NCBI GenBank assembly: GCA_965261735.1 | Contig: OZ253470.1 | Coordinates: 2,560,001 to 2,624,000 of the forward strand | DNA: 64,000 nt | Direction: 5' to 3' | Origin: Alphaproteobacteria bacterium | GTDB lineage: Bacteria; Pseudomonadota; Alphaproteobacteria; SHVV01 | Shown here: positions 1 through 64,000 of the stretch, one piece after another | How positions within the stretch are numbered: position 1 is the stretch's first letter | Layout: each line of letters begins with the position of its first letter | Program-made: the position numbers and the translations under genes | Notes under the pieces: generated by a model | What the model saw: only the letters and a program-made list of their open reading frames with translations | Database searches by the model: none | What the model was told of the DNA's origin: nothing

Positions 1-868
1 CGTCGGCCTCAATTTCATCGATTGCTACTTCCGCAGCGGGCTCTATGCGCCGCCCTCGTTCCCGAGCGGTGTGGGCGTGGAGGGTGCCGGGGTGGTCGAT
101 GCCGTCGGCCGCGGCGTCAAGAACGTCAAGCGAGGCGACCGCGTCGTGTACGCGCTTGGGCCCCTCGGCGCCTATTCCGAACAGCGCGTGCTGCCGGCGG
201 GTATCCTCGTCAAGCTGCCGGCTGGCGTCAGCTTCGAGCAGGGCGCAGCGGTGATGCTCAAGGGTATGACGGCGCAATATCTCATCCGCCGCACCTACCG
301 GGTGAAAAAGGGCGACACCATCTTGTGGCACGCGGCCGCCGGCGGGGTTGGCCTGATCGCCTGCCAATGGGCCAAGAGCCTCGGCGCCAGGGTCATCGGC
401 ACCGTCGGCGGCGCCGAGAAGGCGAAGCTCGCCAAGCGCCACGGTTGCAGCCACGTCATCGACTACAACAAAGGGGACTTCGTCAAGCGCGTGCGCGAGA
501 TCACCAAGGGCAAGGGCGTGCCGGTGGTCTATGATTCGGTCGGCAAGCAGACCTTCCTGAAGTCGCTCGACTGCCTCGCGCCGCTCGGCACGATGGTGCT
601 GTTCGGCCAGTCGTCGGGCCCGCCCGATGCGCTCAACGTCGGTACGCTGGCGGCCAAGGGCTCGTTGTTCCTGACCCGTCCGGGCCTCGCCAACTACACG
701 GCCACGCGCGACGACCTCGAGGCCTGTGCGCGCGATCTCTTCCGCGCCGTGCGATCGGGCGCGGTCAAGGTTGAGATCCGCCAGAGGCTGCCACTCAAGG
801 ACGCCGCCAAGGCCCACCGGGCGCTCGAATCGCGCAAGACCACGGGCTCAACGGTGCTGATTCCGTAG
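1..868 (+). CDS. qor: NADPH:quinone oxidoreductase (zeta-crystallin/MDR family), 5' truncated by window edge
   Basis: GxEGAG, HAAAGGVG nucleotide-binding motif, C-terminal ESRKTTGS; frame open to window start. Confidence 0.9.
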   Translation, partial: VGLNFIDCYFRSGLYAPPSFPSGVGVEGAGVVDAVGRGVKNVKRGDRVVYALGPLGAYSEQRVLPAGILVKLPAGVSFEQGAAVMLKGMTAQYLIRRTYRVKKGDTILWHAAAGGVGLIACQWAKSLGARVIGTVGGAEKAKLAKRHGCSHVIDYNKGDFVKRVREITKGKGVPVVYDSVGKQTFLKSLDCLAPLGTMVLFGQSSGPPDALNVGTLAAKGSLFLTRPGLANYTATRDDLEACARDLFRAVRSGAVKVEIRQRLPLKDAAKAHRALESRKTTGSTVLIP

Positions 869-904
869 CCGGCACGCTGGGCCGTCGCGTTGCGCCGAGC
901 TATC

Positions 905-1612
905 TCAACCGGCGAACTGCTTGGCGATGCGGGCTTGGTAGGCGTCGGCCGCGGCACGCGGGTTCGCGGCCGTGAGGATGGGGCGGCCGACGACGATATA
1001 GTCTGCGCCGGCTTCGAAGGCCTCCTCGACATCCACCGTGCGCTTCTGATCGTCGGCCGTGGGCTGCCCGGCGGGCCGAATGCCTGGAACCACGATCAGG
1101 AATTCCGAGCCGAGCTCGCGCCGCAGTCGCTGTGCCTCGAGGCCGGATGCAATTACCCCATCGCAGCCGGCCGCGTGCGCGTCGCGCGCGCGCGCGACGA
1201 CTACATCAGTCACGTCGCGCGCCGAGCCCCACCCGGCCAGGTCGCGCGCGTCGTGGCTGGTCAGGACGGTGACCGCGAGTATGCCGAGGCCGCCCTTGGC
1301 GGCCACCGCGGCTTCGAGCATCGCAGCCTCGCCGTGGACGGTGGCGAGGCTCGCGCCGCGGCCGTCGAGCCCGCGCACCGCCGCCGCCACCGTACGCGGG
1401 ACGTCGAAGAACTTGAAATCGGCGAAGACCTTCTTGCCGCGCTCGCGCAGCCACTCGATCAGCTCGAAGCAGCCGCCTGCCATCAGCAGCTCTAGCCCGA
1501 CCTTGTAGTAGCCGACGCTGCCATCGAGCTCCGTGACGAGTCGCTTGGCCGCCGCCGCCTCGGGGACATCGAGCGCGACGATCAAGCGCTCGTGCACGGC
1601 GATGGCGGACAT
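905..1612 (-). CDS. pyrF: orotidine-5'-phosphate decarboxylase
   Basis: LIVALD, KVG, DFKFFDVPRTV (DxKxxD), VPGIR, DQKR, IVVGRPI motifs. Confidence 0.95.
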   Translation of the reverse strand: MSAIAVHERLIVALDVPEAAAAKRLVTELDGSVGYYKVGLELLMAGGCFELIEWLRERGKKVFADFKFFDVPRTVAAAVRGLDGRGASLATVHGEAAMLEAAVAAKGGLGILAVTVLTSHDARDLAGWGSARDVTDVVVARARDAHAAGCDGVIASGLEAQRLRRELGSEFLIVVPGIRPAGQPTADDQKRTVDVEEAFEAGADYIVVGRPILTAANPRAAADAYQARIAKQFAG

Positions 1613-1745
1613 CGGCGACTGCTTACTCCAACGCCGCCGCGTTTTCCACCAAATCTCTTCTTGGGATTGCGGTCATCGTGGCAAGCATGTGCCTATTGCC
1701 GCAAATAGATGGCGCCCTTAGTAAGACGCCAGAAGTACTCGATCG

Positions 1746-3002
1746 TCAGGTATTCATCGACTTGAAGAACTCGGCGTTGTCCTTGGACTGCTTGAGCTTG
1801 TCGAGCAGGAACTCCATCGCGTCGCCCACGCCCATGGGCATGAGGATGCGCCGCAGCACCCACATCTTGGACAGCGTGCCCTTGTCGACGAGCAGCTCCT
1901 CCTTGCGCGTGCCCGACTTGGTGATATCGATGGCCGGCCAGGTGCGCTTGTCGGACAGCTTTCGGTCGAGGATGATCTCCGAGTTGCCGGTCCCCTTGAA
2001 CTCCTCGAAGATGACCTCGTCCATGCGGCTGCCGGTATCGATCAGCGCCGTCGAGATGATCGTCAGCGAGCCCCCCTCCTCGATGTTGCGGGCGGCGCCG
2101 AAGAAGCGCTTGGGCCGCTGCAACGCGTTGGCGTCGACGCCGCCCGTGAGCACCTTGCCCGAGGACGGCACGACGGTGTTGTAGGCGCGCCCTAGCCGGG
2201 TGATCGAATCGAGGAGGATGACGACGTCGCGCTTGTGTTCGACGAGCCGCTTCGCCTTCTCGATCACCATCTCGGCGACCTGCACGTGGCGCGCCGCCGG
2301 CTCGTCGAAGGTCGAGCTGATGACCTCGCCCTTGACCGAGCGCTGCATGTCGGTCACCTCCTCCGGCCGTTCGTCGATGAGGAGGACGATGAGGTAGCAC
2401 TCGGGGTGATTCTCGGCGACGGAGTGGGCGATGTTCTGCAGCAGCATCGTCTTGCCGGTGCGCGGCGGCGCCACGATCAGGGCGCGCTGGCCCTTGCCGA
2501 GGGGCGCGATCAGGTCGATGACGCGGGCGCTGCGGTCTTTCAGGGTCGGGTCTGCGGTTTCGAGGCTGAGCTTATCCTCGGGATAGAGCGGCGTCAGGTT
2601 ATCGAAGTTGATCTTGTGGCGCGTCTTCTCGGGCTCGTCGAAATCGATGCTCGCGATCTTGAGGAGGGCGAAGTAGCGCTCGCCGTCCTTGGGCGCCCGG
2701 ATCAGGCCGTCGACCGTGTCGCCGGTGCGCAGGCTGAAACGGCGGATCTGACTCGGGCTGACGTAGATGTCGTCGGGGCCAGGTAGGTAGTTGGCCTCAG
2801 GCGAGCGCAGAAAGCCGAACCCGTCCTGCAGGATTTCGAGCACACCACCGCCGGAAATCTCGACGTCGCGGTCGGCCAGCAGCTTGAGGATGGCGAACAT
2901 CATGTCCTGCTTGCGCAGGGTGCTGGCGTTCTCGACCTCGAGCTCCTCGGCGTAGTCGAGCAGTTCGGTCGGCGACTTGCGCTTGAGTTCCAGTAGATTC
3001 AT
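1746..3002 (-). CDS. rho: transcription termination factor Rho
   Basis: 418 aa; GFGFLR, PPRTGKT Walker [19 protein letters not shown]. Confidence 0.98.
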
Positions 3003-3258
3003 ACGCGGGCTTCCTTAACCGAGATCGGGGCGAGACGGGGACGAGGTGGCGCGCGTGACCACGCTCTCGTGGACGGCTTGGCCAAGACTCGCGGAATTGT
3101 CGGGGGAGGCGACAAACCAAGATGCGGTCCCGAGCGGGCCGCCTGGATGTAGCCAAGCATCCTCTATTGGCGTCGATAAGTCAAACCAAGAGTTCGCGCC
3201 CGTTTCGATTGCTAAGGGGCGACAACCACCTGGTCCTGCCTAAGATTCCGGTGAAGGT

Positions 3259-3714
3259 TTAGAAAGGTTTTACGACCACGAGCACAACAATGAAGACGAG
3301 CAACACCGTCGGCACTTCATTGGCGATGCGGTAGAACCTTTCGCTGCGGCGATTGGTTCCGGCGGCGAAGTCACCGCGCCAGCGCGAGAACGACCCGTGC
3401 AGCGCCCCGAGCGCTAGCACGCACGCGAGTTTCACCCATATCCACACCTGCCCCCAGTCAATCAATCCCGGCGTCGCAAGCAGCAGACTGCCGAAGACGA
3501 AAGCCGCCGTCATAGCCGGATTGATGATGACGCGGAGCAGCCGGCGCTCCATCACTTCAAGCATCTGCGCGCTCGCCGACCCGGGCTCCGCGCGGCAGTG
3601 GTAGACGTAGAGGCGCGGCAGATACAGCATGCCCGCCATCCAAGCGATGACGCCGATGATGTGCAGCGCCTTGATCCACAGATACCAGGCTTCAAGCATC
3701 GCCGGCCCTTCCAA
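3259..3714 (-). CDS. hemJ: protoporphyrinogen oxidase HemJ
   Basis: KALHII...WMAGMLYLPRLYVYH, NEVPT, VVVKPF; follows hemH. True start may be 3699. Confidence 0.93.
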   Translation of the reverse strand: MEGPAMLEAWYLWIKALHIIGVIAWMAGMLYLPRLYVYHCRAEPGSASAQMLEVMERRLLRVIINPAMTAAFVFGSLLLATPGLIDWGQVWIWVKLACVLALGALHGSFSRWRGDFAAGTNRRSERFYRIANEVPTVLLVFIVVLVVVKPF

Positions 3715-3729
3715 GTTCGCGCATGCCCG

Positions 3730-4770
3730 TCATGCCATGGCGCAGCGCGCAAAATGCGCCGGGCATAGGCGCGCGCCGGTCGCCGAAGCGAGCGCGGGCT
3801 TTCCGCGCTCGCGCGCGTTCTCGACGAGCTCGGCGAGGCACGAGATGAACAGTGGGTGGGTGGCCGCCGCGGGCACACGGACGTACGCAGGCACGCCCGC
3901 CGCCTCGGCGCGGCGCCGATAGGTGATGTCAAGCTCGACCAAGGTCTCGGAGTGCTCGGACACGAAGGCGATAGGCACGACCACGACGGGGACGCCGTCG
4001 GCGCCGGCGCGGTCGATCTCATCGTCGATCGCGGGCCCGATCCATTCCATGGGGCCGACCCTGCTCTGATAGCACACGACCCAGTCGCCGATGGCGTCGC
4101 CGCGGGCTGCCGCCGCTTTGACGACCGCCGCGGCCGTCTGCTCGATCTGCCACTGGAAGGGATCGCCGCGGGCGACCGTGCGCTTGGGCAGGCCGTGGGC
4201 CGAGAACAGGAAGCGGGGTCGGCCGGCAACCGCGGCCTCACCGAGCGCGGGCCCTAGCAGGGTCGCCTGGCAGGCAATCCACGACTCTTCGTAGGGATAA
4301 CAGCACACCGCCCGGGTCGGCGCGCGCACGCCGGCGGCACCCGCTGCACGCTGCCATGCCGTCAGCGAGGACGCGGTCGTCGCCGTCGAGAACTGGGGGT
4401 AGAGGGGCAACAGGATGACTTCATCGGGGGCAAAGGCCGCGACCTCGCGGGCGACCGCCTCGCTCATCGGGTGCCAGTAGCGCATGGCGGTGAACACCCG
4501 GACCCGCGACGGACCGCCGAGCGCCACCTCGAGGGCGCGCGCCTGGGCCTGGGTTTGTTCGAGCAGCGGCGAGCGGCCGCCGATTTCGGCGTAGATGGCC
4601 GCCGCAACCGGGCCGCGCCGGCGCGATATCTGCGCCGCCAGCGGCCGGCGCAACAGACTCGGCAGGCCGATGATCGCGGGGTCGTTGAAGAGATTGAACA
4701 GAAACGGGCGTACCGCCGCCGGATTGTCCGGACCGCCGAGGTTGAAGAGAACGACGGCAGTCCCGCTCAC
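3730..4770 (-). CDS. hemH: ferrochelatase
   Basis: LFNLGGP, LPLYPQFS, FSAHGLP, FVSEHSETLVELD. Confidence 0.96.
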   Translation of the reverse strand: MSGTAVVLFNLGGPDNPAAVRPFLFNLFNDPAIIGLPSLLRRPLAAQISRRRGPVAAAIYAEIGGRSPLLEQTQAQARALEVALGGPSRVRVFTAMRYWHPMSEAVAREVAAFAPDEVILLPLYPQFSTATTASSLTAWQRAAGAAGVRAPTRAVCCYPYEESWIACQATLLGPALGEAAVAGRPRFLFSAHGLPKRTVARGDPFQWQIEQTAAAVVKAAAARGDAIGDWVVCYQSRVGPMEWIGPAIDDEIDRAGADGVPVVVVPIAFVSEHSETLVELDITYRRRAEAAGVPAYVRVPAAATHPLFISCLAELVENARERGKPALASATGARLCPAHFARCAMA

Positions 4771-5843
4771 GGGTGCTGCGCGGGCGCTCCGCCATGCCAG
4801 CCACGAACCATTGCTACGAGCTCGGCGACGTGCTCGGGCGGCGTGCCGGGCAAGATCCCGTGGCCGAGGTTGAAAATGAAGCGCCCACCGGCCAACGATT
4901 CGAGGATGTACGCGGCCTCACCTTGCATGGCGACGCCGCCCGCCAACAGGGCCACCGGGTCGAGGTTGCCCTGTACCGTGCAATACGGCTGCAGGTTGTG
5001 TGCCGCCCAGGGCGGCGAAACCGTGGTGTCAATGCCGATGCCGTCGACCCCGCTTTCCTCGACCAGCATGGCCAGCAGGGTCGCCGCACCGCGCGGGAAG
5101 GCGATCAGCGGGACATTTGGGTGGACGCTGCGAAAGCGGCGCGCGATGGTCGCAACGGGCTCGAGACACCAGCGCCGAAACGACCGTTCGGGTAGCATCC
5201 CCGCCCAGGTATCAAAGAGCTGCACGACATCGGCACCGGCATCGGCCTGCGCCACGAGATGGCGCACGGTTGCATCGACCAGCAAGTCGATCAGCGCCGC
5301 GAAGCCCTCCTCGTCGGCATAGGCCCAGCGCTTCGCGGACAACGCGTCCGCACCGCCGCGGCCCTCCACCATGTACGTCGCCACCGTCCATGGTGCACCG
5401 GCAAAGCCGATAAGCGCCGCCGACTCATCGAGCTCCGCCGCGAGCCGGCGCACGGTTTCGTATACCGGCGCTAGGTGGTCCTCGAGACGGGCCGCATCAA
5501 GCTGCGCCACGTCATCGCGCGAACGAATCGGCTCGAGCCGCGGGCCTTCGCCCTCGACAAAGCGCACCGGCTGTCCCAGTGCATCCGGCACCAGCAGGAT
5601 ATCAGCGAACAGAATGACCGCATCCAGATCGAAGCGGCGCAGCGGTTGCAGCGACACCTCCACCGCCAGGTCCGGCGTGTAGCACATATCGAGAAAGTCC
5701 CGAGCCCGGCCACGCAGCTCACGATATTCGGGCAGATATCTTCCGGCCTGGCGCATGAACCACACGGGCGGGCGATCGAGAACCTCGCCGCGCAGCGCCC
5801 TTACCAGGGGCAGCCCGCTCTGGTGGGATGGCCGTGGATTCAC
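4767..5843 (-). CDS. hemE: uroporphyrinogen decarboxylase
   Basis: PVWFMRQAGRYLPEY, GFAGAPWT, FNLGHGI. Confidence 0.96.
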   Translation of the reverse strand: MNPRPSHQSGLPLVRALRGEVLDRPPVWFMRQAGRYLPEYRELRGRARDFLDMCYTPDLAVEVSLQPLRRFDLDAVILFADILLVPDALGQPVRFVEGEGPRLEPIRSRDDVAQLDAARLEDHLAPVYETVRRLAAELDESAALIGFAGAPWTVATYMVEGRGGADALSAKRWAYADEEGFAALIDLLVDATVRHLVAQADAGADVVQLFDTWAGMLPERSFRRWCLEPVATIARRFRSVHPNVPLIAFPRGAATLLAMLVEESGVDGIGIDTTVSPPWAAHNLQPYCTVQGNLDPVALLAGGVAMQGEAAYILESLAGGRFIFNLGHGILPGTPPEHVAELVAMVRGWHGGAPAQHP

Positions 5844-6230
5844 TCGGGGGCTCAGGGGTTGACGCTGGGAAAGGCAACCATACTTTCACACCTAAACATA
5901 CTTTACTGTTTGTTGTAGTTGATAGTGAATGCCTGTGGACGTCGGGGATTACATTGTTTCCGCGAAGGATTAACAAGTCGCTGTGCGCAGGAGTGCGACG
6001 TTGGATGATCCGGTGTGCAAGCACGCCGATCGCGCAGGGTTCGGTGCCTCAAGCTCGCCAAGGAAAGCGTTGATTAGGTGCTGCGCGAGTGCTCTTGGGG
6101 CATTTATACCGGCCTGGGGACAGGCCGGCGCATCGTTTAACATCTGGAGGGCGGTTTTGCGCATCACCGGGACAATTGCGGGTGCCGACCGCCGCATCCT
6201 TACCTTATCCACATGTGTGCACGTGCTGAG
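5844..6230. other. probable chromosomal replication origin oriC
   Basis: hemE/ppsR(DUF299) intergenic position typical of alphaproteobacterial oriC; AT-rich tract ~5880-5930; perfect DnaA box TTATCCACA at 6205-6213. Confidence 0.8.
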
Positions 6231-6233
6231 GTC

Positions 6234-7046
6234 GTGACCCAGTTTAACCTCCATCTCGTCTCGGATTCGACGGGGGAGACCCTCAACGCGGTCGCCCGCG
6301 CCGCCATCACTCAGTTCGATGATGCGGAGCCGGTGGAGCACATGTGGTCGCTGGTAAGGACCCGCAAGCAGGTCGAGAAGGTGGTAGAGGCGATCGATGC
6401 GCAGCCCGGAATCGTCATGTTCACCATGGTCCGGCGCGATGTGCGTGACGTGCTCGAAGCCGGTTGTCGGCGTCTCGGCGTGCCCTGTATCGCCGTTCTC
6501 GATCCCGTGTTGACCACCATCGGCGGCTACCTCGGTGCCGAGAGCCTCGGTCGGCCCGGCCTGCAGCATTCCATGGATGCCGAGTATTTCGGGCGCATTA
6601 GCGCCATGGACTATTGCCTGGCGCACGACGATGGCCAGTCGCAGGTGAGCCTCAGGGATGCCGACGTGGTTCTCGTCGGTGTCTCGCGGACGTCGAAGAC
6701 GCCGACCTGCTTCTATCTCGCCAACCGCGGCGTGCGCGCGGCCAACGTACCCTTCGTTGCCGGGCATTCGCTGCCATTGGAGCTGGTCGGGCCCGGGGGG
6801 CCACTCGTCGTCGCGCTGACGGCGAGCCCCGAGCGACTCGTGCAGATTCGCCGCAACCGACTGTTGCAGCTCAGCCAAGCCGGCGATTCGAGTTACGCCG
6901 ATATCGAGGCGGTGAGGGCCGAGGTTGCCGAGGCACGCCGGCTCTTTGCGGCGCAGGGTTGGCTCGTGATCGACGTGACACGTCGTTCGATCGAGGAAAC
7001 CGCGGCGCGCATCCTGACCTACTGCGGACAGTGTGCCAGGACATGA
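6234..7046 (+). CDS. ppsR: pyruvate, water dikinase regulatory protein (kinase/pyrophosphorylase, DUF299)
   Basis: HLVSDSTGET, HDDG, GVSRTSKTP, RSIEETA; GTG start 6234 preferred over 6213. Confidence 0.93.
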   Translation: MTQFNLHLVSDSTGETLNAVARAAITQFDDAEPVEHMWSLVRTRKQVEKVVEAIDAQPGIVMFTMVRRDVRDVLEAGCRRLGVPCIAVLDPVLTTIGGYLGAESLGRPGLQHSMDAEYFGRISAMDYCLAHDDGQSQVSLRDADVVLVGVSRTSKTPTCFYLANRGVRAANVPFVAGHSLPLELVGPGGPLVVALTASPERLVQIRRNRLLQLSQAGDSSYADIEAVRAEVAEARRLFAAQGWLVIDVTRRSIEETAARILTYCGQCART

Positions 7047-7642
7047 GCGTGCCCGTCGTGTTGGCATCGGCGAGCCGTGCGCGCCAGGCGCTGTTGGCGC
7101 GCGCAGGGCTGGCGTTCGAGGCGGTCGCGGCGGCGATCGACGAGGCGGCGGCCATGGAGCGCGCGCGGGCCGAAGTACTCGATGCCGCCGCGCTCGCCGC
7201 GGGCCTCGCGGAATCCAAGGCGCGGGCGGTTGAGGCGGGGTGTGCGGGCAGCCTCGTGATCGGCGCCGATCAGGTGCTCGACGTCGATGGTGAATGGCTC
7301 GGCAAGCCGGCCGACAGGGCCGAGGCGCGGGCGCAGCTCGCGCTGCTGCGGGGCCGCGCTCACGACCTCCACACCGCCGTATGCCTGGTCCGCGATGCGG
7401 CCGTGACGTGGCGCCACCTCGATACCTCGCGGCTCACGATGAGGACCCTGAGCGACGCCTCGATCGAGCGTTACCTCGATGGCGCGCTCCCCGCGGCGCT
7501 GGGCTCGGTCGGCGCGTATCAGCTTGAAGGCCCCGGCGCCCAGCTCTTCAGCTTCGTCGAGGGGGACTTCTTTGCCATCCTCGGGCTGCCGCTCCTGCCT
7601 CTCCTCGAGGCGCTGCGCCAACAGGGAGCGGCGCCGCCATGA
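7043..7642 (+). CDS. maf: Maf-family nucleoside triphosphate pyrophosphatase
   Basis: VVLASASRAR, IGADQVL, GKP, GDFFAILGLPL; ATGA overlap with ppsR. Confidence 0.93.
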   Translation: MSVPVVLASASRARQALLARAGLAFEAVAAAIDEAAAMERARAEVLDAAALAAGLAESKARAVEAGCAGSLVIGADQVLDVDGEWLGKPADRAEARAQLALLRGRAHDLHTAVCLVRDAAVTWRHLDTSRLTMRTLSDASIERYLDGALPAALGSVGAYQLEGPGAQLFSFVEGDFFAILGLPLLPLLEALRQQGAAPP

Positions 7643-8493
7643 TCATCTCCGGAAAGGCGCGGCTCGCGTGCGTCATTGGCTGGCCCGTGGCGCACTCACG
7701 CTCGCCGCGGCTACACGGGTACTGGCTCGATCACTATGGCATCGATGCCGCCTACGTACCGCTTGCGGTCGCCCCGGCCGAGTTCAAGCGGGCTTTTCGC
7801 GCACTTGTCCGCCTCGGATTTCGCGGCGGCAACATCACCTTGCCGCACAAGAGGGTGGCTCTCGGCCTGGTCGACGAAGTGGACGCCGCGGCGAGCCGGA
7901 TTGGGGCCGTCAACACGTTCACGGTGCGCGAGGACGGGAGTGTCCTCGGCGCCAACACCGACGGCTTCGGCTTCATGGCGAACCTTACCGAGGGCGCGCC
8001 GGCGTGGCGTGCCGCGACCGGGCATGCGGTCGTGCTCGGCGCCGGCGGCGCCGCCCGAGCGATCGCGGTGGCGCTCGTTGGCGCTGGTGTGCCGGAGATC
8101 CGAATCATCAATCGGACACGCTCGCGAGCTCGCGCCCTGGCGCGCCAGTTCGGCGGCGTCGCCCGCGTTTTTGCGTGGGAGCGGCGCGGCCAGGCGCTCG
8201 AAGGCGCGGCGCTGCTGGTCAACACCACGGCCCTCGGCATGACCGGCCAAGGACCCCTCGCGATCGACCTCGCGGCCTTGCCGCGGGACGCCGTAGTTGC
8301 CGACATCGTCTACGACCCGCTCCAAACCGAACTGCTGGTCGCCGCCGCGGCGCGCGGCAATCCGGCGGTCGACGGGCTCGGCATGCTGCTCCACCAGGCG
8401 CGGCCCGGTTTCGCCTCCTGGTTCGGAGTCGAGCCGGAAGTAACCCCGGCGCTCCGTGCCTTTGTGCTCGCTGCCCTGGCGGGGTCCGTCTGA
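7639..8493 (+). CDS. aroE: shikimate dehydrogenase
   Basis: GWPVAHSRSP, NITLPHK, NTDGFGF, GAGGAARA, GLGMLLHQA. Confidence 0.96.
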   Translation: MIISGKARLACVIGWPVAHSRSPRLHGYWLDHYGIDAAYVPLAVAPAEFKRAFRALVRLGFRGGNITLPHKRVALGLVDEVDAAASRIGAVNTFTVREDGSVLGANTDGFGFMANLTEGAPAWRAATGHAVVLGAGGAARAIAVALVGAGVPEIRIINRTRSRARALARQFGGVARVFAWERRGQALEGAALLVNTTALGMTGQGPLAIDLAALPRDAVVADIVYDPLQTELLVAAAARGNPAVDGLGMLLHQARPGFASWFGVEPEVTPALRAFVLAALAGSV

Positions 8494-8496
8494 GCG

Positions 8497-9207
8497 GTGG
8501 TCAAGTTGGGGCTCACCGGCTCGATCGGCATGGGCAAGACCCAGGCGGCGCGCGCCTTCGCCCATCTTGGTGCCGCCGTGTTCGACGCCGACGCGACCGT
8601 CCATGAGGTGCTTGCGCCGGGCGGAAGCGCCGCGGAGCGGGTAGCGGCCGCGTTCCCCCAGGCGGTGTCGGAAGGCGTGGTCGATCGCGAGGCGCTCGGG
8701 CGAATCGTGTTCGCCGATGCGGCGGCGCTCGAGCGGCTCGAGGCGATTGTCCACCCCGTGGTGCGGCGCGCCGAGCGCGCCTTCCTCGCCGCCGCGCGCC
8801 GCCGCCGGGTCGCCCTTGCCGTGCTCGACATTCCTCTGTTGTTCGAAACCGGCGCCGCTTCCCGCGTCGATGCGACAGCGGTCGTCAGCGCCCCGCCGGT
8901 CGTCCAGCGCACTCGGGTCCTGGGCCGGCGCGGGATGAGCGCGGCGCGGCTCGCCGCCATCCTCGAGCGCCAGATGCCGGATCGTGAGAAGTGCCGGCGT
9001 GCCGATTTCGTCATCCTGACCGGCCTCGGGCGCGGCTTCAGCTTGCGGCGGATTCGCGACATCGTCACAATGCTGACGAAGCCACCCGGCGCGCACCAGC
9101 AGCGGAGTGGAGCAACATGCGCGAAGTTGTTCTCGATACCGAAACGACCGGCCTCGATCCCGCGTCCGGCCACCGGGTGGTCGAGATCAGCTGCGTCGAG
9201 CTCGTGA
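8497..9207 (+). CDS. coaE: dephospho-CoA kinase
   Basis: GLTGSIGMGKT, IVHP, DIPLLFE; tail overlaps dnaQ by ~90 nt. Confidence 0.92.
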   Translation: MVKLGLTGSIGMGKTQAARAFAHLGAAVFDADATVHEVLAPGGSAAERVAAAFPQAVSEGVVDREALGRIVFADAAALERLEAIVHPVVRRAERAFLAAARRRRVALAVLDIPLLFETGAASRVDATAVVSAPPVVQRTRVLGRRGMSAARLAAILERQMPDREKCRRADFVILTGLGRGFSLRRIRDIVTMLTKPPGAHQQRSGATCAKLFSIPKRPASIPRPATGWSRSAASSS

Positions 9208-9785
9208 ACCACGTGCCGACGGGCACGGTGTATCAGGCCTACGTCAATCCCGAGCGCGAGATGCCTGATGGAGCGCTCGCCGTGCACGGCCTCAGCAACG
9301 CCTTCCTAGCCCAGCAGCCGCGCTTCGCCGAGGTCGCCGAGGCCTTCCTCGCGTTCGTCGACGATGCGATTCTCGTGGCCCACAACGCCGAGTTCGATCT
9401 CGGGTTCATCAACGAGGAGCTCAGGCGCATCGGGTTGCCGCGGCTGTCGCACGTTCAGGTGGTGGATACGGTGGCCCTGGCGCGGCGAAAATATCCCGGC
9501 ATGCAGGCGAGTCTCGATGCCCTGTGTCGGCGCTTCGGCATCGACAATTCAGCGCGCGAGAAGCACGGCGCGCTGCTCGATGCGGACCTGTTGGCGCAGG
9601 TCTATCTGTATCTCGTGGGCGGCCGCCAGCCGGCGCTCGGCCTGTCGTTCGAGGCCGCGCCGGTACCCGGGTCCGCGGTGCCGATTATTGCCCGGCCGCC
9701 CCGGCCTCACGCGCCGAGCCCGGCCGAGCTAGCGGCTCACGCCGCGTTCGTCGCCACGCTTCCCAATCCGATCTGGCTTCAGTGA
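9117..9785 (+). CDS. dnaQ: DNA polymerase III epsilon subunit
   Basis: MREVVLDTETTG, AHNAEFD, HGALLDA (DEDDh motifs). Confidence 0.96.
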   Translation: MREVVLDTETTGLDPASGHRVVEISCVELVNHVPTGTVYQAYVNPEREMPDGALAVHGLSNAFLAQQPRFAEVAEAFLAFVDDAILVAHNAEFDLGFINEELRRIGLPRLSHVQVVDTVALARRKYPGMQASLDALCRRFGIDNSAREKHGALLDADLLAQVYLYLVGGRQPALGLSFEAAPVPGSAVPIIARPPRPHAPSPAELAAHAAFVATLPNPIWLQ

Positions 9786-9821
9786 TCCGTGGGAGGGCTG
9801 AGCTCAGCCCTCGATCCCGCT

Positions 9822-10307
9822 TCAGCCGTCTTTCGCGGCCTCGGCCTGCTGCGTAAGTTGTTGGCGGTAAAGGGCGGCGAAGTCGATCGGGTCCAGCAGG
9901 AGAGGCGGAAAGCCGCCGTCGCGGGTCGCATCGCCGACGATGCGCCGGGCGAACGGGAAGAGCAGCCTGGGACACTCGATGAGGCAGACCGCGTGGCGGC
10001 TGTCCTCTGGAATGTTGGCCAACGCGAATACGCCGCCGTAGACGAGCTCGAGCACGAAGGCGGTCGCCTCGCCGTGCCTCGCCGACGCGGCGATCTTGAT
10101 ATGGACCTCAAAGTCGGTCTCCGCGAGCAGCCGCGCGCCGACCTCGACGCGCACGTCGATCTTGGGCTGTTCCTGCGTGGTCGCCAGGCTGAGCGGGGCG
10201 TTGGGGTTCTCGAAGGAGAGATCCTTGACGTATTGGCCGCGGATCGAGAGCGTTGCCTGCGTCGCTCCCGGTAGTGCTTCTGATTGGCCGTTGCCGTTGT
10301 TGGACAT
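9822..10307 (-). CDS. secB: protein-export chaperone SecB
   Basis: QYVKDLSFENP, CPRLLFPFAR, GGFPPLLLDPIDF. Confidence 0.96.
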   Translation of the reverse strand: MSNNGNGQSEALPGATQATLSIRGQYVKDLSFENPNAPLSLATTQEQPKIDVRVEVGARLLAETDFEVHIKIAASARHGEATAFVLELVYGGVFALANIPEDSRHAVCLIECPRLLFPFARRIVGDATRDGGFPPLLLDPIDFAALYRQQLTQQAEAAKDG

Positions 10308-10417
10308 GGGCAGCCTCGGCTTGAGGGGCGGTTTCGGCGGACGCGCATCCCATCGTGGCTATCACGGAAGGCGGCGCCGGCACAACCGTGCGGCCGCGCA
10401 GGCTGCGCCAGGCGGGA

Positions 10418-10864
10418 TCAGCTATCGCGCTCGATCTCGCGGTAGTCCCCGTCGATGACGGGACCAGCACCGGGATCTTGGCCCGGCGGCGGGGCTTGTG
10501 CCGTGGGGCCACCGCCGAGGCGCCGAACGACTGTACGGCGCAGCCAGGCGCGCACCCGCGGCACGAACAGGGCGGCCCCGGCGATATCGGTGACGAAGCC
10601 CGGCGTCAGCAGCAGCAGACCGGCGACGGCGAGGCACACGGCATCGAACAGCTCGGCCAGCGGAGGCTGGCCCGCGCGCATGCTGGCACGAGCCCGCGCC
10701 AGCGTGGCCACGCCCTGGTGGCGTAGCAGCGCGGTGCCGGCAACCGCGGTAGCCACGACGATCGCGAGCGTCGGCCACAGGCCGATGCGGCCGCCGACCT
10801 CGATGAAGACGCCGATTTCGAGGAGCGGAACCGCGAGCAGTGCGAAGAAAATGTATCGGGCCAA
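10418..10864 (-). CDS. fxsA: FxsA family membrane protein
   Basis: PLLEIGVFI...LLLTPGFVTD; VIDGDY tail; TTG start with AGAGG RBS; secB-fxsA-timA synteny. Confidence 0.88.
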   Translation of the reverse strand: MARYIFFALLAVPLLEIGVFIEVGGRIGLWPTLAIVVATAVAGTALLRHQGVATLARARASMRAGQPPLAELFDAVCLAVAGLLLLTPGFVTDIAGAALFVPRVRAWLRRTVVRRLGGGPTAQAPPPGQDPGAGPVIDGDYREIERDS

Positions 10865-11004
10865 GGTTGTCCTCTTACCTGGAGGGGCTATCTCTATCAC
10901 GTCTATCCGGGCTGCTGGACCCTGGTCCGGCAAACGGCTATCCTGACCCGTTGCCGCCGGGAGCACCCCAAGGCAAGCGGCGCGGCGACGCCGAGAGCGC
11001 AATC

Positions 11005-11691
11005 ATGAGCGACGGTTTTCCTGTCCTCGAGATCATATTCTTCGCCATGGTTGCGGCGTTCATTTTCCTGCGCTTGAGGAATGTGCTGGGGCGGCGCACG
11101 GGACATGAAAAGCCCCCGATGGACTCGATCTCGGCGCGCAGTCGGGGGGCCCCGGACGATCAGGACAAGGTCATCGAACTGCCGGACCGCACGCCACGCG
11201 GCGAGGAGCCAGCAGCGGTGGCATCGGATGGCGACACAGTCGTCACGTTCGGGCTCGCCCAGGTCAAGGTCGCCGATCCCAAGTTCAGCGAGCGCGAGTT
11301 CCTCGAGGGCTCGCGCATGGCCTACGAGATGATCGTCACGTCCTTCGCCAACGGCGACAAGGACACGCTACGGCCGCTGCTCGACGACGCCGTCTACCGC
11401 GAGTTCGAGGTCTCGATCGACGAGCGCGAGGCGGCCGAGGAGACGCTCGAAAACACCCTCCTCGCGATCAAGTCGGCGGACCTCATCGAGGCCCGGATCG
11501 TGGGCAGGACGGCCGAGCTTACGGTCAAGTTCGTCAGCGAGATGGTGAAGCTCACGCGCGCGGCCAGCGGCGAGATCACCTCGGGCGACCCGCGCGCGGT
11601 ACAGGAAGTCACCGACTTCTGGACGTTCGCCCGCGACACCCGACAACGCGACCCCAACTGGACCCTGATCGCGACTCGCAGCTCCAATTGA
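11005..11691 (+). CDS. Tim44/TimA family adaptor protein
   Basis: N-terminal TM plus RLRNVLGRRTGHE; WTFAR...PNWTL C-terminus. Confidence 0.9.
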   Translation: MSDGFPVLEIIFFAMVAAFIFLRLRNVLGRRTGHEKPPMDSISARSRGAPDDQDKVIELPDRTPRGEEPAAVASDGDTVVTFGLAQVKVADPKFSEREFLEGSRMAYEMIVTSFANGDKDTLRPLLDDAVYREFEVSIDEREAAEETLENTLLAIKSADLIEARIVGRTAELTVKFVSEMVKLTRAASGEITSGDPRAVQEVTDFWTFARDTRQRDPNWTLIATRSSN

Positions 11692-12923
11692 AGCAACGCG
11701 CGTTCGTTTTCGCGCTCGGCGCCGCGGCGCTCGTGGTCGCCGGCGCGGTGGCATGGTGGTGGGCCGTGCCGCGGCCGCCGCTCGAGGATCGGCTACGCCT
11801 GCGCGTGACCGCGTTCACGGCGCTAGGGGGGTGGGCCGACGATGATCATGGCGCGGCGCTGGCGGCGCTCCTCAAGAGCTGCGCCCGGCTCGCGGGCCGA
11901 GCCGATGGCGCGGCGGTTGGCGCCGGCGCCATCGGTGGCCGGGTGGCCGACTGGCGCCCGGCGTGCCGTGCCGGGGCCGAGGTGCCGGCGGGCGCGCGGG
12001 CAGCGGCCCGCCGGTTTTTCGAGGCCCATTTCACGCCGCTCGACGCCGCCAACAACCGCGAGCCCGAGGGCTTGTTCACCGGCTACTTCGAGCCCGAGCT
12101 GCGTGGCAGCCGGCGCGCGCAGGGGCGCTACCGGGTACCGCTGTACGCACGGCCGGAAGATCTGGTCAGTGTCGATCTCGGTGCCTTTCGCGCCGCCCTG
12201 CGCGGGCAGCGGCTGGCCGGCCGCGTGGTCGCGGGCAGGTTGCGGCCGTTTTCGAGCCGCGCCGATATCGACTCCGGCGCACTTGCAGGGCGCGGCCTCG
12301 AGCTCGTCTGGGTCGACAGCGCCATCGACGCGTTCTTCCTCCACATCCAGGGCTCGGGCCGGGTCGTCATGGATGACGGCGCGATCCTGCGCCTCGGCTA
12401 TGCGGCGCAAAACGGCCACCCCTATTTCGCCATCGGCCGCGAGTTGATCGCTCGCGGCGCACTGACTCCGGAGACGACCTCGCTGCAGTCGATCCGTGCG
12501 TGGCTCGAGGCCAATCCGGACGAGGCCGCGAAGGTGATGGCCAAGAACCCGTCCTTCATCTTTTTCCGAACGCTCGACGGCGAGGGCCCCGTGGGCGCCC
12601 AGGGCGTGGTCCTGAGCGCAGGGCGTTCGCTTGCCGTGGATAGGCGCTACCTACCGCTCGGGGCACCGGTATGGCTCGACACGGTGGCCCCGGCCGCCGA
12701 TCCCGGCGCACCGGAGGCGCCGCTACGGCGGCTGTTCGTGGCCCAGGATACCGGTGGCGCCATTCGCGGTCCGGTGCGCGGCGATGTGTACTGGGGCTCG
12801 GGCGCGGCCGCGGGCGCCGTGGCCGGCCGCATGCGCAGCCGCGGCCAATACTATCTGCTGCTGCCGAAGTCGGTGGTCGCCCGCGGCGATCCGTGGGCGC
12901 CGCCCGACGGCGCGGCCAGGTAA
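11688..12923 (+). CDS. mltA: membrane-bound lytic murein transglycosylase A
   Basis: FTGYFEP, FFLHIQGSG, AQDTGGAIRG...RGDVYWG (3D domain). Confidence 0.94.
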   Translation: MKQRAFVFALGAAALVVAGAVAWWWAVPRPPLEDRLRLRVTAFTALGGWADDDHGAALAALLKSCARLAGRADGAAVGAGAIGGRVADWRPACRAGAEVPAGARAAARRFFEAHFTPLDAANNREPEGLFTGYFEPELRGSRRAQGRYRVPLYARPEDLVSVDLGAFRAALRGQRLAGRVVAGRLRPFSSRADIDSGALAGRGLELVWVDSAIDAFFLHIQGSGRVVMDDGAILRLGYAAQNGHPYFAIGRELIARGALTPETTSLQSIRAWLEANPDEAAKVMAKNPSFIFFRTLDGEGPVGAQGVVLSAGRSLAVDRRYLPLGAPVWLDTVAPAADPGAPEAPLRRLFVAQDTGGAIRGPVRGDVYWGSGAAAGAVAGRMRSRGQYYLLLPKSVVARGDPWAPPDGAAR

Positions 12924-13030
12924 CCCCTCCTCCCGCTGATCTCGATCAAGGCGCGCCTTTGCGTGGCGCCTAGCATCGCCAGGACCGCGTCGACTTGCGT
13001 CGGCGTGTGCCTGCGCGGAGGGCGAGCGCG

Positions 13031-13468
13031 ATGTTCAAAAAGATCCTGGTGGCGGTCGATGGCTCGGAGCACGCGTTGCGGGCGGTCGACATGGCGGCCG
13101 GCTTGGCCGAGACATGCGCGGCCGAGCTTTCGTTCGTTCACATCGTGCGCGACCCGCGCCTCCCCGAGGGCCTGAAGCGGTTCGTGGAGGAGGAGTACCC
13201 CGGCGAATCGCCGGAGTATGTGGCCCTTCACCTTGCGGCCGACAAGCTGCTGGCAGAAGCGGCCGAGCGGTCGGGCCGAAAGGGTATGGCAAAGCTCACG
13301 GCGGAGGGCGATCCCGCCGGGCGGATATTGGATACCGCGAAAAACGGCGGCGCCGACCTTATCGTCCTGGGGAGTCGCGGGCTCACCGACGTGGCCAGCC
13401 TGCTCCTCGGCAGCGTATCGCACAAGGTGCTGCACCTCGCGCCCTGCGCCTGCCTGATGGTGAAGTAG
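13031..13468 (+). CDS. universal stress protein
   Basis: KKILVAVDGSE, DLIVLGSRG, LLGSVSHKV. Confidence 0.93.
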   Translation: MFKKILVAVDGSEHALRAVDMAAGLAETCAAELSFVHIVRDPRLPEGLKRFVEEEYPGESPEYVALHLAADKLLAEAAERSGRKGMAKLTAEGDPAGRILDTAKNGGADLIVLGSRGLTDVASLLLGSVSHKVLHLAPCACLMVK

Positions 13469-13500
13469 CGCGCCCCACGGACCGCCGGCGTGGCGGCTTT

Positions 13501-13809
13501 CTATCGCCCGCGCTGGCGTTCGATGTAGGCGATAAGGTCGTCGATCTCCTGCCGGGTGAGGCTGAGGTCGGGCGTCGGCTCGTGCGGGTTGCTGAGAAAG
13601 ACGCGGAGATAAGCGGGCGTCTTGGTCGCGTCCTCGATGATCGTCCGAAAATGCGGCACGGCGTCGCTCGCCCGGCCCGTGCCTGCCACGACGTGGCACC
13701 AGCTGCACCATTTCGTGACGATGCGCCCGCCCTCTTCGGCGTCGCCCGCGGCCAATGCGGGGAGCGGCGTCAATGCCGCCGCGAGTATGGCTAGACATGC
13801 ATTACGCAT
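13501..13809 (-). CDS. small periplasmic c-type cytochrome
   Basis: signal peptide and CSWCH heme-binding motif. Confidence 0.8.
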   Translation of the reverse strand: MRNACLAILAAALTPLPALAAGDAEEGGRIVTKWCSWCHVVAGTGRASDAVPHFRTIIEDATKTPAYLRVFLSNPHEPTPDLSLTRQEIDDLIAYIERQRGR

Positions 13810-13977
13810 GTGAACTCCTGATCTATCCGGGAACCGGCGGGGCTACACCACGACCATTAGATAGGGAATAGCTACACCCCGAAGCAAACGGTGGCGCCGA
13901 GAGAAATGGCTCGCGGACCTCAGGCGCGCGCCGCGATTGACCTTGCGAAGGGGCGTGGGCTGCGGTTTCATGGGTGG

Positions 13978-14745
13978 ATGGCGCCGCCACCCCGCAACGT
14001 CGCGCTGTTCGTCACCTGTCTCGTTGATCTGTTTCGGCCGACGGTGGGATTTGCCGCCGTCAAGCTGCTCGAAGATGCGGGCTGCATCGTGCACGTGCCC
14101 GGCGCGCAAACCTGCTGCGGGCAGCCCGCTTACAACTCGGGCGCCTCCGAGGATGCGCGCGCCATCGCGCGTCAGGTGATCGCGGCGTTCGAAGGCTTCG
14201 AGCATGTCGTGGTCCCCTCGGGAAGCTGCGCCGGGATGCTGCGCCACCACTACCCGGCGCTGCTGGCCGAGGACCCGGCCTGGGCGGCGCGCGCCGAGGC
14301 GCTGGCCGAGCGCGCCGTTGAGCTCGTGGCGTTCCTACACGATGTCCTCGGCGTCCGCAGCGTCGCGTCGTCGTTCGCGGGCACCCTCACCTACCACGAC
14401 GCCTGCTCCGGGCTGCGCGAGCTCGGGATCCGCGCGCAACCGCGGGCGCTGCTCACAAGTATCGCCGGTGCCGAGCTTACCGAGGTCGCGGACCCCGAGG
14501 TGTGCTGCGGTTTCGGCGGCACCTTCAGCGTCAAGTACCCCGACATCTCGGTCGAAATGGTCGCGCGCAAGGCCGCGTCCGTGACGGCGACGGGCGCGGC
14601 GACGCTGCTCGGCGGCGACCTCGGCTGCCTGCTCAACATCGCCGGCCGGCTGCACCGCGAGGGCTCGCCCCTGCGGGTGCGCCACGTGGCCGAGGTGCTC
14701 GCCGGCATGACCGATGACCCCGCCATCGGCGAAGGGGGCTCGTGA
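13978..14745 (+). CDS. lutA: lactate utilization Fe-S protein LutA/YkgE
   Basis: LFVTCLVD, QTCCGQP, CCGFGGTF (two CCG domains). Confidence 0.9.
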   Translation: MAPPPRNVALFVTCLVDLFRPTVGFAAVKLLEDAGCIVHVPGAQTCCGQPAYNSGASEDARAIARQVIAAFEGFEHVVVPSGSCAGMLRHHYPALLAEDPAWAARAEALAERAVELVAFLHDVLGVRSVASSFAGTLTYHDACSGLRELGIRAQPRALLTSIAGAELTEVADPEVCCGFGGTFSVKYPDISVEMVARKAASVTATGAATLLGGDLGCLLNIAGRLHREGSPLRVRHVAEVLAGMTDDPAIGEGGS

Positions 14746-16178
14746 TGGAGGCGACGAGCCGCGCCTTCAAGGCCAACGTCGCGCGCGCGCTCGACGATGC
14801 CAATCTGCGCACGGCGATGACGCGGCTCGAATCGGCGATCGGGCCGCGCCGCCTGGCGGCCACGGCGGCGCTGCCCGAGTTCGACGCGCTGCGCGCCGCC
14901 GCCCGCGACATCAAGGACCATGTGCTCGCCCACCTGGACGCCTATCTAGAGCGCTTCGAGGCCAAAGTCGTGGAGGCCGGCGGCGAGGTCCATTGGTGCC
15001 GCACCGCGGCCGAGGCGCGCGAGACCATCCTGGCGCTGTGCCGCTCGGCCGAAGCACGCACCATCACCAAGGGCAAGTCGATGACCGCCGAGGAAATCGG
15101 GCTCAACGACTTCCTGAGCGAACACGGGATCGAGCCGGTCGAGACCGACCTCGGCGAGTACATCATCCAGCTCGCCGGCCAGCCGCCGAGCCACATCATC
15201 GCGCCTGCCGTGCACATGACCAGAGAAGAGATCGCCGACCTGTTCGCCGACAAGCACCGCGTCCACGGCCGCACCGTGCGCCACGACGACGCGCAGGGGC
15301 TGGTGCAGGAGGCGCGCGAGCTGCTGCGGCCGCGCTACCTCGCCGCCGACGTCGGCCTCACCGGCGCTAATTTTCTCATCGCCGAGACCGGCAGCTCGGT
15401 GATCGTCACCAACGAGGGCAACGGCGACCTCACGCAGACACTGCCGAAGATGCACATCGTGATTGCCAGCATCGAGAAGGTGGTGCCGACGCTCGAGGAC
15501 GCGACGACCATCCTGCGCGTCCTCGCTCGCTCGGCGACCGGCCAGGAGTTCGCCGTCTACAACACCTTCTCGACCGGCCCAAAGCGCGCGGACGACCTCG
15601 ACGGCCCGGCCGCCTATCACGTCGTCCTGCTCGACAATGGGCGCACCGAGCTATTGGGCAGCGAGTTTCAGGACATCCTGCGCTGTATTCGCTGTGGCGC
15701 TTGCCTCAACAACTGCCCGGTTTACGCCACGGTCGGCGGCCACGCCTATGGCTGGGTCTATCCGGGCCCGATGGGCGCGGTACTGACGCCGAGCCTGATC
15801 GGGATCGAGGAAGGGTTTCACCTCCCGCAGGCCTCCAGTTTCTGCGGCCGCTGCGAGGAAGTGTGCCCGATGCACATCCCGCTTCCGCGCATGATGCGCA
15901 AGCTTCGCGAGCGCGCGTACGCGGGGCGGCTCGGGCCGGCGCGCGAGCGGGCGGGTCTGCGCCTGTGGGCCTACGCCGCGAGACGGCCAACGCTCTACCG
16001 CGCCGCCACCGGACTCGTCGCGCGCCTGCTCGGCGCGTTGGGGCGCCGGCGCGGGGCCCTCCGCAGCCTGCCGCTGGCTGCCGGCTGGACGCGCGGCCGC
16101 GACCTTCCGGCGCCCCAGGGCCGCACCTTCCACAGCCTGTGGCGGGCGCGCATTGCCTCGGCTGAGCGGCGCGAGTGA
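14745..16178 (+). CDS. lutB: lactate utilization Fe-S protein LutB/LldF
   Basis: ETDLGEYI, CIRCGACLNNCP, CGRCEEVCP. Confidence 0.93.
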   Translation: MEATSRAFKANVARALDDANLRTAMTRLESAIGPRRLAATAALPEFDALRAAARDIKDHVLAHLDAYLERFEAKVVEAGGEVHWCRTAAEARETILALCRSAEARTITKGKSMTAEEIGLNDFLSEHGIEPVETDLGEYIIQLAGQPPSHIIAPAVHMTREEIADLFADKHRVHGRTVRHDDAQGLVQEARELLRPRYLAADVGLTGANFLIAETGSSVIVTNEGNGDLTQTLPKMHIVIASIEKVVPTLEDATTILRVLARSATGQEFAVYNTFSTGPKRADDLDGPAAYHVVLLDNGRTELLGSEFQDILRCIRCGACLNNCPVYATVGGHAYGWVYPGPMGAVLTPSLIGIEEGFHLPQASSFCGRCEEVCPMHIPLPRMMRKLRERAYAGRLGPARERAGLRLWAYAARRPTLYRAATGLVARLLGALGRRRGALRSLPLAAGWTRGRDLPAPQGRTFHSLWRARIASAERRE

Positions 16179-16864
16179 TGGCCGCGCGCGAGGACATCCT
16201 CGGCCGGATCGCGGCCACGCTCGGCGGCGGGGAGCGTGCCGAGGCCGCGGCCACGCGCATCGCGCGCCATGCCGCCAATCTCGTCCCGGCCCGGGCGCAG
16301 GTCGGCAGGGCCGAGCAAATCCGCCTGTTCACGACCATGATGGAGAGCGTCGAGGGTACGGTCGTCGAGGTGCCGGCGCCCGAGGTTCCGCAGGCCGTCG
16401 CCGACTACCTGATCGAGCGCAACCTGCCGAGCGCGGTAGCCATGGCGCCGGACCCCGCGCTCGATGCCCTGCCGTGGGGCGATCAGCCGCTGCTCGCACT
16501 TCGCCGCGGCCGGGCCGAGGAGTCGGACGTGGTTGGCATTACCGGCGCCTTCGCCGGCATCGCCGAAACCGGCACGCTCATGCTCCTGTCCGGGCCCGGG
16601 CGCCCGACGACCCTCGGCTTCCTGCCCGAGAACCACATCGTCATTTTGCCCGCCTCCGGCATCGTCGGCACCTACGAGGAAGCATGGCAGCGGCTGCGCG
16701 AGGCTTGCGCCGCGCCGCACCGGGACGGCTTCCTGATGCCGCGCACCGTCAACCTGATCACCGGCCCCTCGCGCACGGCCGACATCGAGCTCATCCCGAC
16801 CCTCGGTGCCCACGGGCCCAAGAGGCTGCACACCCTTATCGTCGACGATGGCCAAGCGGCCTGA
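16178..16864 (+). CDS. lutC: lactate utilization protein LutC (LUD domain)
   Basis: IAETGTL, ITGPSRTADIE, GAHGP. Confidence 0.9.
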   Translation: MAAREDILGRIAATLGGGERAEAAATRIARHAANLVPARAQVGRAEQIRLFTTMMESVEGTVVEVPAPEVPQAVADYLIERNLPSAVAMAPDPALDALPWGDQPLLALRRGRAEESDVVGITGAFAGIAETGTLMLLSGPGRPTTLGFLPENHIVILPASGIVGTYEEAWQRLREACAAPHRDGFLMPRTVNLITGPSRTADIELIPTLGAHGPKRLHTLIVDDGQAA

Positions 16865-17543
16865 GGCGCCCGAGCGCGAGGCGCGCGCCCTTAGTGCCGA
16901 GGAGCAGGCGCTATGGCAGGAGGCGATGCGCGATGCGAAGCGCCTCGCTCCCGCGAACCGGCGAGCGGCCGAGCAGGCCGCGCCACCGGCGCGGGCGGCA
17001 GAGGCGGAGCCCACACCCCCGTCGCGGCTAGCCGCTCCGGCCGAACTGCCGGCGGCCCCGTCACCGCCTGCGGAGCCGCCGGCGCCCGTCGAGCGCCCGC
17101 CGACCGCGCCGACCGCGCCGGCCGCAGCGCGACGCGCGGTCATCGTCGAGCGTGCGCCGTTGCCCGGTGCCACCGCCGCGCGCGGCCAGTGGCCGGGGCT
17201 CGATGCGCGATCCGCACAGCGCCTACGGCGCGGCCAGATCGCGATCGAGGGGCGTATCGACCTCCACGGCATGCGCGAGGCCGAGGCGCGGCGCGCCCTC
17301 GATTCCTTCCTCGGCGCCGCCGCGCAGGCGGGCAAGCGCTGCGTCCTGGTAATCACCGGCAAGGGAGCCGAGCGCGAGGCCGAGGGCTTCATGCCCGACC
17401 GCTCGGCCGGCCTCCTGCGGCGCTCGGTGCCGCGCTGGCTCGGCGAAGCGCCGAACCGCGCCCACGTCATTGCCTACCACCCGGCGCGCCCCGCCGACGG
17501 CGGCACCGGCGCGCTCTACGTGCTCCTCAGGCGCCAGCGTTGA
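16848..17543 (+). CDS. Smr/MutS family protein
   Basis: IDLHGM, VITGKG, GGTGALYVLLRR; Pro/Ala-rich linker. Confidence 0.9.
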   Translation: MAKRPEAPEREARALSAEEQALWQEAMRDAKRLAPANRRAAEQAAPPARAAEAEPTPPSRLAAPAELPAAPSPPAEPPAPVERPPTAPTAPAAARRAVIVERAPLPGATAARGQWPGLDARSAQRLRRGQIAIEGRIDLHGMREAEARRALDSFLGAAAQAGKRCVLVITGKGAEREAEGFMPDRSAGLLRRSVPRWLGEAPNRAHVIAYHPARPADGGTGALYVLLRRQR

Positions 17544-17580
17544 GGCCGGTGCCTGCGCGCGACTCGTCCCGCCCACTGTG

Positions 17581-18011
17581 TTAGGGAGCGGCTACCCCGA
17601 GCCGCCGACGGTAGACCGCCACCGGTCCGCGAAGCGATTGGCTCGCCCCGAAGGCTTCCCACCCGCGGCGCTTGAGCAGGCCCTCGGCGGTGCTGGTCGA
17701 TGTGTAGAGGCACTCGAAGCCGAGACGCCGGGCCTCCGCCTCGATCGCGGCGACGAGGGCCGTGCCGACACCCTGGCCTTGATGCTCCCTCGGCACCAGC
17801 ACCGCGGCGAGCCACGGGCCGACGCCGAGCTCGCTGCCCACGGACTCGGACCTGAGGCTCGCGGTGCCGAGCACGTCCCCGCTCTCGCTCAGGGCGACGA
17901 GACAGATCGGCAGCGCATCGCGGCTGCGGCAGGCGGCGAGATCGCCTTCCGCATCGCCTTCACCACCGGGCCCGTACCACGGCGCCCACTCGTCTGCGAA
18001 CCACTCCGCCA
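17581..18011 (-). pseudogene. 3' part of a GNAT acetyltransferase gene split by the integrated element
   Basis: PWLAAVLV...QGQGVGTALV acetyl-CoA motif; its native 5' part lies at 41344-41421 and joins in frame across the att repeat. Confidence 0.85.
17998..18011 (+). repeat. att core, left copy
   Basis: GAACCACTCCGCCA identical to 41344-41357. Confidence 0.9.
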
Positions 18012-18022
18012 CAATGTTCATG

Positions 18023-18035
18023 TAACATATTGATA
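18023..18035 (-). promoter_or_regulatory. IHF-like binding site in att arm
   Basis: TAACATATTGATA is the reverse complement of a WATCAANNNNTTR match; near-identical site at 41279-41291. Confidence 0.6.
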
Positions 18036-18406
18036 AATAACGAGTGTTTTAGGCTATTGATTTCCATTCCCACCAGGGCTTCCATTTGGGAAACGAGGAA
18101 TGGACGATAATCCTCGGGCACGAACAGGAACACTCTCGCGCGGCTGAACCCGCGTGGCCCAGGGGTTCGCGTTCCTTGCCGTGGTCAAGTTCGAGCGGTG
18201 CTGGAATGTCTTGGCTTGGTGTGCGGGAGCTGAGGTCTTTGCGCCGAGGCCGTTCTGTGCCTCCTACTTGCGATCGGGGTCCTCTCTGACAGCACGCATC
18301 TGACGTCGTTTGAGCTCGCCGACCCGGCGCGCCAGCACCCGGCAGCGCGGCTCATGGCGCCAAACATCAGCGTGCCGCCTCGGACTACACATGTGCCCCG
18401 CACACT

Positions 18407-19200
18407 TCAACCCAGATCGACCTCAATCAGAAGCCGGCAATGGTCGCTCGAACCCCATTCTTGCAAGCCGTTCAGCGTGCGCACCCCTATCCTTTCGTGG
18501 AAACCGCGCGAAGCGACGGCATAGTCGAACTGGCGATCGGCATTGGCTGGCGAGCGCTGCTGCGGGCTGTAGTACGTCGGGACGTTCCTGGTATCGGCCA
18601 GCACATCCAGCTGAGCCGTCGCCGCCGGCCGTCCGTTCGGCAGTTGCGGCACGAGAAACTCCAGCCCGAGCGCCGCGATCCGGTCCCACACAACACGTTC
18701 GCGTTCGGGCAGCGAGAGCGCGCCGCCGGTCGCCCCGTAAATGATGTTCAGATCGCCCGCCGCGAGGATGCGATGCTTCGCCGGGTTCTCATGCCTGATG
18801 AAGGCCGACAAGTCCGACAGAATCCGGTGCGCCGAGACATCGGCCGCGCCGACGCGCCACGGCGTTCCTGTCGACGGATGGGGTTTCATGTAGCGCGCAT
18901 ACATCGAGGCCACGACGAAACTATCTTCGGGCCGGCCCCTTGGCGCCACCCTGGCGGCGGCAATCGTCCCGATGCCGCTGACGCCGATGTCGTTCTCGCC
19001 GAGTTCGCTGATCGGCGGCACCTGCCGGAACCATTCGACCTCGACTTGATCCGACAGTTTGACCACAAGGGGCCAGCGGTCGCACAACTGCCGGTTCCAG
19101 AACACGTCGTCGCCATACCGGACCAGGTGCGCAAGGTCGCCGGGCGGGCCGCCCGATTCCTGCAGCAGCGCGACATCGGCCTCTCCCCGCGCCGCCGAAG
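18407..19200 (-). pseudogene. endonuclease/exonuclease/phosphatase (EEP) family gene, N-terminus lost
   Basis: in-frame ADVALLQE upstream of the called start, then AGDLN, FDY, GSSDH motifs; no start codon upstream of the conserved segment. Confidence 0.7.
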
Positions 19201-19256
19201 CAGCGGTCGCCGAAGAAAGCCATGATGGCTCGTTACCGACTCTTGGGCGCCACCAG

Positions 19257-19450
19257 CTAGTTGTGGATCACGTGGAAGTACCGGAGCGCATGCTCGATCC
19301 CATTGGTGATCACCATCGCCCGCCCCTCGCCGCCGACCTTGTTCGTCATCCATCGTCTTGGCGAGCTTTTGGTGGTTCGCGATCGGCGAGCAGTGCACCA
19401 GCACGTCGATGATGAAGGCCTCCGCGCCATACAGCACGAACGCACCCTGA
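19257..19450 (-). pseudogene. remnant resembling a Type I restriction enzyme R subunit
   Basis: fragments AFIIDVL...KLAKT and GRAMVITNGIEHALRYF in different frames recall HsdR segments; recognition from memory only. Confidence 0.4.
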
Positions 19451-19758
19451 CCCGCGACCCCCACCCCGCCCATGAAGGCACACCCCGGTACCCCCTATGA
19501 CTGCGATGCACCTGGCTATTCGGGCGGAAAACCGAAAACGGTTTGGGGCTCTATGGTTCGCGGGAAGAGTCCGGCTCGGATGGGCCCCGTGGGCGAAGAA
19601 AAATTTCCTAAAATTTTCGTGAATTATCACCTTGAAACATTGTCGCTCCTTCTCCTCGTCAATTTCGTGCCACCACCGGGCCGGGTTGGATCGATTCGGA
19701 AAGCCCGAACCCGTGGTGGGAAATCGGTGGCGAGAAGCCGAATTGCGGGCTGTCGATT

Positions 19759-22700
19759 CTATACGACGATCTCCGCGTCGGGGTCGCCGGCGGCGAGGGC
19801 GTTCATCCAGGCGAGGCAGAACTCGCGGGAGCGGTAGGCGCCATGCGCGGCAGTCTCCTCGCGCTCGACGATCGGGAAGGTGGAGTACACATAGCGCACG
19901 TCGTCGCGGCCAGTGACGCCGTAGAGGTGGAAGAAAACCGCATCCAGCTTCGCGCGCAGGAACAGGCGCCGCTCTTCGTCCCACACGAAAGGCGGCAGTA
20001 AGTCGCCGGCGGCATCGACCTGGCCCATGTCGCGGGCGAAGGGGGCCATGTCGTGGGCGGTGTAGGTCAGCTCCAGCACCGCCTCGCGGACGATCTCGCC
20101 AGCCGTGCGGAGTCCGAAGCGGACGGTCTCGTAGGTCTCGGGTGGGACGACGGGAAGCTGCTCGACAATGAACCAATTGAGGTGTTGGCCTTGAATCTTC
20201 TGACGCGCCACATAATCGAAGGGTACAGCGTCGAAATTTGCGAGAAGCAGCGCCGCATCGGCCGCAGCCGGACCATCTATCGACACGATGGGGAGCGTGT
20301 TCCCCACGCCAGAGCCCGGTATCACGGCGGAGATCATGGAGCGCACGTTTGTTGGTGCCGTGACGTCCTTGAACCCAAACAGATATGAAGCATCTGGGAA
20401 CGACGTCTCGCTCCGCATAACCCAGAACTGCGGATCGGGGAGCCACGCCGGGTCCCGGTGTTGATCAAGGGTGGCCGGCTCAGGCTGTGCGGGCCGGTGC
20501 TGGTTTTCGAGATTGACGACGACGCTGGCGGCGCGGTGGTCGAACGCCTGCACCATTTTACCTTCATAGAGCGGAACCCACTCGCCCGCCGGGCTGGCGA
20601 AGCGGTTGCCGCCGGTGGGATACGCGCCCTCCTGCTCTTCAAGCTCCGTGCGCGTGCGGAACAGGCCGGAGTCGTTGGTCATGTGAAACATCGTCGAGTA
20701 CTTCACCGACCACGCCTTCACCTCCTCGCCCGACGAGCGGTCCACCAGCACCGGCAGGCGGCCGTAGATCGCCGTAGTCAGCGCGGCATCACGGCGGGTG
20801 CGGAAGATGGGTGCAGTGCCGGTGTTCGGGTTGACGCGGGCGAAGCTCTCCGCCGTCAGCGGGAAACAACGCTCAGGGTCGTCGCGCTCGGAGACATCGT
20901 GGAGGTAGAACGCGCAATTGGCGGCCTCGCCCATCGGCGATGGGCTGGCGACAAAGATGCAGAACTTGAAGGACGCGTGAACGTCGGGGAAGAACACCTT
21001 CTTGTTCTCAAAGTCGTAGAGCGCCTTCAACCCTCCTTCCGTCGCCACACGCTTGAAGAACCGCGCCGCCGTTTTGTCCGACGCGATGCCGGAGGGCGTG
21101 AGTAGCCCGACCATGCCGTCGGGCTTCACCAGCGTCATCGCGCGCTCGACGAAGAGCGAATAGAGATTCAGGTCACCACCGGAGAGCAACGGATAGTCGC
21201 CGCCACTGCGCGCCATTCGGGCAGCGGCCGTCGCCCGTTCGCTCGCCAAGGCATAGTCCTGCGCCAGGGGATCGTCAGCTTGTTTCAGCGCCGCGATCAT
21301 ACGCTTGCGGTCGGCCGCACGCGGTGCGAGCGCGATCTCGCGCCGGCGAGTGGCGAACCATTCCACCTGTTGCAGCTTCATCCGGTCCCACGGCGGATTG
21401 CCGATCACGGCGTCGAAGCCGCCGGCAGACCTCGCGCTATGCCAATTCTTCCAGACGCCGGGGAAGGCCGCCTGCCAGTTGAGGAAGCGTTCCTCGTCGA
21501 TAAGGCGGCGAGCCTCGTGCAACAGTTCGGCGAAGTGCGCGCTCTCGGGCCGTTCCGCCGAGGCCTCGGCCCGGCCCAGCGCGATCTCGATGGGGTCGCC
21601 GAGAAAGCCGCCGAAGAAGGACTGCAGCGCTGTCTTGCTTTCGCGGTCCCGCACGTCCAGCCAGTCGAGGGCGTGCACCAGGGAGAGGATGGCATCCAGC
21701 GGTGCGGTGGCCTCTTCCACCTGGGCAAAGGTCTCAGCGGAGCGGTGCGCCTCGGCGATCTCTGCGTCGGTCAGCTCCTCGATCGTCTGCATTTCCCGCG
21801 CGGCAAGTCCCGCCTGGGTGACGGAGCCGTGCAGAAGCAACGGGCTGCCATACTCGGTCGCCTTGTCGATCCCGCCCCGCGCCCAGGCGCCGAATAGGCT
21901 GTCGCCGCAGCGAAGATGGTGATCCAGGAAGCTGAGCGGCGCCCCCACCGTGAAGGTGTGCAGCCAGAGCGCGACCTTGGCCAGCTCGACCGCCATGGGG
22001 TTCTTGTCGACGCCGTAGACGCAGCGCTTGAGGACCATGCGCCGGACGATGTGGCGGTCGTCGAGCCGGTCCCGGTCGATGGCCCAAGCGCGCTCCTCGG
22101 CGTTCGCCACGATCCTGTCGCGGATGTCCTGGATGCGGCCCACGAGCGGCGAGACATAGCCGTCTGCCAGCGCTTCCGCTTCGGCCATGGCCGCGATCAC
22201 TCCGTCGGCGAGGTAATCGACCAGACTGACCAGGAAGTGCCCGGACCCCATGGCCGGGTCGCAGACCTTCAACTCAAGAATCTTCTCGGCTGGGTCGAGC
22301 GCTGCGAGCCGCGCAACCGCCCGCTCGCGCTCAAGTCCGTCTACCGGCATTCGCCCGGCTTCCGCCTCGAAGGCGTCCGCGCGCGCCTGCACGAGCGGCC
22401 CAATCGTTTCCTCGACGATCAGCCCGACCAGGTCGTCCGGCGTGTAGTAGCTGCCCGAACCCTTGCGGGCGAAGATGTTGAGGCGGACGGCCACCCCGTC
22501 ACCGTCTAGCGCGAGTTCGTGTTCCAGCAGACGCTCGTAGATAGAGCCGAGCTGGCGGACGCCGAGGTCGCGATAGTTGATATAGCGGCGGCCCGCCGGT
22601 CCTTGCTCGAACGAAAGGGCGTCGATGACATCGGCCATGACCCGGTCGCCGAGCCGGATGCGGTCGAGAAGCGGCGCACGCTCCCGATCGAAGAGGCCAC

Positions 22701-23761
22701 CATTGTAGGGCGGCAGGCCGATGGCAACGTCGCCCTGGTCGATGGCGCGGCAGAGATCGGCCACAACCGACCAATAGCGCGCCGCGGTCTCGGAGAAGAC
22801 ATCGTCCTGGTCCTTGCGGCGGCCGACATCGCCGCGAACCCTGTCGCGGAGCGCGTAGTCGTCGTAACGCCAATCGCGGACGGGCAGCAGGTCGCGGTCT
22901 TCGGCATAGAGGATGAAGAGAAGCCGGTACAGCAGCAGGGCGGCCTCGCGCACCTCCGACAGAGGCGCGTCCGGCTCAGCCGCGGCGATCGCACGTGCGA
23001 GCTCAGGAAAGACCTGGCCGAAGACCAGATCGGACAGACTGGCGGTAACACGCTCCTCGTAGAAGCGGCCTTCCGCGATGGCGCGCTGATGGAAGGTGCG
23101 CGCGTCGGCCACGTCCGGTACGAAGGCTTCGCGCCGGAAGACTAATTTGAAGACCTTGAGGCAGTGACGGCGTTCCGCCTCGTCGAGCGCAAACAGACCG
23201 TCGTTGTGGCCGGGGAGGTCGAGGATCGCCGGGAGATCGACCTCGAAGAACTGTTCAGAGACCGACCGCGCGCCCTGATAGTAGAGGCGCCATCGTGCGC
23301 CGTTGGTGAGAATGCCCCAGCGGAGCCTGCCCGTGGTTACATCGTCGATCCGCCGCAGGTAGCGCAGCATCTGCGTCGACGGGGCCGTCTCTTCGCCATG
23401 CCGCCCGGAGCGGCGGTCGAGTGGACGCAGCGGCGAAGCCGTTGGCTTGGCCCTTCGCCGCTTCATCCGCGAACAGCAATCCGTCCGGCACGTCCACCCG
23501 GCCGTATGCGCTTAGGTTTTGCTGTCGCAGGCTCGCCGTCCACCCAAGCCGTGCGAGGACGGGCCAGATCAGATCATCCTCGGTCTGGCTTTCGTTGGGC
23601 GATGCGGCGGCCGGGAAGCGGTCGCAGATCGCGCGCAGCGCGGCCTCGAGGTCTTCAAGCGACGCGTCGTCCAGTTCCGGCCAGTCGGGCGATCGGGTGA
23701 TGGCATCGCGAAGGAAATCGCTGGCGAAGAGGCTCCCCTGAAATGCGGTGTCGAGGCTCAT
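19759..23761 (-). pseudogene. Type IIG (Eco57I-like) restriction-modification enzyme, frameshifted near 23430; methyltransferase and recognition regions remain open
   Basis: NESQTE and VPDG in 5' ORF; WGILTNG, LGSIYERLLE, GSYYTP, DPAMGSGHFL (motif I), IGNPPW (motif IV) in long ORF. Confidence 0.85.
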
Positions 23762-23965
23762 GCGCCTATGATCCACGATCCAGTTCAATATTTCAGCATC
23801 ACGCCATTGGCGTGCGGCATCACGACTGTGGGGGGCGGGCTATGCGTGATCATACCTTCACTAACTTTCGGACGTTGCTCAAATGTAACTACCCAGGTCT
23901 GATTGGCCCGAGCGTTTGTATGTGAGGGATCGTGGGGGTCCGGGCTGGTAGCGGTGCCGGTGTTC

Positions 23966-25504
23966 TCAGAGGCGCAGTTGGGGGATTAGTTGCATCGGAT
24001 CGGGATGCACCAGGGTCTGGAGGACGTTCCAGCCTTGCTTTCGGGCGGTGGCGATGACGGCACGCATTCTGGCGAAGTTGTAGGCACCCCTCTCGCAGCG
24101 GAAGCCACCGGAGATCTTCTGGCGCAGCTTGGCCATTCGGAGGTCACGTTCGGCCTCATTGTTCGTAAACGGCGTGCGCGGGTCGGTGAGGAATCGCAGG
24201 CATCCCTCCTTGTGCTTGCGGAGGCGGAGCGCGAGGTTATGACCGATGCGGCGTTTCTTTCGTCCGCGCTTGCCGGTCCGGAGCGGCGGCTGCGCCTCGT
24301 GGAAGGCGATGGCGTGGTCGAGGATGCGGGCCCAGGCCCGCGAGATCCGGGCCCCCAGGGAGGCGGGCACGTCGCGGCCGTTCTCACGGGAGAAGCGGGT
24401 AGCCCTGTGTGCGCGCTCAAGGAGGCGGTGCATGCTCTTTGCCCAGTCTTCCTTCTCGATGTCGATCAGGGCCTGGAGTTCGCGCAGGTGATGGGCGTTG
24501 CAGGCGCCGTGGCGCACGCCCTTGAGGGTGAAGTAGGCGGCGTAATCGTCATGGATGAGGATGCCTTCGAGGTCCTTTTCGACATCGCCGCGTCCCGCGC
24601 CGATGCGCAGGACGGTCAGGAATGGGGTGCACAGCACGTGGAGCCAGCGGGTACGGGCGGCGATCCGCAGGCCGGTTTCGTCGAGGTGCTTGACCGGGAC
24701 CGCTGTGCGGATCACGTCTGCGACATGGGCGAGGAAGGGCTCGAAGCGCCTGGCGGTTCGCCGGCCCATGGCGGTGATCGTGGCTGTGGAGATGGACACT
24801 GCGAAGAGGTCGCTCATGAGTTCGGCCAAGCGCTTCTCGGGAACGAACTGGGCGTACAGCAGGTAGCTCACCCAGGCGGTGATGCGTGGCCCGTACTGGA
24901 CCGGGGCGGTCACGCCGTCCGCGAAGACGGCTCCTGTCACGGTGGCGCAGGCGCCGCAGAGGCAGCGATGGGCGCGGTGTTCGGTGACCTCCAGGGGGCG
25001 TGGCTCGGGCACATCGAAGACCTGTCGACAGACGGGCGCGCGGTGACGGTCGGCGTCCGACAGCGGTGCGCCGCAGCCCGAACAGGCGGAGGGGTCATGA
25101 TCCACAACATGGTCCGGGCTCTCGGTCCGCGCCAGCGTCGTTCCCTTGTGGCCCGGCTGGCCGCCGCTTGGCCTGCCGGACTTGCCGCGCTGGCTTCGGG
25201 TGCGCCTCTGGGTTCGGCTCTTCTTGCGCAGGCCGTCGCTGGCGGGCGGCTTGCTGCTGGTGGTGCTGTCAAGCGCCGCGCTCCGCTCGAGCTCGGCGAT
25301 GCGGTCCCGCAGGGTCGCGTTCTCCCGCTCGAGCGCGGCATTCTCCCGGACGAGCGCCGTGGCCAGGCGCAACAGCCCCTGGCCCCATTCCCGGAAGGCC
25401 TTGACGACTGTGGTTGCGAAGGATGAGGGGTCAAGAAGATCTTGCAGGCACGCGAAGGCCTCGTCATGGGCGGCGAGGTCCTCGTGCCAGCGCGACAGCG
25501 TCAC
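23966..25504 (-). CDS. IS66 family transposase
   Basis: coiled coil, SSKPPASD, GGQPGH, CxxC zinc finger, HLDETG, HDDY, TNNEAERDLR. Confidence 0.94.
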   Translation of the reverse strand: MTLSRWHEDLAAHDEAFACLQDLLDPSSFATTVVKAFREWGQGLLRLATALVRENAALERENATLRDRIAELERSAALDSTTSSKPPASDGLRKKSRTQRRTRSQRGKSGRPSGGQPGHKGTTLARTESPDHVVDHDPSACSGCGAPLSDADRHRAPVCRQVFDVPEPRPLEVTEHRAHRCLCGACATVTGAVFADGVTAPVQYGPRITAWVSYLLYAQFVPEKRLAELMSDLFAVSISTATITAMGRRTARRFEPFLAHVADVIRTAVPVKHLDETGLRIAARTRWLHVLCTPFLTVLRIGAGRGDVEKDLEGILIHDDYAAYFTLKGVRHGACNAHHLRELQALIDIEKEDWAKSMHRLLERAHRATRFSRENGRDVPASLGARISRAWARILDHAIAFHEAQPPLRTGKRGRKKRRIGHNLALRLRKHKEGCLRFLTDPRTPFTNNEAERDLRMAKLRQKISGGFRCERGAYNFARMRAVIATARKQGWNVLQTLVHPDPMQLIPQLRL

Positions 25505-26166
25505 GGGTCCTCGGCATCGACGGCCATCATGGCGGCCAGCACCGCGAGGCGTTCGCCCGCCGGCAAGGCCTTGTAACGCCGGCCCCAGTTGGCCGCCTTA
25601 CGCTTGATGCGCTGGCGGTCGGTGAAGTTCCGGCCTGCGTAGCTCGCCCAATGCACCCGGTCGGGCGCGAAGTTGAACCACACGACCTCGGTCCGCACCT
25701 GGGCCTGGGTCGTCACCTGCAGCGCCAGACTGCGCCAGCCCGCCAGCATCTCGTCATAGAGCGCCGAGGGATGGCCCGAGACCATCACCTGGCAGGGCAG
25801 ATCCTTGAGCAGGTCCAGGAGCGCGACATGGTCGACCTCCTCGTAGTCGAAGCGATAGCGCCGTGCCGAACGGCGGGTCGCGTGCAGATAGGGGGGATCG
25901 CTGTAGACCAGCTCCGGGCCCAGAAACGGGAACGAGGCCAAAAAGGCATGGGCACAGCCATGCACCAACTCGACCGGGTAGTCACAGGCAAAGGCCTCGA
26001 GCGCCTGCGCATCGCGGTCGATACCGATCGAGCGCACGCCCGTTGGCTTGCGCTTCATCAGCGCACCGCCCCCCAGGTGGCTCTCGATGTAAACGCTGTG
26101 CGGCGGCATCAGCGCAATCAGCGCCTGGCACAGACCGCTCGTCGCCTTCGACCCGAAATATCCCAC
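25501..26166 (-). CDS. Dam/D12-class N6-adenine DNA methyltransferase (compact, 221 aa)
   Basis: YFGSK, ESHLGGGA (SAM binding), YSDPPY (catalytic); GTGA stop/start overlap with the transposase. Confidence 0.88.
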   Translation of the reverse strand: MGYFGSKATSGLCQALIALMPPHSVYIESHLGGGALMKRKPTGVRSIGIDRDAQALEAFACDYPVELVHGCAHAFLASFPFLGPELVYSDPPYLHATRRSARRYRFDYEEVDHVALLDLLKDLPCQVMVSGHPSALYDEMLAGWRSLALQVTTQAQVRTEVVWFNFAPDRVHWASYAGRNFTDRQRIKRKAANWGRRYKALPAGERLAVLAAMMAVDAEDP

Positions 26167-26341
26167 GCGCCGCTCCCGTCACACGAGAGCGCAACCCATA
26201 GACGCCCGATTCTATGGAGTCAAGAGACGATCAACGACGCGGCGGCGGAAACCCGGGCCGGTAAACAGCTTGCCGCAACGCAAGTGCATCGCCATTGTCG
26301 TCCTCCTGTCTCCGCCGCGCGCGGGCCGGCGGCCAGATCAC

Positions 26342-27040
26342 CTACTGAACCGCTTGCACGCGCCGGTAGATCTCTCCATACATAAAAAAGACGACGTCCT
26401 TGTACGCGTCGACGATCTTGATGACGCGCTTACGATCGGCCTGGGTCGGCGCGAACTCTTCGAGGAGCTCGCGCCCGATCCCCGAATGGTCACCGTCGGC
26501 CACATCGTGCACGCGCCAGAACGCGACCTGCTGCTCGCTCAGCCCGAACTTCTCCTGAAACTTGTCGGCGATACGCCCGAAGGTACCGGGGATCATGGCC
26601 TCGCCGGAGAGCATGTGGGCGGTCGCCCCCTCGAGGAAATCCGACTCGCACAGCTTCTCCAGGTACGCCTTCCAGGCGAGCGCGGTCGGCATGTAGTCGG
26701 CCTTCCACAGCTCCTCCTCCGTCCAACCCACCGCCGTCCCGAAATCGATGTACAGCTCGCAGTGCGGGCGGCCGCCGGCGAACAACTTGCCGGTTCCCTC
26801 CTCGTAGCAAATCTCGGCGATCAGCTTGCGCCAACGGTAGTCCGGGCAGTGCAGGTACAACCGGCCATGGTAGTTGTAGTTGGGCAGCGGCACGATGCTG
26901 TAGTGGTAGGCGAATTCCTTGACCTGATCGCGGCTTAGATTGCCGTCCACCAAGTCGCGCCACAGCGGCTGCGAATACAGCGGCCGCTCCTCGTGCATCT
27001 GGGCGATCCGTTTCAGAACGTCATCGATACTCAGGGTCAT
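26342..27040 (-). CDS. heme-oxygenase-like (TenA/PqqC/CADD superfamily) iron-containing redox enzyme
   Basis: YEEG...PHCELY, E, FWRVHDVADGDH ligand pattern; 232 aa. Confidence 0.75.
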   Translation of the reverse strand: MTLSIDDVLKRIAQMHEERPLYSQPLWRDLVDGNLSRDQVKEFAYHYSIVPLPNYNYHGRLYLHCPDYRWRKLIAEICYEEGTGKLFAGGRPHCELYIDFGTAVGWTEEELWKADYMPTALAWKAYLEKLCESDFLEGATAHMLSGEAMIPGTFGRIADKFQEKFGLSEQQVAFWRVHDVADGDHSGIGRELLEEFAPTQADRKRVIKIVDAYKDVVFFMYGEIYRRVQAVQ

Positions 27041-27092
27041 GCCAAGCCATCCGTCCTCGGCGGTCTAGAGAGCGCCTCCGCGAAAACGCATA

Positions 27093-27122
27093 GGGGGAGG
27101 ACCGCGCGTGCGGCCCTCCCCC
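27093..27122. terminator. GC-rich hairpin downstream of the substrate-binding gene (stabiliser or attenuator)
   Basis: GGGGGAGGACCGC-gcgt-GCGGCCCTCCCCC stem; no clear U tract. Confidence 0.45.
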
Positions 27123-27132
27123 TTGAGAGTAC

Positions 27133-28164
27133 TCAGCCCTTATAGGGGCCGATCTCGGCTAGCACCTCTTCCACCAGCGTACGGTCAAGAACGTCCGCCG
27201 CCGTGAGCTTCTTTTTCAACCCGCCCATTTCCATCTGTACCTTGACGGTGAACTCGGTGATCTCAGGCTCGACCCCACCGTTGACGCCCCACACCTTCGT
27301 GGCGTTGAGCCGCCCGATGACTTCGACCAAAATGTCCTTGTCGACGTCGGGAAGGATCTTGTGCATGATCCCCGCCGCCTGCTCAGGGTTGTCCATGATA
27401 AACCGTGCACCTTCGATGGTGCCGTGGACGAACCCTTTCAGGGCCTTGCGCATCTTGGGATCCGCTAGGTCCCCTTCACGCACCGCGAGGTAGGTGTAAC
27501 CAAGCCCGGGGAACTCCAAGGCCACCGGCGTGATGATGTTGATGTCGCCGGCGCGATGGCCGATCGTCGTATAGAGCGTATTGATCATCGTCGCCTGGAC
27601 GCGGCCCGCGATCACGGCCTGTAGGCGCGCGGCGTGACTGCCGACCTGCTGGAACTTCACCGTGCTCGGGTCGACGCCGTTCTTGCGCAGCACCATCTTC
27701 GGAATCTCGGTGGTGAGGTCCATCGGGCCCGCCGACGCGAAGGTCAAGCCCGCCAACTCGCTCAGTGTGGTGGCGACGCCCTTGCGGGCGATGATGTGGT
27801 AGTCGACCACCGGCTGCGAGGCGACGATGACCTTGACTTTGGCGCCCTCGCTCAGGGCCGAGAACATCGTCGTCGGACCGACGCCGCCGACCAGAGCCTG
27901 GTTGGCGAGCAGCGCGCGCATGCTGTTGGCGTCGCCCTTGACGTAGACCTCCTCGAACTTGATGCCATGCTTGGCGAAGAAGCCCATCTCATCGGCGACG
28001 TACCATGGCAGTCCGAAGGGTTGCGGCGCACCCGATCCATTGGAGCGCTTGACGACCATGAGTTCGGCCGCGCTCGCCCCGCCCGCGACGATCACCGCCG
28101 CGAGCACGCCGACCGCCGTCCCCAAGAGCGCGCGTCGTGACCTACTCCATAAACCCGTCCCCAT
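27133..28164 (-). CDS. ABC transporter substrate-binding protein (SsuA/THI5/NMT1-like)
   Basis: RR-containing signal, YVADEMGFFAKHGI, ARLQAVIAGRVQA; start at 28164 or 28239. Confidence 0.85.
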   Translation of the reverse strand: MGTGLWSRSRRALLGTAVGVLAAVIVAGGASAAELMVVKRSNGSGAPQPFGLPWYVADEMGFFAKHGIKFEEVYVKGDANSMRALLANQALVGGVGPTTMFSALSEGAKVKVIVASQPVVDYHIIARKGVATTLSELAGLTFASAGPMDLTTEIPKMVLRKNGVDPSTVKFQQVGSHAARLQAVIAGRVQATMINTLYTTIGHRAGDINIITPVALEFPGLGYTYLAVREGDLADPKMRKALKGFVHGTIEGARFIMDNPEQAAGIMHKILPDVDKDILVEVIGRLNATKVWGVNGGVEPEITEFTVKVQMEMGGLKKKLTAADVLDRTLVEEVLAEIGPYKG

Positions 28165-28342
28165 GACTCTCCTCCCTTTCCTCGCCTGATCGGATGTTGT
28201 TTCCGATCCATCGGCCCGACCTGATTCGGTGGGCCACATTATTCCTTTTGCCTAGCGGCGCCGCTAATCGACCACCGCCGCGGCGCGATGATAGCCGTCG
28301 CCATGGCGCAGTTCAACTCGCCACTCTCGGGCCGTCGACCGC

Positions 28343-29170
28343 CTACTTGATGCGCTCGCGCTCCAACGTGCGCCACTTCGACAGTCTGCGCTCCGTATGC
28401 TGGACGAGCTGGGTCAGGGCGACGCCCATGAGGCCTACGATAATGATCGGCACGAACATCTTCGAGGTCGCGAACACGGCACCGTAATTGACGATCATCC
28501 CGCCGAGCCCGGAGATCGCCGTGAAGAACTCGGCCACGATCATTGCTGTGATGCCGAGCCCGACCGAGAGGCGAATGCCGGCCATCACGTAGGGCGTCGC
28601 GGCCGGAAGTGTGATCTTGAAGAAGATGTCGCTTTCGCTGGCGCCGAAGGCGCGGCCGATCTCCAGCAGCGAGCCGCGCACGTCCTTGATGCCGGCGTAG
28701 GTGTTGATGATCACGGGAAAGATCGCAATCGAAATGAGAATCGTTAGCTTGCCAGCGGTCTCCAGCCCGGCCCACAGGATGATGAGGGGCAGGAGCGCGA
28801 TCCGCGGAGTCACGTAGAGCGCGTTGACGAAAGGGTCGAGCGTGTATTCGATGAACCACCACTGGCCGAGCATCACGCCGAGCGCGATGCCGCCGACTAT
28901 CGAAACGGTCATTCCGACCGTAAACAGCAACAAGCTTTCCTTGAGCGCCACGGCGAGATCACCGCTCAGGATGACCTCCCAGGTCGCCACGAACACCTTT
29001 GTCGGCGAGCTGAGAAAGAGTGGGCTGACCGAACGCCCGAAGTACTCCCACGCGATGAAGAAGATAGCGACGACGACAACGCGGATCAGGTTGGGATGCA
29101 GGCGCAGGAAGCGAACCGCCGCCGCGCCCGGGCTTAGTTCCCGGCCTGCGACCGGTTCCCTGCTAGCCAT
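28343..29170 (-). CDS. ABC transporter permease (SsuC/TauC-like)
   Basis: six TM segments, EAA-like loop EIGRAFGAS, LPAATPYVMAGIR, AEFF. Confidence 0.9.
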   Translation of the reverse strand: MASREPVAGRELSPGAAAVRFLRLHPNLIRVVVVAIFFIAWEYFGRSVSPLFLSSPTKVFVATWEVILSGDLAVALKESLLLFTVGMTVSIVGGIALGVMLGQWWFIEYTLDPFVNALYVTPRIALLPLIILWAGLETAGKLTILISIAIFPVIINTYAGIKDVRGSLLEIGRAFGASESDIFFKITLPAATPYVMAGIRLSVGLGITAMIVAEFFTAISGLGGMIVNYGAVFATSKMFVPIIIVGLMGVALTQLVQHTERRLSKWRTLERERIK

Positions 29171-29200
29171 CGGGCGGCGGCCGGCCCGCGATGCCGCTAC

Positions 29201-29368
29201 CTAGGCGGCTTCGATGTGACGGATCGCGCCGCCCTCGGCGCCGAGCGCCTTGACCCGCTCCTGATCGTACATGTCCTGCCAGAAGCGATAGGAGAAGGTG
29301 CTGACGCCCTGCGTCTGGATCGGCGGCAGATCGAGGGCGATCGCATCGCCCGCCAGATAGACCTCCTC
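29201..29368 (-). pseudogene. 3' fragment of an unknown gene upstream of the permease
   Basis: GC3-rich coding-like tail (EEVYLAGD...RHIEAA*) abruptly joined to IS-derived sequence at ~29369. Confidence 0.5.
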
Positions 29369-29483
29369 TTGCCCAGTTGAACGGGGTCGCGTGGGCGCTT
29401 GAGGCGATTTCCTGTCATAATCGCAGCATACCACGATTTGGGCTGAGGATTCAAACTGGCGCGATTCAAACTGTACCACTACC
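29369..29483 (-). mobile_element. IS1-like element end with truncated small basic ORF (MTGNRLKRPRDPVQLGK)
   Basis: terminus GGTAGTGGTACAGTTTGAATC (reverse complement of 29463-29483), similar to 29831-29850. Confidence 0.5.
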
Positions 29484-30026
29484 CGAATTAGAGATCGGCT
29501 TTTCCATGCGAGGACCCGCAGCGCGGCCAGGGTAGAGGGCCCCACTTACGTAGGGTCCGAGCGTTGTCGGATTTCGTCGTGTTGTCGCGCGACAAAATAC
29601 AGAAGGTGATTGTCGAACCTCTCATCTGGAGCTGAATAGCCTCCATATCACGCCCAAAACAGTGGCAGGGGGCAAGGCGTCGGGTAGGGGTCTGTCGAGA
29701 ACACTCTTGCAACGTCGTTTGGGTTAATGCCCTGAGGACTCAAATCCGTGGCAACCTCGTCGGCATGGGGAAACCGCCTTTGTCCCGGGGCTTATAAAGG
29801 AAGCTTGACAGAGCGTGACCCATTCGTGGGGAGGTGTCTCAGTTTGAAATATGGCGAGGCTGGCTTGGGAATGGGCCATGCATTTCAGTTGATTTCAGTT
29901 GATTTTAAGTGAGTCTAGGTGCGATCGTGTAGCCGGGCGTGAGGCCCTAATCATCGACGAGGGAGGATCGACCATGGACATGTTGAACTGGGGCGAGCGA
30001 CTGCCCGACGCGGAACGGCTCTAGCC

Positions 30027-30248
30027 GTGCCTAAGGGGCCACAGGGCCGGCGGCGCCCTGCCGACGTGATCGGTGCCGTCCACGTCGCCAGGATCGCTAC
30101 GGGCGAAATCGAAGAGGCGCCACCAAACGAAGCCGCCAAAGTGCGAGCGGGTCAGGCCGGTGCGCGCGTGCGCGCGGCGTCCCTAACGCCGGATGAGCGT
30201 GGCGCGATCGCACGCCGCGCCGCAGCTGCACGATGGACAAGAGAATGA
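30027..30248 (+). CDS. small basic protein of the PKGP...RPADVIG family, usually found beside IS1-like DDE transposases
   Basis: MPKGPQGRRRPADVIG...IATGEIEE...RAASLTPDERGAIARRAAAARW. Confidence 0.7.
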   Translation: MPKGPQGRRRPADVIGAVHVARIATGEIEEAPPNEAAKVRAGQAGARVRAASLTPDERGAIARRAAAARWTRE

Positions 30249-30526
30249 CGATGCCAAAGAAGGGTGCGGAGTGGGTCCTGCATAACTTCCACTTCGACGG
30301 CTCTATTCTGGAAAAGGCCTTGGATTCTTGGGGCAGTGCGGGTGATGTCCATGTGAGCTTCCATGTCTTCAGGTATCCGAAATCTGCGCATCTCCATGAT
30401 TGGAACCGTGTGGGAGAAAGCCTGTATGGTGCGATAGGGGCTTACGATGAACCAAGAATCGAACGGAGAGAAGAAGGCCCGGGAGAGCAAAGAGGGTCCA
30501 AATCAAGCCTCGTTGCAGCCCGCTGA
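30245..30526 (+). CDS. hypothetical protein upstream of DUF2335 gene
   Basis: ATGA overlap with preceding ORF; DWNRVGESL segment. Confidence 0.45.
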   Translation: MTMPKKGAEWVLHNFHFDGSILEKALDSWGSAGDVHVSFHVFRYPKSAHLHDWNRVGESLYGAIGAYDEPRIERREEGPGEQRGSKSSLVAAR

Positions 30527-30918
30527 CCAGGAAGAAGTTCTCCCTCCCGAAGTCCTTGACGCCCTTCCAGAAAACTTACGTTCGGTAGCTATCCGGGCTG
30601 CGTAGTTTAGAGGCCCCCTTCCGCCTCCGACGATGTTCTCCGCCTACGAGGAAAGCCTTCCTGGCGCTGCTGAGCGCCTGTTCAGGATGGCCGAAAAAGA
30701 GCAAGACCATCGGATATCGTGGGAACAAGGCGCCCTGCAAGGATCGCACGACACGACGAGACGCGGTCAGTGGCTAGGCTTTGCCATGTCAATCTTTGGC
30801 AGGTTTCATTGCCATGAATGGCGCCACAATCGTGGGTGCGCTGATTGCAGGCGGGAGCTTCATTGGCCTGCTGAGATCGCTTATCAAAATTTTAATTGAT
30901 AAAAATGCTGACAGATAG
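30447..30918 (+). pseudogene. DUF2335 membrane protein pseudogene
   Basis: FRGPLPPP...YEESLPGAAERLFRMAEKEQDHR motif; in-frame TAG at 30603-30605 and a frameshift near 30795. Confidence 0.75.
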
Positions 30919-30960
30919 CTTTTCCTGCTTATCCGTGACACTCCGCCTATGGGGATGTAT

Positions 30961-30975
30961 GTTCTCAATATGTTC
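30961..30975 (+). promoter_or_regulatory. LexA (SOS) box upstream of IS1595 transposase
   Basis: GTTC-TCAATAT-GTTC matches alphaproteobacterial GTTC-N7-GTTC. Confidence 0.7.
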
Positions 30976-30995
30976 TGTATGAGGGGGTCACGGTT

Positions 30996-31931
30996 ATGGG
31001 GTTCAAGGTTGCATCGCGCGTGCGTGGTCTGAACGACGAGGCGTTTCGGGAGGCCTTCGGCACCAAGGAGCAGTGCCGCGCGGCGCTGGTCCGGCTGCGC
31101 TGGCCGGGCGGCTTCGTCTGCCCCTGCTGCGGCCATCGGGAGCATTGCGTGTTGGCGGGTCGGGGTCTCTATCAATGCAACCGGTGCAAGAAGCAGACAT
31201 CGCCCACGGCGGGCACGATCTTCCACGCGACCAAGCTGCCGCTGACAGTCTGGTTTGCCGCCATCCACCTGATCGTGACGGCGAAGAACGGCATCTCGTC
31301 GGTGGAACTCGGCCGCCGTCTCGGGGTCAAGCAGCCGACGGCCTGGGCCGTGAAGCACAAGATCATGGCGGTGATGGCGCGGCGCGAGGGGGAGACGGCG
31401 CTTACGGGGCGGGTCGAGATGGACGACGCCTATCTCGGCGGGGTGCGCTCCGGCGGCAAGCGGGGCCGCGGCGCGGCGGGCAAAACGCCCTTCGTGGCGG
31501 CGGTCTCGACCAGTCCCGAGGGGCGCCCGCGCAAGCTGAAGCTGGCGCCGGTCAAGGGCTTCCGCAAGCGCGAGATCGCGCGCGGCGCCAAGCACTGGCT
31601 GGCCCCCGGCGCGGCGGTTGTGACGGACCGCCTGGGCTGCTGGAGCGCACTCGAAGAAGCCGCCTGCAGCCACCAGGCGATCCGCACCGGGTCGGGCCGC
31701 CAGGCGGCCCGCATGGCATCGTTCAAATGGGTGAACACGACGCTCGGCAACATCAAGAGCGCGATCACCGGGACTTATCGCAAGCTCGGCCCCGACCATG
31801 CCGGACGCTATCTCGCCAGCTTCGCCTGGCGCTACAACCGGCGCTATCAACTCCAGACAATGATCCCGCGTTTCGTCCATAGCGCCGCACGAAACCAGCC
31901 CATGCCCTATCGCCTCCTCATCGCCGGATGA
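30996..31931 (+). CDS. IS1595 family transposase
   Basis: RWPGGFVCPCC zinc ribbon, TAGTIF, VEMDD, GKRGRGA, VVTD, RYNRR. Confidence 0.94.
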   Translation: MGFKVASRVRGLNDEAFREAFGTKEQCRAALVRLRWPGGFVCPCCGHREHCVLAGRGLYQCNRCKKQTSPTAGTIFHATKLPLTVWFAAIHLIVTAKNGISSVELGRRLGVKQPTAWAVKHKIMAVMARREGETALTGRVEMDDAYLGGVRSGGKRGRGAAGKTPFVAAVSTSPEGRPRKLKLAPVKGFRKREIARGAKHWLAPGAAVVTDRLGCWSALEEAACSHQAIRTGSGRQAARMASFKWVNTTLGNIKSAITGTYRKLGPDHAGRYLASFAWRYNRRYQLQTMIPRFVHSAARNQPMPYRLLIAG

Positions 31932-32086
31932 CTTTCAGGGATAAGCAGGTAGCTTTTTGCCCTTATATCAGCTGCGGCAGGGCGCCTGGACCAGCGCGTA
32001 ATGCTGCATGTTCTGTCAAGCTTTCTTTGTAAGCCCCTTTGTCCCTGTCGATAGGGAGAGGAGTTCGTCAAGTTCGGAATGTGTAG

Positions 32087-33428
32087 ATGCCTAGGGCTTT
32101 GGCGGGAACCGACTTGGCCTGTATGGTGCCGCCGGCTATGGCTGTGACGCACACATCGCCGTTTCCAAGCGTATTGGCCGCTGTCCTCGAGCGCGACGGC
32201 ATAGCGCTCCCAGGGCACAGGGCGGAGCACGCGATCGCGTGCTTCAATCCCCACCACCGGGATGACGCGGCGATGTCAATGCGGATCGACACCGTGCGGG
32301 GGGGCTACCGCTGCTACGGGTGCGGTATCCGTGGGAACTCCTGGACCTATCTGACCCGGATAAGGGGCCTCGAGCCAAGGGCCGCCGAGGCGCTGCTTAC
32401 GGAGCTGGGCTGGCCCGAAGAGCTATTCCGCGTGTCCCACGTCTGGCTCGAGGAACAGGAGCGCGTGAAATCGGGTGCGGCCAAGTAACATGGACGAGCC
32501 CTGCATGACGGTCGGCGGATGCAACGGCGTGCCCCTGGCCAGAGCCATCGCCAAGCATGTCTACCGGCTCGCTAGTGGGAGCCTGGTATGCTTGCGCTTG
32601 AGGTACGAGGCCATTCACAGACGCATCCCGAAGTGCTTGACGTTCACGCCTTCCCACAGGGGCGGCTGGTGGGAGGCGCTTCCGAACAGCACCGCTGTAC
32701 CGTCCGAGGACCGGCACGGGGGCGGACTACCGCTCTATCGCCTTCCCGAGCTCTTGAAGGCTATCGAGGGCAACGACCGGGAGATTTGGATCGTCGCGGA
32801 CGAGAGGTGCGTCGATGCCGTTCTGGCGCTGCCGGACACAGACTTTTCCAAGGACGGAAAGGTCCCCGTCACATGCCTGTTCGGCGACTACCGGGGAAAA
32901 CCCGGACAATGCGACCTCGCTCCACTGCGGGGCCGAAGGTGCCTTCTGATCGCCGACACCGACACCAGAGACCGGAACGCCGTGCTGGCGACCGCGCGGG
33001 CGCTAGCGAAGCTCGATTGCGGTATCCGGCTTTGCCTGCCTGACGGCGAAGGCGGCTACGGCGTTGCCGATGCCATCGCCGAGGGCGGCTACCGGAACAT
33101 GATCGCCTGGATACGGAATGCGGGCATCCATCAGTTCCGCTGTGGCCCAACGCTACCGGCCGTCGCGGCTTACCTCGAAGACCTTCCGGCCGGACAGTGG
33201 GTCGTCGATCCCGCCGACCTCTACGCTGCCGCCGGCGTCGAGAAACGCCCGGATCGTCACACTGTTGCTTTGATCCGCGAGACCGCCGTTTCGACGGGCT
33301 GGGAATTCCGGCGGGTAAAGCGCAAGCCGTTCCGGGACCGGGCGATGTTCGTCCGGAAGGGAGCGAAACCGAAAGGACTACCCCGAGGGCGCCCGTTTGC
33401 GCTGATCGCCACCCACGCAAGCCTATGA
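32087..33428 (+). pseudogene. CHC2 zinc finger plus degenerate TOPRIM primase-like gene, split at 32486-32489
   Basis: CFNPHH...CYGC in ORF 32087-32488; PLYRLP...IVADERCVD...LIADTD in ORF 32490-33428; removing one A in AAGTAACATG fuses them. Confidence 0.65.
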
Positions 33429-33739
33429 TATTCCTGTAGTCCCGCGCTGATGGGCACCTCGGCATTAGCCAGTTGCTCTATTCCGGGAGCGCCTCGGATC
33501 CAGGCAAACAGAGGCAAAAATGGCCGATTCTTACTGGTCTCTTGAGGCGAGGGTGATCGGCGTCGGAGATTGCCGTCCGATTTGGAGTGCAAAGGTGATC
33601 ACTCTGATTGGGACATCCCGGTCGTCAATAGGGGACCCGCGCGGCTTCGTGTGGCGCCCTGCGACATGTGAGCGAGGCCGTGTGGGAGTGCCTCGACCCA
33701 CCGGGGCAACCGGGCCGCAGGGACCGCCGGCGGCGCGTC

Positions 33740-33860
33740 AGGAGCGGTTCTTGAAGCGCCAGCTCTCGTTGCCGGTTTCGATGATCTCGCAATGATGGGT
33801 CGGGTGGTCGAGTAAGGCCTGGTGATCTTGGGGTCGTCGAAAACACTCTTGCCCACGATC
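33740..33860 (-). pseudogene. IS21-family IstB C-terminal remnant
   Basis: SVFDDPKIT / ALLDHPTHHCEIIETGNESWRFKNRS* with a frameshift. Confidence 0.75.
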
Positions 33861-34234
33861 GACTGATATGGCCCACGAACGCCGCTCGCAAGAGGAAACT
33901 CCTGGGGTTTGGCGTTCTAGCTAACCTCGACTTGTGCCAGCGCGGGGCGATCGGGTGCCTTTCTCCATCGCCAAGCACCAAATCGGCAGCCCGTATGTTG
34001 GGCCGCGCGCCCAATACAAGACCGCCTCGCGGGAACAAGCGGGAACCCTCGCATAGCTGCTTTGGTTGTTTGGCGACCGGCCCGGCATCCCACCGGCGAC
34101 ATCGGCGGGTGATAGATCGTAGATCGATCGTACCGCGGGCCTCCTAGAGATTGGTCGGAAGGTCATCCGTATCTGGCACGACCAGAGGCTTGACTTCCTC
34201 GCTGGACAGACCGCCGCCGTTTTCCATGACCTCA

Positions 34235-36129
34235 GCACGTTTCTCGACATCGTCTGATGCACCGTTTTCTGTAGAGGGGGGATTCGTAGCCGCCACAACG
34301 CCACAACCGTTGCCCACAGCGGAGTTCAGCGATTTCCCATCCGCCACACGATCGGGGCTTGTGGCGGATACGGAATCACCAAACCCCGCGCTCACCTTGA
34401 GTTGTGGCGTTGTGGCGGATGGTTTTGGGGGGTCTTCGGAAGAAGGGATGTCATAGCGTTTCCAGGCCGGCTCAAAGGCAGCGCGCTTGTACCCCTTCGG
34501 CGTCGCGCCGCCATTCACGCGTATCGTGCTGGGAGCGATCCCGAAGCTCTTAAGCAGCGTCGCCAGGCCGCGCGGCGACAGCGGTTTGCCGCGTGACCAT
34601 TCGGACCAGGGGACGCGCTACCGGCGACCTCGACGTGCGACAGCGCGGGCTTCGATTTTATGATCGCGGATAACGGGGCGTACTAGAAATCGGTCGGATA
34701 GTCCGCATTCGGTTCGTCACCGTCGTGCCCCGTGATCGTCGCGCGTTTCTCGACATCGTCTGATGCACCGTTTCCTGTAGAGGGGGGATTCGTAGCCGCC
34801 ACAACGCCACAACCGTTGCCCACAGCGGAGTTCAGCGATTTCCCATCCGCCACACGGTCGGGGCTTGTGGCGGATACGGAATCACCAAACCCCGCGCTCA
34901 CCTTGAGTTGTGGCGTTGTGGCGGATGGTTTTGGGGGGTCTTCGGAAGAAGGGATGTCATAGCGTTTCCAGACCGGCTCAAAGGCAGCGCGCTTGTACCC
35001 CTTCGGCGTCGCGCCGCCATTCACGCGTATCGTGCTGGGAGCGATCCCGAAGCTCTTAAGCAGCGTCGCCAGGCCGCGCGGCGACAGCGGTTTGCCGCGT
35101 GACCATTCGGACCAGGGGACGCGCTACCGGCGACCTCGACGTGCGACAGCGCGGGCTTCGATTTTATGATCGCGGATAACGGGGCGTACTAGAAATCGGT
35201 CGGATAGTCCGCATTCGGTTCGTCACCGTCGTGCCCCGTGATCGCCGCGCGTTTCTCGACATCGTCTGATGCACCGTTTCCTGTAGAGGGGGGATTCGTA
35301 GCCGCCACAACGCCACAACCGTTGCCCACAGCGGAGTTCAGCGATTTCCCATCCGCCACACGGTCGGGGCTTGTGGCGGATACGGAATCACCAAACCCCG
35401 CGCTCACCTTGAGTTGTGGCGTTGTGGCGGATGGTTTTGGGGGGTCTTCGGAAGAAGGGATGTCATAGCGTTTCCAGACCGGCTCAAAGGCAGCGCGCTT
35501 GTACCCCTTCGGCGTCGCGCCGCCATTCACGCGTATCGTGCTGGGAGCGATCCCGAAGCTCTTAAGCAGCGTCGCCAGGCCGCGCGGCGACAGCGGTTTG
35601 CCGCGTGACCATTCGGACCAGGGGACGCGCTACCGGCGACCTCGACGTGCGACAGCGCGGGCTTCGATTTTATGATCGCGGATAACGGGGCGTACTAGAA
35701 ATCGGTCGGATAGTCCGCATTCGGTTCGTCACCGTCGTGCCCCGTGATCGCCGCGCGTTTCTCGACATCGTCTGATGCACCGTTTCCTGTAGAGGGGGGA
35801 TTCGTAGCCGCCACAACGCCACAACCGTTGCCCACAGCGGAGTTCAGCGATTTCCCATCCGCCACACGGTCGGGGCTTGTGGCGGATACGGAATCACCAA
35901 ACCCCGCGCTCACCTTGAGTTGTGGCGTTGTGGCGGATGGTTTTGGGGGGTCTTCGGAAGAAGGGATGTCATAGCGTTTCCAGACCGGCTCAAAGGCAGC
36001 GCGCTTGTACCCCTTCGGCGTTGCGCCGCCATTCACGCGTATCGTGCTGGGAGCGATCCCGAAGCTCTTAAGCAGCGTCGCCAGGCCGCGCGGCGACAGC
36101 GGTTTGCCGCGTGACCATTCGGACCAGGG
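34235..36129. repeat. 506-bp tandem repeat (3 full units plus 1 partial) of the Rep 3' end and putative origin
   Basis: units 34612-35117, 35118-35623, 35624-36129 and partial 34235-34611; near-identical with a few SNPs. Confidence 0.95.
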
Positions 36130-37935
36130 TCGGTCCTCCATAGTAACCAGGGCCGGTAGGATGGCGGGCTCTAGCGAGATTTGGGCCACATCGGGCTTGC
36201 CGGTTGGCAGGTGAGCGGGGTCGCCGGCGCCGCGGAATACTTGCCATAGGTCGGCAAGCAGCATTTCACGGGCACCGGTCTCAGATTCAGCGGACGCGTT
36301 GATCGCCTCGCAGGCTCGATATGCCCGGCCCGTTCCTCCAGCCCACTCGCCACCGGCAACCTCGCCGATCGCCAACAGGGCTTCCCAGGCGTCGCGGGTC
36401 CGGTCGTTCAGGACGGGTGGGAAGGCGACGGCGTTGCGGCGCTCCAGGACGGCGTCGCCGTCGTCGGCGATCCACCGGGCGAGCTTGCAGTTCAAATCCG
36501 CGATGGCTTGCTCGTCTCGGTCTCGCCAGCGCGGGAGATCGCCGACGTTGGGCGCACGACGCTCCAACCTAATCAGCAATGAGCGATCAAGGACGGTGTC
36601 GTGCAGGCTGCCGATCCCGCTTATCACCTTTGCGCACCAGATCCCAAAGAGGCGCGGTTCGTAATTGTCGCCCACCGTGCGCATGACATATGCCAAGTCG
36701 CGACGTTGGGAACCGTTGACGAGGCCTCTCAACTCCTTATCATCGCCCAAGAAGGTATCGGCTTCATCGAGTAGCAGCGTCGGCGCGTATAGTTCGATAG
36801 TGCGGAACAGGGCCGCCGGCGTGATTCTTCCGGAGGCAGCCAGCGGCTTGCACACCAGGGCGACAAGAACCTCCATCAACAGAGACTTGCCGCAACGCTT
36901 GGTTGCGCTCGTGATGTTCAAGAAGGTCGATATCTTGAGCCGGTCGTGCATCCATGTGTGGACAACCCACAGCGCCGCGGCGTCGGCCGACGTCTCGGGC
37001 ATGTCCACATAGCGCCGGATCAGCTCGGCAATGGCGTCGAGCAGCGCAGCACCGTCGACCGGGCCGGGCCAGGGTTCGACCTCGTCCCACTGTAGAGGCT
37101 GGCCTTGCAAACCGTCGCTATCCCTGCTCTCGGTGGCGGCCATGGCAGCTTTAAGGTCGCCGATCATGACCTTGGCTTCCCGCAGTTTGCGGAGTAGCCG
37201 TTGCCATTCGGCGGCGTTGTCGCGCCGAAGTTCCGCCAGCCTCGCCGGCATATCCGGCTCGAATGGCGCACCGGGATCGCTCTTGGCGCGCTCAGCAAGC
37301 TCATCCTTCCAGTCCATCGGCGTCCACTGCTTCGCTCCGGCTTCGATCCGTTCGCGAACATCGTCGGCGCCATCCGCCTCGATCCAGTCGAAGATGTCCT
37401 TTCCGTCGTCGCCCTCCGGTAGGTAGATGCGCACCTTGCATCCGAGCGAGTGGAGATGCTGGGCGAGAGCCTCCATCGCCTTGCGTCCGGGATCATCGGC
37501 GTCTGCGACCAACAGCACTTCTCGGCCCGCGAGCGGTTGCCAGTTCGTCCTATTCAGGGCTCTGCACCCGCCGGACCATGTAATGACGAGTTGGAACGCA
37601 AAAGCGTCGTGGGCACCGTCAGCGCACTTCTCACCCTCGACCACGACGACGGGGCCGGCGGACTTGGGGATGTCGGGGAGCCTGTAAAGCGGGCGCGGCG
37701 CAGGCATGCCCTTGAGCCTCCACTTGGAGCCATCCCAGGTCGCGGGACGGATGACCTTGTCGTCGTCAGGATCCTTGGGCAGCCACCGCGCCACATAGAA
37801 GGCAACGCCGCCTTCCGCCGTAGGGTAGGTCGAGATCTTCACCGGATCGCCGATGGCTTCCTGCGGTCGCAATTTGTCCCAATCCGGGGCGGGCGCGTCT
37901 GGCGGAACAGGACTGACCGGTCTGTAATCGGTCAT
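35695..37935 (-). CDS. replication protein: TOPRIM primase plus ATPase/DUF3631 domain
   Basis: VVEGEKCAD and VADAD TOPRIM motifs; SATKRCGKS Walker A, LLLDEAD Walker B; ATGA overlap with upstream ORF. Confidence 0.87.
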   Translation of the reverse strand: MTDYRPVSPVPPDAPAPDWDKLRPQEAIGDPVKISTYPTAEGGVAFYVARWLPKDPDDDKVIRPATWDGSKWRLKGMPAPRPLYRLPDIPKSAGPVVVVEGEKCADGAHDAFAFQLVITWSGGCRALNRTNWQPLAGREVLLVADADDPGRKAMEALAQHLHSLGCKVRIYLPEGDDGKDIFDWIEADGADDVRERIEAGAKQWTPMDWKDELAERAKSDPGAPFEPDMPARLAELRRDNAAEWQRLLRKLREAKVMIGDLKAAMAATESRDSDGLQGQPLQWDEVEPWPGPVDGAALLDAIAELIRRYVDMPETSADAAALWVVHTWMHDRLKISTFLNITSATKRCGKSLLMEVLVALVCKPLAASGRITPAALFRTIELYAPTLLLDEADTFLGDDKELRGLVNGSQRRDLAYVMRTVGDNYEPRLFGIWCAKVISGIGSLHDTVLDRSLLIRLERRAPNVGDLPRWRDRDEQAIADLNCKLARWIADDGDAVLERRNAVAFPPVLNDRTRDAWEALLAIGEVAGGEWAGGTGRAYRACEAINASAESETGAREMLLADLWQVFRGAGDPAHLPTGKPDVAQISLEPAILPALVTMEDRPWSEWSRGKPLSPRGLATLLKSFGIAPSTIRVNGGATPKGYKRAAFEPVWKRYDIPSSEDPPKPSATTPQLKVSAGFGDSVSATSPDRVADGKSLNSAVGNGCGVVAATNPPSTGNGASDDVEKRAAITGHDGDEPNADYPTDF
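35808..35936. other. putative element origin: mirrored CGCCACA iterons (same block in each repeat unit)
   Basis: 18-bp inverted repeat CCGCCACAACGCCACAAC / GTTGTGGCGTTGTGGCGG enclosing 10-bp inverted repeat ATCCGCCACA-N11-TGTGGCGGAT. Confidence 0.65.
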
Positions 37936-38336
37936 GGCGCCACCCGGAGCATTTCGGCGAGCTTGCGCGCAGCTTCGACTTGCGACAGATCGAACAGATA
38001 CGCGGCAAGGCTGATCGGATCGCCGCCCCTGGCATCGCTCAGGGCGAAGTCGGCCCAGCGGCCGGTTTCCAGGTTCACCTTGAACGAGCCGGTATGGCGG
38101 TCCGCGCGGAGCCGGTTCAGCGCGACCCACTCCCGGCCTTCTCGTCGGCCGCCCGGGAGCCAGCCCATGACTAGCGCCGGGAGACAAGCGAGCGCGGCCG
38201 CGTTGACTGCAGCGAAGTCCGGTCCCGCCTTGTTGCGGGCGCGGGCTACGGTTGTAGAATCAACTCGTGAGTATCGAGAGACACTACGCGCCGTTCCGGC
38301 TTCCCGTGCCGGACGGCGCTTCCATTTCCGGCGCAT
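37932..38336 (-). CDS. primase N-terminal-like accessory protein
   Basis: WLPGGRREGREW...GSFKVNLETGRWADFA...GGDPISLAAYL; zinc-binding-domain-like segment without Cys ligands. Confidence 0.7.
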   Translation of the reverse strand: MRRKWKRRPAREAGTARSVSRYSRVDSTTVARARNKAGPDFAAVNAAALACLPALVMGWLPGGRREGREWVALNRLRADRHTGSFKVNLETGRWADFALSDARGGDPISLAAYLFDLSQVEAARKLAEMLRVAP

Positions 38337-38339
38337 GCG

Positions 38340-38588
38340 TCATGCCCTGCCCGGGGCCTTTGGATCGGCGATAGGCCGCGACTCGATCCATTTCTGGATA
38401 TCTGACAGGCGCCAAGCGACTGCGCCTCTCGGGCCGCTGCCGATGCGGACGGGACGTGGAAACCAGCCTTGGTCCATCTTCGCGTAAATGGCTGCGCAAC
38501 TCATGGCGGTCATCGCCTCGACTTCGGGCCGACGCAGCAACCGGTCAAGAGTGTTCGAGGGTGGTTTCGTAAAGGATGCGGTTTTCAT
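38340..38588 (-). CDS. alpA: AlpA family regulator/excisionase
   Basis: RLLRRPEV...IYAKMDQGWFPRPVRIG...VAWRLSDIQKWI. Confidence 0.9.
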   Translation of the reverse strand: MKTASFTKPPSNTLDRLLRRPEVEAMTAMSCAAIYAKMDQGWFPRPVRIGSGPRGAVAWRLSDIQKWIESRPIADPKAPGRA

Positions 38589-38696
38589 TGTGCGACTCCG
38601 TTTCTTGGAAATCGCTACCCATTATTGGCATTTCGCAAGAGTTCGCAGGATGATAAATCGCATTTATCCTCACAAGGAGGGCACGGGCGCCGGTGT

Positions 38697-39599
38697 TCAG
38701 TTCAGGGTGCGGCCCTGTTCTCGCCAGCGTCGCAGAATGGCTCGTATCTGCACAACAATTGCGCTTACCCGGTCCTGCTCGCGCCAGCGTTCCAGCATGG
38801 CCGGCCCTAGCGCAACACCGTTTTCCTTGTCCTTGGTCGGCTCCCACACTGATCTTGCCGTCTCGTACGAGAAGTCCCCGTCTCCGTTCTGCTGAAATGC
38901 AAGCGTCACGGCGTCCAAAATTGACTTGTGCCGAGGAGCGCTTTTGCGGGTTGGGTCCATGCCCGTTAGGTAGGCGAGGTGCGCGACGGTGTAGTTGATG
39001 CGCCTGTCGCGCAACCAGTTCTTCGTCGGCGGCCCCTTACCACCGTAGCGGGGCAGGTTCTCAAACCGGGACTTTGCAGAACGCGCGCGGAGCTCACGTG
39101 GGAGAGGCTCACCCTCTAGATCGAACAGCCCCAAGAGAGCACGGAGAACAAGCTCCCCCTCATAAACTTCCTGCTTGGCATTTAGAAGAAGACTTGAACA
39201 ATGCAGGCAGCCGCCATTGCAGTAGATCTCAAACAGCAATTCGGCGAAGCTTTGGACCAAAACCAGATCTTCGGGTGGCACACTGTCGAAACGGGGGCGG
39301 TTCTTACTGTTGAGCGCGGAACCATCGCGCATACTCTTGTCGAATAGGAGGTTTTCTGCCGCCTTTACCATTTTATCGAAGTCGAAGGCGCGACCCATGC
39401 GACCGGCGGTGACGGGCGGGCTCCCTTTCTGTGAGGTTTCCCGGCCCCACAGGTCGGCGCTTGTAGCGCCGTCGGGATGCGCGTCGGAAATGCTCTCTAA
39501 AAGCGCGTCGTCATCATCCTGATATCTACGAACGAAAGCATCCTGCTTCGCTTGCAGAGCCGCCGTGTGTGGGCGGCAGGAGCATTCCGGGCTATTCAT
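38697..39599 (-). CDS. hypothetical protein (300 aa) between integrase and alpA
   Basis: long ORF in lower-GC DNA; its start overlaps the integrase stop in the reconstructed empty site. Confidence 0.6.
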   Translation of the reverse strand: MNSPECSCRPHTAALQAKQDAFVRRYQDDDDALLESISDAHPDGATSADLWGRETSQKGSPPVTAGRMGRAFDFDKMVKAAENLLFDKSMRDGSALNSKNRPRFDSVPPEDLVLVQSFAELLFEIYCNGGCLHCSSLLLNAKQEVYEGELVLRALLGLFDLEGEPLPRELRARSAKSRFENLPRYGGKGPPTKNWLRDRRINYTVAHLAYLTGMDPTRKSAPRHKSILDAVTLAFQQNGDGDFSYETARSVWEPTKDKENGVALGPAMLERWREQDRVSAIVVQIRAILRRWREQGRTLN

Positions 39600-39600
39600 G

Positions 39601-39987
39601 GGGGCTTATCCACGTAGCTTGACAAGGAACTTACATACCTAATGCCAAACCCCTAGGAGGGAGCTATGGCTGACGCAACATCCTCTCAGCCAACTCAACA
39701 AGGCTCTTTCCAATTTCCAGAGCCTCTTCAGCCGGAAGAAGAATGGTTAGAGCTTTATGATGCTCGGTTTTATCTTCTGGAAAATCAAGACGTACCGACT
39801 TTTGTATTCCATGTGGCAGCTTCGCGGTTGTGGCGGCCGTGACCTGGATTTTGCCCATAACTCACTCCTCTCTGTATCAATCCCCATATGCGTACCAGCG
39901 GGCGGAGCGCTCATGCTAGCTGTACAGGGCGCCTGGACCAGGCAGGTAGTTGCTGCGGGTTCTTGTCAAGCTTTCTTTGTAAGCCCC
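39601..39987. mobile_element. non-autonomous insertion cassette 2 (387 bp)
   Basis: TIRs GGGGCTTATCCACGTAGCTTGACAAG and GGGGCTTACAAAGAAAGCTTGACAAG; 8-bp TSD TATTCATG at 39593-39600 and 39988-39995. Confidence 0.9.
39664..39858 (-). CDS. 64-aa passenger protein of cassette 2, unknown function
   Basis: GAGGAG RBS upstream of ATG; lies wholly within the TIRs. Confidence 0.65.
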   Translation of the reverse strand: MGKIQVTAATTAKLPHGIQKSVRLDFPEDKTEHHKALTILLPAEEALEIGKSLVELAERMLRQP

Positions 39988-41195
39988 TATTCATGCGCCC
40001 GGACCATCGACACGACACACCCGGTGCCGCCTTCCAGATAGCCCGCCCATTGGTCCATGAGCCTGCGGCGGCGCTCGAACAGGTCCGTCCGGTTGTAGGC
40101 TCGCTCCACTTTGTTGCGGACGGTATGCGCCAGCGCCGCCTCCGCGACAGCAGGGGGAGCGTTGGCCCGTTCCGCCGCCCAATCGCGGAAGCTCGATCGG
40201 AAGCCATGCGGCACGGCTTCGATGTTCAGGTCGCGCATAAGCTTCGATAGCGTCAGGTCCGCAAGCGGTTTGCCGGCCCGTGTGCCGGGGAAGACAAGAC
40301 CGCTCGCGGCTTCCAGCGCCCTCGCTTCGGCGAGAATCTGCACGGCACGGGCGCACAGCGGGACCCGGTGTTCCTGCTTTGCCTTCATCCGCTCAGCCGG
40401 AACTGTCCAGGTGCGTGCATCAGTGTCGATTTCTTCCCAAGTCGCAAGCCGGACTTCGCCCGAGCGCGCGGCTGTCAAAACCAGAAACTCGAACGCCAGC
40501 TTGACAGCCATCCCGGCACCGGACCCCCGCACCGCCTCGATGGCGTCTGCAACCTTGGCATGGAGCAACGCCGCGTGATGGCGCTTGCCGTTGTCGGTCT
40601 TCGGCAGGGCCGCGCCGAGGGCCTCTCCTGCCGGATTATCGGTCCGGTGGCCTTGCGCGATGGCCCATTTCATGATCGTGCCGATCCGCTGGCGGACGCG
40701 CCTCGCGGTTTCCGGCTTTTCGGTCCAGATGGGTAGGAGAGCCGCCATCACGTCCTTGGTGTCGATGTCCGAGACCGGACGCTTGCCCAAGCGAGGGAAG
40801 GCATACTCGCGAAGCGTCGAGTCCCACTGTGCTGCGTGCTTCGCATTGCGCCAGCCTGACCGATGGATCGCGATCACGGTCCGTGCCGCTTCCTCGAAGG
40901 TAGGCACCTCGGACTTGCGCTTGTGAGCCAGCGGATCGCCACCCTGCCGGGCGAGTTTCCGATTATGAAAGGCTGCCTCTCGGGCTTCGGCCAGTGACAC
41001 CAGCGGGAAGCCGCCCAGGCCAAGCTCGCGCCGGCGTCCCCGGATGACTAGACGCTGCACCCACTGCCGCGAGCCGGAAGGCTGCACCGCGAGATAGAGC
41101 CCGTTGTCGTCGCAGTAGAGCTTCGTTCGGGTTTCCGGCTTCACGGTCTCGACGAAACGGGCCGAGAGCCCGCGTTTGAGCTTTCGCTCTGTCAA
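39987..41195 (-). CDS. P4-like tyrosine integrase with arm-binding domain
   Basis: GLYLAV...LGGFPLVSLAEAR arm domain; AARSGE, MKAK, HGFR, LAH, AY catalytic residues. Confidence 0.95.
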   Translation of the reverse strand: MTERKLKRGLSARFVETVKPETRTKLYCDDNGLYLAVQPSGSRQWVQRLVIRGRRRELGLGGFPLVSLAEAREAAFHNRKLARQGGDPLAHKRKSEVPTFEEAARTVIAIHRSGWRNAKHAAQWDSTLREYAFPRLGKRPVSDIDTKDVMAALLPIWTEKPETARRVRQRIGTIMKWAIAQGHRTDNPAGEALGAALPKTDNGKRHHAALLHAKVADAIEAVRGSGAGMAVKLAFEFLVLTAARSGEVRLATWEEIDTDARTWTVPAERMKAKQEHRVPLCARAVQILAEARALEAASGLVFPGTRAGKPLADLTLSKLMRDLNIEAVPHGFRSSFRDWAAERANAPPAVAEAALAHTVRNKVERAYNRTDLFERRRRLMDQWAGYLEGGTGCVVSMVRAHE

Positions 41196-41278
41196 TGTCC
41201 GTCTCCACCATTATACCCATCTTATTTGATGGGAACGTACAGGAACGGAGAGGGCCGGTCAAGAACGATGGAAACATT

Positions 41279-41291
41279 CAACATATTGATA
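41279..41291 (-). promoter_or_regulatory. IHF-like binding site in att arm
   Basis: CAACATATTGATA matches YAANNNNTTGATW, in an AT-rich arm. Confidence 0.6.
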
Positions 41292-41343
41292 TTTATATAT
41301 TAAATTGAATATATGAGAATTGTTGAGAATGGTAATAGGCGGA

Positions 41344-41357
41344 GAACCACTCCGCCA
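41344..41357 (+). repeat. att core, right copy
   Basis: GAACCACTCCGCCA within dyad GGCGGAG-AACCA-CTCCGCC (41338-41356). Confidence 0.9.
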
Positions 41358-41421
41358 GCGTATCCACGGCCCCAGGTGCTTCGAGCAGATGGACGATGCC
41401 AAGGTCGTGCGCAAGGGTCAC
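41344..41421 (-). pseudogene. 5' part of the split GNAT gene
   Basis: GTG start 17 nt after the hslU stop; MTLAHDLGIVHLLEAPGAVDTLAEWF joins in frame to ADEWAPWYG at 17997. Confidence 0.82.
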
Positions 41422-41438
41422 GCCTTCGCCGGATCCCC

Positions 41439-42749
41439 TTACAGGATGAAGCGGCTGAGGTCGGCGTCCTTGACCAGGTCGCCGACGCGCATCCGCACGT
41501 AGGCGGAATCGATGGTGATGGTGGTGCCGGGCTGGTCGCTGGCGGTGAAGCTGATCTCGTCGAGCAGGCGCTCCATCACCGTGTGCAGCCGGCGTGCGCC
41601 GATGTTCTCGATACCGGCGTTGACCTCGGCGGCCAGGTTCGCGATCTCCTCGACCGCATCGTCGGTGAACGCCAGCGTCACGCTCTCGGTCCCCATTAGC
41701 GCGATGTACTGGGTGATCAGGCTCGCCTCGGGCTCGGTCAGGATGCGCTTGAAGTCCTCGCGCGTCAGCGCCTGGAGCTCGACCCGGATGGGCAGCCGGC
41801 CCTGGAGCTCGGGCAACAGGTCGGAGGGCTTGGCGAGGTGGAAGGCGCCGCTCGCAATGAACAGGATGTGGTCGGTCTTGACCGTCCCGTGCTTGGTGCT
41901 CACGGTGGTGCCCTCGATGAGCGGCAGCAGGTCGCGCTGCACGCCCTCGCGGCTCACGTCGGCGCCGCCGCGCTCCTGGCGCGCGGTGATCTTGTCGATC
42001 TCGTCGAGGAAGACGATGCCGTCCTGCTCGACGCTGTCGATCGCTTCCTTGACCAGCTTGTCGGGGTCGAGAAGCTTGTCGCTCTCGTCAGCCAGGAGCG
42101 CCTCGTAGGACTCGGCGACCGTCAGGCGCCGCTTGTGCGTGCGCCCGCCGAACGCCTTGCCGAGCATCTCGTTGATGTTGATCATGCCCATCTGCGCCCC
42201 CGGCATGCCGGGGATGTCGAACGTCGGCATGCCCCCGCCACCCGAATCGGCGACCTCGATTTCGATCTCCTTGGAATCGAGCTCGCCCTCGCGCAGCATC
42301 TTGCGGAATTTGGTCCGCGTCTCGGCGCCCGACTGCGCACCGACCAGTGCATCGAGGACCCGCTCCTCGGCGTTGAGCTCCGCCTTGGCGGCGACCTCTT
42401 GTCGGCTGCGCTCGCGCACCATGGTGATGGCGATCTCGACGAGGTCGCGCACGATCTGCTCGACGTCGCGGCCGACGTAGCCGACCTCGGTGAACTTGGT
42501 CGCCTCGACCTTGAGGAACGGCGCCTGAGCGAGGCGCGCGAGCCGGCGCGAGATCTCCGTCTTGCCGACGCCCGTGGGGCCGATCATCAGGATGTTCTTG
42601 GGCAGCACCTCCTCGCGCAGGTCCCCGCTCAGCCGTTGGCGCCGCCAGCGGTTGCGCAGCGCGATGGCGACCGCGCGCTTGGCGTCGTGCTGGCCGACGA
42701 TGTAGCGGTCGAGCTCGGAAACGATCTCGCGCGGGCTGAAGGAGGTCAT
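41439..42749 (-). CDS. hslU: ATP-dependent protease ATPase subunit HslU
   Basis: [38 protein letters not shown]. Confidence 0.97.
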
Positions 42750-42781
42750 GGGCGGCGTGGCGGCGGCAAGAGGGGGGAGCG

Positions 42782-43318
42782 TTAGAGGCTCTCGAGCGTG
42801 ACGTCGGTGTTGGTATAGACGCAAATGTCGGCGGCGATCGCCATGGCCCGGCGGGCTACCGCCTCGGCGTCCATGTCGTCGCGGTCGACCAGCGCCCGGG
42901 CCGCGGCCAAAGCGTAGTTGCCGCCCGAGCCGATGCCGATGAGGCCGTCGTCGGGCTCGAGCACGTCGCCGGTGCCCGACAGCAGGAGACTGACCTTCGA
43001 ATCGGCCACCGCCATCATCGCCTCGAGGCGGCGCAGGTAGCGGTCGGTGCGCCAGTCCTTGGCGAGCTCGACGCAAGCGCGGGTGAGCTGCCCGGCGTGC
43101 TTCTCGAGCTTGCCCTCGAGGCGCTCGAACAGGGTGAAGGCGTCCGCCGTGGCGCCGGCGAAGCCGCCGATCACGGCGCCGTCGGTGAGGCGGCGCACCT
43201 TGCGCGCGCGTGCCTTGATGATGGTCTGCCCGACCGTCACCTGACCGTCCCCGGCGATGACCACATGGCCGTTCTTGCGCACCGAAAGGATGGTCGTGCC
43301 GTGCCAGGGCTGGCTCAT
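42782..43318 (-). CDS. hslV: ATP-dependent protease subunit HslV
   Basis: [35 protein letters not shown]. Confidence 0.97.
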
Positions 43319-43388
43319 CGTCGGACGCCTCATTGCGAGACAAAGCCGGGGAGACGCTGCGTCGAAGGGCCGCCTCCCCGGTGCTCAC

Positions 43389-43418
43389 CATGTGGCGATT
43401 CGTCGCGCAGGGTCAAGG
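43389..43418 (-). promoter_or_regulatory. RpoH (sigma32)-like promoter of hslVU
   Basis: minus strand CTTGAC-N16-CCACAT resembles the alphaproteobacterial RpoH consensus. Confidence 0.55.
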
Positions 43419-43519
43419 GCGGTGGATCAGACGCAGGCCGTCGCGACGGGTCGGACTGGCGCGCCGCGGTCCTTCTTGCTATATGGGCGCGCGAGTCGGC
43501 CGTTTGTCCGGGCAACCTC

Positions 43520-44122
43520 ATGCGAAGCGTCACCGTTGAACGCAAGACCCGGGAGACCGAGGTCAAGGTGTCGGTTAATCTCGACGGCACCGGGCGCTAC
43601 GACGTGAGCACCGGCATCGGCTTTCTCAACCACATGCTCGAGCAGCTCGCCCGCCATTCGCTCATCGATCTCGAGGTGCGCTCAAAAGGCGACCTGCACG
43701 TCGATTTCCATCACACCAACGAGGACACGGCGATCGCGCTCGGCGAGGCGGTGAGCCAGGCGCTCGGCGAGCGCGCCGGCATTAGGCGCTATGGCAGCGC
43801 CATGATTCCGATGGACGAGACGCTGACCCGAGTCGCCCTCGACATCTCCAACCGGCCCTACCTCATCTGGAAGGTGGCCTTCACCCGGCCCAAGCTCGGC
43901 GACATGGATACGGAATTGTTCAAGGAGTGGTTTCAGGCCTTCGCCCAAGCCGCCGGCATCACCCTGCACGTCGAGAACCTCTATGGCCTCAACAGCCACC
44001 ACATGGTCGAGTCCTGCTTCAAGGGGCTGGCGCGCAGCCTGCGCGAGGCCGTGGAGATCGACCCGCGCGGCGCCGGCGCGGTGCCCTCGACCAAGGGCGT
44101 GCTCGGCGGCTCGCTACCCTAA
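43520..44122 (+). CDS. hisB: imidazoleglycerol-phosphate dehydratase
   Basis: [36 protein letters not shown]. Confidence 0.96.
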
Positions 44123-44130
44123 CGCCGCCG

Positions 44131-44550
44131 ATGCGCATCTACACCGTGCACGAATCGCCCTTCTGGGCGCTCGCCGAGGAGGCCGTCCCGGGTGCCGACG
44201 TGGTCCTCATTGCCGAGGGTTTCTGCTGGCCCGCGGCGCTGTTCACGGTGCTGTGGGCGGCGTGGCATCGGCTATGGCTGGTGGCGCTCGCGATCCTCGG
44301 GGCCGGCGCCGCGCTCGATGCCGCCTCGGCTCTGGTGCCAATCGGCGACGCGGCGCGCACGGTGCTCGGGCTGGCGGTCCTGCTGTTCATCGGCTTCGAG
44401 GCCAACGACTGGCGCCGCTGGACGTTGGAGCGACGCGGCTGGCGCACCGTCGGCATCGTTGCCGGCCGCTCGCGGAGTGAGGCCGAGCACCGGTTCTTCA
44501 CCCTGCCCGGCCGCGCCACGATGCTCGCACCAACGCCCAAGCCGGCCTGA
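44131..44550 (+). CDS. DUF2628-like membrane protein
   Basis: MRIYTVH, EGFCWPAALF...WHRLW, AEHRFF; typical hisB-hisH spacer gene. Confidence 0.8.
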   Translation: MRIYTVHESPFWALAEEAVPGADVVLIAEGFCWPAALFTVLWAAWHRLWLVALAILGAGAALDAASALVPIGDAARTVLGLAVLLFIGFEANDWRRWTLERRGWRTVGIVAGRSRSEAEHRFFTLPGRATMLAPTPKPA

Positions 44551-44600
44551 GAAATCCTTTGATGCGGCTCGCGCGGGCGCGCGGGCCGTCGCCATAAGAC

Positions 44601-45275
44601 ATGGTCACACACGTCGCCATCATCGACTACGGCTCGGGCAATTTGCGCTCGGCGGCCAAGGCGTTCGAGCGCGCGGGCCGTGAGGCCGGCGCCGCATGCA
44701 CGGTCGCCGTCACCGCGGAGGCACGCAGCGTGCGTGAGGCGAGCCACATCGTGTTGCCCGGCGTCGGCGCCTTCGCCGCTTGCATGCAGGGCCTGAGCGC
44801 GCTTCCCGGTATCGTCGAGGCGCTGGACGAGGCCGTGTGCCGGCGCGGCCGGCCGTTCCTCGGCATCTGCGTCGGCATGCAGCTGATGGCCACGCGCGGG
44901 CTCGAGCACGGTTCGCATGAGGGGCTGGGCTGGATCGCCGGTGACGTCGCGCCGCTCGCGGCCGCATCGGCCGCCGCCGCGGCCGATGCGGGCCCGCCCG
45001 GCCTGCGCATCCCCCACATGGGCTGGAACGAGCTCGATATCATCGCCAGTCACCCGCTGCTCGATGGTATCGCGCCCGGCAGCCACGCCTATTTCGTGCA
45101 CTCCTACGCGCTCGCCTGTGCCGATCAGGGAGACGTGCTGGCGCGCACCGACTATGGCGGGCCCCTGACGGCGGCCGTGGGCCGTGCTAACGTGGCGGGA
45201 ACTCAGTTCCATCCCGAGAAAAGCCAGGCGACGGGCCTGCGATTGATTGCCAACTTCCTGGGCTGGCGACCGTAA
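44601..45275 (+). CDS. hisH: imidazole glycerol phosphate synthase glutaminase subunit
   Basis: [34 protein letters not shown]. Confidence 0.96.
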
Positions 45276-45787
45276 TGCAAACAGATGTCGAGCGCTTGAC
45301 CGACTTCCGCGCGGGCGATCTCGAGGGCCTGTGCGAAGCGACCGACGAGGCGATCTCGGACGGTCTCGGCTTCGATTGGGTCGAGGTGCCCTCGCGCCAA
45401 GTGCTCGAGGCCTATTGGCGCGGCGTCCTTCTCGTGCCCGATCGCGAGCTCTTCGTGGCCCGCCTCGATGGCGCGGTTGCCGGCACCTCGCAGCTCGTCA
45501 AGCCGCCGGCCAACAACCAGGCGGGCGCCTTCAACGCCACCATCACCGCCTTCTTCGTCGCCCCATGGGCACGCGGTCACGGCCTGGCGCGCCGCCTCCT
45601 CGAGGAGGTCATCGCGTTCGCCCGTGCCGAGGGCTTCGAGATGCTCAGCCTCGACGTGCGCGAAACCCAGCAGGCGGCGATCAGCCTCTACGAGAACGCC
45701 GGGTTCGCGCGCTGGGGCACCAAGCCCAAGTACGCGCTGGCCAACGGCCGCTTCGTCGCCGGGCACTTCTACACCAAGGACCTGTAG
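45275..45787 (+). CDS. GNAT family N-acetyltransferase
   Basis: [22 protein letters not shown]. Confidence 0.88.
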
Positions 45788-45799
45788 CCGCCGCCGGCC

Positions 45800-46537
45800 A
45801 TGATCCTGTACCCCGCCATCGACCTCAAGGATGGCGCCTGTGTCCGACTCCTCCGCGGCGCGATGGACCGGGCGACGCGCTTCAACGACGACCCGGCGGG
45901 CCAGGCCGAGACGTTCGCGAGTGCGGGCGCGGCATGGCTCCACGTGGTCGACCTCGATGGCGCGGTTGCCGGCCGGTCGATGAACGAAGCCGCGATCGGC
46001 GCGATCCTGGACGTGGTCGACATCCCGGTGCAGCTCGGCGGCGGTATACGCGAGCTCGCCAGCATCGAGGCCTGGCTCGCGCGCGGCGTGGCCCGTGTCA
46101 TTCTCGGCACCGTGGCGATCACCGATCCGGAGCTCGTGGACACCGCCTGCGCCCGTTTCCCCGGCCGCATCGCGGTCGCCATCGACGCGCGCGCGGGCCG
46201 GGCCGCGCGCGACGGCTGGACCGAAACCTCGACCCTCGCGCCCGCCGACCTCGCCAAGCGCGCCGAGGAAGCCGGCGCCGCCGCGATCATCTACACCGAC
46301 ATCGAACGCGACGGCGCGATGACCGGCGTCAACGTGGGCGCAACGGCGGCACTCGCCGAACCTCTGTCGACGCCCGTGATCGCCTCTGGCGGCGTCGCCG
46401 CGCTCGACGACTTGCGAGCGCTCAAGCGAGTCGAGTCGGCGGGTATAGAGGGCGTGATCTGCGGCCGCGCCCTTTATGCCGGCGGTCTCGATCTCGGCGA
46501 GGCACTGCGCCTCCTTGCCGGCGACGAGTCATGCTGA
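45800..46537 (+). CDS. hisA: ProFAR isomerase HisA
   Basis: [31 protein letters not shown]. Confidence 0.96.
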
Positions 46538-47286
46538 AGGCCCGCATCATCCCCTGCCTCGACGTGAAGGACGGCCGCGTCGTCAAGGGCGTCAACTTCG
46601 TCAACCTGGTGGACGCCGGCGATCCCGTCGAGCAGGCGCGGCTCTACGACGGCCAGGGTGCGGACGAGCTGTGCTTCCTCGACATCACCGCGAGCTATGA
46701 GCGGCGCGACACGCTCTACGACGTCGTGCGCCGGACGGCCGAGCAGTGCTTCATGCCGCTCACCGTGGGCGGCGGCGTGCGCACCCCGGACGACGTGCGC
46801 AAGCTGCTGCTGGCCGGCGCCGACAAGGTCTCGATCAACACCGCCGCCGTGGCGAATCCTACGTTCGTGGGCGAGGCGGCGGAGCGCTTCGGCAGCCAGT
46901 GCATCGTCGTCGCGGTCGATGCCAAGGCGGCCGGGCAGGGCTGGCAGATCTTCACGCACGGCGGCCGGCGCGCGACCGGGATCGATGCGCTTGAGTGGGT
47001 GCGGCGCATGGCGGATTTGGGCGCCGGCGAAATCCTGCTCACCTCGATGGACCGCGACGGCACCCGCCAGGGCTACGACATCGCGCTCACGCGCGCGGTT
47101 GCCGACTCGATCACCATACCGGTCATCGCCTCGGGCGGCGTCGGTACCCTCGATCACCTGGTCGCCGGCGTCGCCGAGGGCCACGCGAGCGGCCTGCTCG
47201 CGGCCTCGATCTTCCACTTCGGCGAGTTCTCCATCGCAGAGGCCAAGTCCCGCATGAAAGCCGCCGGCGTCCCGGTGCGGGACTAG
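46531..47286 (+). CDS. hisF: imidazole glycerol phosphate synthase cyclase subunit
   Basis: [31 protein letters not shown]. Confidence 0.97.
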
Positions 47287-47334
47287 GCGATGGGGCCCGG
47301 ATGACATCACCGGAGAAATCTGTTAGGCGAGGCC

Positions 47335-47706
47335 ATGGCTGATTCGAAGGATGCGGGGGGCGGCGAGGGGGCGGTCATCGAGCGCCTGTTCGCCGTTATC
47401 GAGAGCCGGCGCGGTGGTGATCCGGCGCGCTCGTATGTTGCCGGCCTGCTTCAAGCGGGGACCGCGCAGATCGCCAAGAAGCTAGGCGAGGAGGCGATGG
47501 AAACGGCGATCGCGGCCCTTGAAGAGGAGCCCGCCGCCGTGGTGCGCGAGGGCGCGGACCTCGTCTTTCATCTCCTCGTGCTGCTCGCGGATGCCGGCGC
47601 CACACCGGCCGATCTCTATGCCGAGCTCGCGCGCCGCGAGGGTGTCTCCGGCATCGATGAGAAGGCGGCCCGCCCCGGCGGGCAGGGTGCAGACGAGCAG
47701 TCTTGA
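47335..47706 (+). CDS. hisE: phosphoribosyl-ATP pyrophosphatase
   Basis: SYVA, KKLGEEAME, EGADLVFH, REGVSGI. Confidence 0.93.
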   Translation: MADSKDAGGGEGAVIERLFAVIESRRGGDPARSYVAGLLQAGTAQIAKKLGEEAMETAIAALEEEPAAVVREGADLVFHLLVLLADAGATPADLYAELARREGVSGIDEKAARPGGQGADEQS

Positions 47707-47715
47707 GAGGGCGCC

Positions 47716-48084
47716 ATGGCCTATGATCCCGACAACGTATTCGCCAAGATCCTGCGCGGCGAAATCCCCTGCAATAAGGTCTATGAGGACGACTACGCCC
47801 TCGCCTTTCACGACATCAACCCGCAGGCGCCCGTGCACGTGCAGGTCATTCCCAAGGGCGCGTACATCTCGCTCGACGACTTCACGCAGAAGGCGCCGCC
47901 CGACGAGGTTGCCGGCTTCTTCGCCGCGGTGGGGCATGTGGCGCGCGCGCTCGGCGTCGTCGAGTCGGGATACCGCATCCTCGCCAACCACGGCGCCGAC
48001 GCCATGCAGGAGATTTTTCACTTCCACGTCCACATCTTCGCCGGTCGTCCCCTCGGCGGCATGTTGAAGCGCCCCTCGGCTTGA
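47716..48084 (+). CDS. histidine triad (HIT) nucleotide-binding protein
   Basis: FAKILRGEIP, HFHVHI triad. Confidence 0.94.
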   Translation: MAYDPDNVFAKILRGEIPCNKVYEDDYALAFHDINPQAPVHVQVIPKGAYISLDDFTQKAPPDEVAGFFAAVGHVARALGVVESGYRILANHGADAMQEIFHFHVHIFAGRPLGGMLKRPSA

Positions 48085-48088
48085 GCGC

Positions 48089-49036
48089 ATGAACGCCGGC
48101 GCGCCCGACCCCGGCGCTCCCGGCCCGGGCGCCGCCGGTGCCATTGCGCTCATCGTCCTCGCCCAGCTCGTGCTCGCGAGCAAGGGCATCTTCGCCAAGG
48201 TGCTCTACGCCGAGGGCGTCGGCGTGGTGACGCTGATCGCGCTGCGTGGTGCCATCGCCCTGCCGCTATTCTGGGCCTTCGCGCTGTGGCGCCTGGGCGG
48301 GCGGGCGCTGATCGAGGTCAGCCCGCGCGCGGTCGCGGGCTCTGCCGCCGCCGGCTTCGTCTGCTACTACATCGGCTCGTACCTCGATTTCACGGCGCTC
48401 GAGCTCATCGATGCGAGCCTCGAGCGCGTCCTGCTCTACAGCTTTCCTGCCATCGTGGTGCTGATCGAGGCGGCGCGCCGGAAGACGCTGCCGGCCGCGC
48501 GGCAATGGGTCGCTCTCGTGCTCGCCTACGCCGGCATCGTCCTCGTCATGGGTGGCTTCGATGTCGGGCTGTTGGCGGCCAACCTGGTGGGCGCAGCCCT
48601 CGTCCTTATCTGCGCCGTCACCTTTGCCGCCTACTTTCTCGCCGGCCAGGCGATCAGCCCGCGCATCGGCAGCATCCGCTTCACCGTCTATGCGCACACC
48701 GCCGCGGCCGCGGGCCTCGGGGCCCACTTCGCCGTCACCGCGGTGCCGGGTGCGCTCACCCTGTCGGCGACGGCGTGGGCCATTGTCCTTTTCATGGCGA
48801 CGGTCGGGACCGTGATCCCGTTCTTCATGCTGTCCGAGGGCATCAGGCGCATTGGGGCATCGCGCGCGGCGCTGATCAGCACCGTCGGCCCGCCAGCGAC
48901 GATCGTCATGGCCTACGCGTTTCTCGGCGAGGTGATGACGCCGGTGCAGCTCGCGGGCGCGTCGAGCGTGGTGATCGGCGTTATCGCGCTCGAGGCGCGC
49001 CTGCCCCGGCTCGCGCCGCGCGGCCGCGCCGCGTAA
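48089..49036 (+). CDS. DMT/EamA family transporter
   Basis: about 10 TM segments, two EamA repeats, FLGE motif. Confidence 0.88.
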   Translation: MNAGAPDPGAPGPGAAGAIALIVLAQLVLASKGIFAKVLYAEGVGVVTLIALRGAIALPLFWAFALWRLGGRALIEVSPRAVAGSAAAGFVCYYIGSYLDFTALELIDASLERVLLYSFPAIVVLIEAARRKTLPAARQWVALVLAYAGIVLVMGGFDVGLLAANLVGAALVLICAVTFAAYFLAGQAISPRIGSIRFTVYAHTAAAAGLGAHFAVTAVPGALTLSATAWAIVLFMATVGTVIPFFMLSEGIRRIGASRAALISTVGPPATIVMAYAFLGEVMTPVQLAGASSVVIGVIALEARLPRLAPRGRAA

Positions 49037-49049
49037 GCCCAGGCTTGGA

Positions 49050-50756
49050 CTAGGACGCCGCGGCCGTCACGGACGCGCTGGGCCGTGCCGGCACCTCGGC
49101 CGCGCGGTCGAAGGTATAGACGCTGAGGAGCTCGCTCCGGCCGCGCACCTCGATCTCGTGCGGGGTCAGGCCGGTCAGGTCGAGGCCGGCGCGCTCGACC
49201 ACTTCAGCCGAGAGCACGAGCTGCGAGTGGAACTCCTTGGTCATCGTCTCGAGCCGGCTCGCCGTGTTGACGGCATCGCCGATGGCGGTCACCGAGCGGA
49301 CGTCGCGATAGCCCATCTCGCCGACGATCACCGCGCCGACGTGGATGCCGATGCCCATGCGGAAGGGCTCGTCGAGATTGTCGGCGATCGAGCGGTTGAG
49401 CTCGTCGAGCGCGGCGCCCATGGCGCGCGCCGCCTCCACGGCCTCGCGGCAGCCGTGCTCGGCACCGCTGTCGATGCCGAACAGGGCCATGATGCCGTCG
49501 CCGATGAACTTGTCGAGGCGACCATTCTCGCGCTCGATGGCCTCTCCCATGGCGCGGAAATACTGGTTGAGGACGAACACCACGTCATAGGGCAGCTTGC
49601 TTTCCGAGAACTTCGTGAACGAGCGCAGGTCGGCGAACAGGACCGCGATCTCGCGCTCGCTGCCCTCCAGGTAGCTCGGGCGGCGGAAGCCGTCCCGCGC
49701 CGTCGCCGTGGGCGGCAACAGCGGCGTGACCTCGAGGTTGGCGGTCGGGCGGATCTGGCAGGCCAGCCGCACATCGGGCGGTACGCCGACGCGCTCGAGC
49801 ACGCGCGCCTCGTCGGCTGAGGGCGGCGTCAGAGACTCGCCGCCCTTGCCGATGCGGACCCGGCACGTCGAGCAGCGCCCGCGCCCGCCGCACACCGATG
49901 CGTGCGGGATGCCAGAGAGGCGGCTGGCTTCGAGCACGCTCGTGCCTGGCGGCACCGTGACCACCCGGCCGTCGGGGTAGGTCAGGCGAACGCGCCCCTC
50001 GCGCAAAGCGCGTATCGTGCGCGGCAGCCGCGCCGCAAGAACGATGAGCATGACTACCGCCATGACCACCCAGGCCTGGTCGCGCAGCTGGTATGCCCAG
50101 ACGCCGGCCTGGTCGCTCGGCCAGTTGATGGCTTCCTTGGCGCCGTCGAACCAGCCTGGGATCTGCATCAAGACTTCGACCTCGCGGCCGGCGCTCATGA
50201 AGCCGCCGAGCGAGATCACCGGCAGCAGCAGCGCAAACGCGAAGGCATAGGGGAGCGCCAGCGGATACCACGGCCGTAGCCGTAGCCAGTAATGCAGACC
50301 GAGGCAGCCATGTAGCCACACCCCAATGAGTAGGATGGATTGGCGCAAACCGTCCATTGGATTGAACACCCACAGCGACATGACGACCCAGGTGTAGGTG
50401 TCGTTGATGTCGTAGAACACGTGCAGGCCGCGGTTGCCGATGATGTGCAACGCGAGTAGCGGCGGGATCGCGAGCCCGACTAGAATCTGCACCGCCTCGC
50501 CGGGCCTCATGCGCCAGCTCCGGCGCCGGTACAGTGAGTAGAGGACGAATCCGATGTGCAGTATCAGCGCGCCGTAGAGCACGACCGTGCCGAGCGGATT
50601 GCGCCACAGGAAGAGGAAGCCGATGCGCACCCACTCCATGGCTGTGAGCGAGATCAGGCCGACTGCGTGATTCGCGAGGTGCATGCCGACATAGACGAAC
50701 AGCACCACGCCGCTGACGATGCGGACGCGCCCAACCCAGTTCAGCCGTGCGGTCAT
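49050..50756 (-). CDS. class III adenylate/guanylate cyclase with His-rich membrane domain and 2Fe-2S ferredoxin
   Basis: CGGRGRCSTC...LAC ferredoxin; FADLRSFT, DKFIGDG, GDAVNTASRLE cyclase motifs. Confidence 0.92.
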   Translation of the reverse strand: MTARLNWVGRVRIVSGVVLFVYVGMHLANHAVGLISLTAMEWVRIGFLFLWRNPLGTVVLYGALILHIGFVLYSLYRRRSWRMRPGEAVQILVGLAIPPLLALHIIGNRGLHVFYDINDTYTWVVMSLWVFNPMDGLRQSILLIGVWLHGCLGLHYWLRLRPWYPLALPYAFAFALLLPVISLGGFMSAGREVEVLMQIPGWFDGAKEAINWPSDQAGVWAYQLRDQAWVVMAVVMLIVLAARLPRTIRALREGRVRLTYPDGRVVTVPPGTSVLEASRLSGIPHASVCGGRGRCSTCRVRIGKGGESLTPPSADEARVLERVGVPPDVRLACQIRPTANLEVTPLLPPTATARDGFRRPSYLEGSEREIAVLFADLRSFTKFSESKLPYDVVFVLNQYFRAMGEAIERENGRLDKFIGDGIMALFGIDSGAEHGCREAVEAARAMGAALDELNRSIADNLDEPFRMGIGIHVGAVIVGEMGYRDVRSVTAIGDAVNTASRLETMTKEFHSQLVLSAEVVERAGLDLTGLTPHEIEVRGRSELLSVYTFDRAAEVPARPSASVTAAAS

Positions 50757-50766
50757 GGAGCCCAGC

Positions 50767-51759
50767 CTATCGGATCGCCTGTTCGACCAGTGGCGCCAGT
50801 GCTGTTTCCGGTCTCGCCCCGTAGTGGCTGATGATTTCTGCGGCGGCCTCGGCGCCGAGACGGCCGCAGGCTGCGAGCTCGAAACCATGTGTGAGACCGT
50901 ACAGAAAGCCCGCGGCGTAGAGGTCGCCGGCGCCGGTGGTATCGACCACGCGCGCCACCGGCGCCGCGTCAATCACGTGGACCTCGTCGCCCTGCACCAC
51001 GACCGAGCCCTGCGCGGACCGGGTCAGCGCCACGATGTCGCAACAGCCGCGCACGCGCTGGAGCGCCTCGTCGAAGTTCGCGACCTCGTAGAGCGCGGTG
51101 ATCTCGGCGGTGTTGGCGAACAGGACATCGACGTGGTGCTCCACGAGATCGCGGAACTCGTCGCGATAGCGCTCGACACAAAAGGCATCCGAGAGCGTGA
51201 GCGCGACCATGCGGTGCGCCTCGTGGGCCAGCGCCACCGCCTTGCGGAAGGCCTCCTTGGCGGCGGGCGGGTCCCACAGGTAGCCCTCGAGATAGGTGAT
51301 CCGCGCTCGCGCGATGGTGGTGGCGTCGACGTCGTCGGGACCGAGGCCGACGCAGGCGCCGAGGTAGGTGTTCATGGTCCGTTGTGCATCGCCGGTCACG
51401 AAGATCAGGCTGCGCGCCGTGGCCGGCCCGGCCTCGGCACGCGCGGTCTCGAACTCGACCCCGGCGGCGCGCAAGTCGTGGGCGAAGACCTCGCCGAGTT
51501 GATCGTTGCGCACCTTACCGAGGAAGGCACAGCGTGCGCCGAGCAGGGAAGCACCCGCCACCGTGTTGGCGGCGGAGCCGCCCGATATTTCGATGCCCGA
51601 CGGGCTGGCGGCATAGAGCCGGTCCGCGGTTTCACCGTCGACCAGCGTCATCGCGCCCTTGACGAGATCGTGCTTGATCAGGAGTGCATCGTCGGTATGG
51701 GAAATGATATCGACGATGGCATTGCCGATGCCGACGATGTCGAGCGGCGGTGGAGTCAT
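50767..51759 (-). CDS. PfkB family adenosine kinase
   Basis: GIGNAIVD, GGSAANT, EGYLWD, DTTGAGD. Confidence 0.9.
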   Translation of the reverse strand: MTPPPLDIVGIGNAIVDIISHTDDALLIKHDLVKGAMTLVDGETADRLYAASPSGIEISGGSAANTVAGASLLGARCAFLGKVRNDQLGEVFAHDLRAAGVEFETARAEAGPATARSLIFVTGDAQRTMNTYLGACVGLGPDDVDATTIARARITYLEGYLWDPPAAKEAFRKAVALAHEAHRMVALTLSDAFCVERYRDEFRDLVEHHVDVLFANTAEITALYEVANFDEALQRVRGCCDIVALTRSAQGSVVVQGDEVHVIDAAPVARVVDTTGAGDLYAAGFLYGLTHGFELAACGRLGAEAAAEIISHYGARPETALAPLVEQAIR

Positions 51760-51881
51760 GCGGTCTCGGGCCCCGGCCGGTTTCTGGCGGGCGCAGTTTA
51801 GCGGGGTGGCGCGCGATCTGTCGCTGTACAATTGCGCAGCTTAGGGCGGCCGTGCGCGCGCGTATCGGGCGAAGGGTGGCG

Positions 51882-52691
51882 ATGAGAGGACTCGGTGAGG
51901 ACAGGGTGCGGCCGCCGGCCGCGGCAAGCGGCGTCGGCCACGCGGCGGGCGAGGGCGGCGGCGTGCTATGGGCCTTCGTTCTGGCCTTTCGCCAGCTGCT
52001 CGATCCCTCGTTCATGGCGGTCACGCTGCGCGCGATCGGCCTGAGCCTCGTCGTGTTCGCGGCGCTGGCGGCGTGCGTGTGGTGGCTGCTCGCCGGCGCC
52101 GGGCTCTACGACGGGTGGTTCAGCTGGGTGTTCGCGGTCCTGGGGTGGCTCGGCGTGAGCTGGCTCTTCGACGTGCTGGCATGGCTCATCTTCGCGGGTG
52201 TCGTGTGGATGCTGTTTCCCGCCGTCGTCACGCTGTTCGTCGGCGTCTTTCTCGAGGACGTGGCGCGCGCGGTCGAGGCGCGCCATTACCCCGACGAGCC
52301 CGCCGGCGCCGATTTGTCGATGGGACGCTCGCTGATCGTCGGCGCCAAGCTGACGGTGGTTATCGTACTCGTCAATCTGGTGGCCCTTCCGGCCTATCTG
52401 GTCTTGTTCTTGTTCCCGCCAACAAATCTCTTTGTTTTCTATGGGTTGAACGGCTATCTTCTGAGCCGAGAGTATTTCGATCTGGTGGCGCTGCGGCACG
52501 TTGATGAAGTCGCCGCACGCGGCCTGAGGCGGCGCTACCAGGGGCGCCTGTTCGTCGCGGGGCTGATGATCGTCTTTCTACTCACTGTGCCCCTCGTCAA
52601 CCTGGTGGCGCCGATAGTGGCAACCGCCGCCATGGTTCACCTGCACAGGTCCCTAAGCGCCGCGGACCGCGGAACGCCCCGACGAGGATGA
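51882..52691 (+). CDS. EI24/CysZ-like membrane protein
   Basis: VARAVEARHYP, NGYLLSREYF, VPLVNLVAP; start uncertain. Confidence 0.8.
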   Translation: MRGLGEDRVRPPAAASGVGHAAGEGGGVLWAFVLAFRQLLDPSFMAVTLRAIGLSLVVFAALAACVWWLLAGAGLYDGWFSWVFAVLGWLGVSWLFDVLAWLIFAGVVWMLFPAVVTLFVGVFLEDVARAVEARHYPDEPAGADLSMGRSLIVGAKLTVVIVLVNLVALPAYLVLFLFPPTNLFVFYGLNGYLLSREYFDLVALRHVDEVAARGLRRRYQGRLFVAGLMIVFLLTVPLVNLVAPIVATAAMVHLHRSLSAADRGTPRRG

Positions 52692-53158
52692 CCATGTCCA
52701 TACCCGATCCGTCCAACACGCCGTTTCGTCCCGAGATCGCGCGCCGCGTGACGCCCCTGACGGGTTCGCTCGGCCACGCCGGCACCGCCGACAGCAAACA
52801 GCTCATCGTCGGGCGGGACATTTCGCTGACCGGCGAGATCAATACGTGCGAGAAGCTGATCGTCGAAGGCCAGGTCCAGGCCACGCTGTCGGACTGCCGC
52901 AGCATCGACGTGGCCAAGACCGGCACCTTCACCGGCTCCGCCGAGGTCGGGGAGTGTGAGGTCAGCGGGATCTTCGACGGCGAGCTCACCGTGCACGGCC
53001 GGCTGTACGTTCACGCCAGCGGCAAGATCACCGGCCGCATCCGCTACGGCGAGCTCGAGGTCGAGCGCGGCGGCGAGCTCGACGGCGATGTCCTCAGGAC
53101 GGGCGCCGACGCGCCGGCCCTTCCGGTCGCGCCGCGCGCCACGCCGGAGGGCGCGTGA
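52688..53158 (+). CDS. bactofilin (polymer-forming cytoskeletal protein)
   Basis: beta-helical repeats LIVG..I.LTGEI...LIVEG...GELDGDV. Confidence 0.87.
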   Translation: MTMSIPDPSNTPFRPEIARRVTPLTGSLGHAGTADSKQLIVGRDISLTGEINTCEKLIVEGQVQATLSDCRSIDVAKTGTFTGSAEVGECEVSGIFDGELTVHGRLYVHASGKITGRIRYGELEVERGGELDGDVLRTGADAPALPVAPRATPEGA

Positions 53159-53237
53159 GCGCAGGAGCGGCGTGCCCGGCGCCGGTTTGCGCCAGGCACC
53201 CCGGTGACAGCCACATGAAGCGGGTGGACCGCGCGCG

Positions 53238-53789
53238 GTGATTCTCGGCCTCAGGGGGGGAAGTGAGCGCCGGCGGGGCGTCCGCGCAACGGTTCCGGCT
53301 GCGCTGATCGGTGTGTTGATCCTCGCCGCCTGTGCTTCACAACCAACGCCTGTGACGCCGGTCGCCAAGACCGCGACGAGTACCGCTACGGGGAACTCGC
53401 CTCAGCCCCGCACGCAGGCGTCGGCGACCGCCGTCAGCGCGCCAGCGGCCGGCGCGACGGCGTCGCAAGCCACGCCAGTGGCGCTGGCGCCACCGCCTGC
53501 GCCCGCGCCCCGCGTGGCACCGCCGCCACCCAAGCTCATCGGCATGTCGCGCAGCGATCTCTTCGTGCTGCTCGGCGTACCGAGCTTGATTCGCAACGAC
53601 GCCCCGGCGCAGATCTGGCAGTACGCGAACTCGGCCTGCGTGCTCCACCTCTTCCTCTACGAGCGCGGCGCGGGGTCCTATCGGGTCGAGCACTACGAGG
53701 TCAGCGAGCGCGGCGCGGCACCGGCGGGCGGGCAGGCGTGCGTCGGTGGGTTCCTCGGGGCCGCCCGCCGCGCCGTCGGCATCAGCTAG
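53238..53789 (+). CDS. hypothetical lipoprotein
   Basis: LAAC lipobox, low-complexity linker, LLGVP...WQY...CVLHLFLY domain. Confidence 0.7.
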   Translation: MILGLRGGSERRRGVRATVPAALIGVLILAACASQPTPVTPVAKTATSTATGNSPQPRTQASATAVSAPAAGATASQATPVALAPPPAPAPRVAPPPPKLIGMSRSDLFVLLGVPSLIRNDAPAQIWQYANSACVLHLFLYERGAGSYRVEHYEVSERGAAPAGGQACVGGFLGAARRAVGIS

Positions 53790-53798
53790 GCGGATTCC

Positions 53799-54443
53799 TC
53801 ACACCGTCGTCTTTGCGCGATAGGCGCAGAGGTCGCGCACGTCACAGCCCGGGCAGTCAGGCCGCCTAGCCTTGCACACGTAGCGCCCGTGCAGAATGAG
53901 CCAATGGTGCGCGTGCGGCTTGTAGTGCTCGGGTACGGCCGCCAGCAACTTGCGCTCGACCGCCAGCGGCGTCTTGCCGCGCCCGAGCCCGGTGCGATTG
54001 GCGACCCGGAAAATGTGCGTATCGACGGCGATGGTCGGCAGCCCGAAGGCCATGTTGAGGACGACGTTGGCGGTCTTGCGGCCGACGCCCGGTAGCGCTT
54101 CCAAGGCCTCGCGCTCGCGCGGCACCGCGCCGGCGTGGTCATCGAGCAGGGCCTGACTGAGGCCGATAATGTTCTTGGCCTTGGTGTTGAACAGGCCGAT
54201 CGATTTGATGTGGTCGCGGACCCGCGTCTCGCCGAGCGCCACCATCTTGGCCGGGGTGTCGGCGGCGGCGAACAGCGCCGGCGTCGCTTTGTTGACGCCG
54301 GCATCGGTGGCCTGTGCCGAGAGGACGACGGCGACCAACAGCGTGTAGGGCGATGCGTGCTCGAGCTCGCCGCGCGGCGCCGGGTTGGCCGCCGCGAGGC
54401 GTCGGAAGAACTCCTCGATTCGCTCCTTCTTCACAGCGTTCAC
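53799..54443 (-). CDS. nth: endonuclease III
   Basis: LSAQATD, LPGVGRKTANV HhH motif, VDTH, C-x6-C-x2-C-x5-C. Confidence 0.96.
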   Translation of the reverse strand: MNAVKKERIEEFFRRLAAANPAPRGELEHASPYTLLVAVVLSAQATDAGVNKATPALFAAADTPAKMVALGETRVRDHIKSIGLFNTKAKNIIGLSQALLDDHAGAVPREREALEALPGVGRKTANVVLNMAFGLPTIAVDTHIFRVANRTGLGRGKTPLAVERKLLAAVPEHYKPHAHHWLILHGRYVCKARRPDCPGCDVRDLCAYRAKTTV

Positions 54444-54536
54444 TCTACGGCGCCCGGGCGATGCGCACAAAGGCGATGCGCCCGCCGCCTAGGGCGCCGT
54501 TGCCGGCGCAGAGCGGGCCTACTATCATCGCCAGGC

Positions 54537-55036
54537 ATGGACTATGAGGACTCACCACGCGCGCCGCGCCTGTGGTTCGATGCCGTGCTGCGGCCCCATC
54601 CTCGCCGACGGGCTTCTGGCTCCTGATGGCGGGCGTCGCCTGCGTGAGCTTCACCGCCGGCCTCGCGTTCTTTCTTGCCGGGGCGTGGCCGGTGATCGGG
54701 TTCCTGGGGCTCGACGTGGCCCTCATCTACGTCGCCTTTCGCGCCAACTACCGCAGCGGCCAGATGAGCGAAACCCTGCAGCTCGGCGATCGCGAGCTCG
54801 TGGTCCGCCGCGTCAGCCCCTATGGCCGGGTGCGAACATGGACCTTTCAGCCCTATTGGCTGCGCGTGGCGATCGACGATCCGCCCGCCCATCACAGCCA
54901 GCTCACCCTGTCCTCGCACGGGCGCTCCCTGGTGGTCGGCGCGTTCCTGACCGCCGAGGAGCGGCTCGAGCTCGCCCGGGCGCTGCGCGATGCTCTGGTG
55001 CGGCAGCGCGAGATGGCCCCGATCACGACTTCGTAA
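54537..55036 (+). pseudogene. DUF2244 membrane protein with a frameshift near 54600
   Basis: MDY...FDAVLRPH in one frame; SPTGFWLLM...GAWPVIGFLGLD...GAFL in another. Confidence 0.7.
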
Positions 55037-55118
55037 GCGCCGCAAGATCCGGGTGGCGCCGGGCGGCCTGGGGCCTTATTTCAGACCCGTTGGCACGCGA
55101 TCTTCGAGGGGTGCGACG

Positions 55119-55997
55119 ATGAGCGCGAATTCCGGGCGAGGCCCGAGCGACTACGACAGGGTGGCGCAAGCGATCCTGTTCATCGAGGACCATGCCGGCG
55201 AACAGCCGGACCTGGCAGCGGTCGCCGCCGACGTCGGCCTCAGCCCCTATCACTTCCAGCGCCTCTTCCGCCGCTGGGCCGGCATCAGCCCCAAGCGCTT
55301 CCTGCAATGCCTGACTGTGGAGCACGCCAAGCGCGCGCTTGCGGAGTCGCGGAGCGTTCTCGATGCCGCCTTTGAGGTCGGCCTGTCGGGGCCCGGGCGG
55401 CTGCACGATCTGTTCGTCGCCACCGAGGCGATGACGCCGGGTGAGTACAAGCAGCGTGGCCGCGGCCTCGATATCCACTACGGCTTCCACGCGACGCGGT
55501 TTTCCGATTGCCTGCTGCTCGTGACGAGCCGCGGCATCAGCGGCCTCGCCTTCACCGAGCATGCCGGCCGCGAGGGTGCGCTCGCCGACATGCGGCGGCG
55601 CTGGCCGCACGCGCGGTACGTCGAGGACCACGGCCGCACGGCCCCGCTCGCGCGCCGCATCTTCGCATCCGATGCGGGCGCGAACGGCGAGCCGTTTCCG
55701 CTCTTCCTCGGCGGCACCAACTTCCAGATCAAGGTGTGGCAGGCGCTGCTCACCATCCCGCCGGGGTGCCTCGCGACCTACGATTGGATCGCTGGCGCCA
55801 TCGGCCAACCGAGCGCGGCGCGCGCGGTCGGCGGCGCGGTGGCGGCCAATCCGATCTCCTACCTGGTGCCGTGCCACCGTGTGATCCGCAAGAGCGGCGT
55901 CATCGGCGACTACGCCTGGGGCCCGACCCGCAAGAAGGCCATGCTCGGCTGGGAAGCGGCACGCTCCACGGGCACGGGTGAAAGGGCCGCCGCTTAG
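55119..55997 (+). CDS. ada: AraC-HTH / methylated-DNA-protein-cysteine methyltransferase (Ada-like)
   Basis: LSPYHFQRLF, GTNFQ, RAVG, VPCHRV active site. Confidence 0.9.
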   Translation: MSANSGRGPSDYDRVAQAILFIEDHAGEQPDLAAVAADVGLSPYHFQRLFRRWAGISPKRFLQCLTVEHAKRALAESRSVLDAAFEVGLSGPGRLHDLFVATEAMTPGEYKQRGRGLDIHYGFHATRFSDCLLLVTSRGISGLAFTEHAGREGALADMRRRWPHARYVEDHGRTAPLARRIFASDAGANGEPFPLFLGGTNFQIKVWQALLTIPPGCLATYDWIAGAIGQPSAARAVGGAVAANPISYLVPCHRVIRKSGVIGDYAWGPTRKKAMLGWEAARSTGTGERAAA

Positions 55998-56074
55998 CCT
56001 CACCCAAAGGCCTATCCCGGGGCCGGTGTTTGCGGGCAAGATGAGCGGTCCGCACCGCCGGCTCACAGGCCCTC

Positions 56075-56998
56075 ATGTCCTCTTCGATCACGCTTCGCGC
56101 GGTCGCGCTTCTGCTTCTGCTGTCGGCGCTATGGGGCGGCTCGTTCGCGCTCATCAAGGTGGCCGTGGACACCATCCCGCCGGCGACTGTCGCGCTCGGG
56201 CGGCAAGCAGTGGCCGTGGTGGTCCTGCTCGCCATCGTCTATGCGCGGGGCGAGAGCCTGCGCGCGCCGCGCTCGGTGTGGCTCGCCTACATTGCCATCG
56301 GCATTTTGGGCAATACGGTGCCCTTCGTGTTGATCCATTGGGCCGAGACCAAGGTGGACAGCGGCCTCGCCGCCATCCTCATGGCCATCGCACCGTTGTT
56401 CACGATGGTTCTGGCCCACGTGTGGACGAGCGACGAGCACCTCACCCCCACCAAGACGCTCGGCCTTCTCGTCGGCCTATCCGGTATCGCGGTGCTGGTT
56501 GGGTGGGACGCGATGTCCAACCTCGGGACAGCCGTGATCGCGGAACTCGCGCTGATCCTCGCGGCACTCGGCTACGCGTTCGCGAACGTGGTCTCGCACG
56601 TGTACCTGCGCGGCATTTCGCCGACCACCCTCGGCGCCGGGGTGCTCCTCGTCGGCACAATCTCGGCGCTGCCGGTGAGCCTGATCTTCGACGCGCCGTG
56701 GCAGCTCGCGCCCTCACCGGGCTCCATGGCCGCTGTCCTGGTGCTGGGTTTGGTGGCGACGGCGGCGGGCTGGGTCGTCTTCTTTCGCCTTGTCATCACC
56801 GTGGGCGCCACCTTCGCAGCGCTGAGCAACTACCTCGTTCCCGTCCTTGCGATCGGCGCCGGCGTCGTCTTCCTCGCGGAACGGCCGAGCCTCCAATCGG
56901 GGATCGCCCTCGTGCTGATTTTGAGCGGCGTGGCGCTGACTACCGTCGGGATCCGCAACCGCGCCCGCCGCGCGGCCGGACCGATCACGGGCGGTTAG
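56075..56998 (+). CDS. DMT/EamA family transporter
   Basis: LWGGSF, PFVLIHWAE, NYLVP, multiple TM segments. Confidence 0.88.
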   Translation: MSSSITLRAVALLLLLSALWGGSFALIKVAVDTIPPATVALGRQAVAVVVLLAIVYARGESLRAPRSVWLAYIAIGILGNTVPFVLIHWAETKVDSGLAAILMAIAPLFTMVLAHVWTSDEHLTPTKTLGLLVGLSGIAVLVGWDAMSNLGTAVIAELALILAALGYAFANVVSHVYLRGISPTTLGAGVLLVGTISALPVSLIFDAPWQLAPSPGSMAAVLVLGLVATAAGWVVFFRLVITVGATFAALSNYLVPVLAIGAGVVFLAERPSLQSGIALVLILSGVALTTVGIRNRARRAAGPITGG

Positions 56999-57810
56999 CC
57001 GGCGCCCAGTCCGAGAACGTCGTCCATGCCGTAGAGCCCGGGGGGCCGGCCCGCCACCCACAGCGCGGCGCGGATGGCGCCGCGCGCGAATACCTGCCGG
57101 CTCGAGGCCTTGTGCGCGAGTTCGAGCCGCTCGCCCTCGGCGGCGAAGATGACCGCATGATCGCCAACCACGTCACCGCCGCGCAGCGTGGCGTAGCCGA
57201 TGGTGCCGGCCTGCCGCGGCCCGGTAATCCCGTCGCGCACCCGGACCTCGGAATCGGCGGGCTCAATCCCGCGGCCCGCGGCGGCCGCGCGTCCCAACGC
57301 CAGCGCCGTCCCCGACGGGGCGTCGACTTTATGGCGGTGGTGCATTTCCAGGATCTCGATGTCGTAGTCGGCATCGAGCGTGCCCGCCACTTGCCGCACG
57401 AGCCCGAGGAGCAGGTTGATACCGACGCTCATGTTCGCGGCCTGCACGATCGCGACCTTGGCCGCGGCGCCCTCGAGCACCGCGCTCTCGGCAGCGCCGA
57501 GGCCCGTGGTGCCGACGACGAGGGCGGTGCCCGACTCGGCGGCGAGCGCGGCGTGCACGACGGTCGCGGCGGGCGTCGTGAAATCGAGGACGACATCGGC
57601 CGCGGCGAAGAGCGCGCGCGCATCCCCGGTCACGCTGAGCCCGACGGTCCCGAGCGCCGCGAGCTCGCCGATGTCTTGGCCGAGCGCCGGATTGTCCGCA
57701 CCCTCGGACCCGGCCGCCAGCACGCACCCCGTCGTCAGCGCCGCCTGGCGCACGAGCATCGTGCCCATGCGCCCGGCGCAGCCGGTGACGCCGATTTTCA
57801 CGTCCGCCAT
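56995..57810 (-). CDS. dapB: 4-hydroxy-tetrahydrodipicolinate reductase
   Basis: GCAGRMG, DFT, GTTG, EMHHRHKVDAPSGTA. Confidence 0.97.
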   Translation of the reverse strand: MADVKIGVTGCAGRMGTMLVRQAALTTGCVLAAGSEGADNPALGQDIGELAALGTVGLSVTGDARALFAAADVVLDFTTPAATVVHAALAAESGTALVVGTTGLGAAESAVLEGAAAKVAIVQAANMSVGINLLLGLVRQVAGTLDADYDIEILEMHHRHKVDAPSGTALALGRAAAAGRGIEPADSEVRVRDGITGPRQAGTIGYATLRGGDVVGDHAVIFAAEGERLELAHKASSRQVFARGAIRAALWVAGRPPGLYGMDDVLGLGAG

Positions 57811-57938
57811 CGTCGATGCGCGCCCCGTCAATCGCCTCTCGGCGAGTGTAGCGAGGCGCGCGCCGGGGCGGTGCGAAAAATATTTTGCGGCGGACAGTCT
57901 CCGCCGATGTTGCGAGCGAGAGCTTCGGGCCTCGCCGC

Positions 57939-58328
57939 TCAGCCGCCCATCGGCGAACAGATCTCGACGGTAACGCCGTTGGGGTCGCGCACGTAAGCCA
58001 CCGTCTGGCCCCACGGCTTCTCCTGTGGCGGCGTGATGGCCGCGGCGCCTTGGGCCACCGCGTTGGCATAGGCGGCATCGACCGTGTCCGTGACCAGCGC
58101 TACCTCGAAGGCCGCGGCCTCCTCGTCGCTTCGGCTGCGGCGGTAGGTGAAGCCGTGGCTGGCCGCGAGGGTTTCGGAGGCGAAGGCGAGCGCCGTCGTT
58201 CCGGTGTCGAGCTCGCCATACTCGCCGCTCTCGTGCAGGAAATGACGCTTCAACCCGAAGGCGCGCTCATAGAACGCCAGCGCCTCGCCAACGTCCGGCA
58301 CGTAGAGGATGATGTAACCCAATTTCAT
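57939..58328 (-). CDS. VOC/glyoxalase/bleomycin-resistance family protein
   Basis: ILYVPDV...FYERAFG, PWGQTVAYVRDPNG..VE. Confidence 0.9.
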   Translation of the reverse strand: MKLGYIILYVPDVGEALAFYERAFGLKRHFLHESGEYGELDTGTTALAFASETLAASHGFTYRRSRSDEEAAAFEVALVTDTVDAAYANAVAQGAAAITPPQEKPWGQTVAYVRDPNGVTVEICSPMGG

Positions 58329-58349
58329 GATATGCCTCCCTTATAGTGG

Positions 58350-58364
58350 GAACATATCAAGAAC
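58350..58364 (-). promoter_or_regulatory. LexA (SOS) box upstream of VOC gene
   Basis: minus strand GTTC-TTGATAT-GTTC, 21 bp upstream of ATG, next to a TATAAG -10-like hexamer. Confidence 0.7.
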
Positions 58365-58415
58365 ATGAGGAATGAGTCCAGAAACGATGCCGTGGTCGGC
58401 GTTCCCGGAGCCGCC

Positions 58416-59537
58416 CTAGTCCCGCAGGTCCTCCCATAGCTCCTTGACCTTGGTGAAGAAGCCCTCGGACTCGGGGTTGGTCTTGGCGGTGCCGCCCTTC
58501 TGGAACTCGCGCAACAGTTCCTTCTGCTTGGTCGTGAGGTTGACCGGCGTTTCCACGGTGGCCTGGATGTACATGTCGCCATGGCCGGACGAGCGCAGGA
58601 TCGGCATGCCCTTGCCGCGCAGGCGGAACTGCTTGCCGGACTGGCAGCCGGCGGGGATGGTGACCTTGGCGCGGCCGCCCTCCAGCGTCGGCACCTCGAT
58701 GCTGCCGCCGAGCGAGGCCGTCGTCATCGGGATGGGGACGCGGCAATAGATGTGGGCGCCGTCGCGCTGGAAGATGCGGTGCGGCGCGACCGACAGGAAG
58801 ATGTAGAGATCGCCCGGGGGTGCGCCGCGCACGCCGGCCTCGCCTTCGCCCGCGAGCCGAATGCGCGAGCCGTCCTCGACCCCACGCGGGATATCGACGG
58901 CGAGCGTCTTTTCGCGCCGCACCCGGCCCGCGCCGTTGCACGCCGGGCACGGATCCTTGATGACGCGGCCCTGCCCCTGACAGGTCGGGCAGGTGCGCTC
59001 GATGGTGAAGAACCCCTGCTGGGCGCGCATGCGGCCCGCGCCGCCGCATGTCGGGCATTGGCTGGGCGCCGAGCCCTGGGCCGAGCCCGTGCCGGTGCAA
59101 GGCTCGCAGGTGACGGTCGTCGGCACCCGCACCTGCGCCTTGCGCCCGCGGAAGGCCTCGTCGAGGGTGATTTCCAGGTTGTAGCGCATGTCGGCGCCGC
59201 GGGCCTGCTGGGTGCGCCGCGTACCGCCCATGAATTCGCCGAACAGGTCGTCGAAAACATCGGTGAAGCGGGCCGTGAAATCGAAGCCGTCGGCGCGGCC
59301 GCCGGCGCCCGCCTCGAACGCCGCGTGGCCGTACTGCTCGTAGGCGGCGCGTTTTTGATCGTCCTTGAGGACGTCGTAGGCCTCGCTGATCTCCTTGAAC
59401 TTGTGCTCCGCCTTCTTGTCGCCGGCGTTGCGGTCGGGGTGGTACTTCATCGCGAGCGCGCGATAGGCCTTCTTCAGCTCGTCGGCTGAGGCGCCGCGGC
59501 TGACACCGAGAACGTCGAAGTAATCCTGCTTCGCCAT
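58416..59537 (-). CDS. dnaJ: chaperone DnaJ
   Basis: HPD J-domain and four CxxCxGxG repeats. Confidence 0.98.
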
Positions 59538-59646
59538 GGGCCCCTATACCCAGCCGCTCAAGGGCGCGCGGTACGGCCCATGCCGCCGGTTAACGAGCGA
59601 TCCTCGTTCACGAGATTTCCGCGCCCCTGTCTCGGTCGGGCCGCGG

Positions 59647-61608
<1,962 letters not shown>

Positions 61609-61693
61609 TTCGTCCTTCCTTGCGGCAGGTCGCGGCGGCCATGCGGTGCACCGCCGGAACCCCCAGGGTCGATGGGCGTGGAAACGCTGTTGC

Positions 61694-61725
61694 GATATAT
61701 ATGTTGCATCCCCCCGGCCCGCAAC
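61694..61725 (-). promoter_or_regulatory. RpoH-like promoter of dnaK
   Basis: minus strand GTTGC-N16-CATATAT. Confidence 0.5.
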
Positions 61726-61775
61726 CGTTGGCGTGGGATTCGGGGGGCGGGGGCTGACACCGCGGGCCGCAAACC

Positions 61776-62684
61776 ATGATCGTCTCGGCGAGCTACCGGA
61801 CCGACATTCCAGCCTTCTACGGCGACTGGTTCATGAGCCGCCTGCGGGCCGGTTACTGCCGCGTGATCAACCCGCGGGGCGGCCAGCCCAGCACCGTTCC
61901 GCTTGACCCCGAATCGGTCTCGGGCTTCGTTTTCTGGACCCGTAATGTGGGCCCCTTCCTCGGCCACCTCGCCGAGGTGCGACGGCTCGGTTACCCGTTC
62001 GTCGTCCAGTACACCATCACCGGTTATCCGCGGGCGCTCGAAGAGGCGGTTCGGCCCGCGGCCACGATGGTCGAGCTCGCGCGGCGCGTGGCCGGGGAGT
62101 TTGGGCCGAGCGCGCTGGTGTGGCGCTACGATCCCGTCGTGTTTTCGTCGCTGACCCCCGCCGAGTCGCACCTCGCGCGCTTCGAGCGCCTGGCGCGCGG
62201 GCTCGAAGGCGCGGCCGACGAGGTCGTCACCTCGTTCGCCCACGTCTACCGCAAGACGCGCCGCAACCTCGATGCCGCCGCGGCGCGCGCGCGCTTCACC
62301 TGGTGGGACGAGCCGAAGGAGGGCAAGCGCGCCCTGGCGGCGCGGCTCGCAGCCATCGCCGAGGGCCATGGCATGCGCCTCACGCTATGCTCGCAGCCCG
62401 AATACCAGGTGGCCCCATCGGGCATCGCCCGCTGCATCGATGCCGATCGGCTCGGGCGCGTCGCGGGACGGGCCATCGGCGCACGCGAGCGCGGCAACAG
62501 GCCGGGATGCGCGTGCCACGAATCGCGCGATATCGGGGCCTACGACACGTGCCCGCAGGGTTGCGTCTATTGCTACGCGGTCAGCACCCGCGCCGCCGCC
62601 CAGGAGCGCAGGCGGGCGCACGACCCGGGCGATGCGTTCCTCCTACCGCCCGGGCGGCGGACCGGCGGCCGGGTCAATGCGTAG
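61776..62684 (+). CDS. DUF1848 family protein
   Basis: [42 protein letters not shown]. Confidence 0.88.
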
Positions 62685-62686
62685 GC

Positions 62687-63454
62687 CTACACCGTGGTGT
62701 CTATGTGCTCGCCCGGTTCTTCCGGGCTTTCGTTCTTGGCCACGCCGACCATGGCCGGGCGCAAGAGTCGATCGGCGATGAGGTAGCCCGTCTGCATGAC
62801 CTGGACGATGGTGCCGGCCGGCTCGCCGGTGCCGGGAACCTCGAACATGACCTGATGGAAGTTGTGGTCAAACTTCTCGCCCATAGGGTTGATCGCCGAA
62901 ATGCTGTGCCGCTCCAGCGCGCTCAGCAGCTCGCGCTCGGTCATCTCGACGCCGGCCAGCAGGCTGCCGAGGCCGGTCTCGTCGTCGCGCGCCTCGGGCG
63001 CAGCCGCCTCGAGCGCGCGACGCAGATTGTCGGCGACCGGGAGCACGTCGCGGGCGAAAGCCGAAACCGCGTACTTGCTGGTCTCCAGGCGTTCGCGCTC
63101 GGCTCGCCGGCGCGTGTTCTCGACCTCGGCGACGGCGCGTAGCAGCCGATCCTTGAGTTCGCTGATCTGCGCCTCGAGGCTCTGCTCGGGCGCCACCGCA
63201 TCGGCGTTCTCGTTCGCCGGCGCCGCCGGCGCCGCCGGCTCGGTCGGCTCGCCGGCCTCCTCGTCCTCGCCCTCGCGCGCCTCGCTCGCCACGGGCGCCT
63301 CGCCATCCGGTGCCTCGGCGGCGCTCGCCGCTTCGCGCTCCTGCGCCTCGGTGGCTGCGGCGCCCCCATCGCGGCTCGTCTCAGCGCCCTCGCCGGGGGT
63401 GCCCCCGGGCGCCTCCGGGGCGCCCTCGGGCGATGCGTCCTTGTCGCCTGCCAC
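62687..63454 (-). CDS. grpE: nucleotide exchange factor GrpE
   Basis: RAVAEVENTRRR, VADNLRRA, FDHNFHQ, RLLRPAMVGV. Confidence 0.95.
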   Translation of the reverse strand: MAGDKDASPEGAPEAPGGTPGEGAETSRDGGAAATEAQEREAASAAEAPDGEAPVASEAREGEDEEAGEPTEPAAPAAPANENADAVAPEQSLEAQISELKDRLLRAVAEVENTRRRAERERLETSKYAVSAFARDVLPVADNLRRALEAAAPEARDDETGLGSLLAGVEMTERELLSALERHSISAINPMGEKFDHNFHQVMFEVPGTGEPAGTIVQVMQTGYLIADRLLRPAMVGVAKNESPEEPGEHIDTTV

Positions 63455-63461
63455 GATGTCG

Positions 63462-64000
63462 CTAGCTGACCAACTGGCCGACGACCTTGGCCGTGTAGTC
63501 GACCATGGGAATGATGCGGCCGTAGTTGAGGCGCGTCGGCCCGATCACGCCGATGGCGCCGATGATATGCTCGCGGTTGTTGCGGTAGGGGGCGACGATC
63601 ATCGAGCAGCCCGCGAGCCCGAACAGCTCGTTTTCGGAGCCGATAAAGATGCGCACGCCCTCGGCGCTGCCGGCGAGATCGAGCAGGCCGATCAGCTCCT
63701 TCTTGGCCTCGAGCGCATCGAACAACCCGCGGATGCGCTCCAGGTGCTCGATCGCGGTGATGTCCTCGAGCAGATTGCTCTGGCCACGCACGATCAGCAT
63801 CGAGTGGTCGTCGCCGCCCGCCCAGGTGGCGAGCCCGGCTTCGACGACCCGGCTCGTAAGGCGGTCGAGCTCGCCCTTTTGCGCCTCGATCTCAGTGAGC
63901 GCTTCCTCGCGCACTTCCCTCAGCGAGCTTCCGCCGACGCGGGCGTTGAGGTAGTCGGTGGCCTCGCCGAGTTGGGCCGCGGTCACACCCTCGGGCACGT
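63462..64000 (-). CDS. hrcA: heat-inducible transcription repressor HrcA, 5' part beyond window
   Basis: IVRGQSNLL, IFIGSEN, GVIGPTRLNY; directly upstream of grpE. Confidence 0.95.
   Translation of the reverse strand, partial: VPEGVTAAQLGEATDYLNARVGGSSLREVREEALTEIEAQKGELDRLTSRVVEAGLATWAGGDDHSMLIVRGQSNLLEDITAIEHLERIRGLFDALEAKKELIGLLDLAGSAEGVRIFIGSENELFGLAGCSMIVAPYRNNREHIIGAIGVIGPTRLNYGRIIPMVDYTAKVVGQLVS

Follow-up and report, generated by a model that had tools for sequence, protein, structure and literature searches.

The 64,000-nt window analysed here contains two short elements, cassette A (29787-32037, 2251 bp) and cassette B (39601-39987, 387 bp), each bounded by a pair of inverted ends. 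Both are very probably non-autonomous derivatives of the IS1595 family that fall among the mobile insertion cassettes (MICs) or MITEs and were moved in trans by the transposase of an autonomous relative. This assignment is based on the presence in the genome of 11 pairs of such ends, two of them enclosing transposase genes, on the copies of a 172-bp relative, on empty sites and on variable cargo. Movement in trans appears the most likely history of A and B, and the cassettes are examples of an element type already described, with no new mechanism.

Terminal repeats and target-site duplications

Ends were located by exact search for the pattern GGGGCTTA-N7-AGCTTGACA. Exactly four matches were obtained in the window, arranged as two inverted pairs, and none in 100 dinucleotide-preserving shuffles of it, in agreement with the four 24-bp end copies of the initial annotation. 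The left (29787-29810, plus strand) and right (32014-32037, minus strand) terminal inverted repeats of cassette A are alike at 22/24 positions, and the latter is identical (24/24) to the right repeat of cassette B (39964-39987, minus strand), which matches the left end of the transposase-bearing element T1773 at 22/24. The left repeat of cassette B (39601-39624, plus strand) is the most divergent end. It agrees with its own right repeat at only 18/24 positions, with the variation at the middle seven, and with the T1773 left end at 16/24, a value that counts against the explanation preferred here. Its positions 4-11, GCTTATCC, are the same as positions 4-11 of the end of the IS nested in cassette A, as had been pointed out before.

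Each pair is flanked by the perfect 8-bp target-site duplication previously claimed for it (8/8 in both cases). For cassette A this is TTTGTCCC (29779-29786 and 32038-32045), read directly and confirmed by script, and for cassette B TATTCATG (39593-39600 and 39988-39995). The left duplication of cassette B holds the start codon of a minus-strand 300-aa gene, and the right one covers the last bases of an integrase gene and takes in most of that gene's stop codon. Target duplications are 75% A+T (48/64 bases, binomial 3e-11).

Related elements in the genome

The genome was catalogued for paired copies, as the initial annotation had proposed, and 27 ends of the cassette type were found, giving 11 pairs including A and B. 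Eight pairs have perfect 8/8 duplications (among them A, B, T1773 and T3171), two have 7/8 duplications lying in A-runs, where the boundary is ambiguous, and one has none. An autonomous transposase gene between such ends had likewise been proposed as a target of the search, and intact IS1595-family transposase genes were found in two pairs, T1773 (1773 bp) and T3171 (3171 bp). The T1773 transposase (L001:552-1547) matches PF12762 at 6.3e-41 and PF12760 at 1.7e-08, and that of T3171 (324 aa) is 76% identical to it. Compared with the right ends of A and B, the left end of T1773 agrees at 22/24 positions and that of T3171 at 21/24. Both elements have the order left end, transposase, passenger running inward from the right end, right end; T1773 carries a 196-aa ORF as passenger, T3171 a 191-aa ORF together with a methyltransferase-HNH fusion. 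The methyltransferase-HNH gene recurs in members from three phyla.

The suggested IS1595-family lineage of the ends is thus borne out by the PF12762 and PF12760 transposases of T1773 and T3171, their near-identical ends and their 8-bp duplications, 8 bp being the ISfinder value for the family. Ends begin GGG(G/A)(A/C)TTA(C/T) in six transposase-bearing copies, and an alignment of seven transposases shows conserved D, D and E in the T1773 lineage, with a K seven residues on. Together with the passengers, these features would suit the ISNwi1-type IS1595 subgroup, which we take to be marked by a short end motif, a D-D-E-K signature and passenger-carrying members; the placement in this subgroup is tentative. 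Plasmid matches are annotated as 'IS1595 family transposase', and no named element was present among the 120 homologues listed.

A coding-free 172-bp element is present in four copies at different sites with 99-100% identity; such ends have therefore been mobilized in this genome without an internal transposase. Cassettes A and B occur once each, so there is evidence of at most one move for either.

Cassette B and its surroundings

No transposase match was obtained inside cassette B by tblastn. Its cargo gene (64 aa, 39664-39858, minus strand) runs inward from the right end, is preceded by the Shine-Dalgarno-like sequence GAGAGGAG and has the orientation of the flanking integrase and 300-aa genes. 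The initial annotation had described this ORF as an orphan. The ORF itself stands as a real gene on the minus strand, but the word orphan does not, since one full-length homologue was found (P0001, 66 aa, 69-71% identity, E 3.5e-17), from which it differs by an in-frame 2-aa indel. A 58-aa ORF of the other strand (39666-39842, plus strand) overlaps this gene and is followed by a terminator-like hairpin (39822-39842); it is probably not the gene of the cassette, its Atlas recognition being lower (2002 versus 2712 for the 64-aa ORF).

Directly upstream of the cassette lies an island gene for a P4-type tyrosine integrase (39987-41195, minus strand; PF22022, PF13356, PF00589), and directly downstream the 300-aa host island gene (38697-39599, minus strand). 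The subterminal right-end module of cassette B (39901-39963) contains an invariant core, CTGG-N-CCAGGC-N-CCC. An RNA fold in this module was without covariation (0/15 pairs compensated), and an Rfam search with it gave no match.

Cassette A and its nested IS

Cassette A is located about 50 bp upstream of a primase-like gene in the same genomic island as cassette B. What had been listed as nested IS pieces is actually one complete IS of 1026 bp (30924-31949, plus strand), which belongs to a different IS1595-family lineage, has its own 8-bp duplication TAGCTTTT (30916-30923 and 31950-31957) and encodes an intact IS1595-family transposase of 311 aa (30996-31931, plus strand). Fifteen full-length copies of this IS type are present in the genome, and in 10 the identity is at least 99.5%. 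Cassette A would measure 1217 bp if the nested IS and its duplication were taken out. A tblastn search of cassette A for a transposase of its own lineage, with the T1773 transposase as query, matched the nested IS only (27% identity).

The remaining cargo includes two plus-strand ORFs without a family match, a basic one of 73 aa (30027-30248; weak phrog_2384 match only, E 0.005) and one of 97 aa (30233-30526), and a DUF2335 / phage moron-type membrane protein gene (30447-30899, plus strand; PF10097 1.9e-11, phrog_3996 7e-15). The DUF2335 domain sits in an 88-aa ORF (30633-30899). An in-frame TAG (30603-30605) cuts this ORF off from one of 52 aa that shares its frame, and the gene may therefore have decayed; a suspected frameshift in it was checked and was unconfirmed. 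The cargo of both cassettes is compositionally foreign (GC content 57.8% in A and 48.9% in B, compared with 65.7% in the genome).

Shared end modules and variable cargo

The further sequence that the initial annotation had reported at both right ends was recovered as a right module of 63-88 nt, common to A (subterminal part 31970-32013), B and a 949-bp element; within it, A is 91% identical to the 949-bp element over 69 nt and 87% identical to B over 63 nt. A stretch of 30 nt on the left is common to A and the 949-bp element. A 460-bp element from another alphaproteobacterial MAG (L025) has both modules around a different interior. All-against-all blastp of cargo ORFs of at least 40 aa gave no cross hits at E ≤ 0.01, which upholds the claims that the cargoes of A and B are unrelated and that cargo is swappable, as it differs among the members with common end modules in this genome and in L025.

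It counts against the preferred explanation that no transposase-bearing element with the subterminal right module of the cassettes was found in this genome. At the 27 loci of a scan of genome contigs, tblastn with two transposases returned nothing at 1e-5, and two scans of metagenome contigs gave 0 matches.

On the left side, a Shine-Dalgarno sequence and an ATG follow the repeat at positions 52-66; on the right side, a block of 40-65 nt with the core described above precedes a Shine-Dalgarno sequence and an ATG that faces inward. Instead of being leftovers, these conserved modules might be portable adaptors that connect small orphan genes to a gene-cassette system driven by a transposase, such that any two ends could capture and express new cargo, the methyltransferase-HNH gene among it. 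We give this idea a low probability; if true, it would define a functional transposon counterpart of integron cassettes.

Promoters built into the cassette ends had also been suggested from the inward-facing TTGACA. This could not be upheld: a consensus scan gave no sigma-70-type site on the end TTGACA in A or B, and a -10 hexamer, which lies 16-17 nt past the TTGACA in 5/5 ends of transposase-bearing relatives, was found in 0/17 ends of transposase-less relatives.

Empty sites

Related empty sites, sought on the advice of the initial annotation, were found for both cassettes. For cassette B, the flanks are contiguous around a single CTATTCATG at a paralogous integrase locus of this genome (left flank 71% over 152 nt, right flank 82% over 137 nt, with a 9-nt overlap of the alignments), and the homologue of the 300-aa gene there directly abuts the integrase homologue. 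In the public run X12, one contig joins 39591 to 39987 and skips 395 nt (387 + 8), with 9 letters at the joint compatible with either side; this is a single contig at a 90% likeness threshold, and joints of this kind may stem from repeats or other organisms. Close to the junction, the likeness of the paralogue is about 79% and 93%, and it is therefore probably below the threshold for placement of the X12 contig. For cassette A, contiguous flanks were found in G001, a genome of another genus of the same family, where the left flank aligns to L058 932-1009 (weakly, score 43 versus a maximum of 34 in 200 shuffles) and the right flank to L058 1006-1160. Further pairs and empty sites thus exist and the cargo varies, and neither of the outcomes named beforehand as adverse to a mobile family was seen.

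Proposed mechanism and alternative explanations

The parent lineage is characterized by DDE transposases with an N-terminal zinc ribbon, repeats of about 24 bp starting GGGG(C/A)TTA, and 8-bp duplications at AT-rich sites. A and B retain no more of it than the two ends and short subterminal modules, with unrelated passenger DNA in place of the transposase gene. An autonomous relative at another place in the genome, with T1773 and T3171 as the best candidates, would supply a transposase that binds both ends and moves any DNA between them, and insertion would follow an 8-bp staggered cut. Cassette B would have entered the 8-bp overlap of the P4-type integrase gene and the next island gene. Expression of its 64-aa gene is likeliest by read-through from the island operon, because the gene has the same direction as the island genes. 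Cassette A, after its insertion, would later have been hit by a different IS1595-family IS that is currently very active. The acting transposase, its action in trans and the expression of the cargo are what we infer.

It is improbable that A and B arrived as autonomous passenger-carrying IS, lost the transposase on site and never moved in trans. Both are single-copy, and the 64-aa gene of B is in the same right-end-proximal slot as the passengers of T1773 and T3171, so that a simple deletion of the transposase from a parent of that layout would yield B. However, transposase remnants are absent from both cassettes, the 172-bp member has clearly spread although it encodes no transposase, and further transposase-less elements, in the genome and in another MAG, combine the same end modules with other cargo, which fits propagation as transposase-less units. 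Decay on site would touch the last step only, and the elements would remain IS1595-family derivatives.

That the cassettes owe their movement to the transposase encoded by the nested-type IS, which is abundant and has ends CCTGCTTATCC..., and not to the T1773/T3171 lineage, was judged highly improbable. In this IS the internal GTGACA block lies at another distance from the tip, the three terminal bases are CCT as opposed to GGG, and the transposase shows just 27% identity to the T1773 enzyme, with N in place of E as the third catalytic residue, whereas the ends of T1773 and T3171 match the cassette ends at 21-22/24; these points were set against 8-bp duplications in this IS too, the GCTTATCC it has in common with the left end of cassette B at positions 4-11, and its standing as the most recently active IS seen (10 copies of at least 99.5% identity). 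The reading of the inverted repeats as a chance or structural feature of immobile elements is refuted by the shuffles (0/100 with a match), the two perfect 8-bp duplications, the 11 pairs in the genome and the related empty sites, and has next to no probability left.

Relation to known elements

As IS1595-family derivatives, A and B stand close to the transporter IS (tIS) of this family, which Siguier, Gagnevin and Chandler reportedly described in 2009 (a work cited in PMC3129680 and PMC7986276) as IS copies with passenger genes. The transposase family, type of end and 8-bp duplication are the same, and T1773 and T3171 are of the tIS type, but A and B are without a transposase gene of that lineage. 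Integron cassettes are similar as small promoterless units with single, swappable genes; they differ in moving by attC/attI site-specific recombination by an integrase, with no terminal inverted repeats or target duplication, and no such feature was seen at A or B.

According to PMC3129680, MITEs, MICs and passenger-carrying (transporter) IS are established categories, and MICs were first described as the IS231-derived MIC231 of the Bacillus cereus group (De Palmenaer et al. 2004, via PMC3129680). As in MICs, IS-type repeats surround a passenger coding sequence without a transposase, with parent-type duplications and varied cargo (PMC3129680). A and B are bounded on either side by IS-type inverted repeats, lack their own transposase and have at least one passenger coding sequence (the 64-aa ORF in B, the DUF2335 / phrog_3996 ORF in A). 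Measured against the MITE definition, B has the size of a MITE (387 bp), but it is single-copy and contains a coding sequence, and A is 2251 bp long, whereas the 172-bp relative is a MITE (short, non-coding, multi-copy). In contrast to MIC231, the parent family is IS1595 and not IS4/IS231, the duplications measure 8 bp, Alphaproteobacteria and other Gram-negative lineages serve as hosts, and mobilization of A and B in trans is something we infer from sequence. Table 4 of PMC3852290 lists a 165-bp MITE derived from ISHwa6 in Haloquadratum walsbyi (IS1595 family, IR 25, DR 8). It too is a non-autonomous IS1595-family derivative, to which the 172-bp element is a direct counterpart; the Haloquadratum MITE is archaeal and non-coding, whereas A and B carry ORFs.

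Two unannotated mobile units and their relatives are hereby given a correct annotation, and coding, transposase-less IS1595-family derivatives are documented beside likely helper elements in one genome, which makes a convenient natural system for trans-mobilization and end requirements. To our knowledge, transposition in the IS1595 family has received little experimental study. Minimal vehicles of this kind carry small orphan genes and the methyltransferase-HNH gene between distant bacteria. The IS1595-family load of the present genome (5.03 Mb) is extreme and amounts to 181 loci with a transposase match of at least 200 aa.

Ends and target duplications

The pattern GGGGCTTA-N7-AGCTTGACA had exactly four matches in the window, forming two inverted pairs, and no match in any of 100 dinucleotide-preserving shuffles. 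The left and right ends of cassette A lie at 29787–29810 (plus strand) and 32014–32037 (minus strand), and those of cassette B at 39601–39624 (plus) and 39964–39987 (minus). Direct reading and a script check placed TTTGTCCC at both flanks of A (29779–29786 and 32038–32045) and TATTCATG at both flanks of B (39593–39600 and 39988–39995); the observation in the initial annotation of four end copies arranged as two inverted pairs, each with an 8-bp duplication, stands. The right ends of A and B, which had been described as sharing further sequence, agree at every position of the 24-nt repeat, and over 63 nt their identity is 87%.

Further paired copies, for which a genome search had been proposed, were recovered. 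The window spans bases 2,560,001–2,624,000 of the host genome, one contig of 5.03 Mb. A relaxed end pattern returned 27 ends in the host genome, in 11 pairs (A and B included) and five solo ends, the latter having no mate within 12 kb at seven or fewer mismatches. Flanking duplications were perfect (8/8) in eight pairs and matched at 7/8 positions in two, both located in A-runs that leave the boundary ambiguous; the one pair lacking a duplication is a 949-bp element. The duplications are 75% A+T (48/64 bases) in a genome of 65.7% G+C, and AT-rich targets are thus preferred by this end lineage.

Nine of the 11 pairs enclose no transposase. These comprise a 172-bp coding-free element, present in four copies of 99–100% identity at four different sites, and single elements of 387 (B), 446, 739, 949 and 2251 bp (A). 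As the four 172-bp copies are nearly identical, ends of this type have recently moved in the host genome without an internal transposase.

Transposase-bearing relatives and classification

Two elements of the host genome enclose IS1595-family transposases between near-matching ends, which upholds the IS1595-family origin suggested for the ends. T1773 (1773 bp, duplication CATCGAAA) encodes a transposase of 324–331 aa, with matches to PF12762 (DDE_Tnp_IS1595, 6e-41) and the PF12760 zinc ribbon, and carries an unrelated 196-aa ORF as passenger. T3171 (3171 bp, duplication TGTTTTTG) encodes a transposase 76% identical to that of T1773, and its passengers are a 488-aa type II methyltransferase-HNH fusion and a 191-aa ORF. 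The left ends of T1773 and T3171 agree with the right ends of A and B at 22/24 and 21/24 positions, with no similarity past the 24-nt repeat. Five more copies or fragments of the T1773-type transposase lineage were found at 43–80% identity, and their ends, where preserved, start with GGG(G/A)(A/C)TTA(C/T). The D, D, E and K positions were conserved in the transposase alignment. End motif, D-D-E-K residues and passengers would fit one IS1595 subgroup noted for its passenger genes. In a homologue search of the transposase the top match was 96% identical and 7999 of 8000 scored candidates had E values of at most 1e-30; none of the best 120 homologues carried a name. The host genome contains 181 distinct loci with a transposase match of at least 200 aa in 5.03 Mb, an extreme IS1595-family load that suggests a phase of IS expansion.

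Judged from sequence, A and B are non-autonomous IS1595-family derivatives with passenger genes, i.e. mobile insertion cassettes (MICs), and were most likely mobilized in trans by a transposase of the T1773/T3171 type. B is of the size of a miniature element (MITE). Its derivation from a passenger-carrying parent by loss of the transposase is plausible; no such transposase-bearing parent of B was found. MITEs, MICs and passenger-carrying 'transporter' ISs (tISs) are defined in a section of PMC3129680, and the tIS definition appears also in a section of PMC7986276; Table 4 of PMC3852290 includes, for an IS of the IS1595 family, a MITE whose IR is 25 and whose DR is 8. The literature searched, to which ISfinder, the key 2009 paper and supplements did not belong, yielded no description of coding MICs of the IS1595 family, and ISNwi1 appeared in it in genome surveys only. 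The three categories are established; A and B are further members, the annotation is sound and no priority is claimed.

Empty sites

Related empty sites were found for both cassettes. The flanks of B are contiguous around one CTATTCATG at a paralogous integrase locus of the host genome, to which they align over 152 nt at 71% identity and over 137 nt at 82%, with a 9-nt overlap of the two alignments. One contig of the public sequencing run X12 joins 39591 to 39987 and omits 395 nt (the 387-bp B plus one 8-bp duplication), nine letters at the joint fitting either side. Because only one contig, at a threshold of 90%, shows this joint, and such joints can come from repeats, it is regarded as supportive of an empty site of B, not decisive. 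A second run, X18, was not counted: its sole joint was imprecise (39478 to 39987, side 20), and the left flank was present and the interior of B without cover. For A, homologues of both flanks abut in a genome of another genus of the same family (G001), where the left flank (29690–29784) aligned to 932–1009 of locus L058, scoring 43 where 200 shuffles reached at most 34, and the right flank (32042–32200) to 1006–1160.

Position and coding capacity of cassette B

B was inserted in the 8-bp overlap of a P4-type integrase gene (39987–41195, minus strand) and the next gene, encoding 300 aa (38697–39599, minus strand). Because of the duplication, the integrase gene has regained its final bases (most of the stop codon) and the 300-aa gene its start codon. 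Diverged paralogues of this gene pair (window 38600–41300) occur in the same genome, e.g. at genome positions 2499969–2500713, and several copies are present in the related genome G002, indicating that the island type is itself multi-copy.

On each strand of B lies one ORF with a Shine-Dalgarno-like sequence, and the two overlap almost completely. The real gene is the 64-aa minus-strand ORF, on the strength of a homologue, a higher language-model recognition score (2712 versus 2002 for the other-strand ORF) and its position: it is read from the right end towards the interior and occupies the slot that the passengers hold in T1773 and T3171. The homologue, the only full-length one that HMMER recovered when 1.84 billion representatives were searched exhaustively, has 66 aa, 69–71% identity (E 3.5e-17) and an in-frame two-residue indel; its gene comes from a metagenome contig of 13.4 kb. 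A word-indexed search gave no homologue of either ORF, searches of the Atlas with both ORFs gave no match of at least 0.9 carrying a family, and the gene was not found by the query of 400 other genomes of the class. The 64-aa protein had no Pfam, PHROG or PADLOC match, and its AlphaFold model, of three strands followed by a helix, was poor (mean pLDDT 60).

Cargo of cassette A and the nested IS

A carries a 73-aa basic ORF, a 97-aa ORF and an ORF for a DUF2335/phage moron-type membrane protein (PF10097 at 1.9e-11, phrog_3996 at 7e-15); the DUF2335 ORF gave the only match when the small cargo ORFs were searched with PADLOC and PHROGs. An in-frame TAG lies just 5' of it, and a frameshift suspected in this gene was not confirmed by the test. 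Of the 'nested IS pieces' described in A, the IS1595 affiliation held and the fragmentary state did not: the insert is a single, complete IS (1026 bp, 30924–31949), which belongs to another IS1595 lineage and has its own duplication TAGCTTTT. Full-length copies of this IS number 15 in the genome, with identity of at least 99.5% for 10 of these, and A without it measures 1217 bp.

A was inserted some 50 bp upstream of a gene whose product has a DnaG-type zinc finger, and A and B occupy one integrase- and primase-bearing island. To the left of A, 568 bp (28800–29367) have a 100%-identical copy at genome positions 3085196–3085763. A tandem repeat at 34214–36240 (506-bp period, four copies, 96–100% identity), missed by Tandem Repeats Finder with its period limit of 500, overlaps the 3' part of an 830-aa DUF3631/Toprim primase gene (35695–38187).

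Promoters and cargo expression

The inward-facing TTGACA occurs at both ends because it lies within the repeat. At all five ends examined of transposase-bearing elements a -10 hexamer follows it after 16–17 nt, reading TATCTT or TATATT on the transposase side and CATGAT on the passenger side. A transposase promoter partly within the left repeat is a familiar arrangement. Such a hexamer was present at none of 17 ends of transposase-less elements, and a consensus promoter scan of A and B returned none using the TTGACA of an end; the proposal of built-in promoters in the cassette ends was accordingly not supported. In several cassettes the first ATG follows TTGACA by just 28–42 nt, so that the TTGACA is too close to serve a message dependent on a ribosome-binding site. 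Given the missing -10 hexamers and the close ATG, cassette genes probably depend on read-through or other signals. The gene of B is codirectional with the integrase operon that B interrupts.

In both T1773 and T3171, CATGAT immediately precedes the passenger ORF, which begins at position 53 counted from the right tip (2221–2273 of locus L001 and 3619–3671 of locus L043), and its message would be leaderless or nearly so.

End modules and variable cargo

A right-end module of 63–88 nt (83–91% identity) is common to A, B and the 949-bp element, and the left 30 nt are also common to A and the 949-bp element. Both modules recur, around a different interior, in a 460-bp element of another alphaproteobacterial MAG (L025); in an element of a Rhodospirillaceae MAG (L031) the left module is found at 91% identity over 68 nt, and G002, of a related genus, has a degenerate end with the right module. 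The suggestion that the far end in L031 is of the same type as the left end of B was dropped, agreement being just 16/24 positions. CTGG-N-CCAGGC-N-CCC forms the invariant core of the right module. An RNA fold was rejected for the module, with compensatory changes in none of 15 predicted pairs and no Rfam match; the module may bind a protein, or may merely reflect common descent.

The cargo of A and B had been called unrelated, and indeed the ORFs carried by A, B, L025 and the elements of 446, 739 and 949 bp showed no similarity to one another. In the host genome each cargo occurs once. Besides small ORFs, the L031 element carries a relative of the methyltransferase-HNH passenger of T3171, and a gene of the same kind is present in a 2216-bp transposase-less element of a Latescibacterota MAG (L022, duplication AAAAAAAA). 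This fusion recurs as a passenger of the IS lineage in an alphaproteobacterium (L043, host genome 1127636–1130806), a Rhodospirillaceae MAG (L031, 5086–6515) and a Latescibacterota MAG (L022, 2318–4533), with and without a transposase.

A scan of the whole collection gave 27 loci, with 11 further pairs having perfect 8-bp duplications, most of them MITEs of 150–295 bp. The 17 fixed bases of the pattern would give, by our own estimate, about 70 chance matches over the 596 billion bases scanned; single matches, being about as many as chance predicts, were excluded, and only clustered or paired matches with duplications were taken as evidence. Two scans of metagenome contigs, with the right module and with the exact end type, gave no matches.

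In one Alphaproteobacteria MAG (L017, L019, L020, L030, L037 and L041), MITEs with ends of this type lie repeatedly in one 8-bp target (CTTCGATA, or TATCGAAG as its complement), in places back to back (L017, 255–521 and then 530–648), which suggests a preferred site or insertion into another repeat. The L031 element (4825–7519) has a double right end: a complete repeat ends at 7488, after which come 23 nt similar to the repeat tip of the 172-bp MITE and then the duplication TAATTTAA, which matches 4825–4832.
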